This document shows positions 1 to 64,000 of a stretch of 64,000 nucleotides of DNA, one piece after another. A model generated the notes under the pieces. That model was given only the letters and a program-made list of their open reading frames with translations, had not been told where the DNA came from and made no database searches. Positions within the stretch are counted from its first letter, which is position 1. Every line of letters begins with the position of its first letter. Source of the DNA: Thermoanaerobaculia bacterium (GTDB taxonomy: Bacteria > Acidobacteriota > Thermoanaerobaculia > UBA5066); the NCBI GenBank assembly GCA_963816185.1, contig CAWFJJ010000030.1, positions 256,001-320,000 of the forward strand, written 5' to 3'. Position numbers and translations under genes: made by a program.

Positions 1-474
1 AGTCTCCTGATGCATGAGCTCGTGCTCGACGATCGCGTGAAGGGCCTCGTTCCGCTCGGCCTGCGGGTCGTGCGCGGCATCGCGCACGACCGTCGTGATC
101 GCGTCCTCGATCGCCGCCTCCGCGCGACTGACGTAGTCGGAAACGCGCGCCCGAGTGGGCCAGGCGAACGTCGCTCCCTCGCCCTCGTCCTTCGGATCGA
201 TCCCACGCTCGAAGAGGCGCTCGAGCATCGGGTCCACGCCGGGCCGGCCGAGCGCGCCCTTGACGAGCGTGTTCACGACGAATGCGGCGAGATGGCCTTC
301 GTAGAAGACGAACGGGTGCCGGACCGGAATCGGGTTGTCGAACCAGGCGTCTTCCGGAAGGAGCTGATCGAAGAGAACGCGCGTGAAGGCGCGCCCGGCG
401 CGCCAACGCTGGAGCATGTCGTCCCGATCCACGCGAGGAGCGGGCGACGCGGACTTCGACATTGGATTCTTCAT
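1..474 (-). CDS. EgtB/OvoA-like non-heme iron sulfoxide synthase family protein, N-terminal part (runs off the window edge)
   Basis: Translated by hand; missing from the ORF track. MKNPMSK...PIPVRHPFVFYEGHLAAF...LFERGIDP...WPT...EHELMHQET. The HxxxHxE iron motif and RHPxxFYxGH motif are typical of the EgtB/OvoA DinB-like domain. Confidence 0.75.
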   Translation of the reverse strand, partial: MKNPMSKSASPAPRVDRDDMLQRWRAGRAFTRVLFDQLLPEDAWFDNPIPVRHPFVFYEGHLAAFVVNTLVKGALGRPGVDPMLERLFERGIDPKDEGEGATFAWPTRARVSDYVSRAEAAIEDAITTVVRDAAHDPQAERNEALHAIVEHELMHQET

Positions 475-566
475 GCGGATCTCCGTGCAACGCCGATACC
501 CGGCAAACGTTTCAACGGTGGCCTTCCTCTGCTACATTCTCTCCCGTCCCGCGCCGGGAGGCCCGA

Positions 567-857
567 ATGAACGACGACCGCCCGAAGCCCCCCACGACGA
601 GCGAATCCGACGACCAGCACCAGGAGCGCGTGCACGAGGCCTTCGACGACCTCGGCGCGAAGCTGGGAGACCGGGTCTCCCCCGACGCGCGCGCCACCGT
701 CGAGCGCGTCCGCGAGGCCGCCCTCGAGAAAGACGCCGTGAAGCTCCGCGGGCACCTCGAAGACTTGAAGGAGAGGCACGGCTGGCTGTGGGAAGAGCTG
801 ACCGCGCATCCCCGCGTCGCCGCAGTCGTCAACGAGCTCGCGCTGATGGGCCTCTGA
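567..857 (+). CDS. small helical hypothetical protein (96 aa)
   Basis: ATG at 567 after a GGGAGG RBS; host-like codon usage; MNDDRPKP...ELALMGL. Confidence 0.7.
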   Translation: MNDDRPKPPTTSESDDQHQERVHEAFDDLGAKLGDRVSPDARATVERVREAALEKDAVKLRGHLEDLKERHGWLWEELTAHPRVAAVVNELALMGL

Positions 858-1777
858 AGACGCCGCGGTCCTTCCCGATCTTCCTGCACGGGGAGCGCTT
901 CAGCTACCAGAGGGCGGGACGCGGCCCCCTCGTCGTGCTGCTCCATGGGATCGCGGGCACCTCGTCCACGTGGGACGCGGTCATCCCGCGCCTCGCCGAG
1001 CACTACGACGTCCTCGCCCCGGATCTCCTGGGACACGGCGAATCCGCGAAACCGCACGGGGACTATTCGCTCGGAGCGTACGCGAACGTCGTACGCGATC
1101 TGCTCGAAGTGCTCGGAATGGGGCCGGCGACGATCGTCGGGCATTCGCTCGGCGGCGGAATCGCGATGCAGTTCGCATATCAGTTCATCGAGCGCTGCGA
1201 GCGCCTCGTTCTCGTCGACAGCGGGGGCCTCGGCCGCGAGGTACACCCGCTGCTCCGGGCCGCGACGCTTCCGGGGGCCGAGCTCGTGCTCCCCTGGCTC
1301 AGCAAGACGACCAGTCGCGGCGTGGACGCCCTCATCCGGGGCATGAGTCGCCTGGGCATCCGGGCGGGACCCGACCTCGACGAGACGTGGCGCAGCTTCG
1401 TTTCGCTCGAAGAGCCCGCGGCCCGGCGCGCGTTCATCCAGACGGTTCGGGGTGTGATGGATTACGGCGGGCAGCGCGTGAGCGCGAACGAACGCCTGTA
1501 CCTCGCCGAAGGACTGCCGACTTTGATCGTCTGGGGCGAGAAGGACCCGCTCATTCCCGTGCGGCATGCGCGCGAAGCGCACGAGCGGATGGCGGGGAGC
1601 CGACTGGAGATCTTCCCCGACGCCGGCCACTTCCCGTACCGCGACGACCCGGAGCGGTTCGTCTCCGTTCTCATCGACTTCATCGGGACGACGAGGCCTT
1701 TGCGTGCGGACACGAAGCGCCTGCGCGAGCGGCTGCGGGCCGGGCCGGTCACGCCTTCTTCGGCTCCCTCTTCTTGA
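854..1777 (+). CDS. alpha/beta fold hydrolase
   Basis: LLHGIAG, PDLLGHGES, GHSLGG nucleophile elbow, WGEKDPLIP, AGHFP. Start uncertain: CTG at 854 overlaps the upstream TGA. Confidence 0.9.
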   Translation: MKTPRSFPIFLHGERFSYQRAGRGPLVVLLHGIAGTSSTWDAVIPRLAEHYDVLAPDLLGHGESAKPHGDYSLGAYANVVRDLLEVLGMGPATIVGHSLGGGIAMQFAYQFIERCERLVLVDSGGLGREVHPLLRAATLPGAELVLPWLSKTTSRGVDALIRGMSRLGIRAGPDLDETWRSFVSLEEPAARRAFIQTVRGVMDYGGQRVSANERLYLAEGLPTLIVWGEKDPLIPVRHAREAHERMAGSRLEIFPDAGHFPYRDDPERFVSVLIDFIGTTRPLRADTKRLRERLRAGPVTPSSAPSS

Positions 1778-2516
1778 ACACCCACGCCATCAGCACCCCC
1801 AGCAAATAGAGCGCGCACATCGGCAGGGCGAAGGCGCACTGCGTGGGGATGTCGGGCGTGGGCGTGATGAGCGCGGCGACGATGAAGATGATGAGGACGG
1901 CGTAGCGGAACTTCGAGAGCAGCCACTTCTCGGTCACGACACCCATGCGCGCGAGGAAGAAGATGAGGATCGGCGTCTCGAAGACGAGCCCCATGCCGAG
2001 GAGCAGCTTCGACGTGATGTCGAGGTAGTCCTCGATCTTGAGGACCGGCATGAAGTCCTCGCCCGTCGCCACGAGGAACTTCGCCACCATCGGGAAGCCC
2101 ACGGCGTAGCCGAAGTACCCGCCGCCCACGAAGAAGACGACGGACATGATCACGAACGGCCACACCCACTTCCGCTCGTGGCGGTAGAGCCCCGGCGCGA
2201 TGAAGAGCCAGACCTGGTAGAGGATCACCGGGCTCGCCACGAAAACGCCCGCGAGGAGGGCGATGTTGATGTAGAGCATGAAGGGCTCGGTGAGCTGCGT
2301 GTACGCGAGCTTCGTCCCGGGCGGCAGGGCCGAGAGAACGGGCTTCTCGAGCCACTGGAAGATCTCCTTCGACCTCCACCAGCACAGGAGGAAGCCGACC
2401 GCGATCGCGAGGGCCGAGACGAAGAGCCGTTTGCGGAGATCCTCGAGATGCTCGAGGAACGACATCCGCGGGAGCTCTTCTTCCCCGTCTTCCTTTCTCG
2501 GAGAGTCGTCCGTCAC
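1749..2516 (-). CDS. tatC: twin-arginine translocase subunit TatC
   Basis: MSFLEHLEDLRKRL, FIAPGLYRHE, FETP, ITPTPD motifs; 6 TM segments. Confidence 0.97.
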   Translation of the reverse strand: MTDDSPRKEDGEEELPRMSFLEHLEDLRKRLFVSALAIAVGFLLCWWRSKEIFQWLEKPVLSALPPGTKLAYTQLTEPFMLYINIALLAGVFVASPVILYQVWLFIAPGLYRHERKWVWPFVIMSVVFFVGGGYFGYAVGFPMVAKFLVATGEDFMPVLKIEDYLDITSKLLLGMGLVFETPILIFFLARMGVVTEKWLLSKFRYAVLIIFIVAALITPTPDIPTQCAFALPMCALYLLGVLMAWVFKKREPKKA

Positions 2517-2851
2517 GACGGCGTCTGCGGCGTCGTGGCGGGCGCGGGCTCGGCGGCTTTCTGCTGGGCCACGGCGCCTTCGGCGGGCGCGAGGGCGGGC
2601 GCTTCAGGCTTCGGCTCCGGCTTCGGCTCGAGCTTCAGGTCGGGCTTCAGATCGCTCGAGATCGAGTCGAGGCCGGCCTGCGCCTTATCCATCTCGTCCT
2701 GGATCGAGCGCTTGAGGTCGTTCGAGGCGCGCTTGAACTCTCCGAGCGCCTTTCCGACCTGCTTCCCGATCTCGGGCAGCTTCTTCGGGCCGAAAAGAAG
2801 CAGCGCCAGAAGCATGATCATCATGAGCTCCGGCATGCCGAGATTGCCCAT
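2513..2851 (-). CDS. tatA: TatA/TatB family translocase subunit
   Basis: LGMPELMMIMLLALLLFGPKKLPEIGKQVGKALGEFKRA; overlaps the tatC start (could be the TatB paralog). Confidence 0.88.
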   Translation of the reverse strand: MGNLGMPELMMIMLLALLLFGPKKLPEIGKQVGKALGEFKRASNDLKRSIQDEMDKAQAGLDSISSDLKPDLKLEPKPEPKPEAPALAPAEGAVAQQKAAEPAPATTPQTPS

Positions 2852-2956
2852 CGAGGCGCCTCCTGCGCGTCCGCGATGCTCCGACGGCGCCCCGGCGAAG
2901 TCAAGAAGCCCTTCCCACGCGTGCTACGCTTCCTGCGGCCTGGGAGGGCTTCCACC

Positions 2957-4612
2957 GTGACCGATCCGACCCGCCGTTCCGCTCGCCGCCTGCTCGCCGC
3001 CGCCGCCTTTCTCCTCACGGTCACCGTGGCCGGCGGAATCGCGGGCGGACGCCTCGGGGCCGCCTCCGACGCGTCGAATCCGGGATTCAAGGAATATTCC
3101 GACATCCTCGCGACGGCGCGGGCCTGGTACGCCGACGACGTTCCGGCGAACAAGCTCGTCTACGCGTCGATACACGGGATGCTCGGCACGCTCGACCCGC
3201 ACACGAACTTCCTCGAGCCCGAGGAGTACTCCTCGATGGTCGAGAAGCAGCGCGGCTCGTTCTACGGGCTCGGCATCATCATCAGCAAGCGCAACGGCAA
3301 GGTCACGGTCATCACGCCCGTCGAGGGCTCGCCCGCCGAGCGCCTCGGCATCCGCGCGGGCGACGTCATCGACCGCGTCGAGGGGCAGAGCATCGACGAC
3401 CTCCCGGTCGACGCCGTCGTCAAGAAGCTCAAGGGCCCGAAGGGCACGAAGGTGAACATCACGATCCTGAGGCCGGGGCTCGAAGAGCCTCTCCAGATGA
3501 CGGTCACGCGCGCGGAGATCCCCACGAACTCCGTCTCGTACGCCTTCATGGTCGAGCCGGGCGTCGGGTACATCCGCCTGAAGGACTTCACGCACACGTC
3601 CGCGCCCGAGCTCCAGGAGACCTGGGAGAAGCTCGCGAAGCTGGGCATGAAGAAGCTCGTTTTCGACCTGCGCGGAAACCCCGGCGGGCTCCTCGACCAG
3701 GCCATCGCCGTGTCGGACTTCTTCCTCACGAAGAACGAGAAAGTCGTCGTGACGCGCGGCCGGAACGGCGCCCAGGAGCAGAGCTTCACGGCTCCCGGCA
3801 AGAACACCCACTCGCGCATCCCCGTCGTCGTCCTCGTCAACAAAGGCTCCGCGTCGGCGTCCGAGATCGTGGCCGGCGCGCTCCAGGACCATGATCGCGC
3901 CGTCATCGCGGGCCAGACGAGCTGGGGAAAGGGCCTCGTGCAGTCCGTCTACAACCTCTCGGACGGCGCCGGCCTCGCACTCACGTCGGCGAAGTACTAC
4001 ACGCCCTCCGGCCGCTGCATCCAGCGCGACTACAAGGACGTTCTCGAGTACCTCTCCCCCGAGGACGAGGACAGCGAGGGCGAGGAGACCGGACCCGCGC
4101 GCGAGGCACCCTCCACCCAGAGGAAGGAATCCTTCCGGACGGAGTCCGGAAGAATCGTCTACGGCGGCGGCGGCATCACGCCCGACGTCTTCGTGAAGGC
4201 GCCCACGCTCTCGCACTTCGCGGCCATGCTCTATGCGCGCGGCCTCTTCTTCGAGTTCGCGGTGGACTATCGTGCGAAGCACCCCGACATCCCGCGCGAT
4301 TTCCAGGTGACGCCCGCCATTCGCGAGGAGTTCTACAAGTTCGTCGACGCCAAGCCCGGCCTGCCGTTCGAGGGCAAGACGAAGACGTCGTACGAGGCCG
4401 AACCCGACCCCTCGATGCTCGACCGCGCCATCCAAGAGGAGCTGCTCACGGCGGCGTACGGGCGGGAAGCCGGCTATCGGGTGCAGATGGAAGGCGACGT
4501 CCAGCTCAAGAAGGCCCTCACGCTTTTCCCCGAGGCCGAGAAGCTCGCGATGGCCCACCAGCAGATGCAGCTCGCGAAGAACTCCGACCTGAAGGGGCCG
4601 GTGAAGCCGTAG
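2957..4612 (+). CDS. S41 family carboxyl-terminal processing protease (PDZ + peptidase)
   Basis: GTG at 2957 after GGGAGG; LDPHT, GLGI PDZ motif, DLRGNPGG, SASASEIVAGALQD, GKGLVQ. Confidence 0.95.
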   Translation: MTDPTRRSARRLLAAAAFLLTVTVAGGIAGGRLGAASDASNPGFKEYSDILATARAWYADDVPANKLVYASIHGMLGTLDPHTNFLEPEEYSSMVEKQRGSFYGLGIIISKRNGKVTVITPVEGSPAERLGIRAGDVIDRVEGQSIDDLPVDAVVKKLKGPKGTKVNITILRPGLEEPLQMTVTRAEIPTNSVSYAFMVEPGVGYIRLKDFTHTSAPELQETWEKLAKLGMKKLVFDLRGNPGGLLDQAIAVSDFFLTKNEKVVVTRGRNGAQEQSFTAPGKNTHSRIPVVVLVNKGSASASEIVAGALQDHDRAVIAGQTSWGKGLVQSVYNLSDGAGLALTSAKYYTPSGRCIQRDYKDVLEYLSPEDEDSEGEETGPAREAPSTQRKESFRTESGRIVYGGGGITPDVFVKAPTLSHFAAMLYARGLFFEFAVDYRAKHPDIPRDFQVTPAIREEFYKFVDAKPGLPFEGKTKTSYEAEPDPSMLDRAIQEELLTAAYGREAGYRVQMEGDVQLKKALTLFPEAEKLAMAHQQMQLAKNSDLKGPVKP

Positions 4613-5132
4613 AAGAGCTGGGCCTCACCAGGAACCACCACAACAGGAACGCCGCCGCGTAGCACCCCACGAACCGCCAGAAGTGCGTGGCGGTGGCCCA
4701 GACGTTCCGCGCGAAGGCGCCGTAGTACGCCGCGCTCCACGCTCCGAGGCGCGTCGCGTAGAAGCTCTCCACGGCGGCGACGAGCGCGAGAACGTGCAGC
4801 GCGAAGAGGACCGCGAGGCTCACGACGGCCCCGCGGACCGCGCGGTCGCGGAACAGGCCCCGCGTCGTGGCCGCGAGCGTCAGGAAGAGGATGACGTCGA
4901 ACGTCAGATCGTCGGCCGGCAGCGACGGCCGGTCGGACGTGGACGGGAAGTCGGCCCGATCGATCACGATGCGCCTTTCCTCGGCGTAGAGCCGCGTTGC
5001 GCGCGGCCGCTCGACGGCGCGGATCAGGCTCTCGGCAAACCCCGCGAGTAGGCGGTTGTAGGCCGGCGTCGCCGCCCACCAGAGCGCGAGACCGACCGCG
5101 AAGCCGGCGAGGGCTCTAGCCGCGAGCTTCAG
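4518..5132 (-). CDS. exosortase H-associated membrane protein (putative)
   Basis: The reading frame extends upstream of the track ORF to a CTG at 5132 preceded by GGAGG (LKLAARALAGFAVGLALWW...). Multi-TM, directly downstream of the exosortase; its 3' end overlaps the S41 gene. Confidence 0.65.
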   Translation of the reverse strand: MKLAARALAGFAVGLALWWAATPAYNRLLAGFAESLIRAVERPRATRLYAEERRIVIDRADFPSTSDRPSLPADDLTFDVILFLTLAATTRGLFRDRAVRGAVVSLAVLFALHVLALVAAVESFYATRLGAWSAAYYGAFARNVWATATHFWRFVGCYAAAFLLWWFLVRPSSSTASPAPSGRSSSRAASAGGPSRASRPRGKA

Positions 5133-5622
5133 CTCGGCCTCCGCCTCCCGCGCGCCGGCTCCAGGCGAGGAAGATCCCGACGGCGAGCAGGATCAGGGCC
5201 GTCTGCCAGATCGCCGCGTGAAACAGCTCGAAGACGTCGCGATGATGAACGCCGAGCCAGAACAGCGAGACGATGCGGAACAGATTCACGCCCTGGATCA
5301 ACGCGAGCCCCGCGGCGATTCCCAGCGCGCGCTGCTTCGCCGATGCGGGAAAAGCGAGCATCGCGGCCACGAGGAGGAGCGCCGCCTCGATCCCGTTGCA
5401 CCCGTTCTTGACGTCCACCGCGAACGCGGGGGACTGGATGACCGTGCCGAAGGACTGCGCCCTCTCGCCGAGCGCGGCGAGGAGCGCCGTCGAGACGCGC
5501 ACGAGGAGCTCCGTGAACGGCACGACGACGCGGTCGTTCACCGGCTGGATCGCGACAAGGAGATAGAACGCACCGAGGGCGACGACGAACCGGATCAGGA
5601 ACTTCTTCTGCGCGGGCTGCAT
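5116..5622 (-). CDS. xrtH: exosortase H (IPTL-CTERM type transpeptidase)
   Basis: GCNGIEA catalytic Cys, LAFP, NLFRIVSLF (Arg), FELFH..WQ (His); short 168-aa exosortase architecture. Confidence 0.85.
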   Translation of the reverse strand: MQPAQKKFLIRFVVALGAFYLLVAIQPVNDRVVVPFTELLVRVSTALLAALGERAQSFGTVIQSPAFAVDVKNGCNGIEAALLLVAAMLAFPASAKQRALGIAAGLALIQGVNLFRIVSLFWLGVHHRDVFELFHAAIWQTALILLAVGIFLAWSRRAGGGGRAEARG

Positions 5623-5738
5623 CGAAACGGGATGAGGATAAGGGTTTTTTGCTTCGGAGCGCGCCTTCGGCGCGCCGGAGGAGCGAGGGGTTCTCTATTC
5701 GGCGCCCCCGGCGGCTGCCCGGTACGCGTCCTCGGGCT

Positions 5739-6140
5739 TCAGCGCATGGCTGAGAAGTAGAGAAACGCCACGTACGCCAGCCCCGCTAGCACGGCGCCGA
5801 TGATGACCCGCTTCATCCAGAGTTCGATGCGATCAAGTACCCTGCCGCCCTGCCACCATCGTATCGGCGGCTCATCTTCCCGCAGTTCCTCGATATCACA
5901 GGTGTGGCCGCTGGCAGCGGCCGAGACTTCGCCGCAGACAGGGCACTTTTCGTATTCACAATCCGGTACATGGAACTGGCCCCGTTCAACGCCGCAGCCA
6001 TTGCAGGGCGCATCCCCCCACCCCGCGCCTTCATCACCATACTTGATCCGGGGAACTTGCTTTCCATTTACGGTGTAATGGGTAAGCGCCTGTGCGTTGG
6101 CGATCCGCTTCTTCCAGGCCTCGCTCGTCTGCCTTCTCAT
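5739..6140 (-). CDS. putative Rhs immunity protein; Cys-rich (probable Zn-binding) with C-terminal TM helix
   Basis: ATGA overlap with the Rhs stop; CNGC..H..C...CPVC motif; hydrophobic C-terminus VIIGAVLAGLAYVAFLYF; lower GC than the backbone. Confidence 0.65.
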   Translation of the reverse strand: MRRQTSEAWKKRIANAQALTHYTVNGKQVPRIKYGDEGAGWGDAPCNGCGVERGQFHVPDCEYEKCPVCGEVSAAASGHTCDIEELREDEPPIRWWQGGRVLDRIELWMKRVIIGAVLAGLAYVAFLYFSAMR

Positions 6141-9100
6141 TTCTGTGGTCCGTCACAGCAGAGCTCGTTCAGGTATCCGATCACACCGCCGGAGACACCT
6201 CCAGCGACCGGTGCCCCAAAGATCAGACGTCTAATGAAGGCCTCGGCCCAGAGAGTGCCGGGCTTTCCATTCATGTAGCTGTTGAGCGCCTTTGGGATTG
6301 CTATTAGTCTCCAGGCTTCGTTGCTTCCCCCAAACCTCTGGGCAGTAAGCCAGTGGTGAAGATCCCACTTGATGCCGAGGTGTTCGGCGCCCCCCAGCGT
6401 CTTCCAGAAGCGGGCACTAACGGTGGAGAATTTGCGGGTCTCATTCAAGAGCCTCGGGCCTGCCAATGCATTACCAGCTCCACGCAACGGAAGGGGCGCA
6501 GCGATGCTCAGCCCCTTGAGTAGAGAGAGCGCTCCTTTAACAACGCCACACAAAGTGTCCCCACTACCAAAGTGCTCACCTGACTGTTGGGCTTCAGCCA
6601 TTCCGGCGGTTCTGAGCAACGCGGCGGCTATTGACGCACCTGCTGCGGCGAGCGGGTCAGTCGACGTTTTGGCAACGTCGTCGTAGAAGGCTAGTGTGGC
6701 GCGTATATCCCAATAGTCGCCAAACTCCGCTCCTAATGGGTCTACCCAGTGAGAAGGCGCACGTCCAGCATAGGAGTAGAAACTACTGTCAACTGCGGGG
6801 CCGAATGGATCCTCCGCAGTGAATCTCCCGGCTCCCGCCTGGTAATACCTAGCCCTGTAGAACCACAGTCCCGCTTCAGCGAACTCGCGTCCCGTGTATC
6901 CGAACGCACTGAAGCGCGTGCCGGTCTCGGTCCGTGTCACGCCCCAGACGTCAAAGATCGAGTGGTGAGTGAGGGTGCCGGCTGGACTGTTTTCGCCTAC
7001 GTCCGTTCCGAGTCCATCGACGTCGATATACGAAAGCGTTCCTGCGCGGTAGAGCGCGAGCGGCTCGTCGATTGAGGGCCCGAAGGCGTAGTCGGTGTTT
7101 GTGCCTGACGTTGTTTCTCTGATGAGATTTAGGCCGTCGTAGAGATAGGTAGTCGTGACCCCGCCAACAGTCTTCGAGATACGTCTCCCCTGGTAGTCGT
7201 AGGTGTAGGCGGCGCCTGTCGCACCCGTGATCGATCGCAGGCGATTATCGAAGTCGGACGAGAACACGTAGTTCCCACTCGGCCCGCTGCGTGCGGTCTG
7301 GTTTCCGTTCAGGTCGAACGCGTAGGCGTTCGCGCCATCGTTCTGAGAGCTCTTGCCCGTCGAGCGGGTTCGCCCCGTTCTTGAAGTACGTATAGCTCTG
7401 GATGGCGGCGTTCACTTGGTTCGTCAGCCTATTCCCGATGGCGTCGTAGGTCCACTGATCTACCTCGCCGTTGAAGGGCGGCGCGGCCGGATACTGAGCC
7501 TTCACGAGCTGGTAGAGCGGATCATACGAGTACTTCGTCTGTGCGTTCGTGAAGCCCTGGTTCGGGACGTTGGCGGTCATCGAGACCCTCTGCCCGAGCA
7601 TAGTGTTCAGCCCCGTCACCCAGTCGACATCGTAGCCGTAGGCGTACGTGGCGAGGTTCTTGGCGCCGAGGGCGTTCGCGATCTGGGTGAGCCGCCCCTG
7701 GTCGTCGTAGACGTACGTCCGCGTCTGCCCGTTCGGGAACGTCACCGTCTGGTACTGCCCCCGCGGGGTGTAAGCGTACTTGAAGAGCCCCGCCTGCGGG
7801 CTCCAGGAGATCGTGTTGAGCGAGCCGTCGGAATAATAGGTGTGCGCCGTCGTGACGTTGGGGGTGCCGGCGATAGTCATCGTGTCAACCCGGTCGTCGG
7901 GGGTGTACGTATAGCTCAGCGTTCCGCGCGGACCTTGGACGTTCTGGGCGACGCGGTAGCTCGTGTCGTACCCGAACGTGTGGGTCTCGCTCGGGGTGAG
8001 GGTGGTGTCGACGACCTGCGTCAGCTTCTGGCCCTGATACGTGTACGTGATGGTCCCGTTGGAGCCGTAGTCCTTCTTCTTGAGGCGCTTGAAGCCGTCG
8101 TACGTGTACGCGATCGTCTGCCCCCTGCGGTCAGTCTTCGACGCCAGGAGGCCGCCTCCCCCGTAGGCATAGCTCTCGATCGAGCCATCGGGGAACGTCG
8201 TCTTATCGAGCCGCTTGAGCGGATCGTAGTGGTAGCTCGTGACGTTGCCGTTGGCGTCGGTGATGGAGGTTAGGACGTCGTTCATGTAGGCGTAGGTCGT
8301 GACGTTGTTCAGGGCGTCGATCGACTTCAGGAGCCGCCCGTGCTGGTCATAGCCGAGTTTCGTGAGTCTTCCGTTGGGATCCGTGATGTTCGTGAAGACG
8401 AGGCCCGAAGCGCTGTCGTAATTGTCGTAGGTGTAAGTGGTCGTGAAGCTGCCCGGGAAGCTCGGCGTGGGTTTCGGCAGGGTGACTGTGAGCACGCGGC
8501 CGAGGGCGTCGTAAGTGTATGTCGTGTCCTTGGCCGCGGGATCCGTGATCGTCCGCGAACGCCCGACGCCGTCGTAGTTCGAGTACTGCGTGATGGGGCG
8601 GATGCCGGAGTCGGCGTTCGTAGGTTGGGTCACAGTGGTGAGGTTCGCACCCGTATAGGCGTAGTTCGTCACCGCGCCTGTCGATGAAGTTTGCTGCGTG
8701 ACACGGCCCTGCGCGTCGTATTGGAACGTGGAAATGGTACTCGTCGTCGCGCCGTCGCTCTGGAGGCGCTTAACGTGGTTCAGGGTGCCCGACGCGAGGT
8801 AGTCGTAGCGCCAGCCTTGCCAGTTAGGTTCGAAGACCCCGGAGACAGGATTCTTCGGCGTGACCGAGGTGACCTTGTCGGGGAAGGCAGGGTCGTACGT
8901 GTAGTCGAAGCGCACGGGGGACCCGAGCACGTCGCGCGTCACGCTCGTGACGCGGCCGGCCGGGTCGTACGTGAAGTCGGTCCTCACGCCAACCTCGTCG
9001 ATGATCCTCGTGACGTTTCCGTCGCTGTCGTAGTCCTTGTGGGTCGTCCCCGAGCCGCCTGTCGCAGGGGGGGTGCTGTCTACAAGCAGGCCGGCGCCGC

Positions 9101-12100
9101 GAAAGCCACGGTCGTACTGTTGCCCAGAGAATCGGTCTTTCTCGTATGGGTCGTGTCGATGTAGGTATAGGAATAGGTCTCGAAGTTCTCGGTATAGGTC
9201 TTTGCCCTGTCGGCCACGTCGTAGGTCATAACTGTCAGCACGCGGTTCCAGTGGTCGGCGATCTGAGTCAGGAGCGGCCCGAAGCTGCCTTGCGCGTAGC
9301 CGTAGCGCGTTGCCAAGCCGGCGGGGTTGGTGACGGACGTCAGAGTCCCGTCGGCGGCGTAGGCGTACTGGACGCTTCTGCCGGCCGAGTCCTGGAGGCG
9401 ATCGATCTTGCCGTCGCCGCGGTAAGACACGGTGATGAAGCGGCCGGACCCCGAGGCATCGGCGACCTGAGTCGGCCTCCCGCTTGCGTCGTAGCCGATC
9501 GTGACCGTGTTGCCGTACTCGTCCCTCATGGAAACGAGGCGGCCCTTGTCGTCGAAGTGGTAGACGATTCGGCTCCTCTCGAGAGTCAGGTCGAAAGTCT
9601 TGTCCACGTTCCTGACGAGCGTGTCCTTTCGGCCCTGAGGCGGCGTGAACGGCCCGCTCGCATTGCCGAACGTGAAGCGGAAAACGACGCCGGTGGGCAT
9701 CTGAATGTCGAGCGCCTGGCCCGCCGAGGTGGCGACATACGCGAGATGCGCTTGAAGGCTCGAGCTCCAGCCGATCCCGTTGAGGTCGCTCTGGCGCTTG
9801 GAGCTGAAGTACTTGCGCGAGACCTGAAGGGGCAGGCCGGCTGTCGGAAGAACGAGATCGGTCGCCTCGCTTTGATAGGTGCCTGTGGCCGCGAAGACCG
9901 GTGAAGCCGTGCACGGACTCTCGATCGTCTCCCCATCCTGGCACGTACAGCACATGGCATTCGGATCTATCTTGTTCTCGACGACGAAGAAGGCCTCACC
10001 CCCCCAGTACTCGGCCTCGGGTTGATCCCCCTGTTTGTTCACGAGGCGAATGCGGTATCGCGGCGTATCTCCCGAAGATGGGTCCACTTGGAGGAAGTAA
10101 TAACCAAGCCTGGCCGGAGCCTTCAGCAGCTCGATGCCGAGATAGCCGCGGTTGTTCGAGCCCCCGGATGCATTCAGGGTGACCGGGTCGATGACTCCAT
10201 CGAGGCTGTCGAGCGGCGGAACCGCAAGCGTGTCGCACGGTCGGCCGGCCTGGCCGCTCGGTCCGGACTGCTGGGGAGGCCCTTCGTGATCGAAGCGCGG
10301 GCAGCGGTGGACGCGGAAGGCGCCCTCCGTGACGACTTGCCTTCCTCGTCGCGAAGACTCAGCCGGAATCTCGGCGCATCGCTCGTCTCCAGGCGCGGGT
10401 CCTGTGGATTCTTGAGCCTGTCGACGACGCATCGCGGCGCGCTGGGATTCTGTTTCCAGATCGTGTGCGGGTCCTCGAACGCTTCCACCTGAAGGGGCCA
10501 GCTTCCGATGACTGACTCCCCGTCATTCGGAGGAGAACAGGCGTTGGACGTCGCCGGCGGAAGTCTTGGGCATCGCAGATGTGGTGGCGCCGGGAGCCAC
10601 GCTGAACGGCGTGCCACGTCATCGACTCGGAGGCGCGCCTCGTAGCTCGCGAACGGCACGAGCGCGTGATAGGTCTCGCGATAGAATTGGAGGTACAGGT
10701 TCTTGGTGACGGTTCCTCCTGCCCAATCGGGGTCGTTCGGATAGTTCACGCTCAGAGTCGTCGTGTAGCGGCTCGCCGGCATAGAGGGGTCATCGTTCTA
10801 ATGGACGCATGTGGAATAGCCGGCGAAGTCGGTGGTGTCAGAGCTCTCGCCGAATATCGACAGCGTCTGGTCCTTGAATTCCACGAAGATGTTCGGTTGC
10901 GGTTGTGACGCCGAGGTGGACGTATAGCCATAAGTCACGTTGTCGTACCGGTCGTTGAGGAAGTAGGAGTTGAAGAGCTGAGTCCAGAGGCTCTCGAACG
11001 GAGGATTGCCGTTCAGCTTCGTGCCGCTCCGGAACTTCAGGAAATCGGACCAGTACGCCAGGAGGTTCGGGCAGGGAGAGCGCGACGCGTCGACGCAGGA
11101 GAAGTAGTCGGGCTTGCCAGTTCGACGCGGACGGGATAGAGGTACTCGTTCTGCAGGGAAAGTCCGGACGCGTCGAGGGTGTTGATTGCTAGATCGAGTA
11201 TCTCGCTCATTCCCCAGACGGGCTTGTAGGGAGGAGTCGTGACTTCGACGCCGAGGAAGTGAGAGTAGGTTCCGAGATTGAAGCCGATCTCCTCGTCGGC
11301 GCCGGGAGTTTCGTGCCAGAAGAGGGAAGCCGATTCGCATTCGATGCGGGCGCCTGCCGGGTCGAGAATGATCGTTCCGGGGGCGGCGCCTCCGGGAGCC
11401 AGACTGACGAGGACCGGATAATTGGGCGTCTGTCCGTAGGCGTCCTTGATGGCGATCCTGAGATGGATCTCCTTCCCCGTCCTGTGCCCGTGAATGCCGT
11501 CGATCTCGTCGACCACGCCGTTGGCCGTGCTTTGCCCGGTGGAGGGAGTCTCGTCGGTCAGGACGACCGTGAAGGGGGGATTGACCTGTAGTGCGCTGAC
11601 CGCGGCTTCGTCGAAGACCGTGGGGAAGCACCCGGTAATGACCTGGGTATGGATCGTAAGCGGCCGAGCGGGCGATCGAGCAGCATGGGGCGCGGAGCCT
11701 GCCGCACGTTCGAAGTCGAGGCCGACGAGCTTTGGTGCGCAGAGTCGCGCGCCGCGGGGATTTCAGCTCCTCCCCGGCGATCGACTTCCTCTCTGCCAGC
11801 TCGGGCGCTGGGAACCTCTCGAGGCGGCCGCCCGAGAGGGAAAGGTCGTGGCCTGAAATGCCGACGATGCTGATCGGGAGGCGGCCCGCGGGCCGATACC
11901 GCTGCACGGCCACCTTTGGCGACTCCTCGTCCTGGCGGGATGTGACGGCCGCAGCAGTCTCCTCTTGAAGGACGACACCCTGAGCGAGTGTCGAATCGAC
12001 GAGCACCGGCGAGAATCCGACCTTGCCGGGCGAAGTGAGCTTGGCGTAGACGAACGCGTAGCCGTCGACGCTCGTCGTCGTGGTGCTGCCGCCGACGAAC

Positions 12101-15100
12101 TGGACAGTACCGAGGTTGTCGGGGGACGAAATGACGGTATGGTTGACATCGGCTCCCGAAAGCGGCCAGCCACGCGGGTCCAGCATCAGCGCATTGGTCG
12201 ACAGTGTGGTGTTGACCGTGAGGGTGTTGTGGTTCCCGCTAAAGGGGACGGCACGCGAAGTCTGCGGGACAGGCGCCATGAAGGCGACGTTGAAGGTCAG
12301 CCGGTAATCGCCGCTTCCTCTGATCGTTTCGACGGCGATGAAGTAGACGCCGGTATGGGGCAGCACCGCATTCGTGATGGAGGCGTTGTAGTCGACGCTC
12401 GGGACGTCATCGAAGCCTGGAGGTTCTCGTAGATGAAATGGTCCGGGGAGACGATCTCGACCTGAGGATCGAGGGAAGCCGGATTCCCGAATGGGATCGA
12501 CGTGTCGACACGCTGCATCGCGACCGACACCCGGGAGCCGGCCGTCGCGACGAAGAAATAGTAGTTGTAATCGGCGAGATCGTTCAGCGGGACGTCGCCG
12601 GTGAGGGTGCCGGTGACCGTCTGGCCCGGCCAGATGCGCTTAGCCCAGTTGTGCTGATCGCGCGCGACAGGCGGGTACGTCTTCTGAGCATTGTCGACCC
12701 CGACCCACAGGTTGTTGGTCGATTCTAAGCCGGCCGCGCTTCGCACCGTGAGGTGGTAGATACCCGGTGAGGCGCCCGCGGGAATTGCGAACGCAGCGTA
12801 CTTGCCGCCGACGTCCACCGTGGCCGCGAGGTTTGAGGAGGGGCAGGTCCCACCGACGGTACAAAGTGGGTTCTGGAAGTTCGTGAGCGAGTAGACGGGC
12901 CCCGTGAACGTAACGGTGCTGCCCGCCTCAATGCTAGAACCGTAAATGACCGGACTCGTATCTCCTGCGAGAACCCAGCCGGGTGCCACACCACTCAACG
13001 TCTTGGAAACGACATTGAGCGTGGCGGAGGCCGTGAACTCCAGGAACGTAGCCGAGATCGTTGTCGCTCCGGTGCCCGAGGTGGGCGCGACGCCGATAAG
13101 GAATGTCCAAGCGGTGCCAACGGTAATGAACCCGGACTTGCCACAAGGGAAGATGACGCAGGCCCACGATGTGGTTTCCGTCAGGGCGATTCCGGGGTTG
13201 CTGGACGAAAGGGCCACCGGGAACGGCTCGTCATAGCGGGGTGAATAGCCGTCAAATCGGATGTAGCCGGAGGCGCTTCCTCCGGGTAAAACGGTTGAGG
13301 GATCGATCGAAAACGTCACTGTGCCCGGGGTGACGGTAATCGTCGCGCTCTTCGTGACGCCATTGAGGCTGGCCGACACGGTGCCGGTCCCTCCCCCTGA
13401 GCTCCACGGCGCGACCATTTCGAAAAACCCATCTGTCTGGCCGGCCTGGATCGAAACTGTCCGCGAGCTCCCGTACCAGCTATATCCAGTCGGGATGAAG
13501 AAATCCACGGCACCGGAAGATGTTACTTGGACGTTGACGCCGCCGGCGGGCGCGGGTCCATTCAATACGACGTGGCCCCCGAAGGAGTTCCCGGCTTTCA
13601 ACGTCTGGGGAATCGAGACGCTCGTCGGGCCGAACGGGTCGACGGCGAGGGTCGCCGTGACGCTCGCGGCTGCATATGTTGTCGTGATGACGACCGGAGT
13701 CGAGACGGAAACTGGAGTCGTTGCGACGCTGAAGGTCGCGCCCTGCGCGCGCGCAGGTATGGTCACGCTCGCAGGCACGGCGGCCGTTCCGGGCAACGAG
13801 GACGACAGCGCGACGACCGCTCCGGCTGGCGGTGCATAACCGTTCAGACCCACGGTCGCACTCCCGTTTACGCCTCCTCCGACAGAGGTTGGCGTTAGGA
13901 CGAGCGAGGCCAGCGCCGCAGGATTGACCGTCAGCAAGGCCGTCTTCGTCACGCCGTTGTAGTCGGCGGAGATCGTCACGGTCACAGTGGATGCGACGCC
14001 CCACGTCGAGATCGTGAAGGTCCCTGAAGTTGAGCCGGCTGGGATGTTCACGGCCACTTGCTGGTACGCGCTGGTCGTGTCGGAGCTCGAAAGTCGAACC
14101 GAGGCTCCGCCAGCGGGCGCCAGAGCATTGAGCGTGACCGTACCCACGGCCAACGGGTGGGCTCCGCCCACTATATTTGCCACGCTCAGCGAGAACGACG
14201 CGAGAACGACCGGCGCGGGCGTGACCGTCAGGACGGCTGACCGCGTCTCGTTGCGGTAGCCGCCTGTCGCGGAGATCGTTGCGCTGCCGGTCGTCAATGA
14301 GGCGTTGGTGTTGACCGGGAAAATGGCGCTGCTTGCGCCGGCCGGGACCGTCATGCCCGGCGGGACCGTGGCGACGTTCGTGTCGGAAGACGCTAGTGTG
14401 AGGATGAGGCCTGCCGGCGGCGCGCTTCCGATCAGCGAGACGGTTCCCTTGGACGGCGTGCCGCCTAAGAGACTGAACGGACTCAGCGTGACGGACTGGA
14501 GAATGGCCGGGTCCACAGTGAAAGAGGCGGTTTGCGTGACACCGGCATATGTGGCCGAGATCGTGACGCCTACGGACGATGCCACGCCAGTGGTCGTGAC
14601 GGTGAAGTCGACGTACGTGGTACCCGCCGGGACCGTGACATTCGGCGGCGTCGTCGCAACGGGCGCGTTGGAGCTGGAAAGCGAGACGACGATCCCGCCT
14701 GCGGGCGCGGTCGTCGTGAGCGCGACACGGCCCGTCGCCGGCAGGCCGCCGTTGATGACCGCCGGGGACACGGTTGCCCAAGTTAAGGTGGGTGCCAGGG
14801 CCGTAACCGTGAAGACGCCGTATTGCGAGAAACCGGCAAAGTATGCCGTGATGTGAAGGTTCGTCGTCCCGACCACGGGATATGTCGTAACGGGGAAGGT
14901 GGCGCTCAGGGCACCTGCCGGGATGGTCATGTTCGCTGGCACCGTGGCCGCGGGCGTGTTTCCGCTCGAAAGCGTTACCAGCGCTCCGCCGGCGGGCGCG
15001 ACGCCGCTAAGTGTGACCGTGCCGGTGGACGGTGTTCCCCCCTGGACGGAGGTCGGGTTGAGCGTTACGGACGCGATCAAAGCCCCGGAGACGGTGAGAT

Positions 15101-18100
15101 TCGCGGACGCCGACCTCGTTCCGTCTGATGCCGTTACGGTGACGGTCGTGTTACTCGCCGTGCCCGCTGTCGCAATCGGGAAACTCACGGAACTTGCCCC
15201 GCCCGGGACGGTCGCGGTCGCCGGCGGGATGACAAGCACGGGATTGGAGGAGCTGAGAGACAACAGATGCCCAGCCGTCGGCGCCGGCCCGTTGAGCGTT
15301 ACAGTGCCAGTGGAGATGCTGCCGCCCTGCACGTTGGTTGGCGACAGGGCGAGGGTCCAGACTATTGGAGCCTGGACGGTCAGAGACCCCGCTACCGTCA
15401 CGCCGGCAGACGTCGCGGTGACACTTGCGAACGTGGCGCTTGCTACCGGGGACGTCGAGAAGGTGAAGGAAGCTGAGTTCGTTCCCGCGGGCACGAGAAC
15501 GCTCGCCGGAATCGAGAGCACGGACGGCGCGCTCGTACCCAGAAGAACCGTCGCACCACCCATCGGAGCCACGGCGTTGAGGTACACCGTCCCGGTTCCG
15601 CTACCCATATGGGCGCTCACGGAGAGGCTGATTGGAGCCGCCGAAGGGGTCACGTCGACGAGGGGCGTCATCACTTCGCGGCCGAAGCTACCGCTCAGGA
15701 CGACCGATGCGGTGGAGGGGCCGCGCGTGACCGTGGCGTTGACGCTCGTAGAAGTATTGCCAGCTGGAATTATGGTGCTCACGGGAAGGCTGACGACCGA
15801 TGGGTTCGAGCTGTAGAGGTACACGTAGGCGTAGATCGGCTGCGGGTCAGTGATGCCAAAGGAGAGAGTACCGCCGTCAAACGAAGCCCCTACGGCTGTG
15901 CTGGTACTCGAGACCGTGATCGTCGTCGACCGCGATATACCTGCAAGACTCGCCGTGATGACAACGGGCGAGGCCGAGGCCGCTCCCAGCGTCACCGACG
16001 TGACGGCCTGGAGGGGGGGATATCCAGTGGGCTCCACCGTGGCCGGGACTGGTACCGCGGTCGGATTCGAGCTGGTGAGGTTGACGACGTACGTTCCGTT
16101 AGCGTTCTCCACGTTCAGGACAACTTGAATCTGGATAGACTTGCCCGTGCGTCCATACGGGGGGACGCTGATCGAGCTCAGCCCTACGGCCGAGGTATCC
16201 GTCAGGAGGGCCGACGCGCTTCCGCTTGGAAGCGATGCCGTGATCGTCGATATCGTCGTCGTTGCCACCGCGGCCGCATGAACCGGGAACGTAACAAGGA
16301 GAGCGCCAGCCGGGACGAGAATCGTCGCGGGCACGCTAATCATTGGTGTGTTGGAGCTCGTGAGGGAAACCTGAAGGCCGCCCCCGGGGGCCGGTTCGCT
16401 GAGAGCGACCGTGCTTTCGAGGTCGGCAGGCCCGAAAATGCTGTCCACCCGTCCGACATAGGGCCACTTAGCGGGCTGCGATATCGATACGACGGTTGGA
16501 CCGGGCGTGAGCATGACGTGCGCCTGGTTCGTGATACCGGCGTTAGTCGCCGAGATCGTCACCCACGTAGACGAAGCCACACGGGCGTACGTGACCGGAA
16601 ACGTCAGGACGCGCGTACGGCCCGGCACCGTCACCGACGCCGGAACCACGACACTCGATCTGTCGCTCGTAATGGTTACGACCGCGCCGCCGGCCGGAGC
16701 GACTGCGACGAGAGAAACCATAGCCGTCGCCGTCTCGCTTCCGGATGCAATCGCAGGGCGGACTTCGAAGGAGAAGCCCTGGACTGCACCAAGCGAGATG
16801 ATGCCGGCGTCGGTCGTCTGGCCAGTCATCACGGGCAGTGAAGCCGTCGCCACGGGCTGGAAATTCTGTGCCGTGATGGTCAGTGTGCGATTCCCGGGAA
16901 CGACAGGAAGGGAGAACGAGCCCGAGCTGTCCGTCGTGGCGGTCGTGGCAGAACCCGTGACAGTAACGACCGCGCGCGGAACAGCGACCCCGGTGGAAGC
17001 ATCCCGAACAGTGCCGACCACGGCACCGGGCGGCGGATTGATCGTGAGCGTCGCAGCCTTCGTGACGGCCGAGGCGGTCGCCGTGACGGTCGCGGTCGTC
17101 ACGGTTCCGATGGCGCCCGTCGCGACCGTGAACGTTGCCGTCGTCGTCCCGCCTGGCACCGTGACGCTAGCCGGCACCGTCGCGGCGGCGTTGTCGGAGG
17201 AGAGATTCACCACGAACCCGCCCGACTGTGCTGGAGCGGTGAGTGTAACCGCGCCGTGGACGAGGCGCCTCCCGTGAGGGAGGCTGGATTCAACACCAGG
17301 GAGGCCGGAGCGAGGGGCACCGGGTTGATGGTGAGCGCAGCCGTCTTCGTGGCCCCGGCGGCTGAGGCTGTTATTTGAGCGGTCGTGGTCCCTCCCACAA
17401 AGCTGGTCGAGACAATGAATGTCGCGCTCGAAGCGCCACCGACCACCATCACGCTCGTGGCGACGGTCGCTGCCGCATTGTCGCTCGTCAGACTTACCGC
17501 GAAACCGCTCGTCATTGCGATGCCCGCGAGTGCCACCGTCCCGATCAGGGATGTCCCGCCGCCCACGGTCGCCGGGCTCACGGAGACACTCGCGAGGGCC
17601 GGCGGATTGACCGTAAGCGGCGCCGTTTGCGCCACCCCGAAATAGGTCGCTCTGATCGTCGCCGTGTGCGCGGTGGCGACCGCCGTTGTCGAGACGCTGA
17701 ACGTCGCCGACGTCGTGTTTGCGGCAACCGTGACCGTCGCTGGAACGACAGCCGCCACATCGGTGCTCGACAGGAGCACCACGACCCCACCGGCAGCAGC
17801 CGGGCCCGTCAGACCGACGGTCCCGGTCGAACCCGAGCCGCACGTGACGGCAGTCGGGCTCAGCGACAAACTCGAGATGGCAGGGGGATTGACCGTGAGA
17901 GCTGCCGTCTTCGTGACAGTTCCGGCCGTCGCCGTGATCGTCGCGGTTATCGAGGTCCCGACCGGTGCGGTCGTGACCGTGAAGGTCGCCGTCCTGGCGC
18001 TTTGGGCCACGGTCACACTCGCGGGGACGGTTGCTGCAACGTTGTTGCTCGTCAGGTTGACGGTGAAGCCGCCGGCGAGCGCAATGCTGGAGATCGTCAC

Positions 18101-21100
18101 GGTAGCGGTCGTCGACGTTCCGCCGCCCACGGCATTCGGGCTCAGGGAAATGCTCGAAAGGGCCGGCGGATTGATCGTGAGGTTCGCCGTCTTGGTGACG
18201 GTCCCGGCGGTCGCCGTGATCGTTGCGACCGTAACCGTCGGAACAGGAACGGTCGTGACCGCGAACGTCGCCGTCGTGGCGCCCTGAGCCACGGTGACGC
18301 TCGCGGGCACCGCCGCAGCGATGTTGTTGCTCGTCAGGTTGACCGTGAAGCCACTGGCCAGCGGGATACTCGAGATCGTCACCGTTCCGGTCGCCGGCGA
18401 CCCGCCGCCCAGCGCCGTCGGGCTCAGGAAGACGACCGAGAGGGCCGGCGGGTTGATCGTCAAGTTCGCCGTCTTCGTGACGGTCTCGGCGGTCGCCGTG
18501 ATCGTTGCGACCGTAACCGTCGGAACAGGAACGGTCGTGACCGCGAACGTCGCCGTCGTGGCGCCCTGCGCCACGGTCACGCTCGCGGGCACCGTCGCCG
18601 CGACGTTGTTGCTCGTCAGGTTGACAGCGAAACCACCGGCCAGCGCGATGCTCGAGATCGTCACGGTTCCGGTCGCCATCACTCCGCCACCCACGGTCGT
18701 CGGGCTCAAGGAGACGTTCGAGAGGACCGGCGGATTGATCGTGAGGATCGCCGTCTTTGTTGATCCGGAATACGTTCCCGAGATCGTCGCCGTGTGCGCG
18801 GTTGCGACCGCCGTCGTCGTGACGGTGAATGTCTTCGTCTTCGTGTTCGCGGCGATCGTCACGGTCGCCGGGACGGTCGCCGCCCCATCGGAGATGGTCG
18901 TCGACACGACCGCGCCCGCCGGAGGTGCGTTGCCGTTGAGCGTGAGCGTCCCCGTCGAGGAGGCTCCACCGCCGACAGCCGTGGGGCTTAACGTCAGTGA
19001 CGTGAGCGCGGCTGGCATCGTCGAGATCACGGCAGTTTTGGACACGCCTGCAAGAGTCGCCGTGATGGTCGATGACGCGTTCGCAGCCACACCGAGCGTC
19101 GTGACCGTGAACGTGGCGGCCGTCGCGTTCGTCGTGACCGTCACCGTCGCGGGGGCCGTCGCGCAAGTCGTGACCGAGCTGGACAGCGAAACCGCGAATC
19201 CGGTTGAGGCGGCCTTGCCATTCAGGGTGATGGTGCCCGTCACGTTGTTGCCGCCGACGACCGGACTCGCGCTGAGAGTCACGTTCGAGAGAGTTGAAGG
19301 TTGGACGGTGAGCGTGGCGCTCTTCGTCGTGCCGTTGTAGGTGCCCGAGATCGTGGAGGAAGCCGTCGCGACGACGCCCAGCGTCGTGACGGTGAACGTC
19401 GCAGACACAGCCCCCGCCGCAACCACAACGGACGCCGGGACTGTCGCCTTCGTCGTGTCCGAGCTCGTGAGCGCGACGCTGATGCCGCCAGTTTTCGCTT
19501 TTCCGTTCAGCGTGACGGTGCCCGTCGAGGGCGCGCCGGCGACCAGGGTGGTCGGACTCAAGACGACGGACGCGAGGCTAGCGGGGTTGACCGTCAAGGA
19601 CGCCGTGACGGCGGTCTGCTGCTTCACCGCCGAGATCGTCACGGGGGCGGCCGCCGCAACACCGAGGGTGGTCACGGTGAACGTGGCGGACGTGGCCCCG
19701 GCCGGTACCGTCACCGAGGTCGGCCCCGTCGCCACCGCAACGTTCGAGCTCAAGAGGAAGACCGGGACGCCGCCGGCTGGAGCGGCAACCGAGATCGTGA
19801 CTGTACCCGTCACGTTGTTACCCCCGACGACGGTCGCCGGCGCCAGCGTGAGAACCGTGGGAAGGGGGCCGGTCACCGTGAGGGGCGCGCTCGTGGAGGA
19901 GGCTCCGAGCGCCGCCGAGATGGCGGTCGCAACGTTATTCCCAACGAGCGCCGTCGCGGCAGCGAACGTAGCGGTCGATGCTCCCTCCGGCACCGTGACG
20001 GACGCCGGCAAGCTCACGACCGAGGAGTTCGAGGACGACAGTGCGACGACGGCACCGCCCGTGGGCGCCGGGCCGCTGACGGTTACCGTCCCCGTGGACG
20101 GTTGCCCTCCTGCGACCACGGAAGGGCTGAAGGCGACCGAGAGAACGATCGGGGTGGCCGTGAGAGTGAGCACGGCGCTCTTCGTCACTCCGCCATAGAG
20201 AGCCGATACCGTCACGGAGGAGAGGGTCCCGGTCGTAAGTGTCGTCACGGGGAAGGTCGCCGACGTGACTCCAGCCGCGACGACGACACTCGCCGGAACG
20301 GTCGCATTCGGTGTACTCGAGCTCGTGAGCGTGACGGTGGCACCGCCGGAGGGCGCGGGTCCGTTCAACGTTACGGTCGCCGTCGGGACCTGACCCCGTG
20401 GCACACTCGGTCTATCCAGCGCCGCCGAAAACGCCTGAATCGAAGGCGCGACGGTCAGCGTCGCCGTCTTCGACGTTCCGCCGGACGCGGCCGTGATCGT
20501 CACGTTCTTGTTCGTCGTGACGGTCAATGTCGTCACCGTGAATGTCGTCGCGGCGGCGCCCGCCGGAACCGTGACGTTCGCCGGAACCGTCGCGGCAGCC
20601 GTGTTCGAGCTCGTCAGCGTGACGACCGTCCCTCCGATCGCGGCGCCGCCGTTCAACGCGATGGACGCCGTCGACGTGGAGGATCCAAAGGCGGTAGACG
20701 GTGCGAGAGCCACGGAATCGGGAATCGGGACCGCCGAGGTCGTGAGGACGGCCGTCCGGCTGAAGCCAGCGTTCGTCGCGGTGATCGTTGTCGTGCCGGT
20801 GGTTGTCGTGGGCAGAGTCGGGATCGCGAACGTGTAGAGCGTTGCGCCTGCCGGAATCGTGATGCTTGCGGGCACCGTGGCACGGGCGGGCACGGAGCTC
20901 GCAAGAGTCACGACGGCGCCGCCGACGGGAGCGGGGGCGTTGAGCGCGAGGGTCCCGGTCGCGGACATGCTGCCGACGACGCTGCTCTGAACCAACACGA
21001 GTGCCGACAGGAGGGGCGTGACGGTCAGGGTCGCCGTCTTGTTCACGGCGTTGAATGTGGCCGTAAGGGTCGGCGTGACGTTTGCCGCGACGGTCGTCGT

Positions 21101-21358
21101 CGTGACCGTGAACGTGGCCGTCGCCGCCCCCTGGGCGACTGTGACGTTCGCGGGAACAGAGGCCGCAGCGTTGTTACTGGAGAGGTTGACCACCACGCCC
21201 CCGGAGGGAGCGGCGACGTCGAGCGTCACGGCCCCCGTCGCACCGCTCACTCCACCGACGACACTGGTGGGGCTCACGGAGAGGGCGATCAGGTTCGCAC
21301 CGAGCGCCGCAGGCGATGCGAGCAGGAGCGAGCCCAGGACCCACGCGTTAAGACGCAT
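6137..21358 (-). CDS. giant secreted Ig-repeat / Rhs (YD-repeat) polymorphic toxin, ~5,000 aa, interrupted by frameshifts and one in-frame TAG
   Basis: Joins track ORFs 17207-21400, 12297-19166 (3' part), 10798-12366, 11037-11516, 10174-10782, 9080-10432, 7245-9953 and 6137-7267. Order: signal peptide [20 protein letters not shown], ~28 Ig-like ~94-aa repeats, carboxypeptidase-regulatory-like domain, PPC-like domain, DUF6531-like ([26 protein letters not shown]), YD repeats, Rhs core ([29 protein letters not shown]), toxin tip. Confidence 0.85.
13000..21295 (-). repeat. tandem ~280-nt (~94-aa) Ig-like domain repeats, about 28 copies
   Basis: Consensus [91 protein letters not shown]. Copies near 18161 and 18443 are nearly identical at DNA level (282-nt period). 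Confidence 0.9.
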
Positions 21359-21910
21359 TTCGAACCTCCCGAACTTCTTCGCCCGCGGCCGCGCGGCCAC
21401 CTTCAGCGCACGTACTGATCCTTCATTCCATGGAGTGGCTTCTTCGGGTCCTCTTTGACCCTACGGACGCTGTGGAATGTCCAGCGAAAAGAAACTCCAC
21501 CGGTCATCGAGGTCGTGCAGTTGTCGCGAGGTTTGGCGGAATTGGCCACGGAAAGCTCACGCCGGTCCAGATGACCAAGACCATGACCAGACCTCTTGCT
21601 CAGGGCAATTACTCCTCGAGACTCGAGTTCTTGGCGAAAAGCGACGGTTTGCAGCAACAACCTGATATTTCCGACGACGCCAATTCAATGATTCATCTGC
21701 ATAAGAGGCCGGAGGGCGAAAAGACCCCTCAAGACCGTCTCCAAAAGGGGGTGTCTGCGCTTGGAAGCCCGCCGCGAGACTCTGAAACCGCCAGAGTCTT
21801 ACGCCCTTTGCGATCAACCTAGAGGCGCGCCGCCTTCAACGAACCGTCCGGAACTACGGGACGCCGGCGGCCTGACGCTCCAGAAAGCTCGGCAAGCGGT
21901 TTGAGCGCCA

Positions 21911-21942
21911 AGAAACACAACGGCCCGGCTGGTGCCGGGCCG
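21911..21942 (-). terminator. rho-independent terminator of the Ig-like repeat gene
   Basis: Minus strand CGGCCCGGC-ACCA-GCCGGGCCG followed by TTGTGTTTCT, ~50 nt after the stop at 21995. Confidence 0.75.
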
Positions 21943-21994
21943 CCGCTCTCTATTCTTCTAAGAAAATCTTCTCTTCGTCTTCCTCTTCGAGCCT

Positions 21995-23683
21995 TCAGCG
22001 CACGAGCGTGTTGTTGTCCACGATGAAGCGCCGCGTGCCCGCCGACCGCACGTTGCCGCGCGCATCCGTGACCTCGATGAGGAGGTCGTGCTCGCTGTTC
22101 GAAATCTGGGTCGTGTCGAGGTAGAAGCGGAAACGTGCGGCGTTCCGCTGCGCGAAGGCCGGATATTGCTGCGCGACATCGGGGCTCGGGAGGCCGTACT
22201 GGGCGTGGTCCAGGCCCGTCACGGCATCGATCTGCGCCACGCCGTCGATCAGGATGCGCACTTTCACCACGACGTCGAGGTCGAGCGCCCAGCCGATGAC
22301 GGGGAACACGCCCGAGATGAACTTGTAGTTCGTGGGGTCGTCGACGAAGCCGATGGGCGGCGGGTCGAGATTGCCCGTCGCGCACTCCATCGTGATCGGA
22401 ATTTCCTTCAGGAGCGTGGACGTGTCCTCCTTGTCGATCGCCTTGACCTGGAGAATGTGCGCGCCTTCCTTGAAACCCGCCTGCGTCAGGAGGAAGCCCG
22501 CGTCCACGTCGAACTGGAATCCCACGTTCGGCGCCTGCTGGAAGCCGGGGTACAGGACCTCGATGTCGGGCCGGTAGTAGCCGTAGCAGTCGATGAGAGC
22601 GTTGAAGAGCAGGAACTCGCGATGGCAGCTCACGCGCGTGTCCTTGATGACGACGCCGTCCATCTCGAGAACGACGTGCGAGACGCCGCCGCGCTCCTGC
22701 GCGACCGACGTGTCCATCGCCCAGCCGTTGACGAACATCAGGAACCGCGGGTCGACGATGGGGCCGATGCCGGACGGACAGCACGGAGGAGGGATCTCGA
22801 CGCAGTTGCCGAACCACGTGGAGTTCAGGAGCGGGAACTCCACGTCGCCGAACGGCGCGAGATTCGGGGCGTCGTTGAAGATCTGGACGCGGCGCGTGCC
22901 GAGCAGGCCCTGCTGGCCCTGGTCGTCCACGGCTTTCACGGTGACTTCGTGGACGCCGTTCGCATAGCGCGTCGAGTCGACGTTCAGGATGAATCCCGCG
23001 ACGATCGCCTGCGGGTTGTCGGGATAATCCGCGGCGACGTCCGCGCGGTAGATGCCCGTCACGGCCTGCCGCTCGATGAGGCCGTCCACGAAGACGTCCA
23101 CGTGATCGACTTTGCGGTCGTCGAGCGCCCAGCCCGCGACCTCCAGAACGCCGTTCGCGCTCACGCCGCTGTCGGGCTGCGGAAAGTCCACGCTGCCGAA
23201 CGGCGGCTGGTTGCGCGTGTTGTCGATCGTCACGGCGCGCGGCGTCAGGAAGAACTGGCAGCCGTTCACGTCCGTGATGCCCACGTAGATCGTGTGCGAG
23301 CCGTTCGAAAACAGGGACGCCTTGAAGGACGCCTCGTAGCCGGGATGCTGGCCGGCCGTCCCGGCGTACTGCGGAAAGAACTGCAGCACGTCCGGGCGCG
23401 GCAGGTTGATGTTCGCGCCGCCGGCCGCCGAGACGCGGTTCGATTCGTCGGTGCCGTCCACGAAGACATCGACGTTGGACACCAGGTTGCCGTCCAGCGC
23501 GAAGCCGATCACCTGCACGTAGCCCGAAACGGTGTCCCCGTCGACCGGAACATCAATGGATCCGATCATTTGCACCGGACAGGCGAGAGCCTGCCGCTCC
23601 ATGCTCCTCGCCTGGGCGGACGGCGCCGCGAGCAGTACCGCGCCTGCGAAAATCACCGGGAGGATGAGGGCCTTCCGCTTCAT
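21995..23683 (-). CDS. secreted protein with four Ig-like repeats
   Basis: Signal peptide MKRKALILPVIFAGAVLLAAPSAQA; four repeats of PPFGxVDxP..VSG..V.GWALD..V..V.VFVDG..RPDV..GF..NG.H..V...D. Confidence 0.85.
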   Translation of the reverse strand: MKRKALILPVIFAGAVLLAAPSAQARSMERQALACPVQMIGSIDVPVDGDTVSGYVQVIGFALDGNLVSNVDVFVDGTDESNRVSAAGGANINLPRPDVLQFFPQYAGTAGQHPGYEASFKASLFSNGSHTIYVGITDVNGCQFFLTPRAVTIDNTRNQPPFGSVDFPQPDSGVSANGVLEVAGWALDDRKVDHVDVFVDGLIERQAVTGIYRADVAADYPDNPQAIVAGFILNVDSTRYANGVHEVTVKAVDDQGQQGLLGTRRVQIFNDAPNLAPFGDVEFPLLNSTWFGNCVEIPPPCCPSGIGPIVDPRFLMFVNGWAMDTSVAQERGGVSHVVLEMDGVVIKDTRVSCHREFLLFNALIDCYGYYRPDIEVLYPGFQQAPNVGFQFDVDAGFLLTQAGFKEGAHILQVKAIDKEDTSTLLKEIPITMECATGNLDPPPIGFVDDPTNYKFISGVFPVIGWALDLDVVVKVRILIDGVAQIDAVTGLDHAQYGLPSPDVAQQYPAFAQRNAARFRFYLDTTQISNSEHDLLIEVTDARGNVRSAGTRRFIVDNNTLVR

Positions 23684-23814
23684 CACGAGCCTCCGTGCAT
23701 CGAGAATTCCGGGGATACGCTCGGCCGGGACCGACAAATAGAGAGATTAAGGCAAATGAAGTTTATCCCCCGCGAAAGACCTTGTCAAACAGGAGGTTAC
23801 GGCCGGAGTTCGCG

Positions 23815-24786
23815 TCAGCTCATCTCGTCGGCGCGCGCGAGAACGCGCACGTGCTCGACGGCCGCCGCCGCGGTCGCCTCGGGGTCGTAGCCGCCCTCCA
23901 ACAGCGACACGATGCGCCCCCCCGCGAACGCGTCCGCCACGTCCCCGAGGGCGCGCGACATCCACGAGAAACCCTCCGTCGAGACGCACATGCCGCCGAC
24001 CGGATCGGCTTCGTGGGCGTCGAAGCCCGCGCTCACGAGGACGAACTCGGGCCGGAAGCGCTCGGCCAGCCTCTCGAGCGCCGCGGAAAACCCGCCCGCA
24101 TACGCCGCGTCGCCTGCCTTGGCGGGCTGCGGCACGTTCACGGTCGTCCCACGCCCGCGGCCCGCGCCCTCCTCGTCCGCCGCGCCCGTGCCCGGGTAGA
24201 AGGGATACCGGTGCACGGAGAGGTACGCGACGCGGCCGTCGTCCCAGAAAAGGTCCTGGACGCCGTTGCCGTGATGCACGTCGAAGTCGGCCACGAGGAC
24301 GCGCGCGACGCCGTGATGCTCGATCAGATCCTTCGCGGCAATCGCGATCGAATTCAGGAAGCAGAAGCCCATCGCGCGCGACGGGAGGGCATGGTGCCCC
24401 GGCGGACGCGCCGCCACGAACACGGATGCCGCGCGCCCGGCGACGACCGCATCCGTCGCGGCGAGCGTGAGCGACGCGGCGCGCAGCGACGCCTCGAACG
24501 TGCCGGCCGAGAGCACGTTGTCGGGGCAGTCGAAGAGCGCGAAAGGTCCCCCGTAGTCGGCCGGCGCTTGCTTGCAGAGCTCCGAGAGGCGATGCACGTA
24601 TTCCGGGTCGTGCACCCGCTCGACGGCCTTCAGCGTGCGTTCGGGGGCGGGCGGCGCTTCGATGCGCCGTCCGTCCTGCCGGAGCGCGTCGACGGCGACC
24701 TCCAGCCGATTCGCGTTGTCCGGGTGATAAAGGCCGGTGTCGTGCTCGAGGACCGCGGGATCGAAGTAGACGGGCACGGTACGCAC
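23815..24786 (-). CDS. histone deacetylase family protein
   Basis: RPPGHHA, GFCFLN, DFDVHHGNG, FYPGTG, SAGFDAH, LEGGY. Confidence 0.96.
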   Translation of the reverse strand: MRTVPVYFDPAVLEHDTGLYHPDNANRLEVAVDALRQDGRRIEAPPAPERTLKAVERVHDPEYVHRLSELCKQAPADYGGPFALFDCPDNVLSAGTFEASLRAASLTLAATDAVVAGRAASVFVAARPPGHHALPSRAMGFCFLNSIAIAAKDLIEHHGVARVLVADFDVHHGNGVQDLFWDDGRVAYLSVHRYPFYPGTGAADEEGAGRGRGTTVNVPQPAKAGDAAYAGGFSAALERLAERFRPEFVLVSAGFDAHEADPVGGMCVSTEGFSWMSRALGDVADAFAGGRIVSLLEGGYDPEATAAAAVEHVRVLARADEMS

Positions 24787-24824
24787 CTTCCGAGCCTACT
24801 CCAACCGTGGGCTACCATCGACGC

Positions 24825-25916
24825 GTGACAGCATCGAAAAAGGGAGTCCGCGTCGCGATCTCGCTCGGCCTCGCGGTCGTCCTCCTCGCGCTGTTCTTGA
24901 GGACGCTGGACTTCGCGGCCGTGGGCCGCGCCATCGCCTCGGCGCACGTCGGCTGGCTCGCCGTCGCGACCGCGGCCGGCCTCCTCGGGACGCCGCTCTT
25001 TCGCTCGTGGCGCTGGGCTCTGCTCCTGAAGAAGGCCGGACACCCATCCTTCCTCGCCCTCAACTCGGCGACGGCGATCGGTTTCGCCGCCTCGACATTG
25101 CTCCCGGCGCGCGCCGGCGAGATCGTGCGCCCGGTCGCCCTCGCGAAAGACGCCGGCCTTCCCGTCGCGCCCTGCCTCGCGTCGATCGCGCTCGAGCGCC
25201 TCATCGACCTCGTCACCGTCATCGTCCTCTTCGTCGTCTACGCGGTGGGATGGGCGCCGCTCGCGATGAGCGGCGACGAGGCCGGGCGCTTCGCGCTGCT
25301 GCGCCGCTCGGCCCTCCTGCTCGGAAGCGGCACGCTCCTCGGCCTCGCCTTCCTCGGCTTCCTCGCGGCGAAGCCCGAGCGCGCCGACCGCCTCGTGAAG
25401 CCGCTCCTCAGGCCGTTGCCCCCGAAGGTCGGCGCGAAGCTGGAGTCGATCCTCCTGTCGTTTCTCGACGGCCTCGGCACGCTCGGGTCGGTCCGCGAGG
25501 TTCTCGTCGTGGCGGCCGCCTCGCTCTTCCTGTGGACGCTCATCGCCTTTCAGGTCTGGTCGACGCTGCGCGCCTTCGACCTCGTGTTTCCCTTCCCCGT
25601 CTCCTTCTTCGTCGTCACGTGGGCCGTCCTCGGCCTCGCCATTCCCACGCCGGGCGGCGTGGGCGGCTATCACACGGCCATCGCGTATTCGCTGACGGGG
25701 TTCTACGGCGTGGCGAAGAACACGGCGGCGGCGTTCGCGCTCGTCTCGCACGCGCTGTCGTTCGTCCCGATCACGCTCCTCGGGCTCGGATTCCTGGTCG
25801 CGGGCGGATTCAGCCTGCGGAGCCTCGCGGCGACGCCTGTGCCTGCGCCAGAGCCATCGTGTAGTCCGAGCCCCACACCGCCGGATTCGACTCCAGCATC
25901 TCGACCCCCAGCTTGA
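24825..25916 (+). CDS. lysylphosphatidylglycerol synthase TM / flippase-like (UPF0104) membrane protein
   Basis: RSWRW, LPARAGEIVR, ERLID, PTPGGVGGYH; multi-TM. Confidence 0.9.
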   Translation: MTASKKGVRVAISLGLAVVLLALFLRTLDFAAVGRAIASAHVGWLAVATAAGLLGTPLFRSWRWALLLKKAGHPSFLALNSATAIGFAASTLLPARAGEIVRPVALAKDAGLPVAPCLASIALERLIDLVTVIVLFVVYAVGWAPLAMSGDEAGRFALLRRSALLLGSGTLLGLAFLGFLAAKPERADRLVKPLLRPLPPKVGAKLESILLSFLDGLGTLGSVREVLVVAAASLFLWTLIAFQVWSTLRAFDLVFPFPVSFFVVTWAVLGLAIPTPGGVGGYHTAIAYSLTGFYGVAKNTAAAFALVSHALSFVPITLLGLGFLVAGGFSLRSLAATPVPAPEPSCSPSPTPPDSTPASRPPA

Positions 25917-26166
25917 AAAAGCCCGTCTGATCGAGCCCGGCCTGCCACACCACCCGGCAGTGGCACATCACGCGCGTCCGCACGTTCTCCAGCTCGAAAA
26001 TGTCGCCGGCCGTCACGTTCGTCTGCGCGTACACGAGCGCTCCGTGGCTGTTCACGATGAGTGTCGATCCGCTGAACCTCTGCCCCTCCCAGCGCATCGA
26101 AATCGGAATCCTCAGCGCAACGCGCGGACTCCGGCGCAGCTCGTGAAACGCATCGGGCTCGAGCAA
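25810..26166 (-). CDS. PilZ domain protein
   Basis: RRSPR and NSHGA (RxxxR, D/NxSxxG-like) motifs, CRVVW, LGVE; TTG start after GGAGG. Confidence 0.8.
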   Translation of the reverse strand: MLEPDAFHELRRSPRVALRIPISMRWEGQRFSGSTLIVNSHGALVYAQTNVTAGDIFELENVRTRVMCHCRVVWQAGLDQTGFFKLGVEMLESNPAVWGSDYTMALAQAQASPRGSAG

Positions 26167-26204
26167 GGAGCGACCTCCGAAGGGGAGATTATCCGATAAA
26201 GGGG

Positions 26205-26432
26205 TCAGCCCGTCTTCTTCTCGTCGGAGGGCTTCTTATCCATCCATTCCTGGCAGGCCTTGCAGATGAAGGCGTTCAGCCGGGGGACGAATCTCCATTC
26301 GTCGGACTTGTCCGCCTCGCAGAAGAAACACCGGCGCCGCTGGCGCGGCGCGACGGTCTCATCGAAGGGTTCGCGATCCTCCGGGGGCATCGTCGTTGCG
26401 GCTAGTTTGAGCCAACTCCTCGCGCGGCTCAA
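26205..26432 (-). CDS. small C4 zinc-finger protein (ClpX-ZBD-like)
   Basis: CFFC-x18-CKAC; TTG start after a GGAGG RBS. Confidence 0.6.
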   Translation of the reverse strand: MSRARSWLKLAATTMPPEDREPFDETVAPRQRRRCFFCEADKSDEWRFVPRLNAFICKACQEWMDKKPSDEKKTG

Positions 26433-26461
26433 GTCGACCCCTCCGTGGATCCTCGCGGAGC

Positions 26462-26884
26462 TCAGCGCGAATGCCCCGCCCTGTACCGATCAAGCCTTCG
26501 CCTGTCGATCTCGGACGCGATTCCACGCGTGACGAGGTCATCCAGGATTGCGGCAGCAGCCGGGATGTCGCCCGAGAAGGCGAGGTCACGCGAGTGCGTG
26601 CTTCGAGCCTTGCGATAGAGCTCCATCGGTGCGGGGGGAACGGAGAGACCGTGCTGCACCGTGTCGGGGTCGTGAAGCGCCTTCTCGTGGAGGACGAGGG
26701 CGGTCTCCGCGGCTTCCTCGAGTCGACGAACGTCGTAGAGCGCGGCGACGTAGAAACAGAAGACGGGGTAGTAGCGGTCCGCGTTCGCGAAGAGGGGTCC
26801 GAGCGCCTGAATGATTCGCTCGGAATCGGAGGGATGACACTCCGCGTACCTGGCATTCAGCTCTTCTTCGAACGCGTTCGTCAT
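26462..26884 (-). CDS. hypothetical helical (TPR-like) protein coupled to the retron RT
   Basis: ATG 8 nt after the RT stop, with the RBS (TAGGA) overlapping the RT stop codon; 140 aa; no recognised family. Confidence 0.7.
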   Translation of the reverse strand: MTNAFEEELNARYAECHPSDSERIIQALGPLFANADRYYPVFCFYVAALYDVRRLEEAAETALVLHEKALHDPDTVQHGLSVPPAPMELYRKARSTHSRDLAFSGDIPAAAAILDDLVTRGIASEIDRRRLDRYRAGHSR

Positions 26885-26892
26885 GGTTGGTC

Positions 26893-28563
26893 CTAGACTC
26901 CACCGCCACCGAGAAAAGCTTTGAGCGACGAGATTGGAATGGCGCAGTGGTCCTCGGTGTCTCGGGACGTGGCATCCGAATCCGCACCGGTGACGGCGAT
27001 GCCCACCACCTCGCCACCCGCATTCAATACCGCCCCCCCGCTCCCTCCGCGCACGACGGCTGCGTCGAGCCAGAGTCGACGTCTCGGCGATGACCGAAAC
27101 CCGGAGACACGGCCGCTGGTCACGCGAATCGGATCCCTCGGCCTGTGGTTTGGAAACCCAGCGACGAAGATTGCATCGTGGAACGTTGGCTCGACGTCGC
27201 TGACGGCTAGGGCCTGATCATCTGAAAGCACACAGCCCGCGACCTCGATCAGCGCCAGATCAAGCACTGGGTCGCGGCGCAAGATAGTGACCCGGTATGT
27301 CACCTCTGGCTGCTCCGGGCGATAGGCAATCGATTTAGCTCCGACGACATGGTCGCAGGTTACGATTCCAACTCCGCGAAGCGCGACAGCCGTACCTTGT
27401 CGAATGTCATCCCCGTCATCCTGCTCAAGCACCCACATCGCGGGGCCGAGCATGCGAGGAAGTTCTGTAGGAACGAATGGCTCGAGCGGAGCGGGTTCTG
27501 CCGGAAATGGGTACTTAAAAGATGGGACCAGGTCTGAGTATTGTGCAAGGAGACGACGGAAGCACCGGTTTTCCGCCCCGCGGACCATGCGGAGGTAATC
27601 CAGCTTCCCCTTCACGACGCGTTGATAAGACGGGCCCGACCGCTCTGGCGCACGGTGTCCTCGCGCATAGCGAGCGCGGTATTCCGACTCTGCGAGCTCA
27701 AGGCCGAAACGCCGCCACGCGTGCAACATCGCTCGGATCTGACGCACGAGGCGCCGATCGACATTGGGGAACTCGTTGACGGTGAGCCCTGTAACGCGTT
27801 GCCTCTCAGCGGCCCCCGAAAGCCGCACCTTGCCGGGGTTCACAAAGAAACCATTCGACGTAATCACGGCCTGTAAATCGGGCCCGATAGCGACACTAGC
27901 GTCTTCTTGCTTGCGGCATAGTCGGCCCGGGAACCTCGAGGCCGTGGTAGAGAATGTGATGTCGTCGGCGTAGCGGGTGTAGGTCGAGTGGCAGGACCGG
28001 GCGAGTCGCTGGAGCTGGCCGTCTAGACGAGCGCAGACCATGTTTGCCACGACCGGCGACGACGGTGCGCCCTGGGGCAGCTGATTTCCGTGACAGCAGA
28101 TCTGGGCCAATACGGTCGCAACCTCGGCGTTTCGCTCGTAAGGCTTTGCGCGGAACACGCCGCGAACCCTGCCGAAGTTGATGGTCGGGAAGAAGTCCTG
28201 AAGATCAACGTTAAGGACCTGGCACCGACCGACATGCGATGACGCATTCGTTACGATTCCCCGTCCTCGGACGAAACCGTGCACCGACGGCTTCAATTCC
28301 AAGACCGCTTGGAGCACCTGGTTAAGCTTTCGCTGTATCAACTTTAGAGCTGTTATTGGGGAACTGATAACCCTCTCGCCTCCCCGCCTCTTCGGGACGG
28401 AGTACGTCGTGTACCGCGCGTCCTCCGGTATCCGGTGGAGGTGATAGGTGAGAGCGCTGTAGGAAACGTCGAGGAGTGCAGCAACTTCCCGCGGCGTCGT
28501 AAGCGAGAAGAACGCCACGCGCAACTCTTCAGGGCTGCCCGAGAGATCACGTGAGCCGCGCAT
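26893..28563 (-). CDS. retron reverse transcriptase fused to a C-terminal trypsin-like serine protease (type XI-like retron)
   Basis: RT motifs: VPKRRGGERVISSP, HGF, NASSH (NAxxH), DLQDFFPTI, LPQGAPSSP, YTRYADDITFS, RVTGL (VTG). Protease triad: TCDHV, DLALI, GGSGGAV. Probable start is the ATG at 28563. Confidence 0.93.
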   Translation of the reverse strand: MRGSRDLSGSPEELRVAFFSLTTPREVAALLDVSYSALTYHLHRIPEDARYTTYSVPKRRGGERVISSPITALKLIQRKLNQVLQAVLELKPSVHGFVRGRGIVTNASSHVGRCQVLNVDLQDFFPTINFGRVRGVFRAKPYERNAEVATVLAQICCHGNQLPQGAPSSPVVANMVCARLDGQLQRLARSCHSTYTRYADDITFSTTASRFPGRLCRKQEDASVAIGPDLQAVITSNGFFVNPGKVRLSGAAERQRVTGLTVNEFPNVDRRLVRQIRAMLHAWRRFGLELAESEYRARYARGHRAPERSGPSYQRVVKGKLDYLRMVRGAENRCFRRLLAQYSDLVPSFKYPFPAEPAPLEPFVPTELPRMLGPAMWVLEQDDGDDIRQGTAVALRGVGIVTCDHVVGAKSIAYRPEQPEVTYRVTILRRDPVLDLALIEVAGCVLSDDQALAVSDVEPTFHDAIFVAGFPNHRPRDPIRVTSGRVSGFRSSPRRRLWLDAAVVRGGSGGAVLNAGGEVVGIAVTGADSDATSRDTEDHCAIPISSLKAFLGGGGV

Positions 28564-28567
28564 GGAT

Positions 28568-28712
28568 GAGGCGCCCGAAGCCAAGACTCTGCTTTCCGAT
28601 GCGCGCAAGCGCGCGATGCAACCGCAAACGCAGCAATGTTCCCGTATCCAGGGACCTTAGATAAACCGTCGCGGATCAACGACGAAAATCAATCGAGCTT
28701 CGGGCGCCTCCG
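28568..28712 (-). ncRNA. retron msr-msd RNA
   Basis: Perfect 14-bp inverted repeat GAGGCGCCCGAAGC (28568-28581) / GCTTCGGGCGCCTC (28697-28710) enclosing 115 nt. Inside: two short msr-like hairpins (CGUCGU/GCGACG and UCCC/GGGA) and an msd-like stem (CTGC-TTT..GCGCG-CAAG-CGCGC..AAA-C-GCAG). Ends 4 nt before the RT ATG. Confidence 0.85.
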
Positions 28713-28721
28713 TCGTGCCGG

Positions 28722-28750
28722 ATCGTAGTCGGCTGGATTTGATTTCGCAA
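28722..28750 (-). promoter_or_regulatory. sigma70-type promoter for the retron operon
   Basis: Minus strand TTGCGA-17 nt-TACGAT, 11 nt upstream of the 5' inverted-repeat arm. Confidence 0.7.
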
Positions 28751-28831
28751 ATAACGGCCCGCTCGAACCAGTGCGCCTCTTGCCGCCGGTCGACGTTCCT
28801 GAACGCGATTCAGGAGCTGTAGCGAGGCGCC

Positions 28832-29115
28832 TCAGTTCTCCTTGCCATGTTCCTTCTCCTTCTCCTTGGCCGGCGGGTTCGCCTTTGCAGCCGGCGGAGG
28901 GCCCTGCGGCTTGGGCTGCACGTGCTGCACGCGCTGCACGTTGGGCTGTCTCTCCACGTGGGCGGGAGGAGGTTGATGGGCGGAATTGAGTTGTGCCTGA
29001 GCGACGGGCTTTCTCGTGTCGCTCGTTCGACGGCGGAGGCGGCGGCTGATGAACGGTCGCCTTCTCGCGTTTCTCGTGCGAGCTTTTCGGGGGCGGCGAA
29101 TGGACCTCCCGCTGC
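28832..29115 (-). pseudogene. displaced, diverged copy of the 3' end of the DUF6600 gene
   Basis: Encodes ...HEKREKATVHQPPPPPSNERHEK/PVAQAQLNSAHQPPPAHVERQPNVQRVQHVQPKPQGPPPAAKANPPAKEKEKEHGKEN*; 9 mismatches in the terminal 89 nt versus 30362 onward. Confidence 0.9.
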
Positions 29116-29148
29116 GCCTGAAGCTGAAACCACTTTTCCCGGGCCGGG

Positions 29149-29946
29149 TCAGAGCGGCAGAATGGCTTTCCACCGAATGCCGCCGAAGCGCCACGGGCGA
29201 ACACGGAGGCTCGTGCCGTCATTGTACAGGAGCAGCGCAACGAGGTGCTCCGTCACGATATTCAAGTTTCCATCGACCGGAGCCCCCCACTTCATTTCCG
29301 GCAGTGGCGGAGCGTCATCCCCATCCATTCGGAGAGCTAGACCATCTCCACGACCAAAGATGTTTTTTATTGTACCGGTGAAAGTCGGGAACAGAATCGC
29401 CGTCTTCGACGTGATATGGGCCCTCCCGAATAATTCCACCTCCCACGGGAGCTTGACGAGCCCCCGGTCCTTCAGGCGATCGATATGACTGACGGCCATC
29501 TTGATCAGCGGCGCGAATAGTATTCCGTCCGGGACGTATGTTGGGGGGTCGACAGGATTGAACTTCGCCGGCCTTTCGTCGAGCAAATTGCGGCGCAGGA
29601 TATCGAGAGGGGTTTCGGCGTGGAGCGGGGTCGAGTCGGTCGCTGGCACACTTGCCGTGCGCCCGGCCAGTTCTTCCATGCGCCTCAGCATCGGCCCGCC
29701 GGGATCGACGAACCCGCTTCGCTGCCCGGGGAAGTGCTTGTCCTCGAAATGCGAGATGGCGCGATAGAGGGCATCGCTCGACAGGCCCGAAACGATGGGG
29801 CCGGTGAGGCTTCCCCCCGAGCCGCCCTCACTGGGGGGAATGCGGTTGAGCAGCGCGATCACCGCCTGCTGGTCTTCTGACCAGTTTTGGCACTGGCGCG
29901 CTCCGGCCCGGGTGTGTCGGCCAACACGTCCTCTAAGTGACATCAT
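29149..29946 (-). CDS. hypothetical protein with N-terminal peptidoglycan-binding-like domain
   Basis: GGGAGGA RBS; VG..N..DQQAVIALLNRI..GG..L..G......AISHFE....SGFVDPGG..L resembles the PG-binding-like pattern; C-terminal half unknown. Confidence 0.6.
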   Translation of the reverse strand: MMSLRGRVGRHTRAGARQCQNWSEDQQAVIALLNRIPPSEGGSGGSLTGPIVSGLSSDALYRAISHFEDKHFPGQRSGFVDPGGPMLRRMEELAGRTASVPATDSTPLHAETPLDILRRNLLDERPAKFNPVDPPTYVPDGILFAPLIKMAVSHIDRLKDRGLVKLPWEVELFGRAHITSKTAILFPTFTGTIKNIFGRGDGLALRMDGDDAPPLPEMKWGAPVDGNLNIVTEHLVALLLYNDGTSLRVRPWRFGGIRWKAILPL

Positions 29947-29977
29947 GTCCTCCCTTCGGCCCTCTATTCACATTATT

Positions 29978-30028
29978 AGCCAGGAATTCGCGTTGAGCGG
30001 ACGACACGAATTCGAGGCGGTAAGCTAC
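29978..30028 (-). pseudogene. RelE/ParE-type toxin N-terminal remnant
   Basis: (V)AYRLEFVSSAQREFLA directly after the antitoxin stop; truncated and lacking a start codon. Confidence 0.5.
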
Positions 30029-30032
30029 GCCG

Positions 30033-30277
30033 TTACATACCGCCACGCTTACGAACCTCGGCCCAGGATCCTCTTGGGGTTGGCGAGCCGGGAGACGGAC
30101 ACGCTCACGTCGTAGCGATCCTCCAGCTCCTCAAGGAGCTTCAGGTCCGCGATCGAGACGACCGCGGCGACGGGCTTCTTCCCCCGGCGCGTGATCACGC
30201 GCTCGCCGTGGCGCGTGCCATCGAGAACGGGATTCGCTCACCGAGGCACGCGCTCTGGGGGCCACGGCGCGGCTCAT
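30033..30277 (-). pseudogene. Phd/YefM antitoxin, degraded
   Basis: MSRAV..SVSESR../RHGERVITRRGKKPVAAVVSIADLKLLEELEDRYD..KRI/WAEVRKRGGM*, with two frame breaks. Confidence 0.7.
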
Positions 30278-30361
30278 GACAACTCGCATTCTACGGCCCT
30301 TTCACCGTTCAGTCGGCCGCTTGCCCCTGCCAGAACCGCGCGTCGTGCGCCGGCCAATCCT

Positions 30362-31579
30362 TCAGTTCTCCTTGCCGTGCTCCTTCTCTTTCTCCTTGCC
30401 CGGCGGATTCCCCTTGGCAGCGGGCGGAGGACCCTGCGGCTTGGGCTGCACGCGCTGCACGTTGGGCTGTCTCTCCACGTGGGCGGGAGGGGGTTGGTGG
30501 ACGGAGTTGAGCTGTGCCTGAGCGACGGGCTTCTCGTGTCGCTCGTGCGACGGCGGAGGCGGTGGTTGATGGGCCGTTGCCGCCTGCTCGTGCTTGACGT
30601 TCTTCTCATGAGAAGGCTGGGATGGTGGTTGATGGACCGTGGCCGCCCGCTCGTGCTTGATGTTCTTCTCATTCGAAGGCGGAGGCGGCTGCTGATGGAC
30701 CGTCGCCTTCTCGTGCCGCTCGTGCGAAACCGGGGGCGGCTGGAACGCCCGCTCGGACTTGGAGGGCATCGTGCGCGAAGCCTGCGACGGAGCGCGCTTC
30801 TCGTGCTCCGAGATCAGTTTCGCCCGCTCGCCTGCGGGGACGACGACCGAGGCTCGTTTCCCCTGTAGGGACGTGCGGATCGGGACCGCCTGCGTTTTCG
30901 CGTGGGCGAGGCTCACGCGCTGAATCCGCTTCCCGGCGACGCGTTCGACCTGCGAGATCGGCGGGCCGCCGGCGGACAGGGCGCCGCCCTGGACCGCGAA
31001 CCGCGTGACGGGTCGCGAGCGCGCGATGAACGTCGCGTTCTGGGTGACCGGAACGCGCACCGAGCTCACGTTGACGCCCGCGAACTGCCGGGCCGGCACG
31101 AATACATACGCGCTGCGCGACACGGTCACCGCCGGGCCGACGTAACCCGAGATCCCGACGGCGAAGCTCGGCGGGACGGGCGCCCATCCGAAAGCGTCGT
31201 CCGTGATGTACCACGTCACCCAGGCGGGGGCCCAGACGGTCCCTGGAATCCAGATCCATCCGTCGTCGGCGGTGTCGACCCACGTTCCGTAGTGATACGG
31301 GTCGCCGCCCCACGGGTCGAACGAGACCCAGGTCCAGCCGTCCTCCGTGTAGACCCACTCACCGTCGAGATAAGGCTGCCAGCCCACGGCGACGTGCCGG
31401 GGGTGCCAGCAGCGGCCGTAGCTTCCGACCGTGACCCAGTCGCCGTAAGGCGCGAGCGAGTCGTAGAAGAACCCGACGCTGACGGAAACGGACGCGCGCG
31501 CGGGCTGCGCCGGCACGGCGACGCCGACGGCGACAGCCAGAGCGAGTACGAGGAAAACGACGCGATTTTTCAATCGCAT
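30362..31579 (-). CDS. DUF6600 domain secreted protein with Pro/His/Gln-rich tail
   Basis: Signal peptide; FYDSLAPYGDW, WQPYLDGEWVYTEDGWTWVS.DPWG..PYHYGTW, WAPAWV, GWAP.PP. Confidence 0.85.
   Translation of the reverse strand: MRLKNRVVFLVLALAVAVGVAVPAQPARASVSVSVGFFYDSLAPYGDWVTVGSYGRCWHPRHVAVGWQPYLDGEWVYTEDGWTWVSFDPWGGDPYHYGTWVDTADDGWIWIPGTVWAPAWVTWYITDDAFGWAPVPPSFAVGISGYVGPAVTVSRSAYVFVPARQFAGVNVSSVRVPVTQNATFIARSRPVTRFAVQGGALSAGGPPISQVERVAGKRIQRVSLAHAKTQAVPIRTSLQGKRASVVVPAGERAKLISEHEKRAPSQASRTMPSKSERAFQPPPVSHERHEKATVHQQPPPPSNEKNIKHERAATVHQPPSQPSHEKNVKHEQAATAHQPPPPPSHERHEKPVAQAQLNSVHQPPPAHVERQPNVQRVQPKPQGPPPAAKGNPPGKEKEKEHGKEN
30530..30730 (-). repeat. ~63-nt tandem coding repeats (HExAATxHQPPxxPSxEK)
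   Basis: TCGTGCTTGAyGTTCTTCTCAT recurs at ~30588 and ~30651; about three units. Confidence 0.75.
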
Positions 31580-31628
31580 GTTCTTCACCTCCTTCGGGCT
31601 CTTTTGTTACAAGTCGCGTGCCAGAAAC

Positions 31629-33227
31629 CTAGAAACCCTGGGAAGCCGAGAAAGAAACCAGGAGGCCCCGGCGACCGAACGGGTCGCGATCCAGGGCGTA
31701 CGCGAAGTCGATCCGGTAGACGTTGCTCGTGGGCGCGCGGCTGATCGACATCCTGAGGCCCACCCCCGCGTCCGTCTTGAAACTCGAAGGGCGAAGAGGC
31801 GTGCCCGGAGGAGCCGCCACGCCGGTATCGACGAAGAACGCCACTCCCGGCGAGAAGAGATGGAGCATCTCCTTGCCGAGGAAGACACGCTGTTCGAGGT
31901 TCACGATCATCCGTTTGTCGCCCGCGAACGAAAAGAGGCGGTAGCCGCGCAGGCCCACGAGCCCGTCCGCGATGAACTGGACGTCCCGGTCGAGGTTCCA
32001 GCCCTGGTCGTACCGGAGCTTCGCGACGACGGTCTGGAGGTGGCGCGTCGGGAGCTTCTCGACGACGTCGAGGGACGCCGAGACGATCTCGTTCTTCGGG
32101 CCGCCGTTCAATCTCGTTTCGTACGACACCGAGGCCAGGACGAATCCCTTCTCGCCCAGCCTCGTGCCCCGTCCCGCCTTGAGCCGCACGAACGCCGTGT
32201 TTCCGGCCGACCCGAGGAATTCGGGCGCGAACCCGAATCGCCCGGACAGTCCCCACCCCAGGTTGAAATCCTCCACCCTGAGATCGCGGTTCACGTAGTT
32301 CAGCTTCATCAGGTCGTTCTCGGCGAGCTCGTAGCCGACGAAGACGGTGCGGAACGTGCGCGGGTCTGGAAGGAGGTCTCCCGGCCTCTCGGGAAGCGCT
32401 TCGAACCGGTCCTCGACGACCTCCACGCCGCCGGAGAGCCGATGGGCTCGCGCCTCCGACCTGCTGAGGGCCCAGCCCGCCTCGAGGGTCACGCCGCGAT
32501 GATCCTGGTGGTAGGCGGCGTTCACGTCTTCGTCCGCGTATGTACGCGTCGTCTGGCCGAAAACGTCCAGGGCGAACTCGTGCGACTGCGGGCTCGACAG
32601 GGACGCAAACGGGTGGCTCACCTCGGCGCGCGTCCTGTGGCCGTCGGAGTCCCAGCCTTGAGAGAAGCGTCCGCTCCAGTAAGAGCCCAGGAGATACGGG
32701 TCGAAGTATTCCAGGACTCGCGTGATCCGCTGGATCTCCTTGTTGTAGCCGAAGGAGAGCTCTCGTCCCCTCCCCAGGAGGTTCCTCTCGAGGAGCTGGA
32801 GGCCGTACGTCGTCTGCCCGCCGTTGCTCGCGATCGGGATGCCGGGAAGCAGCGACCACGAGTCCTGCGTGACCACGAGGACGTCGACGAGCCCTTCGTG
32901 CGGCGCGCCGGCGGTCACCGCCGCGGACTTGAGAAACCCGAGGTCCCTGAGGTTCTTCTCGGTCTCCTCGAGCTTCCGGGGGTCGTAAGAATCCCCCTCT
33001 CTGAAGAGCAGGAACTTCCGGATGACGGACGGCCGCGTCGTGACGTGCGCCCGGTTCATCGCGCGGTAAAGCCGGGAAGTCGCCTCCTCGGGAGAGAAGA
33101 CGTTCACGGTCTTGATCGTGATCTTGCCGATGCGGAGCGGAGGGCTCTCCGCTTCCTCGGCCCCGAGGCGGAGCGCGGTCAGGAGGACGAGGCTGAGGGC
33201 CGTCGCCGCGCTTCGCCGGAGCGGCAT
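31629..33227 (-). CDS. BamA/TamA (Omp85) family outer membrane protein with POTRA domain
   Basis: TRPSVIRKFLLFREGD..LEETEKNLRDLGFL, ERNLLGRG, LRGY, FFVDTG, GVGLR, C-terminal Phe. Confidence 0.88.
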   Translation of the reverse strand: MPLRRSAATALSLVLLTALRLGAEEAESPPLRIGKITIKTVNVFSPEEATSRLYRAMNRAHVTTRPSVIRKFLLFREGDSYDPRKLEETEKNLRDLGFLKSAAVTAGAPHEGLVDVLVVTQDSWSLLPGIPIASNGGQTTYGLQLLERNLLGRGRELSFGYNKEIQRITRVLEYFDPYLLGSYWSGRFSQGWDSDGHRTRAEVSHPFASLSSPQSHEFALDVFGQTTRTYADEDVNAAYHQDHRGVTLEAGWALSRSEARAHRLSGGVEVVEDRFEALPERPGDLLPDPRTFRTVFVGYELAENDLMKLNYVNRDLRVEDFNLGWGLSGRFGFAPEFLGSAGNTAFVRLKAGRGTRLGEKGFVLASVSYETRLNGGPKNEIVSASLDVVEKLPTRHLQTVVAKLRYDQGWNLDRDVQFIADGLVGLRGYRLFSFAGDKRMIVNLEQRVFLGKEMLHLFSPGVAFFVDTGVAAPPGTPLRPSSFKTDAGVGLRMSISRAPTSNVYRIDFAYALDRDPFGRRGLLVSFSASQGF

Positions 33228-33340
33228 GACGGTCTTTTCACCCTGAAGACTCTTCCCCATGCCTCGGCCTGAAGCAAGAACCCGGCCTCATGGCATGCGG
33301 ACGGGCACAACTCCGAGGAGTCTGGCACCGTAGCTCTCCC

Positions 33341-34462
33341 ATGAGACCCACTGCGAAACTTGGACTGCCGGCTCTCGCGGCCCTCGCCGCGCTGTCCGGG
33401 TGCTCGACGTTCGAGCCGCCTCCAGGCTATGCGATCTCAGAAAAGAGCTGGAACGCGCGCCTCGTGCGCCGGGGCGTCGCGCCCGCCGAGGCCCCGAACC
33501 CGATGGCCCTGACGCCCGAGATGGCGCTCGCCGCCCGCGATCTGGCAGGCGCCGGGACCGAGAGCGAGCGCCTCGGGCGCCTCCGCCAGGCGCTCCTCGA
33601 CGGGAAGACGTTCTCGTTCGAGTACGCGAAGTACTCGACATTCACGTCGACCGAGGCGTTCGAGGCCCGCCGCGGAAACTGCGTCTCCTTCACGAACCTC
33701 TTCATCGCGCTCGGGCGTTCGCTCGGCAGCCGCCTGCAGGCGGCGCTCGTCTCGACGCGCGGTTCGTCCGAGCTTCAGGGCGATCTCATCGTGACCCACG
33801 ACCACATGGTCGCGGTCCTGCCGGCGCGCGGCATTCAAACGGTTTGGGTGTACGACTTCTTCCAGGGGGTCGAGGAGCCGATCGGACAGCTCATTCCCCT
33901 CGACGATCTCGAGGTCGCCGCCATCCTCGCGAGCAACGCGGGCGTCGAGCATCTCAGGCGAGGCGAGAATGCCGAGGCGCTCCGGGAACTCGGTCTCGCG
34001 GTGAAGCTCGGCCCGAGGCGCGGCGCCATCTGGGCGAACCTCGGCCTCGCGGCGCGGCGAATGGGCGACATTCCGGCCGCGTTCGCGGCGTATCGCAGCG
34101 GGCTCGAGGTGGACGCCAGCTCTCCCCTGCTCCACCAGAACCTCGCGGCTCTCTACGTCGAGGAGGGCCGCCAGGCCGAGGCGCGCGCCGCTCTTGCCTC
34201 GATCGACACGACGCGGGCGTCCCCGTATGCCTTCCTCGTGCGCGGCGACCTCGAGATGGTGGGCAGACGTTTCGAAGGGGCGATCGCGAACTACCGGAAG
34301 GCGGCGAGGGCCGACCCGAAGCTCGTCGAGCCGTGGCTCGCGATCGCGCGGACGGAGATGATGCGGGGCCGGCCCGCCGCCGCGCGCAAGGCGGTGGAGA
34401 AAGCGCTCGAGCGCGATCCCGGGAATGCGGAAGCGCACCGCCTCCTCGACGAGATCCGCTGA
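33341..34462 (+). CDS. lipoprotein with transglutaminase-like domain and TPR repeats (paralog 1)
   Basis: Lipobox LSGC; RRGNCVSFTNLFIALGRSLG (Cys), HMVA (His), YDF (Asp); TPR motifs. Confidence 0.85.
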   Translation: MRPTAKLGLPALAALAALSGCSTFEPPPGYAISEKSWNARLVRRGVAPAEAPNPMALTPEMALAARDLAGAGTESERLGRLRQALLDGKTFSFEYAKYSTFTSTEAFEARRGNCVSFTNLFIALGRSLGSRLQAALVSTRGSSELQGDLIVTHDHMVAVLPARGIQTVWVYDFFQGVEEPIGQLIPLDDLEVAAILASNAGVEHLRRGENAEALRELGLAVKLGPRRGAIWANLGLAARRMGDIPAAFAAYRSGLEVDASSPLLHQNLAALYVEEGRQAEARAALASIDTTRASPYAFLVRGDLEMVGRRFEGAIANYRKAARADPKLVEPWLAIARTEMMRGRPAAARKAVEKALERDPGNAEAHRLLDEIR

Positions 34463-34478
34463 CGCAGGCGGTCAGCGG
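34456..34478. repeat. hairpin over the stop codon, duplicated at 35693-35715
   Basis: CCGCTGAC-7 nt-GTCAGCGG at both paralog ends. Confidence 0.7.
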
Positions 34479-34571
34479 CCTGCAGCGCCCCGGCCTGCAG
34501 CTTCTCTTCGAGCGCGACGGCGAGGTACTGTTGTTAGGGGTCACGGACGTGCCTGGACTATGGTGTTCTCT

Positions 34572-35699
34572 ATGTGCCCGATCGTTCAGCGCTCCCTGAA
34601 GCTTTCCGTCGCCGCGCTCGCGGCGGTCCTCACGGCCTGCGTGTCGCTCGATGCGCCGGTCGGTTTCACCATAGACCGCGAGCGGTGGAATGCGGGGGTA
34701 ATCCGGCGCGGTGTCGACCCCACTGAAGCGCCGAACCCGATGGAGACGACGCCCGCGATGCGGGCAGCGGCGAGGGAGCTCGGCGGCGTGGGAAGCGACG
34801 AGCAGACGCTCGGGCGTCTGCACGCGGCCCTCCTCGACAGCCGCGACTTCACCTTCGAGTACGAGAGGATCTCGACGTTCTCGGCCTCCGAGGCCTTCGA
34901 GAACCGGCGAGGTAACTGCGTCTCCTTCACGAACCTCCTCATTGCCCTCGCACGTTCTCTCGATATCCAGGTTCAGGCGGCGCTCGTCTCGACGCGCGGC
35001 ATTTCGGAGCGCGAGGGCGACGTCATCGTGACGTACAACCACATGGTCGCCGTCCACCCGGTCGCGGGACGTCTGGACTTCAAGGTCTACGACTTCTACC
35101 GCATGCCCGAGGAGCGTGGCCCGGCCCTCACGATCCTCGACGACTTCTCCGTGGCCGCGATCCGCGCGAGCAACGACGGGGTCGCGCACCTCGGCCGCGG
35201 CGAGTACGCGGAGGCGGAGCACGACCTCGAGATCGCCGTGAAGCTGGGGCCGCAGCTCGGATCGCTCTACGCGAACCTCGGCCTCGCGAAATGGCGCAAC
35301 GGGGACGTGGCCGGCGCCTTCGCGGTCTTCCGGAAGGGCCTCGAGGTCGAGCCCCGCTGCTCTCCCCTCCTCCAGAACCTCGCGGCTCTCTACCTCGACC
35401 AGCACAGGCCGGCCGAGGCGCAAGCCGCGCTGGCCGCGCTCGACGTGCACCGCGCCTCACCGTACGTTCTCATCGTCCGTGGGGACCTCGCGCTGCGCGA
35501 GGGCAACGTCAAGGACGCGATCCGGAACTACCGGAAGGCCGCAAGCCTCGATTCGAAGCTCGCCGACCCGTGGCTCGCGATCGCGCGCGCCGAGCTTGCC
35601 CGCGGGCGTCACGACGCCGCCCGCAAGGCCGCGCGAAAGGCGCTCAAGCGCGATCCCAAGAGCGCGGACGCGCGGCGCCTCCTCGATGAGATCCGCTGA
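34572..35699 (+). CDS. lipoprotein with transglutaminase-like domain and TPR repeats (paralog 2)
   Basis: Lipobox LTAC; RRGNCVSFTNLLIALARSL, NHMVA, YDF; collinear with paralog 1, both ending LLDEIR. Confidence 0.85.
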   Translation: MCPIVQRSLKLSVAALAAVLTACVSLDAPVGFTIDRERWNAGVIRRGVDPTEAPNPMETTPAMRAAARELGGVGSDEQTLGRLHAALLDSRDFTFEYERISTFSASEAFENRRGNCVSFTNLLIALARSLDIQVQAALVSTRGISEREGDVIVTYNHMVAVHPVAGRLDFKVYDFYRMPEERGPALTILDDFSVAAIRASNDGVAHLGRGEYAEAEHDLEIAVKLGPQLGSLYANLGLAKWRNGDVAGAFAVFRKGLEVEPRCSPLLQNLAALYLDQHRPAEAQAALAALDVHRASPYVLIVRGDLALREGNVKDAIRNYRKAASLDSKLADPWLAIARAELARGRHDAARKAARKALKRDPKSADARRLLDEIR

Positions 35700-35708
35700 C
35701 GCGGACGG

Positions 35709-37169
35709 TCAGCGGCTTGACGCGAGGGAACGACCTTGTTCGAACCCGCCCCCGAGTGCCCGGACGAGGTTCACGCTCGCGATCATGTGGCGGGTGTGCA
35801 GGTCGACGGCCGTGCGTTCGTTCGCGAGGGCGACGCTCTGGGCGGTGACGACCTCGAGATACGTCGTGATGCCGCCCTGGTAACGGTTCACGGCGAGCTT
35901 GAGGGAGCGCTCGGCCGCGGCGACGGCGGCCGCCTGCTGGGTCTCCTCGAGGGCGAGAAGGCGCAGGGCGGCGAGCTGGTCCTCGACCTCCTGGAAGGCC
36001 GTGAGGGCGGTTTCGCGGTATGCGCCCACGGCCGCGTCGTACTCGGCGCGGCGCTCCTCCGTGACCGCGCGGCGGCGGCCCGCGTCGAAGAGCGTGGCGA
36101 GGGCCGAGGGGCCGAGCGACCACACGAAGGCCGGTGCCGTGAAGAGCTTCGACAACGTGGTGCTCACGAAGCCGGCGGAGGCATTGAGGGAGACGGTGGG
36201 GAAATACGCCGCGATGGCGACGCCGATGAGCGCGCTCGCGGCGGCCGCGCGGCGCTCGGCGGCGGCCACGTCGGGCCGGCGCTCGAGGAGCTCTGAGGGC
36301 AGGAGGCCGGGGATGACGGGCGGAGCCACGGCGATCTTCGCGGGCGGGATCGTCAGGTCGGCCGGCGCCTTGCCGACGAGGAATGCGATCGCGTGCTCGG
36401 TCTGGGCCCGCGCGATGCCGACGTCGATCACCTGCGCGCGCGTCGTCTCGAGCAGCGTCTCGGCCTGCGCCACGTCCACGCCCGACACGACGCCCTGGTC
36501 GTGGCGGTTTACGGTGAGCTTGAGGGCCTCCGCCTCGGCGTCGGCGTTCGTCGTCAGAAGGGCGATCTGCGCGTCGAACCCGTGGAGCTGGTACCAGTCG
36601 ATGGCGAGCTCGGCCTGCATGGAGAGCCGGACGTTCTCGAGGTCCGAGGCGGCGGCCTCGGCGCTCGCGACGCTCGACTCGACGCCCCGCCTCACGCGCC
36701 CCCAGACGTCGAGCTCCCACGACGCGTCGCCGGACGCGGCGTAGGTCGTGGCCGTGACTGGGGTCGTCGTCGTGCCGTCCGGGGCGGCGCGAGTCGCCGA
36801 CGTCCGAGCCCGGGTGACGGCAGCGGCCCCGGTCACCGTCGGATAGATGTCGGCGCGCGTCTGCCTCAGGATGGCGCGAGCGGCGCGGTAGCGGGCCTCG
36901 GCCTGCGCGATGGTCGTGTTGGCCGACGAGAGCTGCTCCTCGAGCGCGTCGAGCTCCGGATCGCCGAAGATCTTCCACCAGGCGCCGCGCGGGAAGGCAT
37001 CCGCCGGCTGGGCGACCTTCCATTCGGACGCGTCGACCGGCGCCTCCTTGAAGGCGGCGGGCTCGACGGTCGTGGGCTTCACGTAATTCGGACCCACCGC
37101 GCACCCGGGCACGAGAAGCGCGAGGGCGAGCGCGACGGCGCCGCGGAGAGGATCAGGTCGCGGGCTCAT
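35709..37169 (-). CDS. RND efflux outer membrane lipoprotein (NodT/OMF family)
   Basis: Lipobox VPGC, WWKIFGDPEL, SWELDVWGR, LPSELLERRPDV, LVRALGGG. Confidence 0.95.
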   Translation of the reverse strand: MSPRPDPLRGAVALALALLVPGCAVGPNYVKPTTVEPAAFKEAPVDASEWKVAQPADAFPRGAWWKIFGDPELDALEEQLSSANTTIAQAEARYRAARAILRQTRADIYPTVTGAAAVTRARTSATRAAPDGTTTTPVTATTYAASGDASWELDVWGRVRRGVESSVASAEAAASDLENVRLSMQAELAIDWYQLHGFDAQIALLTTNADAEAEALKLTVNRHDQGVVSGVDVAQAETLLETTRAQVIDVGIARAQTEHAIAFLVGKAPADLTIPPAKIAVAPPVIPGLLPSELLERRPDVAAAERRAAAASALIGVAIAAYFPTVSLNASAGFVSTTLSKLFTAPAFVWSLGPSALATLFDAGRRRAVTEERRAEYDAAVGAYRETALTAFQEVEDQLAALRLLALEETQQAAAVAAAERSLKLAVNRYQGGITTYLEVVTAQSVALANERTAVDLHTRHMIASVNLVRALGGGFEQGRSLASSR

Positions 37170-40100
37170 GAGACAGGTCCGGGGCCGCGGGGCGACGGCG
37201 CCGGGTTCTCTCCCAGCGCAGGCGCATGCGGTCGAGATAGAGGTAGATGACGGGCGTCGTGTAGAGCGTCAGCATCTGGCTGAAGATCAGGCCGCCCACG
37301 ATCGCGATGCCGAGCGGATGGCGCAGCTCCGCGCCCGTGCCGCCGCGAAGCGCGAGCGGCAGGCCGCCGAGAAGCGCGGCCATCGTCGTCATCGTGATCG
37401 GCCGGAACCGCAGGAGACAGGCCTGGAAGATCGCGTCCTCGGGCTTCTTGTTCTCCTTGCGCTCGGCCTCGAGCGCGAAGTCGATCATGAGGATCGCGTT
37501 CTTCTTGACGATGCCGATGAGAAGGATGATGCCGATGAGAGCGATCACGCTGAGGTCTGTCCCCGTGACGAGAAGAGCCAGGAGCGCGCCCACGCCGGCC
37601 GACGGCAGCGTGGAGAGGATCGTGACCGGGTGGATCAGGCTTTCGTACAGGATGCCGAGGACGATGTAGACGGCCACGAGCGCCGCGAGAATGAGAATCG
37701 GCTCGTTGCGAAGAGACTCCTGGAACGCCTTCGCCGTGCCCATGTAGCTCGCGCGGATCGCGGACGGAACGCCGATCTCGCTCTTGGCCTTGTCGATCTC
37801 CTTCACCGCGTCGCCGAGCGCGACTCCGGGCGCGAGGTTGAAAGAGAGCGTCACCGAGGGGAACTGTCCCTGGTGGTTGATGGCGAGCGGCGCCGTGGAG
37901 CGCTCGAACCGCGTGAAAGCCGAGAGCGGGACCTGCGTCCCGTCCTTCGCCTTCACCCAGATCGACTTGAGGCTCTCGGGATCCTGCCAGAACTTCGGGT
38001 CGACCTCCATCACGACGTGGTACTGATTCAGCGGCGTGTACATCGTCGACACCTGCCGCTGGCCGAACGCGTCGTACAGGGCGTCGTCGATCTGCTGCGG
38101 CGCGATGCCGAGGCGCGAGGCCGTCGGGCGGTCGATGACGACCGTCGCCTCGAGGCCCTTCATCTGCTGGTCGGTGTTGAGGTCCGCGAGGCCCTTGACG
38201 GACCGGAGCCTCTGAAGAACCTTCGGCGCCCAGACCTCGAGATCCTTCTGGTTGTCGGCGGAAAGCGTGTACTGGTACTGGGCGCTCGACGCGAAGCCGC
38301 CGATGCGGAGGTCCTGCACCGCCTGCAGGAACAGGCTGCCGCCGGCCACGGACCCGAGCTGCCCTCTCAGGCGCCCGATGATCTGGTCCGCGCTTTGTTT
38401 GCGCTCGCGGACGGGCTTCAGCGTGACGAACATCCGGCCCTGGTTCAGGACACCCTGTCCGCCCGCGAACGCCTGCACGTACTGGACGGCGGGGTCCTTC
38501 ATGACGACGTCCACGAAGGCCTTGACGCGCCTTCGCATCGCCGAAAAGGACGTGTTCTGGTCGCCCAGGATGGAGCCCGAAAGGCGGCCGGTGTCCTGCT
38601 GCGGGAAGAAGCCTTTCGGCACCTTGATATAGAGGAAGATCGTCGCCGCCATCGTCGCGAGAGTCACGGCGAGCGTGAGCGGCTGATGCCGCAGCACCCA
38701 GCGGAGCGACGTCTCGTAGCGGTCGAGGATCCACCGGAAGCCGCGCTCGCTCGCGCGGTACAGGCGGCCGTGCCTCTCCTCCTCTTTTCCCTTGAGCAGC
38801 CAGGCGCACATCATCGGGGTCGTCGTGAGCGAGATGAGCATCGAGACGAAGATCGCGACCGACAGCGTCACGGCGAATTCGCGGAAGAGCCGGCCCACGA
38901 TGCCGCCCATGAGGAGGATCGGAGTGAACACGGCGATCAGCGACATGCTGATCGAGAAGACGGTGAACCCGATCTCGCGCGCCCCCTCGAGGGCGGCCTC
39001 GAACGGCTTCATGCCCGCTTCGATGTGCCGCGTGATGTTCTCGATGACGACGATGGCGTCGTCCACGACGAAGCCGGTCGCGATCGTCATGGCCATGAGA
39101 GACAGGTTGTCGATGCTGTAGCCGAGGAGATACATCGCGCCGAACGTTCCGATCAGCGAAACGGGCACGGCGACGCTCGGGATGAGCGTCGAGCGGACGC
39201 TCCTGAGGAACGCGAAGACGACGAGGGTGACGAGGGCGATCGAGATCAGGAGGGTGATCTCGACTTCCCTCACGGACGACCGGATCGTCTCCGTCCGGTC
39301 GAGCATGACGGTGAGAGCGATCGTCGGCGGCAGCTCGGCCCTGGAGCTGCGGCACGAGGGCGTAGATGCGGTCGACGGTCTCGATGATGTTCGCGCCCGG
39401 CTGCCGGAAGACGATGATGAGAATCGACGGCTTGCCGTTCGCGAGGCCGGTCGTCCTCACGTCCTCGACGGAATCCGTGACTTTGGCGATGTCGGAGAGC
39501 CGGAGAGCCGCCCCGTTCTTGTACGAGACGACGAGCGGCTCGTACTGGGCGGCCTTGAAGAGCTGGTCGGTCGCCGCGATGGACCAGAGGCGGTCCCCGC
39601 GGCCGACGTCGCCCTTCGGCCGGTTCGTGTTCACGCTGAAGAGGAACGACCTCACGTCCTCGAGCCCGAGGCCGGTGCGCGAGAGGGCCGTCGGGTTCAC
39701 GTCCACCCGCACCGCCGGAAGCGCGCCCCCGCCCACGAAGACCTGGCCGACGCCCGGAACCTGCGCGAGCTTCTGCTGGAGGACGGACGACGCGATGTCG
39801 TACATCCGCGACCTCTCGACCGTGTCCGAGGTCAGGCCGATCAGCATGATCGGCGCGTCGGCCGGGTTCACCTTCCGATAGCGGGGATTGTTCGGGAGGT
39901 TCGACGGGAGCTGGCCGCGCGCCGCGTTGATCGCCGCCTGGACGTCCCTCCCGGCGGCGTCGATGTTTCGCGTCAGGTCGAACTGGATCGTGATCGACGT
40001 CGAGCCGAGCGAGCTCTGCGACGTCATCTCCGTGATCCCCGCGATCCGCCCGAACTGCCGCTCGAGCGGCGTCGCGACCGACGAGGCCATCGTCTCGGGG

Positions 40101-40264
40101 CTCGCGCCGGGCAGGTTCGCCGAGACCGAGATCGTCGGGAACTCCACCTGCGGAAGCGGCGCCACCGGGAGAAAGAAGTACGCGATGCCGCCGGCGAGCG
40201 CGAGCGCCACGGTGAGGAGGCTCGTGCCGACGGGCCGGCGGATGAACGGAGCCGAGAGGCTCAT
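37166..40264 (-). CDS. mdtC: RND permease MdtC-like (frameshift near 39340)
   Basis: [58 protein letters not shown]. Confidence 0.88.
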
Positions 40265-43200
40265 CGGCCCCCCGCCGGCGCCGGCTCGGGCACGGGCCCC
40301 GGCGCTCTCTCGTTCGTCCGGCCGCGCTTCTTCACGAGCCGGGTCGCGAGGCGGTCGAAGGCGAGGTAGATGACCGGCGTCGTGTAGAGCGTCAGGAGCT
40401 GGCTGAAGATGAGCCCGCCCACGATCGCGATCCCGAGCGGCTTCCGGAGCTCCGAGCCGGTGCCGCTCCCGAGCGCGAGAGGGATGCCGGCCAGCAGCGC
40501 GGCCATCGTGGTCATGATGATCGGCCGGAACCTCAGGAGAGCGGCCTGCGTGATCGCGTCGACGGGGGCTCTTCTTGTCGCTTGCGCTCGGCGTCGAGGG
40601 CGAAGTCGATCATCATGATCGCGTTCTTCTCGACGATGCCGATGAGAAGAATGATGCCGATGAGCGCGACGACCGTGAAGTCGTTCCGGCAGAGGATGAG
40701 CGAGAGAAGAGCCCCGACGCCCGCGGACGGGAGCGTCGAAAGAATCGTGACGGGGTGGATCGTGCTCTCGTACAGGACGCCGAGGAGGATGTAGACCGTC
40801 ACGAGCGCCGCGAGGATGAGGAGCGGCGTGTTCGTCAGAGACGCCCCGAACGCCCGGGCGGTCCCCTGGAATCCCGCCTGGATGCTCTCGGGCAGGCCGA
40901 GCTCCTTCCGCGCCTTTTCGATGGCCCTCACCGCTCCTCCGAGCGAGGCGTCCGGTGCGAGGTTGAAAGACACCGTCGCGACGGGGAACTGCCCCTGATG
41001 GTTCACGGAGAGAGGCGTCGACGCGGTCTCGATGGTCGCGAGCGAGCGCAGCGGCACCGAGCCGCCGGACGAAGAGCGCAGGTAGACGTTCTGGAGGTCC
41101 TCCGGACGGACCTGCAGCTCCGGTCGCCCTTCGAGCACGACGCGGTACTGGTTGAGCTGGGTGAACATCGTCGAGACCTGCCGCTGTCCGAACGTGTCGT
41201 AGAGCGCGTCGTCGATCTGCTGCGGCGTGATGCCGAAGCGCGACGCCGAGCTCCGGTCGATGACGACGCGCGCCTGAAGCCCCGCGTTCTGCATGTCGCT
41301 CGCGACGTCGCGCAGCTCGGGCAGGCCCTTCAGCTTCTCGACGAATCTCGGGACCCACGTGTTCAGCTCGGCGGCGTCGGCGTCCTCGAGGCTGTACTGG
41401 TACTGCGTGCGGCTGACCCGGTCCTCCACCGTGAGGTCCTGCACGGGCTGAAGGAAGAGCGTCATCCCGGCGACCTTCTGCACCTCCGGCTGGAGCCGGC
41501 GGATCAGGTCCTCCGCGCGGATCTTCCGCTCGTCGAGCGGCTTGAGGTTGATCTGGATCCGCCCGCTGTTGAGCGTCTGGTTCGTGCCGTCGACGCCGAT
41601 GAACGACGAGAGGCTCTCGACGGCGGGATCCTTCAGGATGACGGCCGCGAGCTGCTGCTGCCTCTCGGACATCGTCTCGAAGGAAGCGGACTGCGGCGCC
41701 TCGGAGATGCCGAGGAGGACTCCGGTGTCCTGAACCGGGAAGAAGCCCTTCGGGATCACGATGTACAGGAGGATCGTCGCGACGAACGTCGCGACCGCGA
41801 CGACGAGCGTCGCCGTCTGGTGCCCGAGGACCCAGTGCAGCGTGCGGTCGTAGAAGTCGATGACCCGCTTGAAGACGCGCTCGGAAGCCCGGTAGACGCG
41901 GCTCTGCTCCGACTCGGATTTGTGGTGCAGGAGGCGCGCGCACATCATCGGCGTGAGCGTGAGCGAGACCGCCGCGGAGATGAGGATCGTCACCGACAGC
42001 GTCACGGCGAACTCGCGGAAGAGCCGCCCCACGATGTCGCCCATGAAGAGGAGCGGGATGAGGACGGCGATGAGGGACACGGTCAGCGACAGGATCGTGA
42101 ACCCGATCTGCTCGGACCCCTTCAGCGCGGCGTCGAGAGGCTTCTCCCCCGCCTCGATGTACCGCGTGATGTTCTCGATCATGACGATCGCGTCGTCCAC
42201 GACGAATCCGGTCGAGATCGTCAGCGCCATGAGCGTGAGGTTGTTCAGGCTGTAGCCGAGGGCGTACATCGCGGCGAACGTGCCCACGAGGGAGAGCGGA
42301 ACCGCGACGCTCGGGATGATCGTGGCCGCGACGCTCCTCAGGAAGAGGAAGATGACCATGACGACGAGCGCGACCACGAGCATCAGCTCGAACTCGACGT
42401 CCTGGACCGACGCCCGGATCGTCGTCGTGCGGTCCGTCAGGATCGCGAGGTCGATCGCGGCCGGCAGGCCGCCCTTGAGCTGCGGGAGGAGCGCCTTGAT
42501 GCGGTCGACGACCGCGATGATGTTCGCGCCGGGCTGCCGTTGGATGTTCACGATCACGGCCGGCGTCTCGTTCATCCAGGCCGCCTGCTTCACGTTCTCG
42601 GCGCCGTCGACGACCGTCGCCACGTCGGAGAGATGAACGGGCGCGCCGTTCTTGTAGGCGACGACGAGCGGGCGGTAGTCCGCGCTCTTGAGGAGCTGGT
42701 CGTTCGCGCCGATCGTGTACGCCTGCGTGGACCCGTCGAAGCTCCCCTTCGCCTGGTTGACGTTCGCCTGGGCGAGAGCCGTCCTCACGTCCTCCATCGT
42801 GAGTCCGTAGGAGGACAGGGCCGCCGGGTTCACCTGAACGCGCACCGCCGGCTTCTGGCCGCCGCTGATCGACACGAGGCCCACTCCGGGAAGCTGCGAG
42901 ATCTTCTGGGCGAGGCGCGTGTCGGCGATGTCCTCCACCTGCGCGAGCGGCAGCGTCTTCGACGTGAGGGCGAGCGTGAGGATCGGGGCGTCGGCCGGGT
43001 TCGTCTTGCTGTAGATCGGCGGGTTCGGAAGATCGCGGGGCAGGAACGTCCCCGCGGCGTTGATCGCGGCCTGCACCTGCTGCTCGGCGACGTCGATGTT
43101 GAGCTCGAGCGTGAACTGGAGCGTGATGACCGAGGCTCCCTGCGAGCTCGTCGACGTCATCTGGTTGAGGCCGGGCACCTGCCCGAACTGCCTTTCGAGC

Positions 43201-43397
43201 GGAGCGGTGACGGAGGACGCCATCACGTCCGGGCTCGCGCCCGGGTAGAACGTCAGGACCTGGATCGTCGGGTAGTCGACCTGGGGCAGAGCCGAGACCG
43301 GCAGGAACTGGAATCCCACGATGCCGACCAGAAGCAGGCCGGCCATCAGGAGCGACGTCGCGACCGGCCGCAGGATGAACGGGCGGGAGGGGTTCAT
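40261..43397 (-). CDS. mdtB: RND permease MdtB-like (frameshift near 40575)
   Basis: [43 protein letters not shown]; C-terminus continues in another frame. Confidence 0.9.
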
Positions 43398-44761
43398 TTG
43401 CGCGCGGCGGAAGCGGCGCCCTGGTCTGCGGTGCGGAGCGCCGGCGGCACGCGCCTTTTCCCACCTCCACCTTCGTGCCGGCCTGCAGCTTGTCGACGCC
43501 TTCGGTCACGACGGTCTCGCCCGCGGAAAGGCCCTTGGCGACGGCGGTCGTGTCTCCCTCCGTGAGCCGCACCTCGACGGGGCGCGCGTCGACGGTCTGA
43601 TCCTCTTTCACGACGTAGACGAACGTGGACTGCGTGCTGCGCTGGATCGCGGCGTTCGGCACGAGGACGACGCCCTTGAGCGTGTCGATGAGGAGCCGCG
43701 GGTTCACGAACTGGTTCGGAAAGAGCCCGTCGTCGGAGTTCGGGAAGATGGCCTTGAGCTTCACCGTGCCGGTCGCCGTGTCGATCTGGTTGTCCACCGT
43801 CGCGAGCTCACCGGTCTCGAGCTTGTGCTTGAGGTCGCGGTCGAACGCGTCGACGGGCAGCTTCCGGCCCTGGCGGAGGCGGTCGCGCACCGCGTTGAGC
43901 TGGTCCTCGGGCAGCGTGAAGATGACGGCGATGGGCTGAACCTGCGTGAGGACGACGAGCCCGTTCGGGTCCGCGGCGTGCACCATGTTGCCGGCGTCCA
44001 CGAGCCGGAGCCCGGCGCGGCCGCTGATGGGCGCCGTGATGCGCGTGTATGTCAGGTTCAGCCGCGCGGCGTCGATCTGCCCCTGATCGGTCTTGAGGAC
44101 CGCCTCGCCCTGCGCGACGGTCGCGGCCTGCGTATCGAGCTGCTGCTTCGGAATCGAGTCCTGCGCCGCGAGAACCTGATAGCGCTCGAGGTCCAGCCTC
44201 GCGTTCCGGAGGACGGCCTCGTCCTTCGCCTTCTGCCCTTCGGCCTGCGTGAGCTGCACCTCGAACGGGCGCGGGTCGATCTCGGCCAGAAGGTCGCCCT
44301 TCTTCACGGTCTGCCCTTCCCGGAAGGCCACGTTCACGAGCTGCCCGTCCACGCGGCTCCTCACGGTGACCGTGTTCAGGGCCGTGACCGTCCCGAGCCC
44401 CGTCAGGTAGACGGGCAGGTCGCCCGTGCGCGCCACCGCGGTCACGACCGACACCGCCCGAGGACGCGCTTTCGCGTCCGCCTGGCGCTGCGCACTCTTT
44501 TTGCGAGCGCCGGTCAGAAAGATGACCGCAATGACCGCGAGGACCAGGGCGCCTACGATCCAGGGCCACCGGCGTGGCTTTCCGGAGGGTTGGTCCGGCG
44601 GCTCATCTGGCGGCTTTTCGTCCCTCTCATCCCGGTTTTCTTCCGGCCGGTGCTCCTGCGGGGACGACTTCGCGGCGTTCTCCGGCACGCGTTTCTCGGG
44701 CTGCGCGGCAGCCTTCGCCGCAGGCGGGACCGGAGGAGCTTCGGTCTCGGGTGGGGCTCAT
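43394..44761 (-). CDS. mdtA: RND periplasmic adaptor MdtA-like (frameshifts near both ends)
   Basis: [53 protein letters not shown]. Probable ATG at 44761 after GAGGA (alternative GTG at 44688). Confidence 0.88.
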
Positions 44762-44942
44762 TTGTTCCTCGGGACCGGGACACAACCCGGATTCTGGACG
44801 TGGGGGGGGCAAGTGCAAGTTCCGGACCCTCTCGGCGGAAAGGATTTTCAAGACGCGTAGTTTAGCGTCGCCGGCCGGGACCGTTGACTCCGGACAGCTC
44901 GAGTGTCCTATTGGTTTCAAAGCACGAGAAAAAGGAGATCCC

Positions 44943-45896
44943 ATGAGACGCTTCCTTCCTCCGCTTGCGCTGACGGCGCTCGCCCTAGTCTCTTCGTGCG
45001 CTCGCAGCCGCGGACCGCCGGATGCTCGCTCCTTCACCGTCTTCGTCGACTCTCGGCGGGGAAACGACGGGCACAACTGCGGGACCATCGCCAATCCGTG
45101 TAAGACGTTTCAGTTCGCCGTGGACTACGTCGCCGCGCTCGGGAAGGTGATCGCCGAAGGAGTCCGGCGAGTAAGGCGCGCTCAGCATCACCAAGGCCGT
45201 CACCGTAGAGGCTGCGGCCGGCGTCAAGGCTCTCATTGCGACAGCGTCGGGCACGGGGATCGACATTTACGCGCGGCGACACCGAACGGTCACGGTGAAG
45301 GGACTGACTCTCGTGTCGCAGCGTTCCCTTCCGGCCTCGGTCCAGGGCATCCACTTCGTCGGGGGCCACGCGCTGCGCGTCGAGGGGTGCATCATCGACG
45401 GATACGCGATCGGCATCTGGGCGGTCGCGCCGGCGCCCGCCCTCCTGTCCGTGAGCGACACGATCTTTCGTTCCTGTTACTTTGGGTCGAGCTTCGGCTC
45501 ACCTTCGTCAATGATGCACGGCTCGTTCGACCATTGTCGCTACGAGGACGGCATCTCCGGTTTCCTCCTGCAGGAGAACGGAGTCGGCGTGGTGTGGGAC
45601 TCCGTCTTCACTGGGATGCAGGCGGCGGGTCTCGGGGCGTCGGCGGGGCCCCCGGAACCAGAGTTGAGCTGAATCTGGAGAACTGCCTCATCGCCCACAA
45701 CGGAGACACCGGCATCCTTTCTTCCGGCAGAAACGGGGGATCGGCGACGATTCGAATCTCCGGCTGCACGATCGCCGATAAAGGCAACGGCGTAGTCGCG
45801 TCCCAGGGCGGGGTCGTCCTCTCGCGTGGCAACAACAGGATCGAAGGGAATGGGAAGGACGTCGTAGGAACTCTGGGAAATTACGCGGGGAAGTAG
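44943..45896 (+). pseudogene. secreted right-handed beta-helix repeat protein, broken by frameshifts and a stop
   Basis: Signal or lipoprotein N-terminus, GNDGHNCG..NPCKTFQ.A, LSITKAVTV, VTVKGLTL, C-terminal SRGNNRIEGN; frame changes at ~45160, ~45275 and ~45650. Confidence 0.65.
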
Positions 45897-45907
45897 CCGC
45901 CGCGCGC

Positions 45908-46282
45908 TCAGTAAGGCATCTCGTCGTCCTCGAGCCCGAAGTAATGCCCGAGCTCGTGGACGAGCGTGTCCTTGATCTCCTTCACGGCTTCCCGATTGCT
46001 CCTCGTGTTGCGCAGGATCGGGCCGCGGAAGACGACGGCCTGCGGCGGAAGAGCCGGGAGCATGTCCCACGACATCTCCGTGCGCATCGGCCCGCGGAAG
46101 ATGCCGAAGAGATCCTCGTCGTCGGGCGTCCCCGTGAGCTCGTAATCCTCGTCGGTCGGCTCGTCCTCGACCGCGATGACGACGTTCTCGAGGCGCGACC
46201 GGAAGAGCTCCGGAAGCTCTTCGATCGCCTTTTCGACCAGCGTCTCGAACTCGGCGCGGGAGAGGCGCGGCGGGCGAGCCAC
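45908..46282 (-). CDS. zincin-like metallopeptidase family protein
   Basis: FETLVEKAIEELP..LENV...VED.P, LFGIFRG, HELGHYFG (HExxH). Confidence 0.88.
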   Translation of the reverse strand: MARPPRLSRAEFETLVEKAIEELPELFRSRLENVVIAVEDEPTDEDYELTGTPDDEDLFGIFRGPMRTEMSWDMLPALPPQAVVFRGPILRNTRSNREAVKEIKDTLVHELGHYFGLEDDEMPY

Positions 46283-46293
46283 GAGAACCTCTC

Positions 46294-47118
46294 CTACTGC
46301 ACCCGGAACAGCCGCCTGAAGTTGTCCGTCGTGACGCGTGCGACCTCTTCGACGGGCAGCTGTTTCAACTCGGCCAGCTTCGCGGCCGTGCGCGGCAGGA
46401 ACGACGACTCGTTCGGTTTGCCCCTGAACGGCGTGGGCGCGAGATAGGGCGCGTCCGTCTCGAGAAGCATCGACGCGAGCGGCAGAGCGGCCGCTGCGTC
46501 CCGGACGTTCTCCGCTGACTTGAACGTGAGCATCCCCGAGAAGCTGACGAGGTAGCCGACCGCGAGCGCCCGCTGCCCCGTCACCGCATCCGCACAGAAG
46601 GAATGGAAGACGCCGCACAGATTCTCGGGATCTCCGGGCGCGAGGTGCTCGAGGATCGGGAGGAGGTCCTGCTCGGATTCGCGGTTGTGAAGGAGGACGG
46701 GCAGCCCTTTCTCCCGCGCGAAGCGCAGCTGCGCCTCGAGGGCGTAGCGCTGCGCTTCCTTCGGCGAATGGTCGTAGTGGTAGTCGAGGCCGATCTCCCC
46801 GACCGCGACGACCTTCTTCGATGCCGAGAGCTCCTCGAAGAGCTTCAGATCCACGTCCTCGTCGAACTCCTTCGCCTCGTGCGGGTGGATTCCGACGGCC
46901 GCGAAAACGCCGTCGTACTGCTCGGCGATGTCGACGGCCAGGCGCAGGTCGTCGCGATGGGTTCCGGGCACGAGGATGCGCGTGACGCCAGCGTCCTTCG
47001 CGCGGGTCACGAGCTCCTTCACCTCGGCCGCGGTCGGCGCCCGCGGAGCGCCCTTCATCTCGCCGCCCTCGAACACCATCGTGAGGTGCCCGTGCGAATC
47101 CGCGTATTCGGCTGTCAT
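46294..47118 (-). CDS. tatD: TatD family DNase
   Basis: DSHGHL, GIHPH, VGEIGLDY, LHNRE, FHSF, LLETDAPYLAP. Confidence 0.93.
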   Translation of the reverse strand: MTAEYADSHGHLTMVFEGGEMKGAPRAPTAAEVKELVTRAKDAGVTRILVPGTHRDDLRLAVDIAEQYDGVFAAVGIHPHEAKEFDEDVDLKLFEELSASKKVVAVGEIGLDYHYDHSPKEAQRYALEAQLRFAREKGLPVLLHNRESEQDLLPILEHLAPGDPENLCGVFHSFCADAVTGQRALAVGYLVSFSGMLTFKSAENVRDAAAALPLASMLLETDAPYLAPTPFRGKPNESSFLPRTAAKLAELKQLPVEEVARVTTDNFRRLFRVQ

Positions 47119-47131
47119 TCCGGGAGCGCCA

Positions 47132-47955
47132 TCAGCGCAGGCGCGAGCCGGGCGAGGCCGGATGCCGTGCGTAGTAGTCCACGATCGCGTTCCACGCCTC
47201 GGCGCCGCCCTCGGCCCAGGAAATGAGATCCAGATCCTCGCGCGCGATCCCGCCCTCGTCGACGAGGAGCTGCCAGTTGATGAGCTTCTCCCAGTACGCG
47301 CGGCCCACGAGGACGATCGGGACGCGCTTCATCTTCCCGGTCTGGACGAGCGTGAGCGTCTCGAAGAGCTCGTCCAGCGTGCCGTAGCCGCCCGGGAATG
47401 CGACGAGCGCGCGGGCGCGCATGAGGAGGTGCATCTTGCGGATGCCGAAATAGTGGAACCGGAAGCAGAGCGACGGCGTTATGTAGGCGTTCGGCCACTG
47501 CTCGTGCGGAAGCTGGATGTTGAAGCCCACGGTCTTGGCGCCGGCGTCCCAGGCGCCGCGGTTCGCGGCCTCCATCGCGCCCGGGCCGCCGCCCGTCGTG
47601 ATCACGAAGTCGCTCATCCCGTCCACCTGGCAGCTCGTAGAGGCGATGCGCCCCAGCTCCCGCGCCTCCGCGTACCACCGGTCTCCCTCCTTGAGACGCG
47701 CGCCGCCGAAGACGACGATCGTCGTCCGGATCCCCTGCTGGTCCAGCTGGAAGTCCGCCTTCTCGAGCTCGAGCATGAGCCGCACGCCGCGCAGCTCGCG
47801 GCGCGCGAGGAACGCGAGGTCCTCCTGCGCCAGCGCGTACGTCGGCGACGCGAGGATGGCGTCGAGATTCGCCTTCGCCGAAGGGTCGGCCGGGACCGGG
47901 GGCGTGGGCGGCGGCGGCCGGTGCGTGTTGTCGTCGTGCCGTTGCGGTTTGACAC
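47132..47955 (-). CDS. LOG family (TIGR00730-like) protein
   Basis: VRLMLELEK, VVFGGAR, TGGGPGAMEAANRGA, FGIRKMH, FPGGYGTLDELFE; start region probably frameshifted. Confidence 0.9.
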
Positions 47956-50087
47956 TTACTTGACCTTCGACCCCGAGGGGACGGCCGCGTCGACCATGAG
48001 AAGCGAAGCCTCGCCCGTCTCGGGGAAAGTCGCGGCGAGGATCATCCCGTTCGACTCGACGCCCATGAGCTTCGCGGGCTGGAGGTTCGCGACGAAAACG
48101 AACTTCCGGCCGACGAGCTGATCGGCCGTGTACGCCGTCGCGATGCCGCCGACGATCGTTCGCACTTCCTCGCCGAGCTTCACGGTCATCTTCATCAGCT
48201 TCTTCGACTTTTCGACCTTCTCGGCCGCGATCACCTCTCCCACGCGGAGATCGATCTTCATGAAGTCGGAGATTGAGATTTTGCTTTCGGACGGGAGTGG
48301 GCGAGGCCGAAGTCATTGCTTGCTGCGCAGGAGTGGCAGGTGATGGTGGATTTTGCTTAGAAGGTAAATATCCCGAGCCGTCGGGCGCTGTCAGCGCGCC
48401 CGTGCTCCGCCGGCCGCCGGCCGCCCGCGGCGGCGCCTGCCAAGACACGCCCTTCGAAGAATCTTCCTTCACGTTTTCGGAAGCCACTGACCTCTCCTTC
48501 TTGGCGCTGCCCTCGCCCGCGCCTCTGGAAGCAAAATATTCTCTCGCGTCCGCCCTCGGAAAGAGGGGCGGCGCGGATGGAAGCGGGGCGCTCAGAGGAA
48601 GCTGGCCCCATGCGAGGTCGCTCGGGCGCAAGTCCTCCGCATGCCTGTCGATGCCGAGTCGGCGAAGCACTTCAGTCGCGGTGCTCGGGGTGATCGGTGC
48701 GAGCATCACGGCCGCGAGGCGAAGGCCTTCGAGGCAGTCGAAGAGAATGCCGGACCGGAAATCGGAGGTTTTTCGAATGAGTGTTCCGCCGGGCGCGCCA
48801 CGGCTCGTTCGTCGTGATGTAGCTGTCGATCGCGCCGAGGAGCGCGCGAATCTCCCCCGCGGCGTCCTGCAGCCGATAGCCCTCGAACGCCGCCCGCCAG
48901 CGGGAAACCGACGACGCGGCAGTCTCCGGCCATTCGAAGGAATTCTTCTTCGTGCTCTTTCTCGGCGGCGTCTTGCCCTCGAAGAAATCCCTCGACATCT
49001 TCACGGCACGCGAGAGCGTGTTGCCGAGGCCGTTCGCGAGGTCCGCGTTGTAGCCGGCGAGGAAATCCTCGTCGGAGAAGCTCGCGTCCTGCCCGAACGA
49101 CATCGCCGAGACGAGGTGCCAGCGCAGGGCATCCACGCCGAACGCAGCGACGAGATCGTCGGGGCGCACGACGTTGCCCGTGGATTTGGACATCTTCCTC
49201 GCGTCGCGGAGCCACCAGCCGTGGCTCACGACCTGCCGCGGGACGTCGAGGCCGGCCGACATGAGGAAGGCGGGCCAGTAGACCGCGTGGAACCGCAGAA
49301 TGTCCTTCCCGATGACGTGGATGCCAGGCCAGTAGCGCTCGTAGAGCGACTCGTCTTTCGAGCCGAAGCCGAGCGCGGTGATGTAGTTCACGAGCGCGTC
49401 GAGCCACACGTAGACGACGTGGCCCGGCCGGCCCGGGAACGGGATGCCCCACTTGATGGACGTCCGCGAGACCGAAAGGTCCTTGAGCCCGGACCCTACG
49501 AACGAGCGAACCTCGTTGAGGCGGCTTTCGGGGTAGACGAAAGGCTGACCGTCGGCGCCTTTCGCCCGGTACAGCTCGAGCAGGCGGTCGCCGTAGCGCG
49601 AGAGGCGGAAGAAGACGTTGTCCTCCTTCTGCAGCTCGAGCGTCGTGCCGTGGACGGGACACTTTCCCTGCACGAGGTCCTTCTCCGGGTAGAACGCCTC
49701 GCAGGGCGCGCAATACCAGCCCTCGTGCGAGGCCGTGTAGAGGTCGCCCGCCGCGTCGATGCGCCGGATGATCTCCTCGACGCCCACGCGGTGCCGCGGC
49801 TCGGTCGTCCGGATGAAATCGTCGTTCGCGACCCCGAACTCTTTCCAGAGATTCCGGAAGGTCGGCGCGTGGCGGTCGGCCACGACGATCGGGGCGACGC
49901 CCTCTTTCTTGGCGACCTTCTCGATGTTCTGGCCGTGCTCGTCGGTGCCGGTCAGAAACCGCACGTCCTCGCCCGCGAGGCGGAAATATCGGGCAAGCGT
50001 GTCCGTGACGACCGTCGTGTAGAGATGCCCGATGTGAGGCCGGTCGTTGACGTAGTAGATCGGGGTCGTGAAGTAGCGGCGCGCCAT
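47956..50087 (-). CDS. metG: methionine-tRNA ligase with C-terminal tRNA-binding domain (frameshifted)
   Basis: TTPIYYVN..PHIGH (HIGH), GTDEHG, YVWLDAL, GKDILRFH, KMSKS; C-terminal KIDLRVG..NLQPAKLMGVESNGMILAA. Confidence 0.95.
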
Positions 50088-50189
50088 GAAGAATCGAGGA
50101 TACCGCGGGTGTTGGTGTGAGTGGTGAGAGAGTGGTAGGAGTTGGGTGGGTTGAGGTAGTCTCCCTAGAAGAAGATAGAACGGATAGAA

Positions 50190-52898
<2,709 letters not shown>

Positions 52899-52923
52899 GC
52901 TCTGGAGTCGAGAGGCCGGGCGC

Positions 52924-53053
52924 TCAGGCCCGCATGGCCGTCACGGCCTCGGCAACGCGGCCCCCGATCGCGAGAGAGGCCGTGGACGCGGGCGAGGGCG
53001 CGTTCAGGACGTGGACGATCTGCCCGTGGGGAACAAGGACGAAGTCGTTCGAG
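52924..53053 (-). pseudogene. displaced, diverged copy of the lhgO 3' end
   Basis: DFVLVPHGQIVHVLNAPSPASTASLAIGGRVAEAVTAMRA* versus the LhgO C-terminus DFRIVAHGRVLHVLNAPSPAATASLAIGERIADRVLAMRRP*. Confidence 0.88.
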
Positions 53054-53085
53054 CATGAAGTGCGGGCAGCGCGGATGGGGGAAGG

Positions 53086-55761
53086 CTACTTCTCCACGTC
53101 GGACGGCCAGTTGACGACGACGCTCAGGGGAAGCTCGTCGGCCAGCTTTTCCGGGACCACGGCTAGGAAACGCTTGCCGTCCGGGGAGACATCGAAAGCG
53201 ATCCAGCTCAACCGCCCCTTCAGCTCGAAAAGCGGCTTCGGCGCACCCAGCTGGAGCGACGGGTAGGTCTTGACCGGGACCGACGTCATGTGCCGGTCGC
53301 CGGCCAGGTAGAGGAGCTCGTGACCGTCGCGGCTCCAGCGCACGATTCTCGCGCCTCCCGTCGACACGCGCGTCTTCTCCCCGGGCCCCGGAAACGGCAT
53401 TACATAGGCCTCGGGCTGCCCCGACTCGCCGGAGACGAACGCGAGGAAGCGGCCGTCGGGCGAAAATCGTGCATCGTCCTTCAAGGAAGCCGCTTCGAGG
53501 AGCCGGCGCGGCTTTCCCTCTCCCGAGAGCGGAAGCGCCCACATGTCGAACGAGCCCCTGTCCCGCCTCTCGAAGTACACGAGCGTCCGGCCGTCCGGCG
53601 AGATGTCACCGACGACCTGAAAGCCACCCTCCGGGAGGAGCTCTTTCTCCGTGCCGGTCGCAAGGTCCCGACGCACGAGACGAGGGGGCGACCCCTTCAC
53701 CGCCGAGAAAAGAACGCTCTTTCCGCCGGGAAGCCAGATTGCCGCGAACTCGCTGTCCGGTGAAGACGTCACGCGGGTCTCGACGTTTCGCTCGACGTCG
53801 TACGACCAGACGTCGAACGTCCCGAGATCGGCTCGGGCGCGATCGAAGAGAACGGGGCGGCCGTCCGCCGGGATCCGGACGCCGAGATATTCGGCGGGCA
53901 TCCCGATCGTCCCGAGCTCACGGCCCGTCCGGTCGAACCACACGAGGCGATAGACGTCGTCTTGCGGCTGAAACGCGAGGGCACCCCCACGGGACGTGGT
54001 GAACGAACCCGCGGCCGTCGACATGAAGTATCGGACGTGGTCCGCGATCGAAAACGGCCGTCCCGACAGACGCCCGCTACCCGCGTCGAACGGCTGGCCG
54101 AGGAGAACGCCGTCTTTCACGAAAACGAGATAGCCCGGATCGGAGTACTGAACCATCGAGGCCGCGGCCAGCACGAGACGAGCTGGCCGTCCGGGCTCCT
54201 TCAGCATGACTTTTCCTCCGCCCACGACGCGCGCGTAGAAAAGGAACCTCTCGCCGTCCGGCAGGAACCAGGGCCAGACGACCCGCGTTTCGCCGACCGA
54301 GGCGTCGGGTTTCAGAATCGCGGCCGGGGTGCCGCCGGACGCGGAGACGCGATAGATCGCATCGCCTTGGGCGCTGGCGAAAAGGATGTCGCCACCGCGT
54401 CCCCAGGTTCCCGACTTGCCGCTTCCACCGGCGACCTCGCAGACCGAAACGGGCGCACCTCCCGGAACGTCGAGACGCTTCAGGTTGTTCGCGGCGAAGA
54501 ACCCGATCGACACTCCATCGGGGGACCAGAAGACCGACCGGGCTCCCTCAGTGCCCGCCAGCGGTCGCGGCTCGAAGCCGGACAGGGCCCGGAGCCAGAC
54601 GCGCCGCCCTCCTTTCGGATCCGAGGCGATGTACGCGAGCTTCGATCCGTCCGGTGAGAAGGCGAGGCTCGTCGACTCGAGGTCAAATGAGAAGGACCCA
54701 TTCTCAGGGGGCGGGATCGTGAAGCGGATGGACTTCGCGGGCGCGACGCGCGAGGGGCTTCTCAGCAGAAAAGCGGCCGAGGCGGCGAGAACAAGGCCGG
54801 CGACGCAGGCTCCCGCGACCGTCCAGACGACGCGGCGACGCGGGCGGCGGCCCGTAACAGCCGCCGCCGAAAGCGAAGCCCCCGACGACATTTCGAGGCC
54901 GAAGGCGAGGTCCTCCGCCGACTGAAAGCGCTTTTCCGGCCTCTTGTCGAGGCAGCGCGCGACAATCTCCGAGAGCGCCGGCACCACGGCGAGCGGCGGC
55001 TCCGAAAGCGGCGAGGGCTCGTGCCTGAGGATCGCCGTCATCGTCTCGGCGGACGTCGCGGACCGGAAGGGGTTCGTCCCCGAGAGCAGCTCGTAGAGGA
55101 TCGTCCCGAAGGTGAAGATGTCGGAGCGCCCGTCGACGGGCTCTCCGAACACCTGCTCCGGCGACATGTAGCTTACGGTCCCGAACACGGTTCCCGCTTC
55201 CGTGAGAAGCGACCGCGTCCCGGCCGACGTGGGGTCGTCACCGGCGGTGGCCTGCGGCAAGAGCTTCGCGAGGCCGAAGTCGAGGATCTTGACCCGGCCG
55301 TCTCTCGACAGGACGATGTTCTCGGGCTTGAGGTCCCGGTGGACGATCCCTTTCTCGTGCGCGGCGGCCAGGCCCTTCGCGATCTGAACTGCGATCTCCA
55401 CGGCCTTGCGTACCGGCAGCGCCCCGTCTCGCATCCGCTCGCGCAGCGTGTCGCCCGCCACGAGCTCCATGACGAGCAGGTGACGGCTGGAGGAACCAGG
55501 AGACCCCGGAGAACCAGGGATTTCTTCGAATGAATAGATGGCCGCGATGTTCGGATGATTCAGCGCCGCAAGCAGCTTCGCTTCTCTTTCGAAGCGGGTG
55601 ACCCGTTCCTTGTCTTCGAAGAATTCCTCCGGCAGGACCTTGACCGCAACCTCGCGGCCAAGCCGCGCGTCACGGGCTCTGTAAACCTCTCCCATCCCGC
55701 CGGCACCGAGGGGCGAGAGGATCTCGTACGGGCCGAGCTTCGAACCTGGTGCGAGCGTCAA
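53086..55761 (-). CDS. Ser/Thr protein kinase, TM helix, TolB/WD40-like beta-propeller
   Basis: [30 protein letters not shown]; TM VVWTVAGACVAGLVLAASAAFLL; repeated SPDG motifs. Confidence 0.95.
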   Translation of the reverse strand: MTLAPGSKLGPYEILSPLGAGGMGEVYRARDARLGREVAVKVLPEEFFEDKERVTRFEREAKLLAALNHPNIAAIYSFEEIPGSPGSPGSSSRHLLVMELVAGDTLRERMRDGALPVRKAVEIAVQIAKGLAAAHEKGIVHRDLKPENIVLSRDGRVKILDFGLAKLLPQATAGDDPTSAGTRSLLTEAGTVFGTVSYMSPEQVFGEPVDGRSDIFTFGTILYELLSGTNPFRSATSAETMTAILRHEPSPLSEPPLAVVPALSEIVARCLDKRPEKRFQSAEDLAFGLEMSSGASLSAAAVTGRRPRRRVVWTVAGACVAGLVLAASAAFLLRSPSRVAPAKSIRFTIPPPENGSFSFDLESTSLAFSPDGSKLAYIASDPKGGRRVWLRALSGFEPRPLAGTEGARSVFWSPDGVSIGFFAANNLKRLDVPGGAPVSVCEVAGGSGKSGTWGRGGDILFASAQGDAIYRVSASGGTPAAILKPDASVGETRVVWPWFLPDGERFLFYARVVGGGKVMLKEPGRPARLVLAAASMVQYSDPGYLVFVKDGVLLGQPFDAGSGRLSGRPFSIADHVRYFMSTAAGSFTTSRGGALAFQPQDDVYRLVWFDRTGRELGTIGMPAEYLGVRIPADGRPVLFDRARADLGTFDVWSYDVERNVETRVTSSPDSEFAAIWLPGGKSVLFSAVKGSPPRLVRRDLATGTEKELLPEGGFQVVGDISPDGRTLVYFERRDRGSFDMWALPLSGEGKPRRLLEAASLKDDARFSPDGRFLAFVSGESGQPEAYVMPFPGPGEKTRVSTGGARIVRWSRDGHELLYLAGDRHMTSVPVKTYPSLQLGAPKPLFELKGRLSWIAFDVSPDGKRFLAVVPEKLADELPLSVVVNWPSDVEK

Positions 55762-55779
55762 GTTAGGAGGAGTCTCATT

Positions 55780-56487
55780 TTATGATCGACCGGGCCGGCG
55801 GACCGCCGATCTCGTCGTGGCGCTTCGCGGCGACATCCGAAAAACGAGCGCGACTTCGCCCAGGAGGATCAGGTCGCGGTCCGCGAGCGGGGTTGGAGCG
55901 CCAATGCGCATGCCGCGCACGAACGTACCGTTCTTGCTCCCGAGATCCTCGAGCACCGCGGTATCCCCTGTCAGAAGGATCCGCGCGTGCCGGCGGGAGA
56001 CGGTGTCGAGGTCGACCTGGAACGACGCATCCGGATCCCTTCCCACGACGTTTTCGCCCTGGGCCAGCCGGAACTTCTCGCGAGCGCGGTGAAGGTAACA
56101 CTCGCCAAGCTCCTCCTGCGACCGGATCGAGCCGCCGGGGCGCGGCAGCCGCCTCACGGCGCCGACGAAGCGATAGCCGACGCGCGGCACCGTCTCGATG
56201 AGCTCGCCGCCCTCGCTCGCGTCTCCGAGCGCCTTTCTGAGGAGCCAGATCGTCTGGGTCAGCGTCGCATCGGTGACGATCGTGCCGGACCAGAGCTCCC
56301 TGAGCAGCCCCTCGCGATCCAGCAGCTCCCCGGAGCGCCGGACCAGTAGCACGAGCGCATCGAACACCTTCGGGGTCAGGGAGATTTCGGTCCCGGCTCT
56401 GAGAAGAACGTGCTCTCTCTCGTCCAGGCGAAAGGCCCCGAACTCCCAGATCGAATCGTCGGAAGCCTTCATCTCCTCTTCCGGCAT
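55780..56487 (-). CDS. OmpR/CadC-type winged-helix DNA-binding + FHA domain regulator
   Basis: FGAFRLD..LTPKVFDAL..LRKALGD..IETVPRVGYRF, then VGRD..VSRRHARI..LEDLGSKNGTFV (FHA). Start could also be 56544 or 56472. Confidence 0.9.
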   Translation of the reverse strand: MPEEEMKASDDSIWEFGAFRLDEREHVLLRAGTEISLTPKVFDALVLLVRRSGELLDREGLLRELWSGTIVTDATLTQTIWLLRKALGDASEGGELIETVPRVGYRFVGAVRRLPRPGGSIRSQEELGECYLHRAREKFRLAQGENVVGRDPDASFQVDLDTVSRRHARILLTGDTAVLEDLGSKNGTFVRGMRIGAPTPLADRDLILLGEVALVFRMSPRSATTRSAVRRPGRS

Positions 56488-56602
56488 CGATTCTTGCTCT
56501 GACGAAGGCCCCAAGTAAACGTGATCGAAACGTGAGTCCGCCATAGAGGCGCGCGGGCGATCCGGGCGCCAGATTCCGGTGCATGGTCGAAAGGAGAACA
56601 AA

Positions 56603-57409
56603 ATGAGAATCTCGTTCGGGAAGAAAGTCATGATGGCGTTCGCGGCGGTATTGACGCTGGCAACAAGCGTCGCGCGCGCCCAGGCCGATGGCGACGGCTG
56701 CTCCGACGCCACATTGACCGGTTCTTATGCTTTCCGGGTTTCCGGGCAGATCTTCGGACCCAACGGCACCGTCATCCTGCGCGAAGGCGTCGCGATGACC
56801 TCCTTCGATGGTCAGGGCAGGCTCACTCAGGCCGACTTCGTCATGGCCAACGGCGTGCCCCTTTCCGGCCCGACCGATCCCGTCACCGGCTTCCACATTG
56901 ACGAAACGGGGACGTATCACGTCAATTCCGACTGTACCGGCAATGCCGAAATCGATCTCGCTGCACCTCCCGGCTCGACCGGTGCGGTGATCAAGCTCAT
57001 GTTCGTTCTCAGCGACCAGGGCCGCAAGATCCACACGATCGTTTCCGAGCTCATCCCGCCCGGATCGACGCAGCCCGTGGCCGTATCGATCCACAGCGAT
57101 GCGGAGAAACTCATCGAGCCGCAGCTCCACGCGCCGACCGCCTTGTCGAAGGAAGCGCCTCCGAGCAGGAATCTCGGCTGGACGCCGCCGGACAATCTCA
57201 CATCCGGGGACGCCGTGACTTACAACCTGTCGCTGACAGGAGGAAACGGTTCCTGCACGTCAGGATGTCTGATCCACCCGGGAGCACCGTCGTGGTACTC
57301 GATCGGCGCTTCGGTGGGATCCGGCAGCTTTACGTGGACCTTGCAGGCGGTCTCCGCGTCACGGCCGTATGCAGCACCGGTAGCTGGGCCGAACTTCACA
57401 CTGCCATAG
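56603..57409 (+). CDS. secreted hypothetical protein
   Basis: AAGGAG RBS, signal peptide, CSDATLTGSYAF..FDGQG..GTYHVNSDCTG beta-rich domain plus FN3-like tail. Confidence 0.75.
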   Translation: MRISFGKKVMMAFAAVLTLATSVARAQADGDGCSDATLTGSYAFRVSGQIFGPNGTVILREGVAMTSFDGQGRLTQADFVMANGVPLSGPTDPVTGFHIDETGTYHVNSDCTGNAEIDLAAPPGSTGAVIKLMFVLSDQGRKIHTIVSELIPPGSTQPVAVSIHSDAEKLIEPQLHAPTALSKEAPPSRNLGWTPPDNLTSGDAVTYNLSLTGGNGSCTSGCLIHPGAPSWYSIGASVGSGSFTWTLQAVSASRPYAAPVAGPNFTLP

Positions 57410-57442
57410 TCCGCGCGATCGAGGTGTACCGGGACAGGGCTC

Positions 57443-58651
57443 CTAGGGCCGCCGCATCGCGAGAACGCGGTCGGCGATCCTCTCGCCGATCGCGAGCGAG
57501 GCCGTGGCCGCCGGCGACGGGGCGTTCAGGACGTGGAGCACGCGGCCGTGCGCGACGATCCTGAAATCGTCCTCGAGGCGACCGTCGGGGCGCACCGCCT
57601 GCGCACGCACTCCGGATCCGCCGGTCTCGAGGTCCTCCGCCTTGAGGTCGGGCATGAGGCGCTGCAGGGCCTTCACGAACGCCCGTTTGTTGACGGCGCG
57701 GTACATCTCGCCGAGACCCATGCCCATGTACCGCGCGGCGAGACGCCAGAAGCCCGGGTACGTGAACGACTCCCACGCGTCGCGGAGGTCGAACGACGTC
57801 TTCGCGTAACCCTCGCGCGCGAGGGCCAGCACGGCGTTCGGACCCGCTTCGGCGCCGCCGCCGATCATTCTCGTGAAATGGACGCCGAGAAACGGAAAGC
57901 GCGGGTCGGGCACGGGATAGATGAGGTTCTTGACGAGGCCGGCGCGCGAGGGGATCAGCCGGTGATAGTCGCCGCGGAACGGCACGATCCTGAGGCCCGG
58001 GTCGGCCCCGTTCAGCCGCGCGAGCCGGTCCGACTGGAGGCCCCCGCAGTTCACCGCCAGGTCGGCCTCGATCTCCTCGCCGCCCGCGATGATCCTCACG
58101 GCGGATTCCGACGACGACAGCGTCGTGACGCGCGCGCCCGTCCGCACGCGGCCGCCGGCGCCAGCGATCAGCTCCGCGAGCTTCGCGCACACCGCGCGGT
58201 AGTCCACGATGCCCGTCTCCGGGACGTGCAGCGCGCGGATGCCCGCGGCTTGCGGCTCGATCTTTCGGTACTCCTGAGGTGCGAGCGTTCGCACGCCCAT
58301 CAAACCGTTCTCCGCCGCGCGGCGCTCGAGGTCTGCGAGGGCCGGGAGCTCGGACTCGGACGTCGCGACGACGAGCTTGCCGCAGATCTCGTGCGGAACG
58401 GAGTGCTTCTCGCAGAACTCGACGAGCAGGCGCCGCCCCTCCACGCACGTCTTCGCCTTCTCAGAGCCCGGCCTGTAGTAGAGGCCGGAGTGGATGACGC
58501 CGCTGTTGTGGCCCGTCTGGTGCGCGGCGATCCTGTCCTCCTTCTCGAGGACCACGACGGAAAGCGCCGGCGCGCGCTCGAGGAGCTTGAGGCCCGTGGC
58601 CAGGCCCACGATTCCGCCGCCGGTGATGGCGACCTCGACGCGCGACGCCAT
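57443..58651 (-). CDS. lhgO: L-2-hydroxyglutarate oxidase
   Basis: GGGIVGLATG, HQTGHNSGVIHSGLYY, IYPVPDP.FPFLGVHFT, GVRAQA, NAPSPAATASL. Confidence 0.93.
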   Translation of the reverse strand: MASRVEVAITGGGIVGLATGLKLLERAPALSVVVLEKEDRIAAHQTGHNSGVIHSGLYYRPGSEKAKTCVEGRRLLVEFCEKHSVPHEICGKLVVATSESELPALADLERRAAENGLMGVRTLAPQEYRKIEPQAAGIRALHVPETGIVDYRAVCAKLAELIAGAGGRVRTGARVTTLSSSESAVRIIAGGEEIEADLAVNCGGLQSDRLARLNGADPGLRIVPFRGDYHRLIPSRAGLVKNLIYPVPDPRFPFLGVHFTRMIGGGAEAGPNAVLALAREGYAKTSFDLRDAWESFTYPGFWRLAARYMGMGLGEMYRAVNKRAFVKALQRLMPDLKAEDLETGGSGVRAQAVRPDGRLEDDFRIVAHGRVLHVLNAPSPAATASLAIGERIADRVLAMRRP

Positions 58652-58653
58652 CG

Positions 58654-59377
58654 TCAGCGCCCGAGGAGCCCGCGCTCGTGGAACGACACGACGCTCCCGC
58701 GGCCGACGATGAGGTGGTCCTTCACCTCGATGCCGATCTCGCGGCCGGCCGAAGCGAACCGCTGCGTCGTCGCGAGGTCCTCGGGCGAAGGCTCGGGGTC
58801 GCCCGAGGGGTGGTTGTGGTACAGGATGACGCCCGCTGCGCCGGCGAGAATCGCCTGGCGGAAGAGCGGAGCGGGCGCGACCGCAGCATGGGACAGCGTG
58901 CCGCGAAACAGCGGAGCGTCCTTCACGAGCCGGTTCTTCGAGTCGAGAAGCAGACCGCCCATGACCTCCTGCGTCTCGCCCGCGAGGCGCTCCAAGAGGT
59001 AGCGGCCCACGGAGGAAGGGTCGGAGAGAAGATTTTTCTTCGAAAGTGAATCGTGTGAGAGCCTCCGCCGCGATCTCGAGGACCGCCTCGATTCGGGTCG
59101 CCTTCGCGGGGCCGATTCCAGCGGCGAGACCCGCGAGGTCACTCGCTCCGCGGGCGAAGAGGCCCGGGAAGCCGCCGTCTCTCAGGAGGTCCCGGGCCGT
59201 CTCGAGGACGGGCCTCGCGGCGGTTCCCGTGCCGAGGAGAATCGCCAGGAGCTCCTCGTCGTCGAGTGCCTCGGGACCCTTTCTGAGCATCTTCTCTCTC
59301 GGTCTCTCTTCCTTCTTCCTCTCGGCGAGTCGGCCGACCTGCGGGCCGGGCAGCCGCCGCGGGCGCCGCTCGCTCAC
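58654..59377 (-). CDS. radC: RadC family JAB-domain protein (frameshift near 59055)
   Basis: RPREK..GPEALDDEELLAILLGTG, GIGPAKA, HNHPSGDPEPSPED, DHLIVG. Confidence 0.92.
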
Positions 59378-60126
59378 GGGATGCTCTTCACGAGCGCCCT
59401 CGCGATCGCCGGCAGGACTTCCGCGGCTTTCGAGCGGAAGACGCCCGCCGCGAGCGGCGCGAGCGGCGTCTCCTCGATGTTGATCTCGAACACGTACGCT
59501 CCGCGGCGAGCCGCGAGAAGCGCGAGGGACGAAGCAGGCGCCACGACGGAAGACGTCCCGACGACGAAGAAAACGGCGCATTCCTCGGCCGCGCGCGCCG
59601 CGGCCGCCCAGACCTCCGGCGCGAGGGCTTCCCCGAACCACACGACGTCGGGCCGGAGGAGCCCGCCGCACGCGCAACGCGGAAGGGGCGGGATCTCGCC
59701 CTCGGGCGCCGCCGACCTGCGCCCGCACTCCGTGCAGCGCGCGTAGAGAAGGGTGCCGTGCAGCTCGAGCAGGTTCCGGCTTCCCGCGGCCGCGTGCAGG
59801 CCGTCCACGTTCTGCGTCACGAGCGTCATGCGAGGCAAAATGCGCTCCATGCGCGCGAGCGCGAGGTGTCCTTCGTTCGGTCGAGCGTCCCGCAGCTTCG
59901 CGAGGCGCCACGCGTAGAATCGCCAGACCTTTTCGGGGTCTTCCGCGAAGGCGTCGGGCGTCGCGAGATCCTCCGGACGATTCCCCTCCCACAGACCGCC
60001 GGGGCCCCGGAAAGTCGGAAGGCCGCTTTCGGCGGAGATGCCCGCGCCCGTCAGCACGGCGAGCGGGCGCCCGGACAGAAGCTGGGGCAGAAGGTCGAGG
60101 AGCGGCGTGAGGGACGGCTCGCTCAC
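59374..60126 (-). CDS. cobB: NAD-dependent deacylase (sirtuin)
   Basis: GAGISAESGLPTFRG, TQNVDGLH, LHG, CxxC..CxC, RPDVVWFGE, VGTS. Confidence 0.95.
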   Translation of the reverse strand: MSEPSLTPLLDLLPQLLSGRPLAVLTGAGISAESGLPTFRGPGGLWEGNRPEDLATPDAFAEDPEKVWRFYAWRLAKLRDARPNEGHLALARMERILPRMTLVTQNVDGLHAAAGSRNLLELHGTLLYARCTECGRRSAAPEGEIPPLPRCACGGLLRPDVVWFGEALAPEVWAAAARAAEECAVFFVVGTSSVVAPASSLALLAARRGAYVFEINIEETPLAPLAAGVFRSKAAEVLPAIARALVKSIP

Positions 60127-61004
60127 GGCATCTCGCGTTCTCGAACGAGGCGGTCGAGACCGCGCGTCTTGAAATCCTCCGGGACGGACACGAGCGCCTC
60201 GTCGCCCCGAACTCCGGGCCGCACGACGAGATTGCGTACGCGGCGCACGGCCGTCGAACGTGCGCTCGCGGGTTTCGGCGGGGCCTCTGTCCCCGAAGGC
60301 ATTCCAGGCATCTCGGTGCTCGACGTCGACGTGACGGTGATCTCGGCGAACACAGGCAGGCCCGTCACCTTCGCGAGCTCCGCCTCGAGAGCCTCGCGCG
60401 CCTCTCCCCGCGCGGGCAGGAGGCGCGCGAGCGAGTCGAGCGGAGAAAGGGCCTCGGGCAGCTTTGCCGTCTCGACGACTCCGGTCGCCTCGGTCTTCAC
60501 GCGCGTGATGCGCCCCGGCGCCGAGAGGACGACGATCCACCCGGCCTTCAGCCGGAAGCGCGATGTCGGCCGGTCCTGGAAAGCACGCCCTTTGCCGTCG
60601 GGCCGGACGGCGACCTTCACGTCTCGGACCGCCGGCGCCGTCGCGCCCGTGTCCGAGGGCCGGCCCGAAAAGAGCGCGACGAAATCCGCGGCCGACCCGT
60701 CGGCCGCGAGCTTCTCCTGGCGGTCGAGCAGCGTGATGCCGTCCGTGCCGGAGACGACGGATGACGCGGACGAACGCGGGAACGTGCCGTGCGTAAGATC
60801 CCAGCGCGCGCGAGAGTCCCGCACGACCACCGTTCCGCCGGTCGAGACGCCTCTTTCGCCGGCGGGCGTCATGCTCCGCGTGGACTCGATGAGCTCGTAC
60901 GTGACGACCGGAGGGAATGCGGTTTTCGGCGGGACGTCGACGGCCGCCACGAGAGCTGCGGCGAAGAGGGCGAGGCGGGCCAGCATCTCGGAGGATGATC
61001 TCAC
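60123..61004 (-). CDS. secreted hypothetical protein
   Basis: Signal-like N-terminus, host-like codon usage, GTGA overlap with cobB. Confidence 0.7.
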   Translation of the reverse strand: MRSSSEMLARLALFAAALVAAVDVPPKTAFPPVVTYELIESTRSMTPAGERGVSTGGTVVVRDSRARWDLTHGTFPRSSASSVVSGTDGITLLDRQEKLAADGSAADFVALFSGRPSDTGATAPAVRDVKVAVRPDGKGRAFQDRPTSRFRLKAGWIVVLSAPGRITRVKTEATGVVETAKLPEALSPLDSLARLLPARGEAREALEAELAKVTGLPVFAEITVTSTSSTEMPGMPSGTEAPPKPASARSTAVRRVRNLVVRPGVRGDEALVSVPEDFKTRGLDRLVREREMP

Positions 61005-61051
61005 GTCCCGCGCGGTGGACGCGGCTCGAAGCGGCGGCGAGAATGTGAGCC

Positions 61052-62767
61052 ATGGAACCGATCAGCGGGATCACCGCGCGCTCCGACCGCGATGGAATCC
61101 TGAGGAGGATCAAGCTCGTGGGCGAGCCTGAGGCGATGGCCTGGGTGGCCCGAACCCTGTCGGCCGGGGGCCTCCTCGTCGAGCGGCACGACGAGAAGGA
61201 GATCACCGACCCGGACTTCTTCTCGCACTGGCCCCTCGTCTGGGTGACGAGACCCGAGGCCTTCGGGCGCGGCTTCGTCGGGGAGAGGCCGGCGATCCTC
61301 GACATCGCTCCCCACCCTCCCCCCTGCCTCGTCGTGGTGCCGCCCGGCGCCGAGATCACGGATCAGCTCGTACGGCGCATCCGGCTCGAGTCCTTCGAGC
61401 TCGTGCGCGAACGCGACGAAGGGCCTCTTCTCGCGATGCGGCTCGAACGGCTTCTCCTTCTCCAGCGTCGCCGCTCGCAGGAGCACGAGGACGCGTTCAA
61501 GGAGCGGCTCCGCGCCGAAGCGAAACGCAACGACATTCTCGCGTCGATCGCCCTCGCCTCCAGGGACTCGCTCAACCTCGAGGAGGTGCTCGGCGCCGCG
61601 ACATCGCTCCTCGGCACCCGGTTCGCCGCGAATTCGGTCGAAATCTGGTTCCTGAACGAGGATGCGACCTCGTGCACGGTTTTCATGGACTGGCGGCACG
61701 GAGACGCCGGGTCGTCCCTCGTCGGATACGAGCGTCCGCTGCCCGACAGCGAGCCGTTTCGGGCGCTCGTCTCGTCGCGCCAGCCGTACGTCGTCTCCGA
61801 CCGGAACGAGCTCGATCCCGCGTCGTTCGAGTTCGCCGCTCTCGAAGCGCTCGGCGCGACGAGCCTCGTGGGCATCCCGATTCACCGCGAGAGCGAGATG
61901 ATCGGCGTCCTCGGCATGTCGTGGGTCGACCCCCGCGCCTTCCCGCCCGACGAGATCGTTTTCTTCGGGCGCGTCGCCGACCAGCTCGCCCTCGCGATCC
62001 GCGCGGCGCGCCTCTACGGAAACCTGCAGAGCCAGCTCGAGGCTCTCGCTCTGGAGCAGCGGCGCCGCGAGCTCGCCGACCATGACCGGAGCCGGCTCAC
62101 CGCGATGCTCGTGCACGACATGAAGAACCCGCTCTCGGCGCTCTCGGCCGCGCTCGAGCTCACGCGCGACAAGGAGCGGCGGACGGGCGACGTCCGGCTC
62201 GCGAAGATGCTCGACGGCTCGCTGGCTTCGGCGCGCGGCCTGCAGGGGCTGATCGAGGATGCCCTCCTGGTCTACCGCCCCGCGGACGCCCCGGAGACCG
62301 AAAAGCGCCCGACCTCTCCCGCCGATGCGCTCGCGCTGCCGCTCGAGGAGGCTCGTTGGCTCGCGGTCGCGCGCCACGTGACCGTCGAAGCCGACGTGCC
62401 GAAGGGACTCCCGAACGTGCCGCTCGATCTCGCGATGTTCCGGCGCGCCGCGGCGAATCTCCTCGGAAACGCCGTGAAGTTCAGCCCTCCCGGGGGCGTC
62501 GTGCGCGTGAAGGGCGAAATCGTCCCGGACGAGGGCCGGCCTTTCCTGCGCATCTCCGTCACGGACCAGGGCCCGGGCTTTCCCGCGGCGGAGAAGTCGC
62601 GCATCGCGACGCCCTATCTGAGGTTCCAGGGCAGCGAGAAGGTGCCCGGCACCGGCCTGGGCCTCACCGTCGTCCAGAAGGTCCTGCAGGCCCACCGGGG
62701 CCGCCTCGACGTCGCGAACAACGACGACGGCCCCGGCTCGACGTTCACGCTCTGGATTCCGGCCTGA
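61052..62767 (+). CDS. GAF domain sensor histidine kinase
   Basis: GAF (SLVGIPI..IGVL..F..DEI.F..VADQLALAI), HDMKNPL H-box, NLLGNAVKFS, DQGPG, GTGLGL. Confidence 0.93.
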   Translation: MEPISGITARSDRDGILRRIKLVGEPEAMAWVARTLSAGGLLVERHDEKEITDPDFFSHWPLVWVTRPEAFGRGFVGERPAILDIAPHPPPCLVVVPPGAEITDQLVRRIRLESFELVRERDEGPLLAMRLERLLLLQRRRSQEHEDAFKERLRAEAKRNDILASIALASRDSLNLEEVLGAATSLLGTRFAANSVEIWFLNEDATSCTVFMDWRHGDAGSSLVGYERPLPDSEPFRALVSSRQPYVVSDRNELDPASFEFAALEALGATSLVGIPIHRESEMIGVLGMSWVDPRAFPPDEIVFFGRVADQLALAIRAARLYGNLQSQLEALALEQRRRELADHDRSRLTAMLVHDMKNPLSALSAALELTRDKERRTGDVRLAKMLDGSLASARGLQGLIEDALLVYRPADAPETEKRPTSPADALALPLEEARWLAVARHVTVEADVPKGLPNVPLDLAMFRRAAANLLGNAVKFSPPGGVVRVKGEIVPDEGRPFLRISVTDQGPGFPAAEKSRIATPYLRFQGSEKVPGTGLGLTVVQKVLQAHRGRLDVANNDDGPGSTFTLWIPA

Positions 62768-62824
62768 GCGGCCGCACGGCGTGAACCCCTAAGGGCCTCT
62801 CTGCGTACTTAAGCTCGAAGCCTC

Positions 62825-64000
62825 ATGTCGAAAAAGCTGAAGATCACCCTTCTCGTCGCCGGCGGGCTCGTCGTCGTTGGCGGAGGCGTGGCGGCCTACT
62901 CCTCCCGGAACCGAGGGGTCGTCCCCGTCATCGCGGCGAAGGTGGAAACCCAGGACATAGTCGCCAAGGTCACCGCGAACGGCAAGATCCAGGCGGCGAA
63001 CAGGGTCGAGCTCTCCGCCCTGGTCATGGGCCAGATCGTCAACCTGAGGGTCAGGGAGGGGGACCGCGTCAAGAAGGGAGACTTCCTCCTCCAGATCGAC
63101 CGGAACCGGGCGGCGGCCGACGAGGCCGGCTCGGCAGCCGCGCTCCTGGCCAGCGGGAACGACCGCGATTCGGCGAAGACCGCGATGGAGCAGGCCGAGC
63201 GCGACTTCCAGCGGACCCGCGTCAACTACGAGGGCAAGATCGCCTCGGAATCCGACTTCGAGAAAGCCCGTTCGACCCTCGAGGGCGCGCGCGCGGCGTA
63301 CGCGGCGGCGCGCAACCGGGTCGATCAGACCCGCGCGGGCCTCACGGCGAACCGCGACACCCTGTCGAAGACGACGGTCCTCTCCCCGATCGACGGGATC
63401 GTGACGACCCTGAGGGTGAAGGCGGGAGAGGTCACGGTGATCGGCACGATGAACAACGCCGGCACCCAGCTGATGACGATCTCCGACATGTCGATCGTCC
63501 AGGCGGTCCTGATGGTGGACGAGACCGACACGACGGCCGTCCAGCTCGGCCAGAAGGCGCTCCTGACGATCGACGCCTACCCCGACAAGACGTTCGAAGG
63601 GATCGTCACGGAGGTCGGGAACTCGCCGATCCTGAAGGACGACGCTGACCTCCAGGGGCTCACGACTACCTCCGACGCCATCAACTTCAAGGTGAAGGTG
63701 AACCTAGTCCAGCCGCCGCCGCGCATCAGGCCCGGCTTCTCGGTGACGGCCGACATCATCACCGGGAACAAGGCCAAGGTGACCGCGGTCCCGCTCGCCG
63801 CCGTCGTCGTCCGGGACTCGCCCAAGGGGGAGAAGACCGGCTCCGGGAAGCTGAAGACCGAGCAAGGGGTCTACGCGATCAAGGATGGGAAGGTCTCCTT
63901 CGTCCTGATCAGGACCGGCCTGACCGGCGAGCTAATGGTCGAGGTGGACGGGGTGAAGCCCGGGCAGCAGATCGTCACGGGGCCGTTCAAGGCCCTTCGG
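62825..64000 (+). CDS. efflux periplasmic adaptor (MacA/HlyD family), runs off the window edge
   Basis: Translated by hand: MSKKLKITLLVAGG..VTANGKIQA..VELSALVMGQI..VREGDRVKKGDFLLQID..SPIDGIV..VDETD..GQKA..DAYP. Confidence 0.9.
   Translation, partial: MSKKLKITLLVAGGLVVVGGGVAAYSSRNRGVVPVIAAKVETQDIVAKVTANGKIQAANRVELSALVMGQIVNLRVREGDRVKKGDFLLQIDRNRAAADEAGSAAALLASGNDRDSAKTAMEQAERDFQRTRVNYEGKIASESDFEKARSTLEGARAAYAAARNRVDQTRAGLTANRDTLSKTTVLSPIDGIVTTLRVKAGEVTVIGTMNNAGTQLMTISDMSIVQAVLMVDETDTTAVQLGQKALLTIDAYPDKTFEGIVTEVGNSPILKDDADLQGLTTTSDAINFKVKVNLVQPPPRIRPGFSVTADIITGNKAKVTAVPLAAVVVRDSPKGEKTGSGKLKTEQGVYAIKDGKVSFVLIRTGLTGELMVEVDGVKPGQQIVTGPFKALR

Follow-up and report, generated by a model that had tools for sequence, protein, structure and literature searches.

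A TPR-like gene coupled to the RT-protease of a type XI retron in a Thermoanaerobaculia bacterium, a possible lineage-specific accessory

Type XI retrons are characterised by a reverse transcriptase (RT) fused to a trypsin-like protease, and in the accessible part of Mestre et al (2020, PMC7736814) they are described as lacking both an associated gene cluster and a recognisable ncRNA, the role of the protease being hypothesised there as "cleavage of targeting peptides." The canonical type XI system is presented as a single ORF in the accessible text of Toro (2026, PMC13712802), in which the word TPR has 0 occurrences. A literature search over titles and the starts of abstracts returned no TPR accessory of a type XI retron, nor did it yield experimental work on type XI retrons. 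The type XIII retron carries HEAT/ARM-like alpha-helical repeat accessories beside its RT, which are proposed as interaction scaffolds in the accessible part of Mestre et al (2020). Small proteins of unknown family that adjoin a trypsin-like protease carrying a fused defence sensor have also been described, in the accessible parts of the reports on Pepco/Trypco, EACC1, MBL, and pro-nucleases (bioRxiv 10.1101/2025.11.14.688446; PMC12799240). Here, a stretch of 64,000 nucleotides from a Thermoanaerobaculia bacterium (GCA_963816185.1 CAWFJJ010000030.1:256001-320000), hereafter the window, was analysed. It contains a type XI RT-protease and, inside the same insertion, a second coupled ORF of 140 aa (ORF140), which sets this locus apart from the one-ORF arrangement described for the canonical type in the accessible literature.

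The RT-protease gene lies on the minus strand at 26893..28563 when read from an ATG (556 aa) or up to 28608 when read from a TTG (571 aa), and was recognised with both PADLOC and Pfam. The PADLOC profile RT-Protease_XI matched residues 33-565 of the 571-aa reading with an E-value of 3.6e-162, and Pfam returned RVT_1 (1.2e-18) and Trypsin_2 (1.2e-17, residues 405-537 of the same reading). The protein keeps the YADD, NA..H (NAxxH), and VTG motifs in columns that are invariant in an alignment of 16 RT-proteases (A5), and of the protease residues it keeps H405 and S508, invariant in that alignment, and D435, nearly invariant. This RT-trypsin fusion counts as a full member of type XI and is predicted to be intact. 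The profile, the RT motifs, and the catalytic triad are shared with the canonical type, and an inverted repeat lies upstream where a1/a2 would be expected. Close relatives of the RT-protease were found to be few, with one at 85% identity (P0036, whose contigs are 2248 and 2174 nt long) and the second closest at 51%, among the best 120 of 3280 matches. When the window RT was searched in genome contigs, three loci were obtained, namely an RT with a C-terminal region that looks Toprim-like by eye, a stand-alone RT, and a 34% relative, and no member of the ORF140 family was present at these three loci.

Upstream of the RT, a candidate msr/msd ncRNA was located at 28568..28710 on the minus strand, delimited by a perfect 14-nt inverted repeat whose arms (28568-28581 and 28697-28710) are 115 nt apart. 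The 3′ arm stops 5 nt upstream of the RT ATG, which is the expected place for the retron a1/a2 stem. The predicted fold contains the long-range stem formed by this repeat, though its overall z-score of only -1.26 is not exceptional, and Rfam returned no match at the candidate. Of 26 type XI loci, 9 carry an inverted repeat of at least 11 nt in the corresponding place, as against 1 of 78 control windows. As a by-product, the position of these repeats speaks for a1/a2 elements ahead of canonical type XI RTs.

ORF140 is encoded on the minus strand at 26462..26884 with an ATG start, directly after the RT-protease. The junction between both genes (26885..26895, minus strand) consists of the RT-protease stop codon TAG (26895-26893), a spacer (26892-26885), and the ORF140 start codon (26884-26882), and reads ...GGAGTC TAG GACCAACC ATG on the minus strand. 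A possible ribosome-binding site, TAGGA (26895-26891), overlaps the RT-protease stop 6 nt upstream of the ORF140 ATG. The first-pass annotation had described this geometry, with the ATG 8 nt past the stop and TAGGA across the stop codon, and both are read directly from the sequence.

Because the DNA is GC-rich, it was considered whether ORF140 could be a chance open frame and no gene. Many overlapping spurious ORFs do occur at the locus, including a 141-aa mirror ORF at 26471..26896 on the plus strand, which would fit such an origin. Contradicting it, an exhaustive HMMER search among 1.84 billion recovered 22 representative homologues of ORF140 at E≤1e-3, of which three reached ≤1e-10 and one ≤1e-30, and a word-indexed search gave six close relatives with 71-78% identity over 36-100% coverage. 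The family shares a pattern of near-invariant positions (Y38, P40, C43, P86, G105, A110, and D127) with the consensus ...YEPxLCxYAEALYK...PPAPM...AAKAxRA.... Over 66 codons aligned with a fragment of the gene in a genome of the same genus (G013), dS was 1.26 and dN 0.13, giving a dN/dS of 0.10, a ratio that indicates purifying selection on ORF140 as read from the codons. The AlphaFold2 model built with a 25-row alignment (A1) reached a mean pLDDT of 94.9 and a pTM of 0.88. Since homologues with a conserved motif pattern, a dN/dS of 0.10, and a pLDDT of 94.9 come together, ORF140 is a real, previously unnamed gene, and its origin as a chance frame is exceedingly improbable.

The ORF140 model is all-helical, with eight helices, and is compact without any long stretch of low confidence; the lowest model confidence (block mean 81) was in a loop at about residues 71-84, which precedes the family-wide PPAPM motif. 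No membrane-spanning segment was seen by eye in the sequence. The protein gave 0 matches in each of Pfam (families at E≤1), PADLOC, and NCBIfam, so that the absence of a recognisable family noted at first pass was borne out in these three collections. Its helical, TPR-like character is supported by relatives that match TPR_2 and by a fold resembling TPR domains. TPR_2 or TPR_14 was matched by 9 of the 25 members of A1 (best TPR_2 E-value 2.2e-7) and TPR-S by 3 of 25. Foldseek returned nothing at E≤1e-3 (best E≥0.058), with TPR or PPR proteins in the top rows, and the ESM Atlas gave generic TPR-like clusters only. A sweep of the full PDB placed BamD, a type III secretion (T3SS) class II chaperone complex, and the three-repeat peptide-binding TPR domains of Sti1/Hop, Sgt2, and PP5 as the best structural matches, with Z of 9.3-10.3 over 103-128 residues; these values fall below ~13, the level under which helical repeats can match through their arrangement only, and with identities of 6-15% to ORF140 the likeness to these proteins is one of fold class only. 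The modelled protein is, therefore, TPR-like by fold class only and is assigned to no family.

Two forms of the protein were distinguished within the family. The short form, to which ORF140 belongs, comprises 138-148 aa with its own N-terminal helix and is intact in three clusters (P0002-P0004). The long form, of 206-265 aa, accounts for 17 of the 22 representatives, and its C-terminal ~115 residues align to residues 20-136 of ORF140; the model of one long form (P0016) is an 11-helix solenoid with a pLDDT of 90.1. Another 29 relatives of P0016 were obtained with clustering at 90%, including those in MAGs that NCBI names Ca. Methanogaster and Microgenomates. Truncation was found in four of the seven close ORF140 clusters, of which P0005 is cut at the 5′ end, P0006 is reduced to its N-terminal half, P0007 to the initial 50 residues, and P0008 to the C-terminal 87. 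The ORF140 family is rare and scattered.

The position of ORF140 beside an intact protease raised the possibility, by analogy, that it is the substrate or effector of the retron, a latent toxin or decoy that the fused trypsin-like protease would cleave on activation. Protease-substrate pairs are described as widespread in the accessible parts of the reports on them (bioRxiv 10.1101/2025.11.14.688446, PMC12799240), and the loop at ~71-84, lowest in confidence and ahead of the PPAPM motif, counts in the same direction. The small partners of those reports are, as far as their accessible parts go, beta-barrel or beta-sheet pore formers or enzymes, Pepco and EACC1 being described as beta-rich pore formers, whereas ORF140 is predicted to be soluble and all-helical. 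In the compact ORF140 model no beta-rich fold was seen, and no enzymatic family was matched in Pfam, PADLOC, or NCBIfam. Pfam, which we take to hold models for the Pepco and EACC1 families, has no match to ORF140 at E≤1. What ORF140 has in common with them is the adjacency (8 nt) of a small protein to a trypsin-like protease. In addition, type XI retrons without a partner are the rule among the loci compared, and the protease must therefore have other targets. A role of ORF140 as a cleaved substrate or effector is improbable on these grounds, and the cleavage-activated toxin proposed at first pass is likewise unlikely, ORF140 being a compact, soluble domain of TPR-like fold. The protein may instead act as an adaptor, an inhibitor, or a sensor.

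The extent of the acquired DNA was defined by comparison with relatives. The left flank of the locus (24800-26434/26439), comprising genes for a membrane protein, a PilZ protein, and a small zinc-ribbon protein, is 89-90% identical in G003 and G011. The zinc-ribbon gene (26205..26432, minus strand) belongs to the core genome, outside the cassette; it is 84-90% identical in G003, G011, and G007 up to 26434-26439 and matches Pfam zf-C4_ClpX weakly (8e-4, under the cut-off). Homology to these three genomes stops at ~26434-26439, just past the listed start of the zinc-ribbon gene, and resumes to G007 at 28834. In contig C3 of G007, which is of the same genus, the site is empty, with 73 nt separating the zinc-ribbon gene from a DUF6600 3′ end. 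At the right edge of the insertion, a 282-nt duplicated 3′ fragment of DUF6600 (28832..29113, minus strand) was found in addition to the intact copy (30362..31588, minus strand); the stretch 28832-29067 is 85.8% identical to 30362-30590 and 29022-29113 is 78% identical to 30668-30753. A second foreign segment with a 265-aa ORF (ORF265) lies between both DUF6600 ends (29114-30361).

The empty site in G007 bounds 26439..28831 and shows that ORF140 and the RT-protease arrived together as one 2.4-kb insertion. The RT-protease, ORF140, and the candidate ncRNA are its sole contents, with the ORF140 stop lying ~23 nt inside the left edge, and the comparison with the empty site makes it a clear case of a minimal retron cassette. 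The GC content of the insertion is 0.617 as compared with 0.664 for the window, and GC3 was 0.77 for ORF140, 0.68 for the RT, and 0.72 for ORF265, against 0.84-0.90 in six core genes. In four DNA sequencing runs of one study, the contigs were short and mostly near-identical to the window, 23 of 39 pieces being at least 99% alike to it; no joints were seen, and no RNA run was among those listed. Full-length RT-Protease_XI was present only in G000 among 61 relatives and in none of the 28 other members of the genus, and the short-form profile (A2) had matches among 63 family genomes only in G000 and, as a fragment, in G013. No ORF of the A1 family was found in the empty-site or flank loci of relatives, and the genomes of the same genus have neither gene at the locus. 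The gene standing without the retron at the same place in relatives, which the first-pass annotation had named as the setting that would speak against a link, was not found, and the absence of such a retron-less relative favours linkage of ORF140 to the retron.

Recurrence of ORF140 at other type XI retrons was examined at 27 loci in which the protease is present to its end, 26 of them metagenomic (from the best 80 of 580 relatives obtained when metagenomes were scanned with the RT-protease alignment) and one in G219. With flanks of up to 4 kb on each side, and at least 430 nt downstream in 22 of the 27, no ORF of the A1 family was found at any of these loci (0/27), and no other downstream gene recurred among them. 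A closely following ORF of at least 100 aa was present in only three, encoding a restriction-enzyme-like protein, a HEC-01B ATPase, and a 218-aa protein; these followers look like neighbouring defence genes and do not form a recurring partner. Among 401 genomes of the phylum, PDLC02960 was matched at E≤1e-60 in 11, with the protease part in G000 and G219 only. G219 is the only other genome of the phylum set with a full-length type XI system, and downstream of it lies a transposase fragment and no comparable gene. The A1 profile gave one real match in the same 401 genomes (G000, 2e-48), its four other matches being weak (E-values of 7.6e-5 to 4.9e-4) and inside ORFs of 392-1670 aa. Metagenome contigs gave 564 pattern matches to A2 with no relative among them; viral contigs searched with A6 and A2 gave none; tblastn found no match of P0016 and P0001 in plasmids or of P0001 in phages; and A3 had no match in the three genomes with L021-L023, nor in 301 genomes from the phylum to which G455, the genome with the cyanobacterial locus L022, belongs. 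The absence of ORF140 from other type XI loci makes it look like a local add-on. The 27 loci fit the single-ORF description, which had also been cited at first pass, and they speak against the dedicated recurrent partner and the new three-part type XI architecture suggested there, as does the finding that close relatives of ORF140 outnumber those of the RT.

These observations bear on an alternative in which ORF140 belongs to a small, mobile family of independent TPR-like genes that decay fast; it would share cassette and transcript with the RT-protease and be unrelated to it in function. This is what the absence from 27 of 27 other type XI loci and the single-ORF description in the accessible part of PMC13712802 would lead one to expect, and the frequent truncation (four of seven close clusters) agrees with it. 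The close homologues of ORF140 are also more numerous than those of the RT, and their contigs match none among the RT matches listed. Relatives at 78, 74, 73, and 71% identity, of which those at 78, 74, and 71% are intact, sit on contigs of 28604, 3069, 7730, and 1107 nt, and no contig of the same size occurs among the best 120 of 3280 RT matches. The 28.6-kb contig is, therefore, probably without a closely related RT-protease; the short contigs may conceal a cut RT, because only proteins of 305-973 aa were taken in the RT search. Such independence is countered by the 8-nt coupling and by an insertion that holds nothing else. We consider this explanation nearly as likely as that of ORF140 being an accessory of the retron, and both remain tentative.

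The remnant in G013 was weighed in the same context. It lies at a contig end, next to genes for Schlafen AlbA_2, DUF6527, and ThiF-JAB proteins, in an assembly that is 97% complete and without a match to RT-Protease_XI, and the company of defence-type genes in a genome lacking the RT-protease match would agree with a gene that moves independently of the retron. Against this use of the fragment, the ~88 nt ahead of its codon 4 are repeated at two more contig ends in G013. A repeated element has cut the 5′ end of this copy, which makes the fragment uninformative on its former neighbour. The G013 copy as an example of the ORF without an RT upstream was dropped, as the repeat found at three contig ends had inserted at about codon 4.

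A point in the other direction came from the long forms. The longest contigs of P0016 and of a distant RT-protease (P0084) come from one source and measure 7138 nt each, which argues against functional independence of the family from RT-proteases if both genes are on that contig. This was the sole size match between ~46 long-form contigs and the best 120 of 3280 RT matches, and it is a lead only, because the chance of such a match was roughly estimated as ~0.2. P0084 is far from the window RT, their smallest common clade having 74 leaves in a tree of 121 sequences. A broader proposal can be built on this lead, in which the TPR-like family, with its short and ~230-aa long forms, would be a retron accessory recruited repeatedly by type XI systems, the short form in the lineage of the window and the long form P0016 in that of P0084, and would serve as a sensor or adaptor that gates the protease. 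We regard this proposal as unlikely, though if true it would amount to a genuine type XI variant with three components and offer a way to find out what the protease of this type recognises.

The reading we put forward, at somewhat less than an even chance, is that ORF140 is a lineage-specific accessory of the type XI retron, and not a universal third component. As a TPR-like, peptide-binding subunit, it would be co-translated with the RT-protease and would modulate or direct the protease. ORF140 was gained horizontally with the complete type XI retron as one 2.4-kb cassette, probably forms a two-gene operon with the RT-protease, and may be translated in step with it. The product would be a small soluble protein of about three helical repeats and a capping helix, whose TPR groove could bind a peptide segment of the protease domain, of its substrate, or of a phage protein; peptide binding would then tune or direct the protease, and may in this way influence defence. 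We counted in favour of an accessory role that both genes are on the same strand with an 8-nt gap, in an insertion without other genes and with a common foreign GC3, that no other genome of the genus has either gene at this locus, and that a dN/dS of 0.10 and a confident TPR-like model accompany an intact retron. Precedents by analogy are the small protease-adjacent defence partners and the repeat-protein accessories of type XIII, the latter being likened by description, since type XIII is another retron type with another effector and its accessories are found throughout the type, a recurrence that ORF140 lacks in type XI. Counted against it were the 0/27 at other loci, the transposase fragment of G219, the mismatch between relatives of ORF140 and of the RT, the long forms in Ca. 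Methanogaster and Microgenomates records, and the truncation in four of seven close clusters, as expected of dispensable island cargo. Co-folding of the full RT-protease (A5) with ORF140 (A1) returned a score of 0.00, which is no answer and counts neither way. The coupling to the retron suggested at first pass thus holds for the tight spacing and the co-acquisition in one insertion and fails as a general partnership, and a functional link between ORF140 and the protease is plausible. As the evidence stands, the partnership is limited to a single lineage and is a modest curiosity, with a new architecture not established; a peptide-binding partner inherited along with the retron would offer a route to the substrate or regulator of the type XI protease.

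At three metagenomic type XI loci, a different gene begins no more than 60 nt from the RT-protease stop, and these genes encode a restriction-enzyme-like protein (L036, 1923-2621, offset -1 from the stop), a HEC-01B ATPase (L038, 5581-6768, match 7e-229) and a 218-aa protein with no assigned family (L056, 2232-2888). A stand-alone RT with 54% identity to the RT part of the window protein, and without a protease, was observed in a cyanobacterial MAG (L022). A conventional 324-aa TPR protein is encoded 440 nt 5' of this RT on the same strand (L022, 3563-4537), and the A1 profile placed it outside the ORF140 family.

The site adjoining the zinc-ribbon gene differs between the window, G003 and the same-genus genome G007. 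In G003, the spot beside the zinc-ribbon gene instead holds genes for a TPR-transglutaminase and an OEP protein, and an insert of about 4 kb separates the PilZ gene from the zinc-ribbon gene in G007. The window contains two copies of the DUF6600 3' end, at 28832-29113 and 30362-30753, which match each other in two stretches at 86% and 78% identity. The two copies are separated by a second low-GC segment (29114-30361) containing a 265-aa ORF (29149..29946, minus strand), for which no match was obtained in Pfam, NCBIfam or PADLOC.

The same-genus genome G013 carries a remnant of an ORF140 homologue, which is interrupted at about the fourth codon by one copy of an 88-nt repeat. This terminal sequence is common to three contig ends (end of C62, end of C97 and start of C33; loci L133-L135), where it is 89-100% identical. 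It presumably represents one terminus of a mobile element whose multiple copies interrupt the assembly. The remnant adjoins genes for a ThiF-JAB fusion (488 aa), a DUF6527 protein and a Schlafen AlbA_2 protein (L126 on C62, 6861-10259), and its surroundings have the appearance of a defence-island neighbourhood.

When the regions 5' of canonical type XI RT-protease genes were compared at 26 loci, a perfect inverted repeat was found to be frequent, as at 28568-28710 in the window and in L025, L035, L036, L038, L044, L047, L051 and L053. Arms of at least 11 nt occurred at 9 of the 26 loci versus 1 of 78 control windows taken inside RT genes, and arms of at least 9 nt at 18 versus 8, respectively. 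The first arm begins about 100-180 nt upstream of the RT start, and the second ends between about 37 nt before and 24 nt after it. Published accounts of canonical type XI retrons (PMC7736814, PMC13712802) state that no msr/msd-type ncRNA had been identified for them. The upstream inverted repeat of these loci looks like a candidate a1/a2 stem of such an msr/msd ncRNA.

Follow-up and report, generated by a model that had tools for sequence, protein, structure and literature searches.

Among retrons in which a reverse transcriptase (RT) is fused to an effector, Eco2 is, as far as the accessible portion of the literature goes, the only one with solved structures. The available sections of its structural report (PMC12405507) describe an ncRNA laid out as an inverted repeat, a branching guanosine (rG15), a 4-nt spacer and a stem-loop, and a branched msDNA that is visible in cryo-EM. 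Eco2 has been shown to form a trimer, to be triggered by DenB and to cleave tRNA, with the fused domain acting as the effector; according to the Discussion of the structural report, a mechanism has been documented for Eco2 only. The RT-protease fusions have been described as type XI by Mestre et al. (2020), and, according to the available text of that paper and of Toro (2026), canonical members of the class have no recognisable or modelled ncRNA. Khan et al., in the part of their report that is accessible, state that ncRNAs from ‘clade 8, type XI’ were validated, report RT-DNA from type XI ncRNAs and find the extent of reverse transcription not to be predictable. In the accessible portions of the literature searched, no defence assay was found for type XI, nor a demonstration of its msDNA or of proteolysis; PMC12548924 mentions neither type XI nor a protease, and the ‘type XI’ of a TIR preprint proved to be a Thoeris type and not a retron.

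The locus considered here lies within a 64,000-nt stretch of DNA, the whole of which we refer to as the window. On its minus strand, in transcription order, are a promoter-like site, an RNA gene (28710-28568) and an RT-protease open reading frame (28563-26893). Taken together, the results indicate that this is very probably a canonical type XI retron, consisting of one minus-strand transcription unit in which a promoter and a ~143-nt msr-msd RNA precede a clade-8 retron RT fused with an HtrA-like serine protease. It shows no deviation from the layout of its class and is an intact, ordinary further copy of a known, little-studied kind of anti-phage retron. The features of the locus are as follows.

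28722 to 28750, minus strand: promoter-like site, TTGCGA (28750-28745), 17 nt, TACGAT (28727-28722); read from the sequence, with a presumed function
28568 to 28710, minus strand: retron ncRNA gene (msr-msd), 143 nt; from the inverted repeat, the fold and covariance models
28697 to 28710, minus strand: a1, the 5' arm of the closing repeat; from the repeat and compensatory changes in 12 of 12 outer-helix pairs
28685 to 28694, minus strand: 5' strand of an inner 4-bp helix, GATT (28694-28691), with G28690 and a U-rich spacer; helix 2 of the model, 88.6% paired
28666 to 28685, minus strand: conserved msr stem-loop; from covariation, with 92.3% of cells paired
28589 to 28634, minus strand: long hairpin, the predicted msd and msDNA template, with approximate boundaries; from the MFE fold
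28568 to 28588, minus strand: 3' strand of the inner helix, AGTC (28588-28585), and the a2 arm (28581-28568); from the repeat and the models
26893 to 28563, minus strand: gene for the RT-protease fusion P0001, 556 aa, stop codon included; from the ORF call, Pfam, PADLOC and AlphaFold2
27778 to 28398, minus strand: RT palm and fingers, residues 56-262, with NAxxH, YADD and VTG; from Pfam, alignment and PDB and fold matches
26998 to 27396, minus strand: HtrA-like trypsin-fold protease, residues 390-522, with the triad H405/D435/S508 and without PDZ; from Pfam, alignment and Foldseek
26462 to 26884, minus strand: P0002, a 140-aa ORF 8 nt past the RT stop; from the ORF call
26334 to 26351, minus strand: terminator-like hairpin and T-run after P0002, a possible end of the transcription unit; from a consensus scan only

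The P0001 frame opens with an ATG at 28563, ends with a stop codon at 26893-26895 and has no internal stops, in agreement with the unbroken 556-aa ORF of the preliminary description. Translation might also begin further upstream, at either of two in-frame TTG codons (28584 and 28608), and an 85% identical homologue (P0003) begins at the position equivalent to 28584; initiation there would make the first codons overlap with the a2 arm. Pfam detected RVT_1 (1.1e-18) and Trypsin_2 (1.2e-17) in P0001, a combination present in all of the best 120 database relatives listed. Both PADLOC RT-Protease_XI models matched the protein over its full length (E 3.3e-162 in one case, covering model positions 3-503 of 506), which upheld its original assignment to type XI as that class appears in the available text of Mestre et al. 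(2020). The NAxxH, YADD and VTG motifs and the His-Asp-Ser triad that had been read from the sequence were all found, the first three as N106-A-S-S-H110, Y198-A-D-D201 and V257-T-G259. In an alignment of 38 proteins N106, H110, D200, D201, V257, T258, G259, H405 and S508 were invariant, and Y198, A199 and D435 were at least 90% conserved. Thus, P0001 is a member of the RT-protease family with every catalytic motif intact. Its AlphaFold2 model had a mean pLDDT of 91.6, in which the linker joining the RT to the protease (residues ~346-367) was predicted with lower confidence.

NCBIfam retron models (retron TIR, 2e-105; Ec67, 6e-97; St85, 8e-56) outscored the group II intron (1e-13) and DRT models (Drt2, 5e-9; Drt3a, 2e-4) by more than 40 orders of magnitude. 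Comparison with PDB sequences gave Ec67 as the closest (1.6e-58), with Ec67/Eco2 first and then Ec86, and the closest solved chain found by Foldseek was that of Eco2 (9lm3_E; E 1.4e-29, 35% identity), all of the best 15 chains being retron RTs. The grouping with retrons proposed at the outset was therefore confirmed, as judged by HMM scores and Foldseek. Membership of type I-C, the Eco2-like class, was rejected, since there is no Toprim domain with EGxxD and DxD/DxE motifs at the C-terminus and the C-terminal half is a protease; the PADLOC RT-Toprim_I-C models covered only residues 26-354, which correspond to the RT part. The RT-TIR_XII model also matched the RT part, at 1.7e-124. Among the best 120 relatives listed, one database protein had 85% identity with P0001 and none of the others more than 51%; of 400 other genomes in a sample of the phylum, one contained a full-length match.

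In the C-terminal half, H405, D435 and S508 align with the catalytic His, Asp and Ser of a solved Do (HtrA) protease, S508 falling on the residue that was mutated to Ala in an inactive variant chain. Sequence similarity to HtrA proteases was weak (best E 1.7e-5); Foldseek matched the protease half to the protease domains of DegS, DegP and DegQ at E values of about 1e-11 to 1e-12. Pfam revealed neither a PDZ domain nor a signal peptide region in P0001. When three copies of residues 365-556 were modelled together, the ipSAE was 0.81 compared with 0.15 for the best control, a mark that was passed by 20 of 30 same-chain pair structures and 1 of 23 single-chain structures in a calibration made without the custom alignment and the three copies used for the trimer. 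The trimer runs shared at least 88% of contacts, with partner pLDDT values of at least 84. The protease domain is accordingly predicted to form a homotrimer, and, because HtrA trimers have already been solved, this outcome may only reflect the likeness to them.

Directly upstream of the gene, the 143-nt structured RNA and perfect 14-bp inverted repeat of the preliminary description were recovered by repeat search and folding. The two arms (28568-28581 and 28697-28710) are 14 nt long, 100% complementary and 115 nt apart, and the a2 arm stops 4 nt short of the P0001 ATG. A 161-nt segment folded at -71.2 kcal/mol (z = -3.1), and none of 200 shuffled sequences was as stable. The msr hairpin was also flagged as terminator-like by a simple scan. 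By its position alone, relative to rG15 of Eco2, G28690 is a candidate for the branching guanosine; several homologues have another base or a gap in that column, which prevents a firm assignment. No Rfam family matched the RNA gene, the only matches being four at chance level.

The region near the RT start was searched for inverted repeats in the window and in 34 loci; of these 35 sequences about 32 are independent, L068/L069 and L074/L075/L076 being near-identical. The inverted-repeat score exceeded the maximum of 105 shuffles in 15 of the 35 and reached at least 20 in 31, the null having a mean of 16.6 and a standard deviation of 2.4. The arm sequences differ among loci, so that the repeat is kept as structure and not as sequence. 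Plain MAFFT alignment (A2) left the repeat arms out of register, and the sequences were re-cut at two conserved anchors, with a covariance model handling the bulges. The first model, R1, scored 53.8 bits at the locus, its sole match in the 5.09-Mb genome, and at E <= 0.01 gave 62 matches when 94 sources totalling 465,393 nt were searched; every match was in the RT sense and ended 0 to ~330 nt 5' of an RT. These covered 28 of the 35 full-length RT-protease loci as well as the window; R1 missed the other seven, one of which has no upstream DNA, and also L088, the sole other full-length copy in the phylum sample. A covariance model drawn from the upstream regions of homologues had been suggested as a check on the RNA, and R2, built from 56 other loci with the window excluded, found 28569-28709 as its only match in the window (56.3 bits, E 2.3e-8).

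On the 58 distinct R1 matches, 81.6% of cells were paired, compared with 60.6 +/- 0.9% after shuffling (0/500 as high) and at most 54% when the partners were slid. Both-sided changes were seen in 20 of the 23 modelled pairs and, in the msr stem-loop, in 5 of 7, counts that are inflated since the RNA alignments A4 and A6 were fitted to the model. The outer helix was 59.1% paired in an unfitted MAFFT alignment, and RNAalifold, run on the model-fitted alignment, returned the outer helix only, with 9 pairs. The compensatory changes, which extend to the msr hairpin, bear out the expectation that the inverted repeat would be conserved in homologues. The msd hairpin varied in length and sequence, as expected for an msd. 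A conserved purine-rich motif lies 5' of a2 and may be a ribosome-binding site. The upstream RNA thus belongs to a conserved, covarying family whose members lie directly 5' of these RT genes, and its architecture is that of the Eco2 (type I-C) ncRNA. A conserved msr-msd family is now defined for canonical type XI, individual ncRNAs of which had already been validated according to the accessible text of Khan et al.

The promoter originally proposed, TTGCGA-17-TACGAT, fared less well: the sequence is present and would start a transcript a few bases 5' of a1, but it is weak, agreeing with the consensus at 8 of 12 positions and falling below the scan threshold (9/12). Sites of equal quality numbered 25 in 128 kb (the window, both strands), and with such sites being so rare, the presence of one ~12 nt 5' of a1 is mildly above chance. 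In 18 of 55 distinct homologous loci a comparable site lay within the 60 nt that precede the start of the RNA model, with a background of 3.2 per kb.

The RNA models derived from type XI loci also matched the loci of RT-Toprim relatives (L001, for example), and the RNA family is common to sister RTs fused with Toprim, TIR, caspase and other domains. In 34 sister fusions Pfam identified TIR_2 in three, Peptidase_C14 in two, and pP_pnuc_1, Metallophos, Peptidase_C11 and Mrr_cat in one each. A tree of the RTs, made by FastTree only, had 12 changes of effector label, at least 5 of them forced by starred branches, and the figure of 12 overstates effector swapping because L011, L013 and L045, labelled ‘other’, are truncated RT-proteases.

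From established retron biology and from the solved sister Eco2, a system with a nuclease and not a protease as effector, a mechanism can be sketched. The RT would bind its own transcript, prime from the 2'-OH of the guanosine next to a1 (candidate G28690) and copy the msd hairpin into branched msDNA. A particle of msDNA and RT-protease, probably a trimer, would then hold the protease silent until cleavage, modification or sequestration of the msDNA by a phage activity set it free to degrade host or phage proteins, so that the infection would be aborted. Caging by msDNA until a phage trigger arrives is an argument by analogy, and msDNA production, a role in defence and action of the protease on a substrate are all presumptive at this locus. 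As no conserved partner gene was found (see below), the protease would act in trans on unlinked targets. A more far-reaching reading, possible but less likely than not, is that type XI consists of msDNA-caged trimers of an HtrA-like protease on an Eco2 RT/ncRNA chassis, in which loss of or damage to the msDNA would free three PDZ-less active sites to degrade cytoplasmic proteins. The RNA family, with its a1/a2 arms, 4-bp inner helix, msr hairpin and msd hairpin, would then be the long-missing canonical type XI ncRNA, common to Toprim, TIR, caspase, clostripain, Mrr and metallophosphatase fusions, and its occurrence with such differing fusions would mean that one unchanging sensor module is combined with exchangeable effectors.

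Proteases of the HtrA family as a rule serve in quality control under regulation and do not act as toxins. This suggested that the locus could be a type XI retron whose protease is no caged killer, and instead acts on its own fusion protein to release or mature the RT, or cleaves a phage protein and so provides defence without host death. The linker at residues ~346-367 could serve as a cleavage site, and neither a substrate nor a partner gene proved to be conserved. However, sister RTs on the same RNA chassis bear Toprim, TIR, caspase and Mrr-like nuclease domains C-terminally, and the presence of abortive-infection effectors at the same position in the sisters indicates that this position holds the effector, as does the fused domain of Eco2 in the accessible account. 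We consider a protease of this non-lethal kind rather unlikely.

The ORF that follows, P0002, had no match in Pfam, PADLOC or NCBIfam, and a search beside the other 35 type XI loci and a further 58 loci gave no relative of it. Its homologues formed only 6 clusters, with 71-78% identity, and language-model features scored it as TPR-like (0.95). Apart from near-identical loci, the 305 flanking ORFs of 36 type XI loci had no family in common; a conserved upstream or downstream partner, an MBL-fold protein included, was accordingly rejected, and the design is that of a single gene with no recurrent accessory gene among the 36. It would be improbable, then, that P0002, perhaps together with P0122 on the upstream side, forms a third component specific to this lineage, such as a TPR-like adaptor, a substrate or a protease inhibitor. 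In favour of such a role, P0002 is on the same strand as the RT, 8 nt past its stop and within the same lower-GC insertion, the terminator-like site comes only after it, and the TPR-like score is high; against it stand the absence of relatives at the other loci and of any defence-family match. Moreover, with six P0002 clusters at 71-78% and one RT homologue above 51% among the matches listed, most P0002 relatives probably occur without this RT. The lack of a recurrent flanking gene places P0002 probably outside the system, and it is probably co-transcribed island cargo rather than a conserved part of the retron.

The retron lies within an insertion of ~3.8 kb that is lower in GC and missing from all three of the same-genus genomes compared. 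A probable gene remnant adjoins the lower-GC patch. No direct repeats flanking the insertion were found, and integration at a tRNA was rejected, as positions 20000-36000 contain none. The neighbours (a histone-deacetylase-family enzyme, an LPG-synthase-type membrane protein, DUF6600, Omp85 and Big-domain proteins) are housekeeping-like and without PADLOC matches; they give no support for a defence island, which was rejected. The sporadic distribution, in the genus and in the phylum sample, and the position of the patch beside a gene remnant might suggest a silent, non-functional relic of horizontal transfer, but the frame is complete, all catalytic and family-invariant residues are intact, the inverted repeat is perfect and the protein has a confidently predicted fold, which makes a relic highly improbable. 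Hardly credible is the idea that the upstream structure is a 5' leader or attenuator of translation of a DRT/Abi-like RT that makes no branched msDNA: a2 does abut or overlap the start codon, the msr hairpin with its T-run is terminator-like and the purine-rich motif before a2 could be a ribosome-binding site, but the parts and their order are identical to those of the Eco2 ncRNA, for which cryo-EM shows a branched msDNA in the available report, RT-DNA from type XI ncRNAs is reported in the accessible text of Khan et al., and the RT has the retron-specific NAxxH and VTG motifs and poor DRT scores.

With this locus, whose host is a high-GC environmental bacterium, a family of thousands gains one more intact type XI retron, and the discovery value of a single locus is accordingly small. 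The ncRNA model, which places an Eco2-like msr-msd 5' of 28/35 RT-protease loci and of many sister fusions, can be used for RNA annotation and for the design of msd-based editors or mutants. In addition, the lack of a conserved partner makes type XI a one-protein system for finding the substrates of a retron protease, and a minimal one in which to ask what such a protease cleaves.

Trypsin-like proteases are also found within other anti-phage systems, as the trypsin-MBL modules of Hachiman, AVAST and some retrons (bioRxiv 10.1101/2025.09.03.673762, available in part). There an N-terminal protease activates the MBL-fold effector next to it, whereas the protease described here is C-terminal and has neither an MBL nor any other recurrent neighbour. 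It shares with DegS, DegP and DegQ the fold, the aligned His/Asp/Ser triad and the GxSGG serine motif, and a homotrimer of the domain is predicted with the reservation given above. HtrA proteases have one or more PDZ domains after the protease domain and a trimer as their basic unit, and the present enzyme differs from them in being without PDZ and fused to a cytoplasmic RT. Type XII (RT-TIR) and the other clade-8 fusions have RT halves 40-57% identical to that of P0001 and the same upstream RNA family, and differ in the C-terminal domain. Eco2/Ec67 (type I-C, RT-Toprim) provides the closest solved RT and has the same single-protein design, and its ncRNA, as described in the accessible part of PMC12405507, follows the same plan as that of the locus, with a1/a2 arms, a branching G, a short spacer, one msr stem-loop and one long msd hairpin; the difference lies in the effector, a Toprim RNase in Eco2 and an HtrA-like protease here.

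Translation of the window gave an uninterrupted open reading frame of 556 residues on the minus strand (ATG at 28563, stop codon at 26893-26895), as had been described from the sequence alone. In-frame TTG codons at 28584 and 28608 are possible earlier starts, and a homologue with 85% identity starts at the equivalent of 28584, a start at which the second arm of the upstream inverted repeat (a2) would overlap the first codons.

Features of the locus (positions in the window; residues of the RT-protease)
26204-29981: lower-GC insertion of about 3.8 kb, missing from the corresponding place in three genomes of the same genus
29149-29946, minus: P0122, 265-aa ORF upstream of the retron on the same strand
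28750-28722, minus: promoter-like site, TTGCGA-17-TACGAT, matching 8/12 consensus positions
28710-28697, minus (RNA sense): a1, first arm of the inverted repeat, then a 2-nt bulge
28694-28691 with 28588-28585, minus: inner helix, GATT paired with AGTC
28690, minus: G, with a U-rich spacer, after the GATT strand
28685-28666, minus: stem-loop, with a linker and another, small hairpin after it
about 28634-28589, minus: long hairpin
28581-28568, minus: a2
residues 56-262: RVT_1 (Pfam, 1.1e-18)
residues 390-522: Trypsin_2 (Pfam, 1.2e-17)

The assignment to type XI of Mestre et al. made in the preliminary description held, as two PADLOC RT-Protease_XI models matched the protein from end to end (3.3e-162, positions 3-503 of 506, and 6e-160); matches to RT-TIR_XII and RT-Toprim_I-C were confined to the RT half. 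A grouping of the RT with group II intron, DGR or Abi RTs, raised there as a check, was disfavoured, since retron models scored far better: the NCBIfam models for retron TIR, Ec67 and St85 gave 2e-105, 5.8e-97 and 8e-56, compared with 1.2e-13 for group II intron RT, 4.7e-9 for Drt2 and 2.3e-4 for Drt3a, and the solved chains closest by sequence were retron Ec67/Eco2 (1.6e-58, residues 20-287) and then Ec86 (9e-39), with group II RT chains at about 1e-5. A database search in which 8000 candidates were scored returned 3460 proteins at E <= 0.001; RVT_1 and Trypsin_2 were both present in 120/120 among the matches listed, one of which was 85% identical to the window protein and the others at most 51%. 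In an alignment of 38 of these proteins N106 and H110 (NAxxH), D200/D201, V257-T258-G259, H405 and S508 were invariant and Y198, A199 and D435 were conserved in at least 90%; the NAxxH, YADD and VTG motifs and the His-Asp-Ser triad noted earlier are intact. An AlphaFold2 model from this 38-row alignment had a mean pLDDT of 91.6 and a pTM of 0.69, with lower confidence in a linker at about residues 346-367. Foldseek matched its N-terminal half to retron RTs, among them Eco2 (9lm3_E, E 1.4e-29, 35% identity), and its C-terminal half to the protease domains of DegS, DegP and DegQ (E about 1e-11 to 1e-12). At the residue level H405, D435 and S508 aligned with catalytic residues of a solved Do protease, S508 with the position that is Ala in an inactive variant chain. 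These sequence comparisons show membership of the RT-protease family, with the predicted catalytic residues intact.

Upstream of the gene, the perfect inverted repeat of 14 nt (28568-28581 with 28697-28710) and the structured RNA proposed earlier were both recovered: the repeat encloses 115 nt and begins 4 bases upstream of the ATG, and a stretch of 161 nt folds at -71.2 kcal/mol (z = -3.1; 0/200 shuffles as stable). In the Eco2 ncRNA Wang et al. (2025, PMC12405507) describe, in order, an inverted repeat, rG15 as the branching residue, a spacer of 4 nt, one short msr stem-loop, a further spacer and one long msd hairpin (67 nt); the window RNA has the same parts in the same order. Because it follows this plan, G28690 is a candidate branch point, but G is absent from this column in some homologues, which leaves it as no more than a lead. 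The stem-loop at 28666-28685, with TTTAT after it, was flagged as intrinsic-terminator-like by a simple scan and might attenuate read-through into the RT gene. The promoter of the preliminary description stands in sequence and spacing, but the match is weak and the promoter scan did not report it. Sites of 8/12 quality are scarce in the GC-rich window (25 in 128 kb, both strands), and a promoter-like site lay at most 60 nt upstream of the RNA-model start in 18 of 55 distinct homologous loci, about 2.7-fold the background rate (3.2 per kb).

Conservation of the RNA was examined in metagenome contigs scanned with the protein alignment, from which 80 loci were kept; 35 encode the RT-protease to HMM position 500 or beyond, and L011, L013 and L045 are truncated copies besides. 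In a model-free test the best inverted repeat with a 3' arm ending near the RT start was taken from each upstream region. It exceeded the maximum of 105 shuffled controls in 15 of 35 sequences (34 loci with upstream DNA and the window; about 32 independent, given two sets of near-identical loci) and scored at least 20 in 31 of them (null mean 16.6, sd 2.4, max 25; window 28.5). Arm sequences were unrelated between loci, so pairing is what is kept. Folds of the upstream regions revealed a further conserved hairpin right after a1 and two conserved motifs, and after re-cutting at conserved anchors the structure was written with an outer helix of 12 bp, an inner one of 4 bp and a hairpin of 7 bp. 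An unfitted MAFFT alignment of 24 sequences had 68.5% of cells paired, compared with 57.1% in shuffles; the hairpin was 89.9% paired and the outer helix 59.1%, because bulges shift its register.

Run on 94 sources (465,393 nt), the covariance model built from this alignment (R1) gave 62 matches with E of 0.01 or less, all of them in the RT sense and just upstream of the RT, with 38 in loci outside the seed. It matched the window and 28/35 full-length RT-protease loci, and had no match in L014, L027, L051, L065, L067 and L083, in L050, a locus without upstream DNA, or in L088, the one other full-length copy from the phylum sample. Over the 58 distinct matches 81.6% of cells were paired, compared with 60.6 +/- 0.9 in shuffles (0/500 as high) and at most 54% with slid partners, both sides had changed in 20/23 pairs and the covariation score was 0.606 against 0.233; the alignment was fitted to R1 and so favours the structure in the figures of 81.6%, 20/23 and 0.606. 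From the same alignment RNAalifold independently predicted nine outer-helix pairs, with compensatory changes in 9/9, and did not recover the hairpin. When the window was left out, a model built from the 56 realigned other loci (R2) found exactly one site in the 64 kb, at 28569-28709 on the minus strand (56.3 bits, E 2.3e-8), and R1 had a single match in the whole 5.09-Mb genome. Conservation of the inverted repeat in homologues, which had been named as a check, was thus found at the level of pairing, and comparative analysis shows a conserved, covarying RNA upstream of the RT that is msr-msd-like. In the model alignment short, tandem-like repeat units (TAGGGATT / TAGGCGATC) expand the predicted msd region of a cyanobacterial locus (L002:2576-2798) to some 220 nt.

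R1 also matched loci in which an RT 40-57% identical to that of the window carries another C-terminal domain. Among 34 such sister fusions (alignment A5, L001-L087) Pfam identified TIR_2 in three, Peptidase_C14 (caspase) and TIR in two each, and pP_pnuc_1, Metallophos, Peptidase_C11 (clostripain) and Mrr_cat in one each. Most of the rest had no Pfam match, and the A5 consensus carries a Toprim-like TEGxxD motif; L001 matched the RT-Toprim_I-C model of PADLOC at positions 3-526 of its 529 (6.6e-172). The RT-caspase and RT-metallophosphatase fusions may fall outside current type names. In a FastTree tree built from 88 RT domains, 12 changes of the protease label are needed, a count inflated by three mislabelled truncated rows (well-supported branches force at least 5 of them; mean of 27.6 in shuffles), and the window RT paired with L009 (support 86).

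Three same-genus genomes were 74-90% identical to the window from about 21.9 kb to 26142-26203 and then diverged, similarity picking up again at about 29982 on a different contig of one of them; the point of divergence falls immediately 5' of a small conserved ORF on the minus strand (25810-26166). GC was 0.607-0.633 over 26000-29999, compared with 0.69-0.71 in the adjoining left flank and 0.68-0.69 in the right one. The insertion holds P0002, an ORF of 140 aa, the retron, and the minus-strand ORFs P0122 and P0123 (120 aa), and no tRNA, integrase or flanking repeat was found at it. At its position two of the genomes have unrelated content, small ORFs in G095 (L098:1-1500) and a long ORF of 443 aa in G154 (L100:4700-6200), so the site seems variable. 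The RT-protease model had no match in the three same-genus genomes, and a full-length match in 1/400 other genomes sampled from the phylum. P0002 begins 8 nt past the RT stop and is TPR-like by a language model; it had no relative beside any other locus, six homologue clusters at 71-78% identity, and no homologue in the 400 other phylum genomes save two weak matches inside long frames. We take it as island cargo and think a local role improbable. Neither P0122 nor P0123 had a family match, P0122 having none in Pfam, NCBIfam or PADLOC and no relative among the loci compared. P0123 is Arg-rich with a Pro/Lys/Glu-rich tail; its 3' end and that of a DUF6600-family gene (30362-31588, minus) form a 37-nt direct repeat (28832-28868 and 30362-30398, 92% identical), and it has the appearance of a relic left by duplication of the end of a DUF6600 gene. 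Elsewhere in the window an ORF of 2289 aa (12297-19166, minus) has a third-position GC of 0.73, compared with 0.85-0.94 in its neighbours, and no PADLOC match.

Published work on the sister system Eco2 describes a trimer assembled on msDNA in which the fused Toprim is caged; phage DenB starts msDNA decay, and tRNA is then cut by the freed nuclease. By analogy the same logic would apply here, with an HtrA-like protease replacing the nuclease. A three-copy prediction for residues 365-556 passed (score 0.81, best control 0.15; at least 88% of contacts in common between runs, pLDDT at least 84), where that mark was reached by 20/30 proteins solved as one-chain pairs and 1/23 solved as single chains, a calibration unlike the window job. 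Because HtrA trimers have already been solved, the pass may reflect mere likeness to HtrA. No neighbour recurs among 36 loci, from which we infer that the targets of the protease must be unlinked proteins of the host or of a phage.

RT-protease retrons were defined as type XI by Mestre et al. (2020), where the type is said to lack a recognisable ncRNA module. According to Khan et al., they validated ncRNAs belonging to 'clade 8, type XI', and Toro (2026) states that type XI msr/msd is detected by no published model and offers candidate RNAs solely for two protease-less type XI-like lineages. A literature search exclusive of supplements and subscription journals found no consensus ncRNA, defence assay or substrate for canonical type XI. 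Set against the published descriptions, exclusive of the supplementary data of Khan et al., the RNA model would add modestly to what has been reported. The locus is a further example of the established type XI class, and the pattern of its sister fusions agrees with the modular clade 8 described by Mestre et al.
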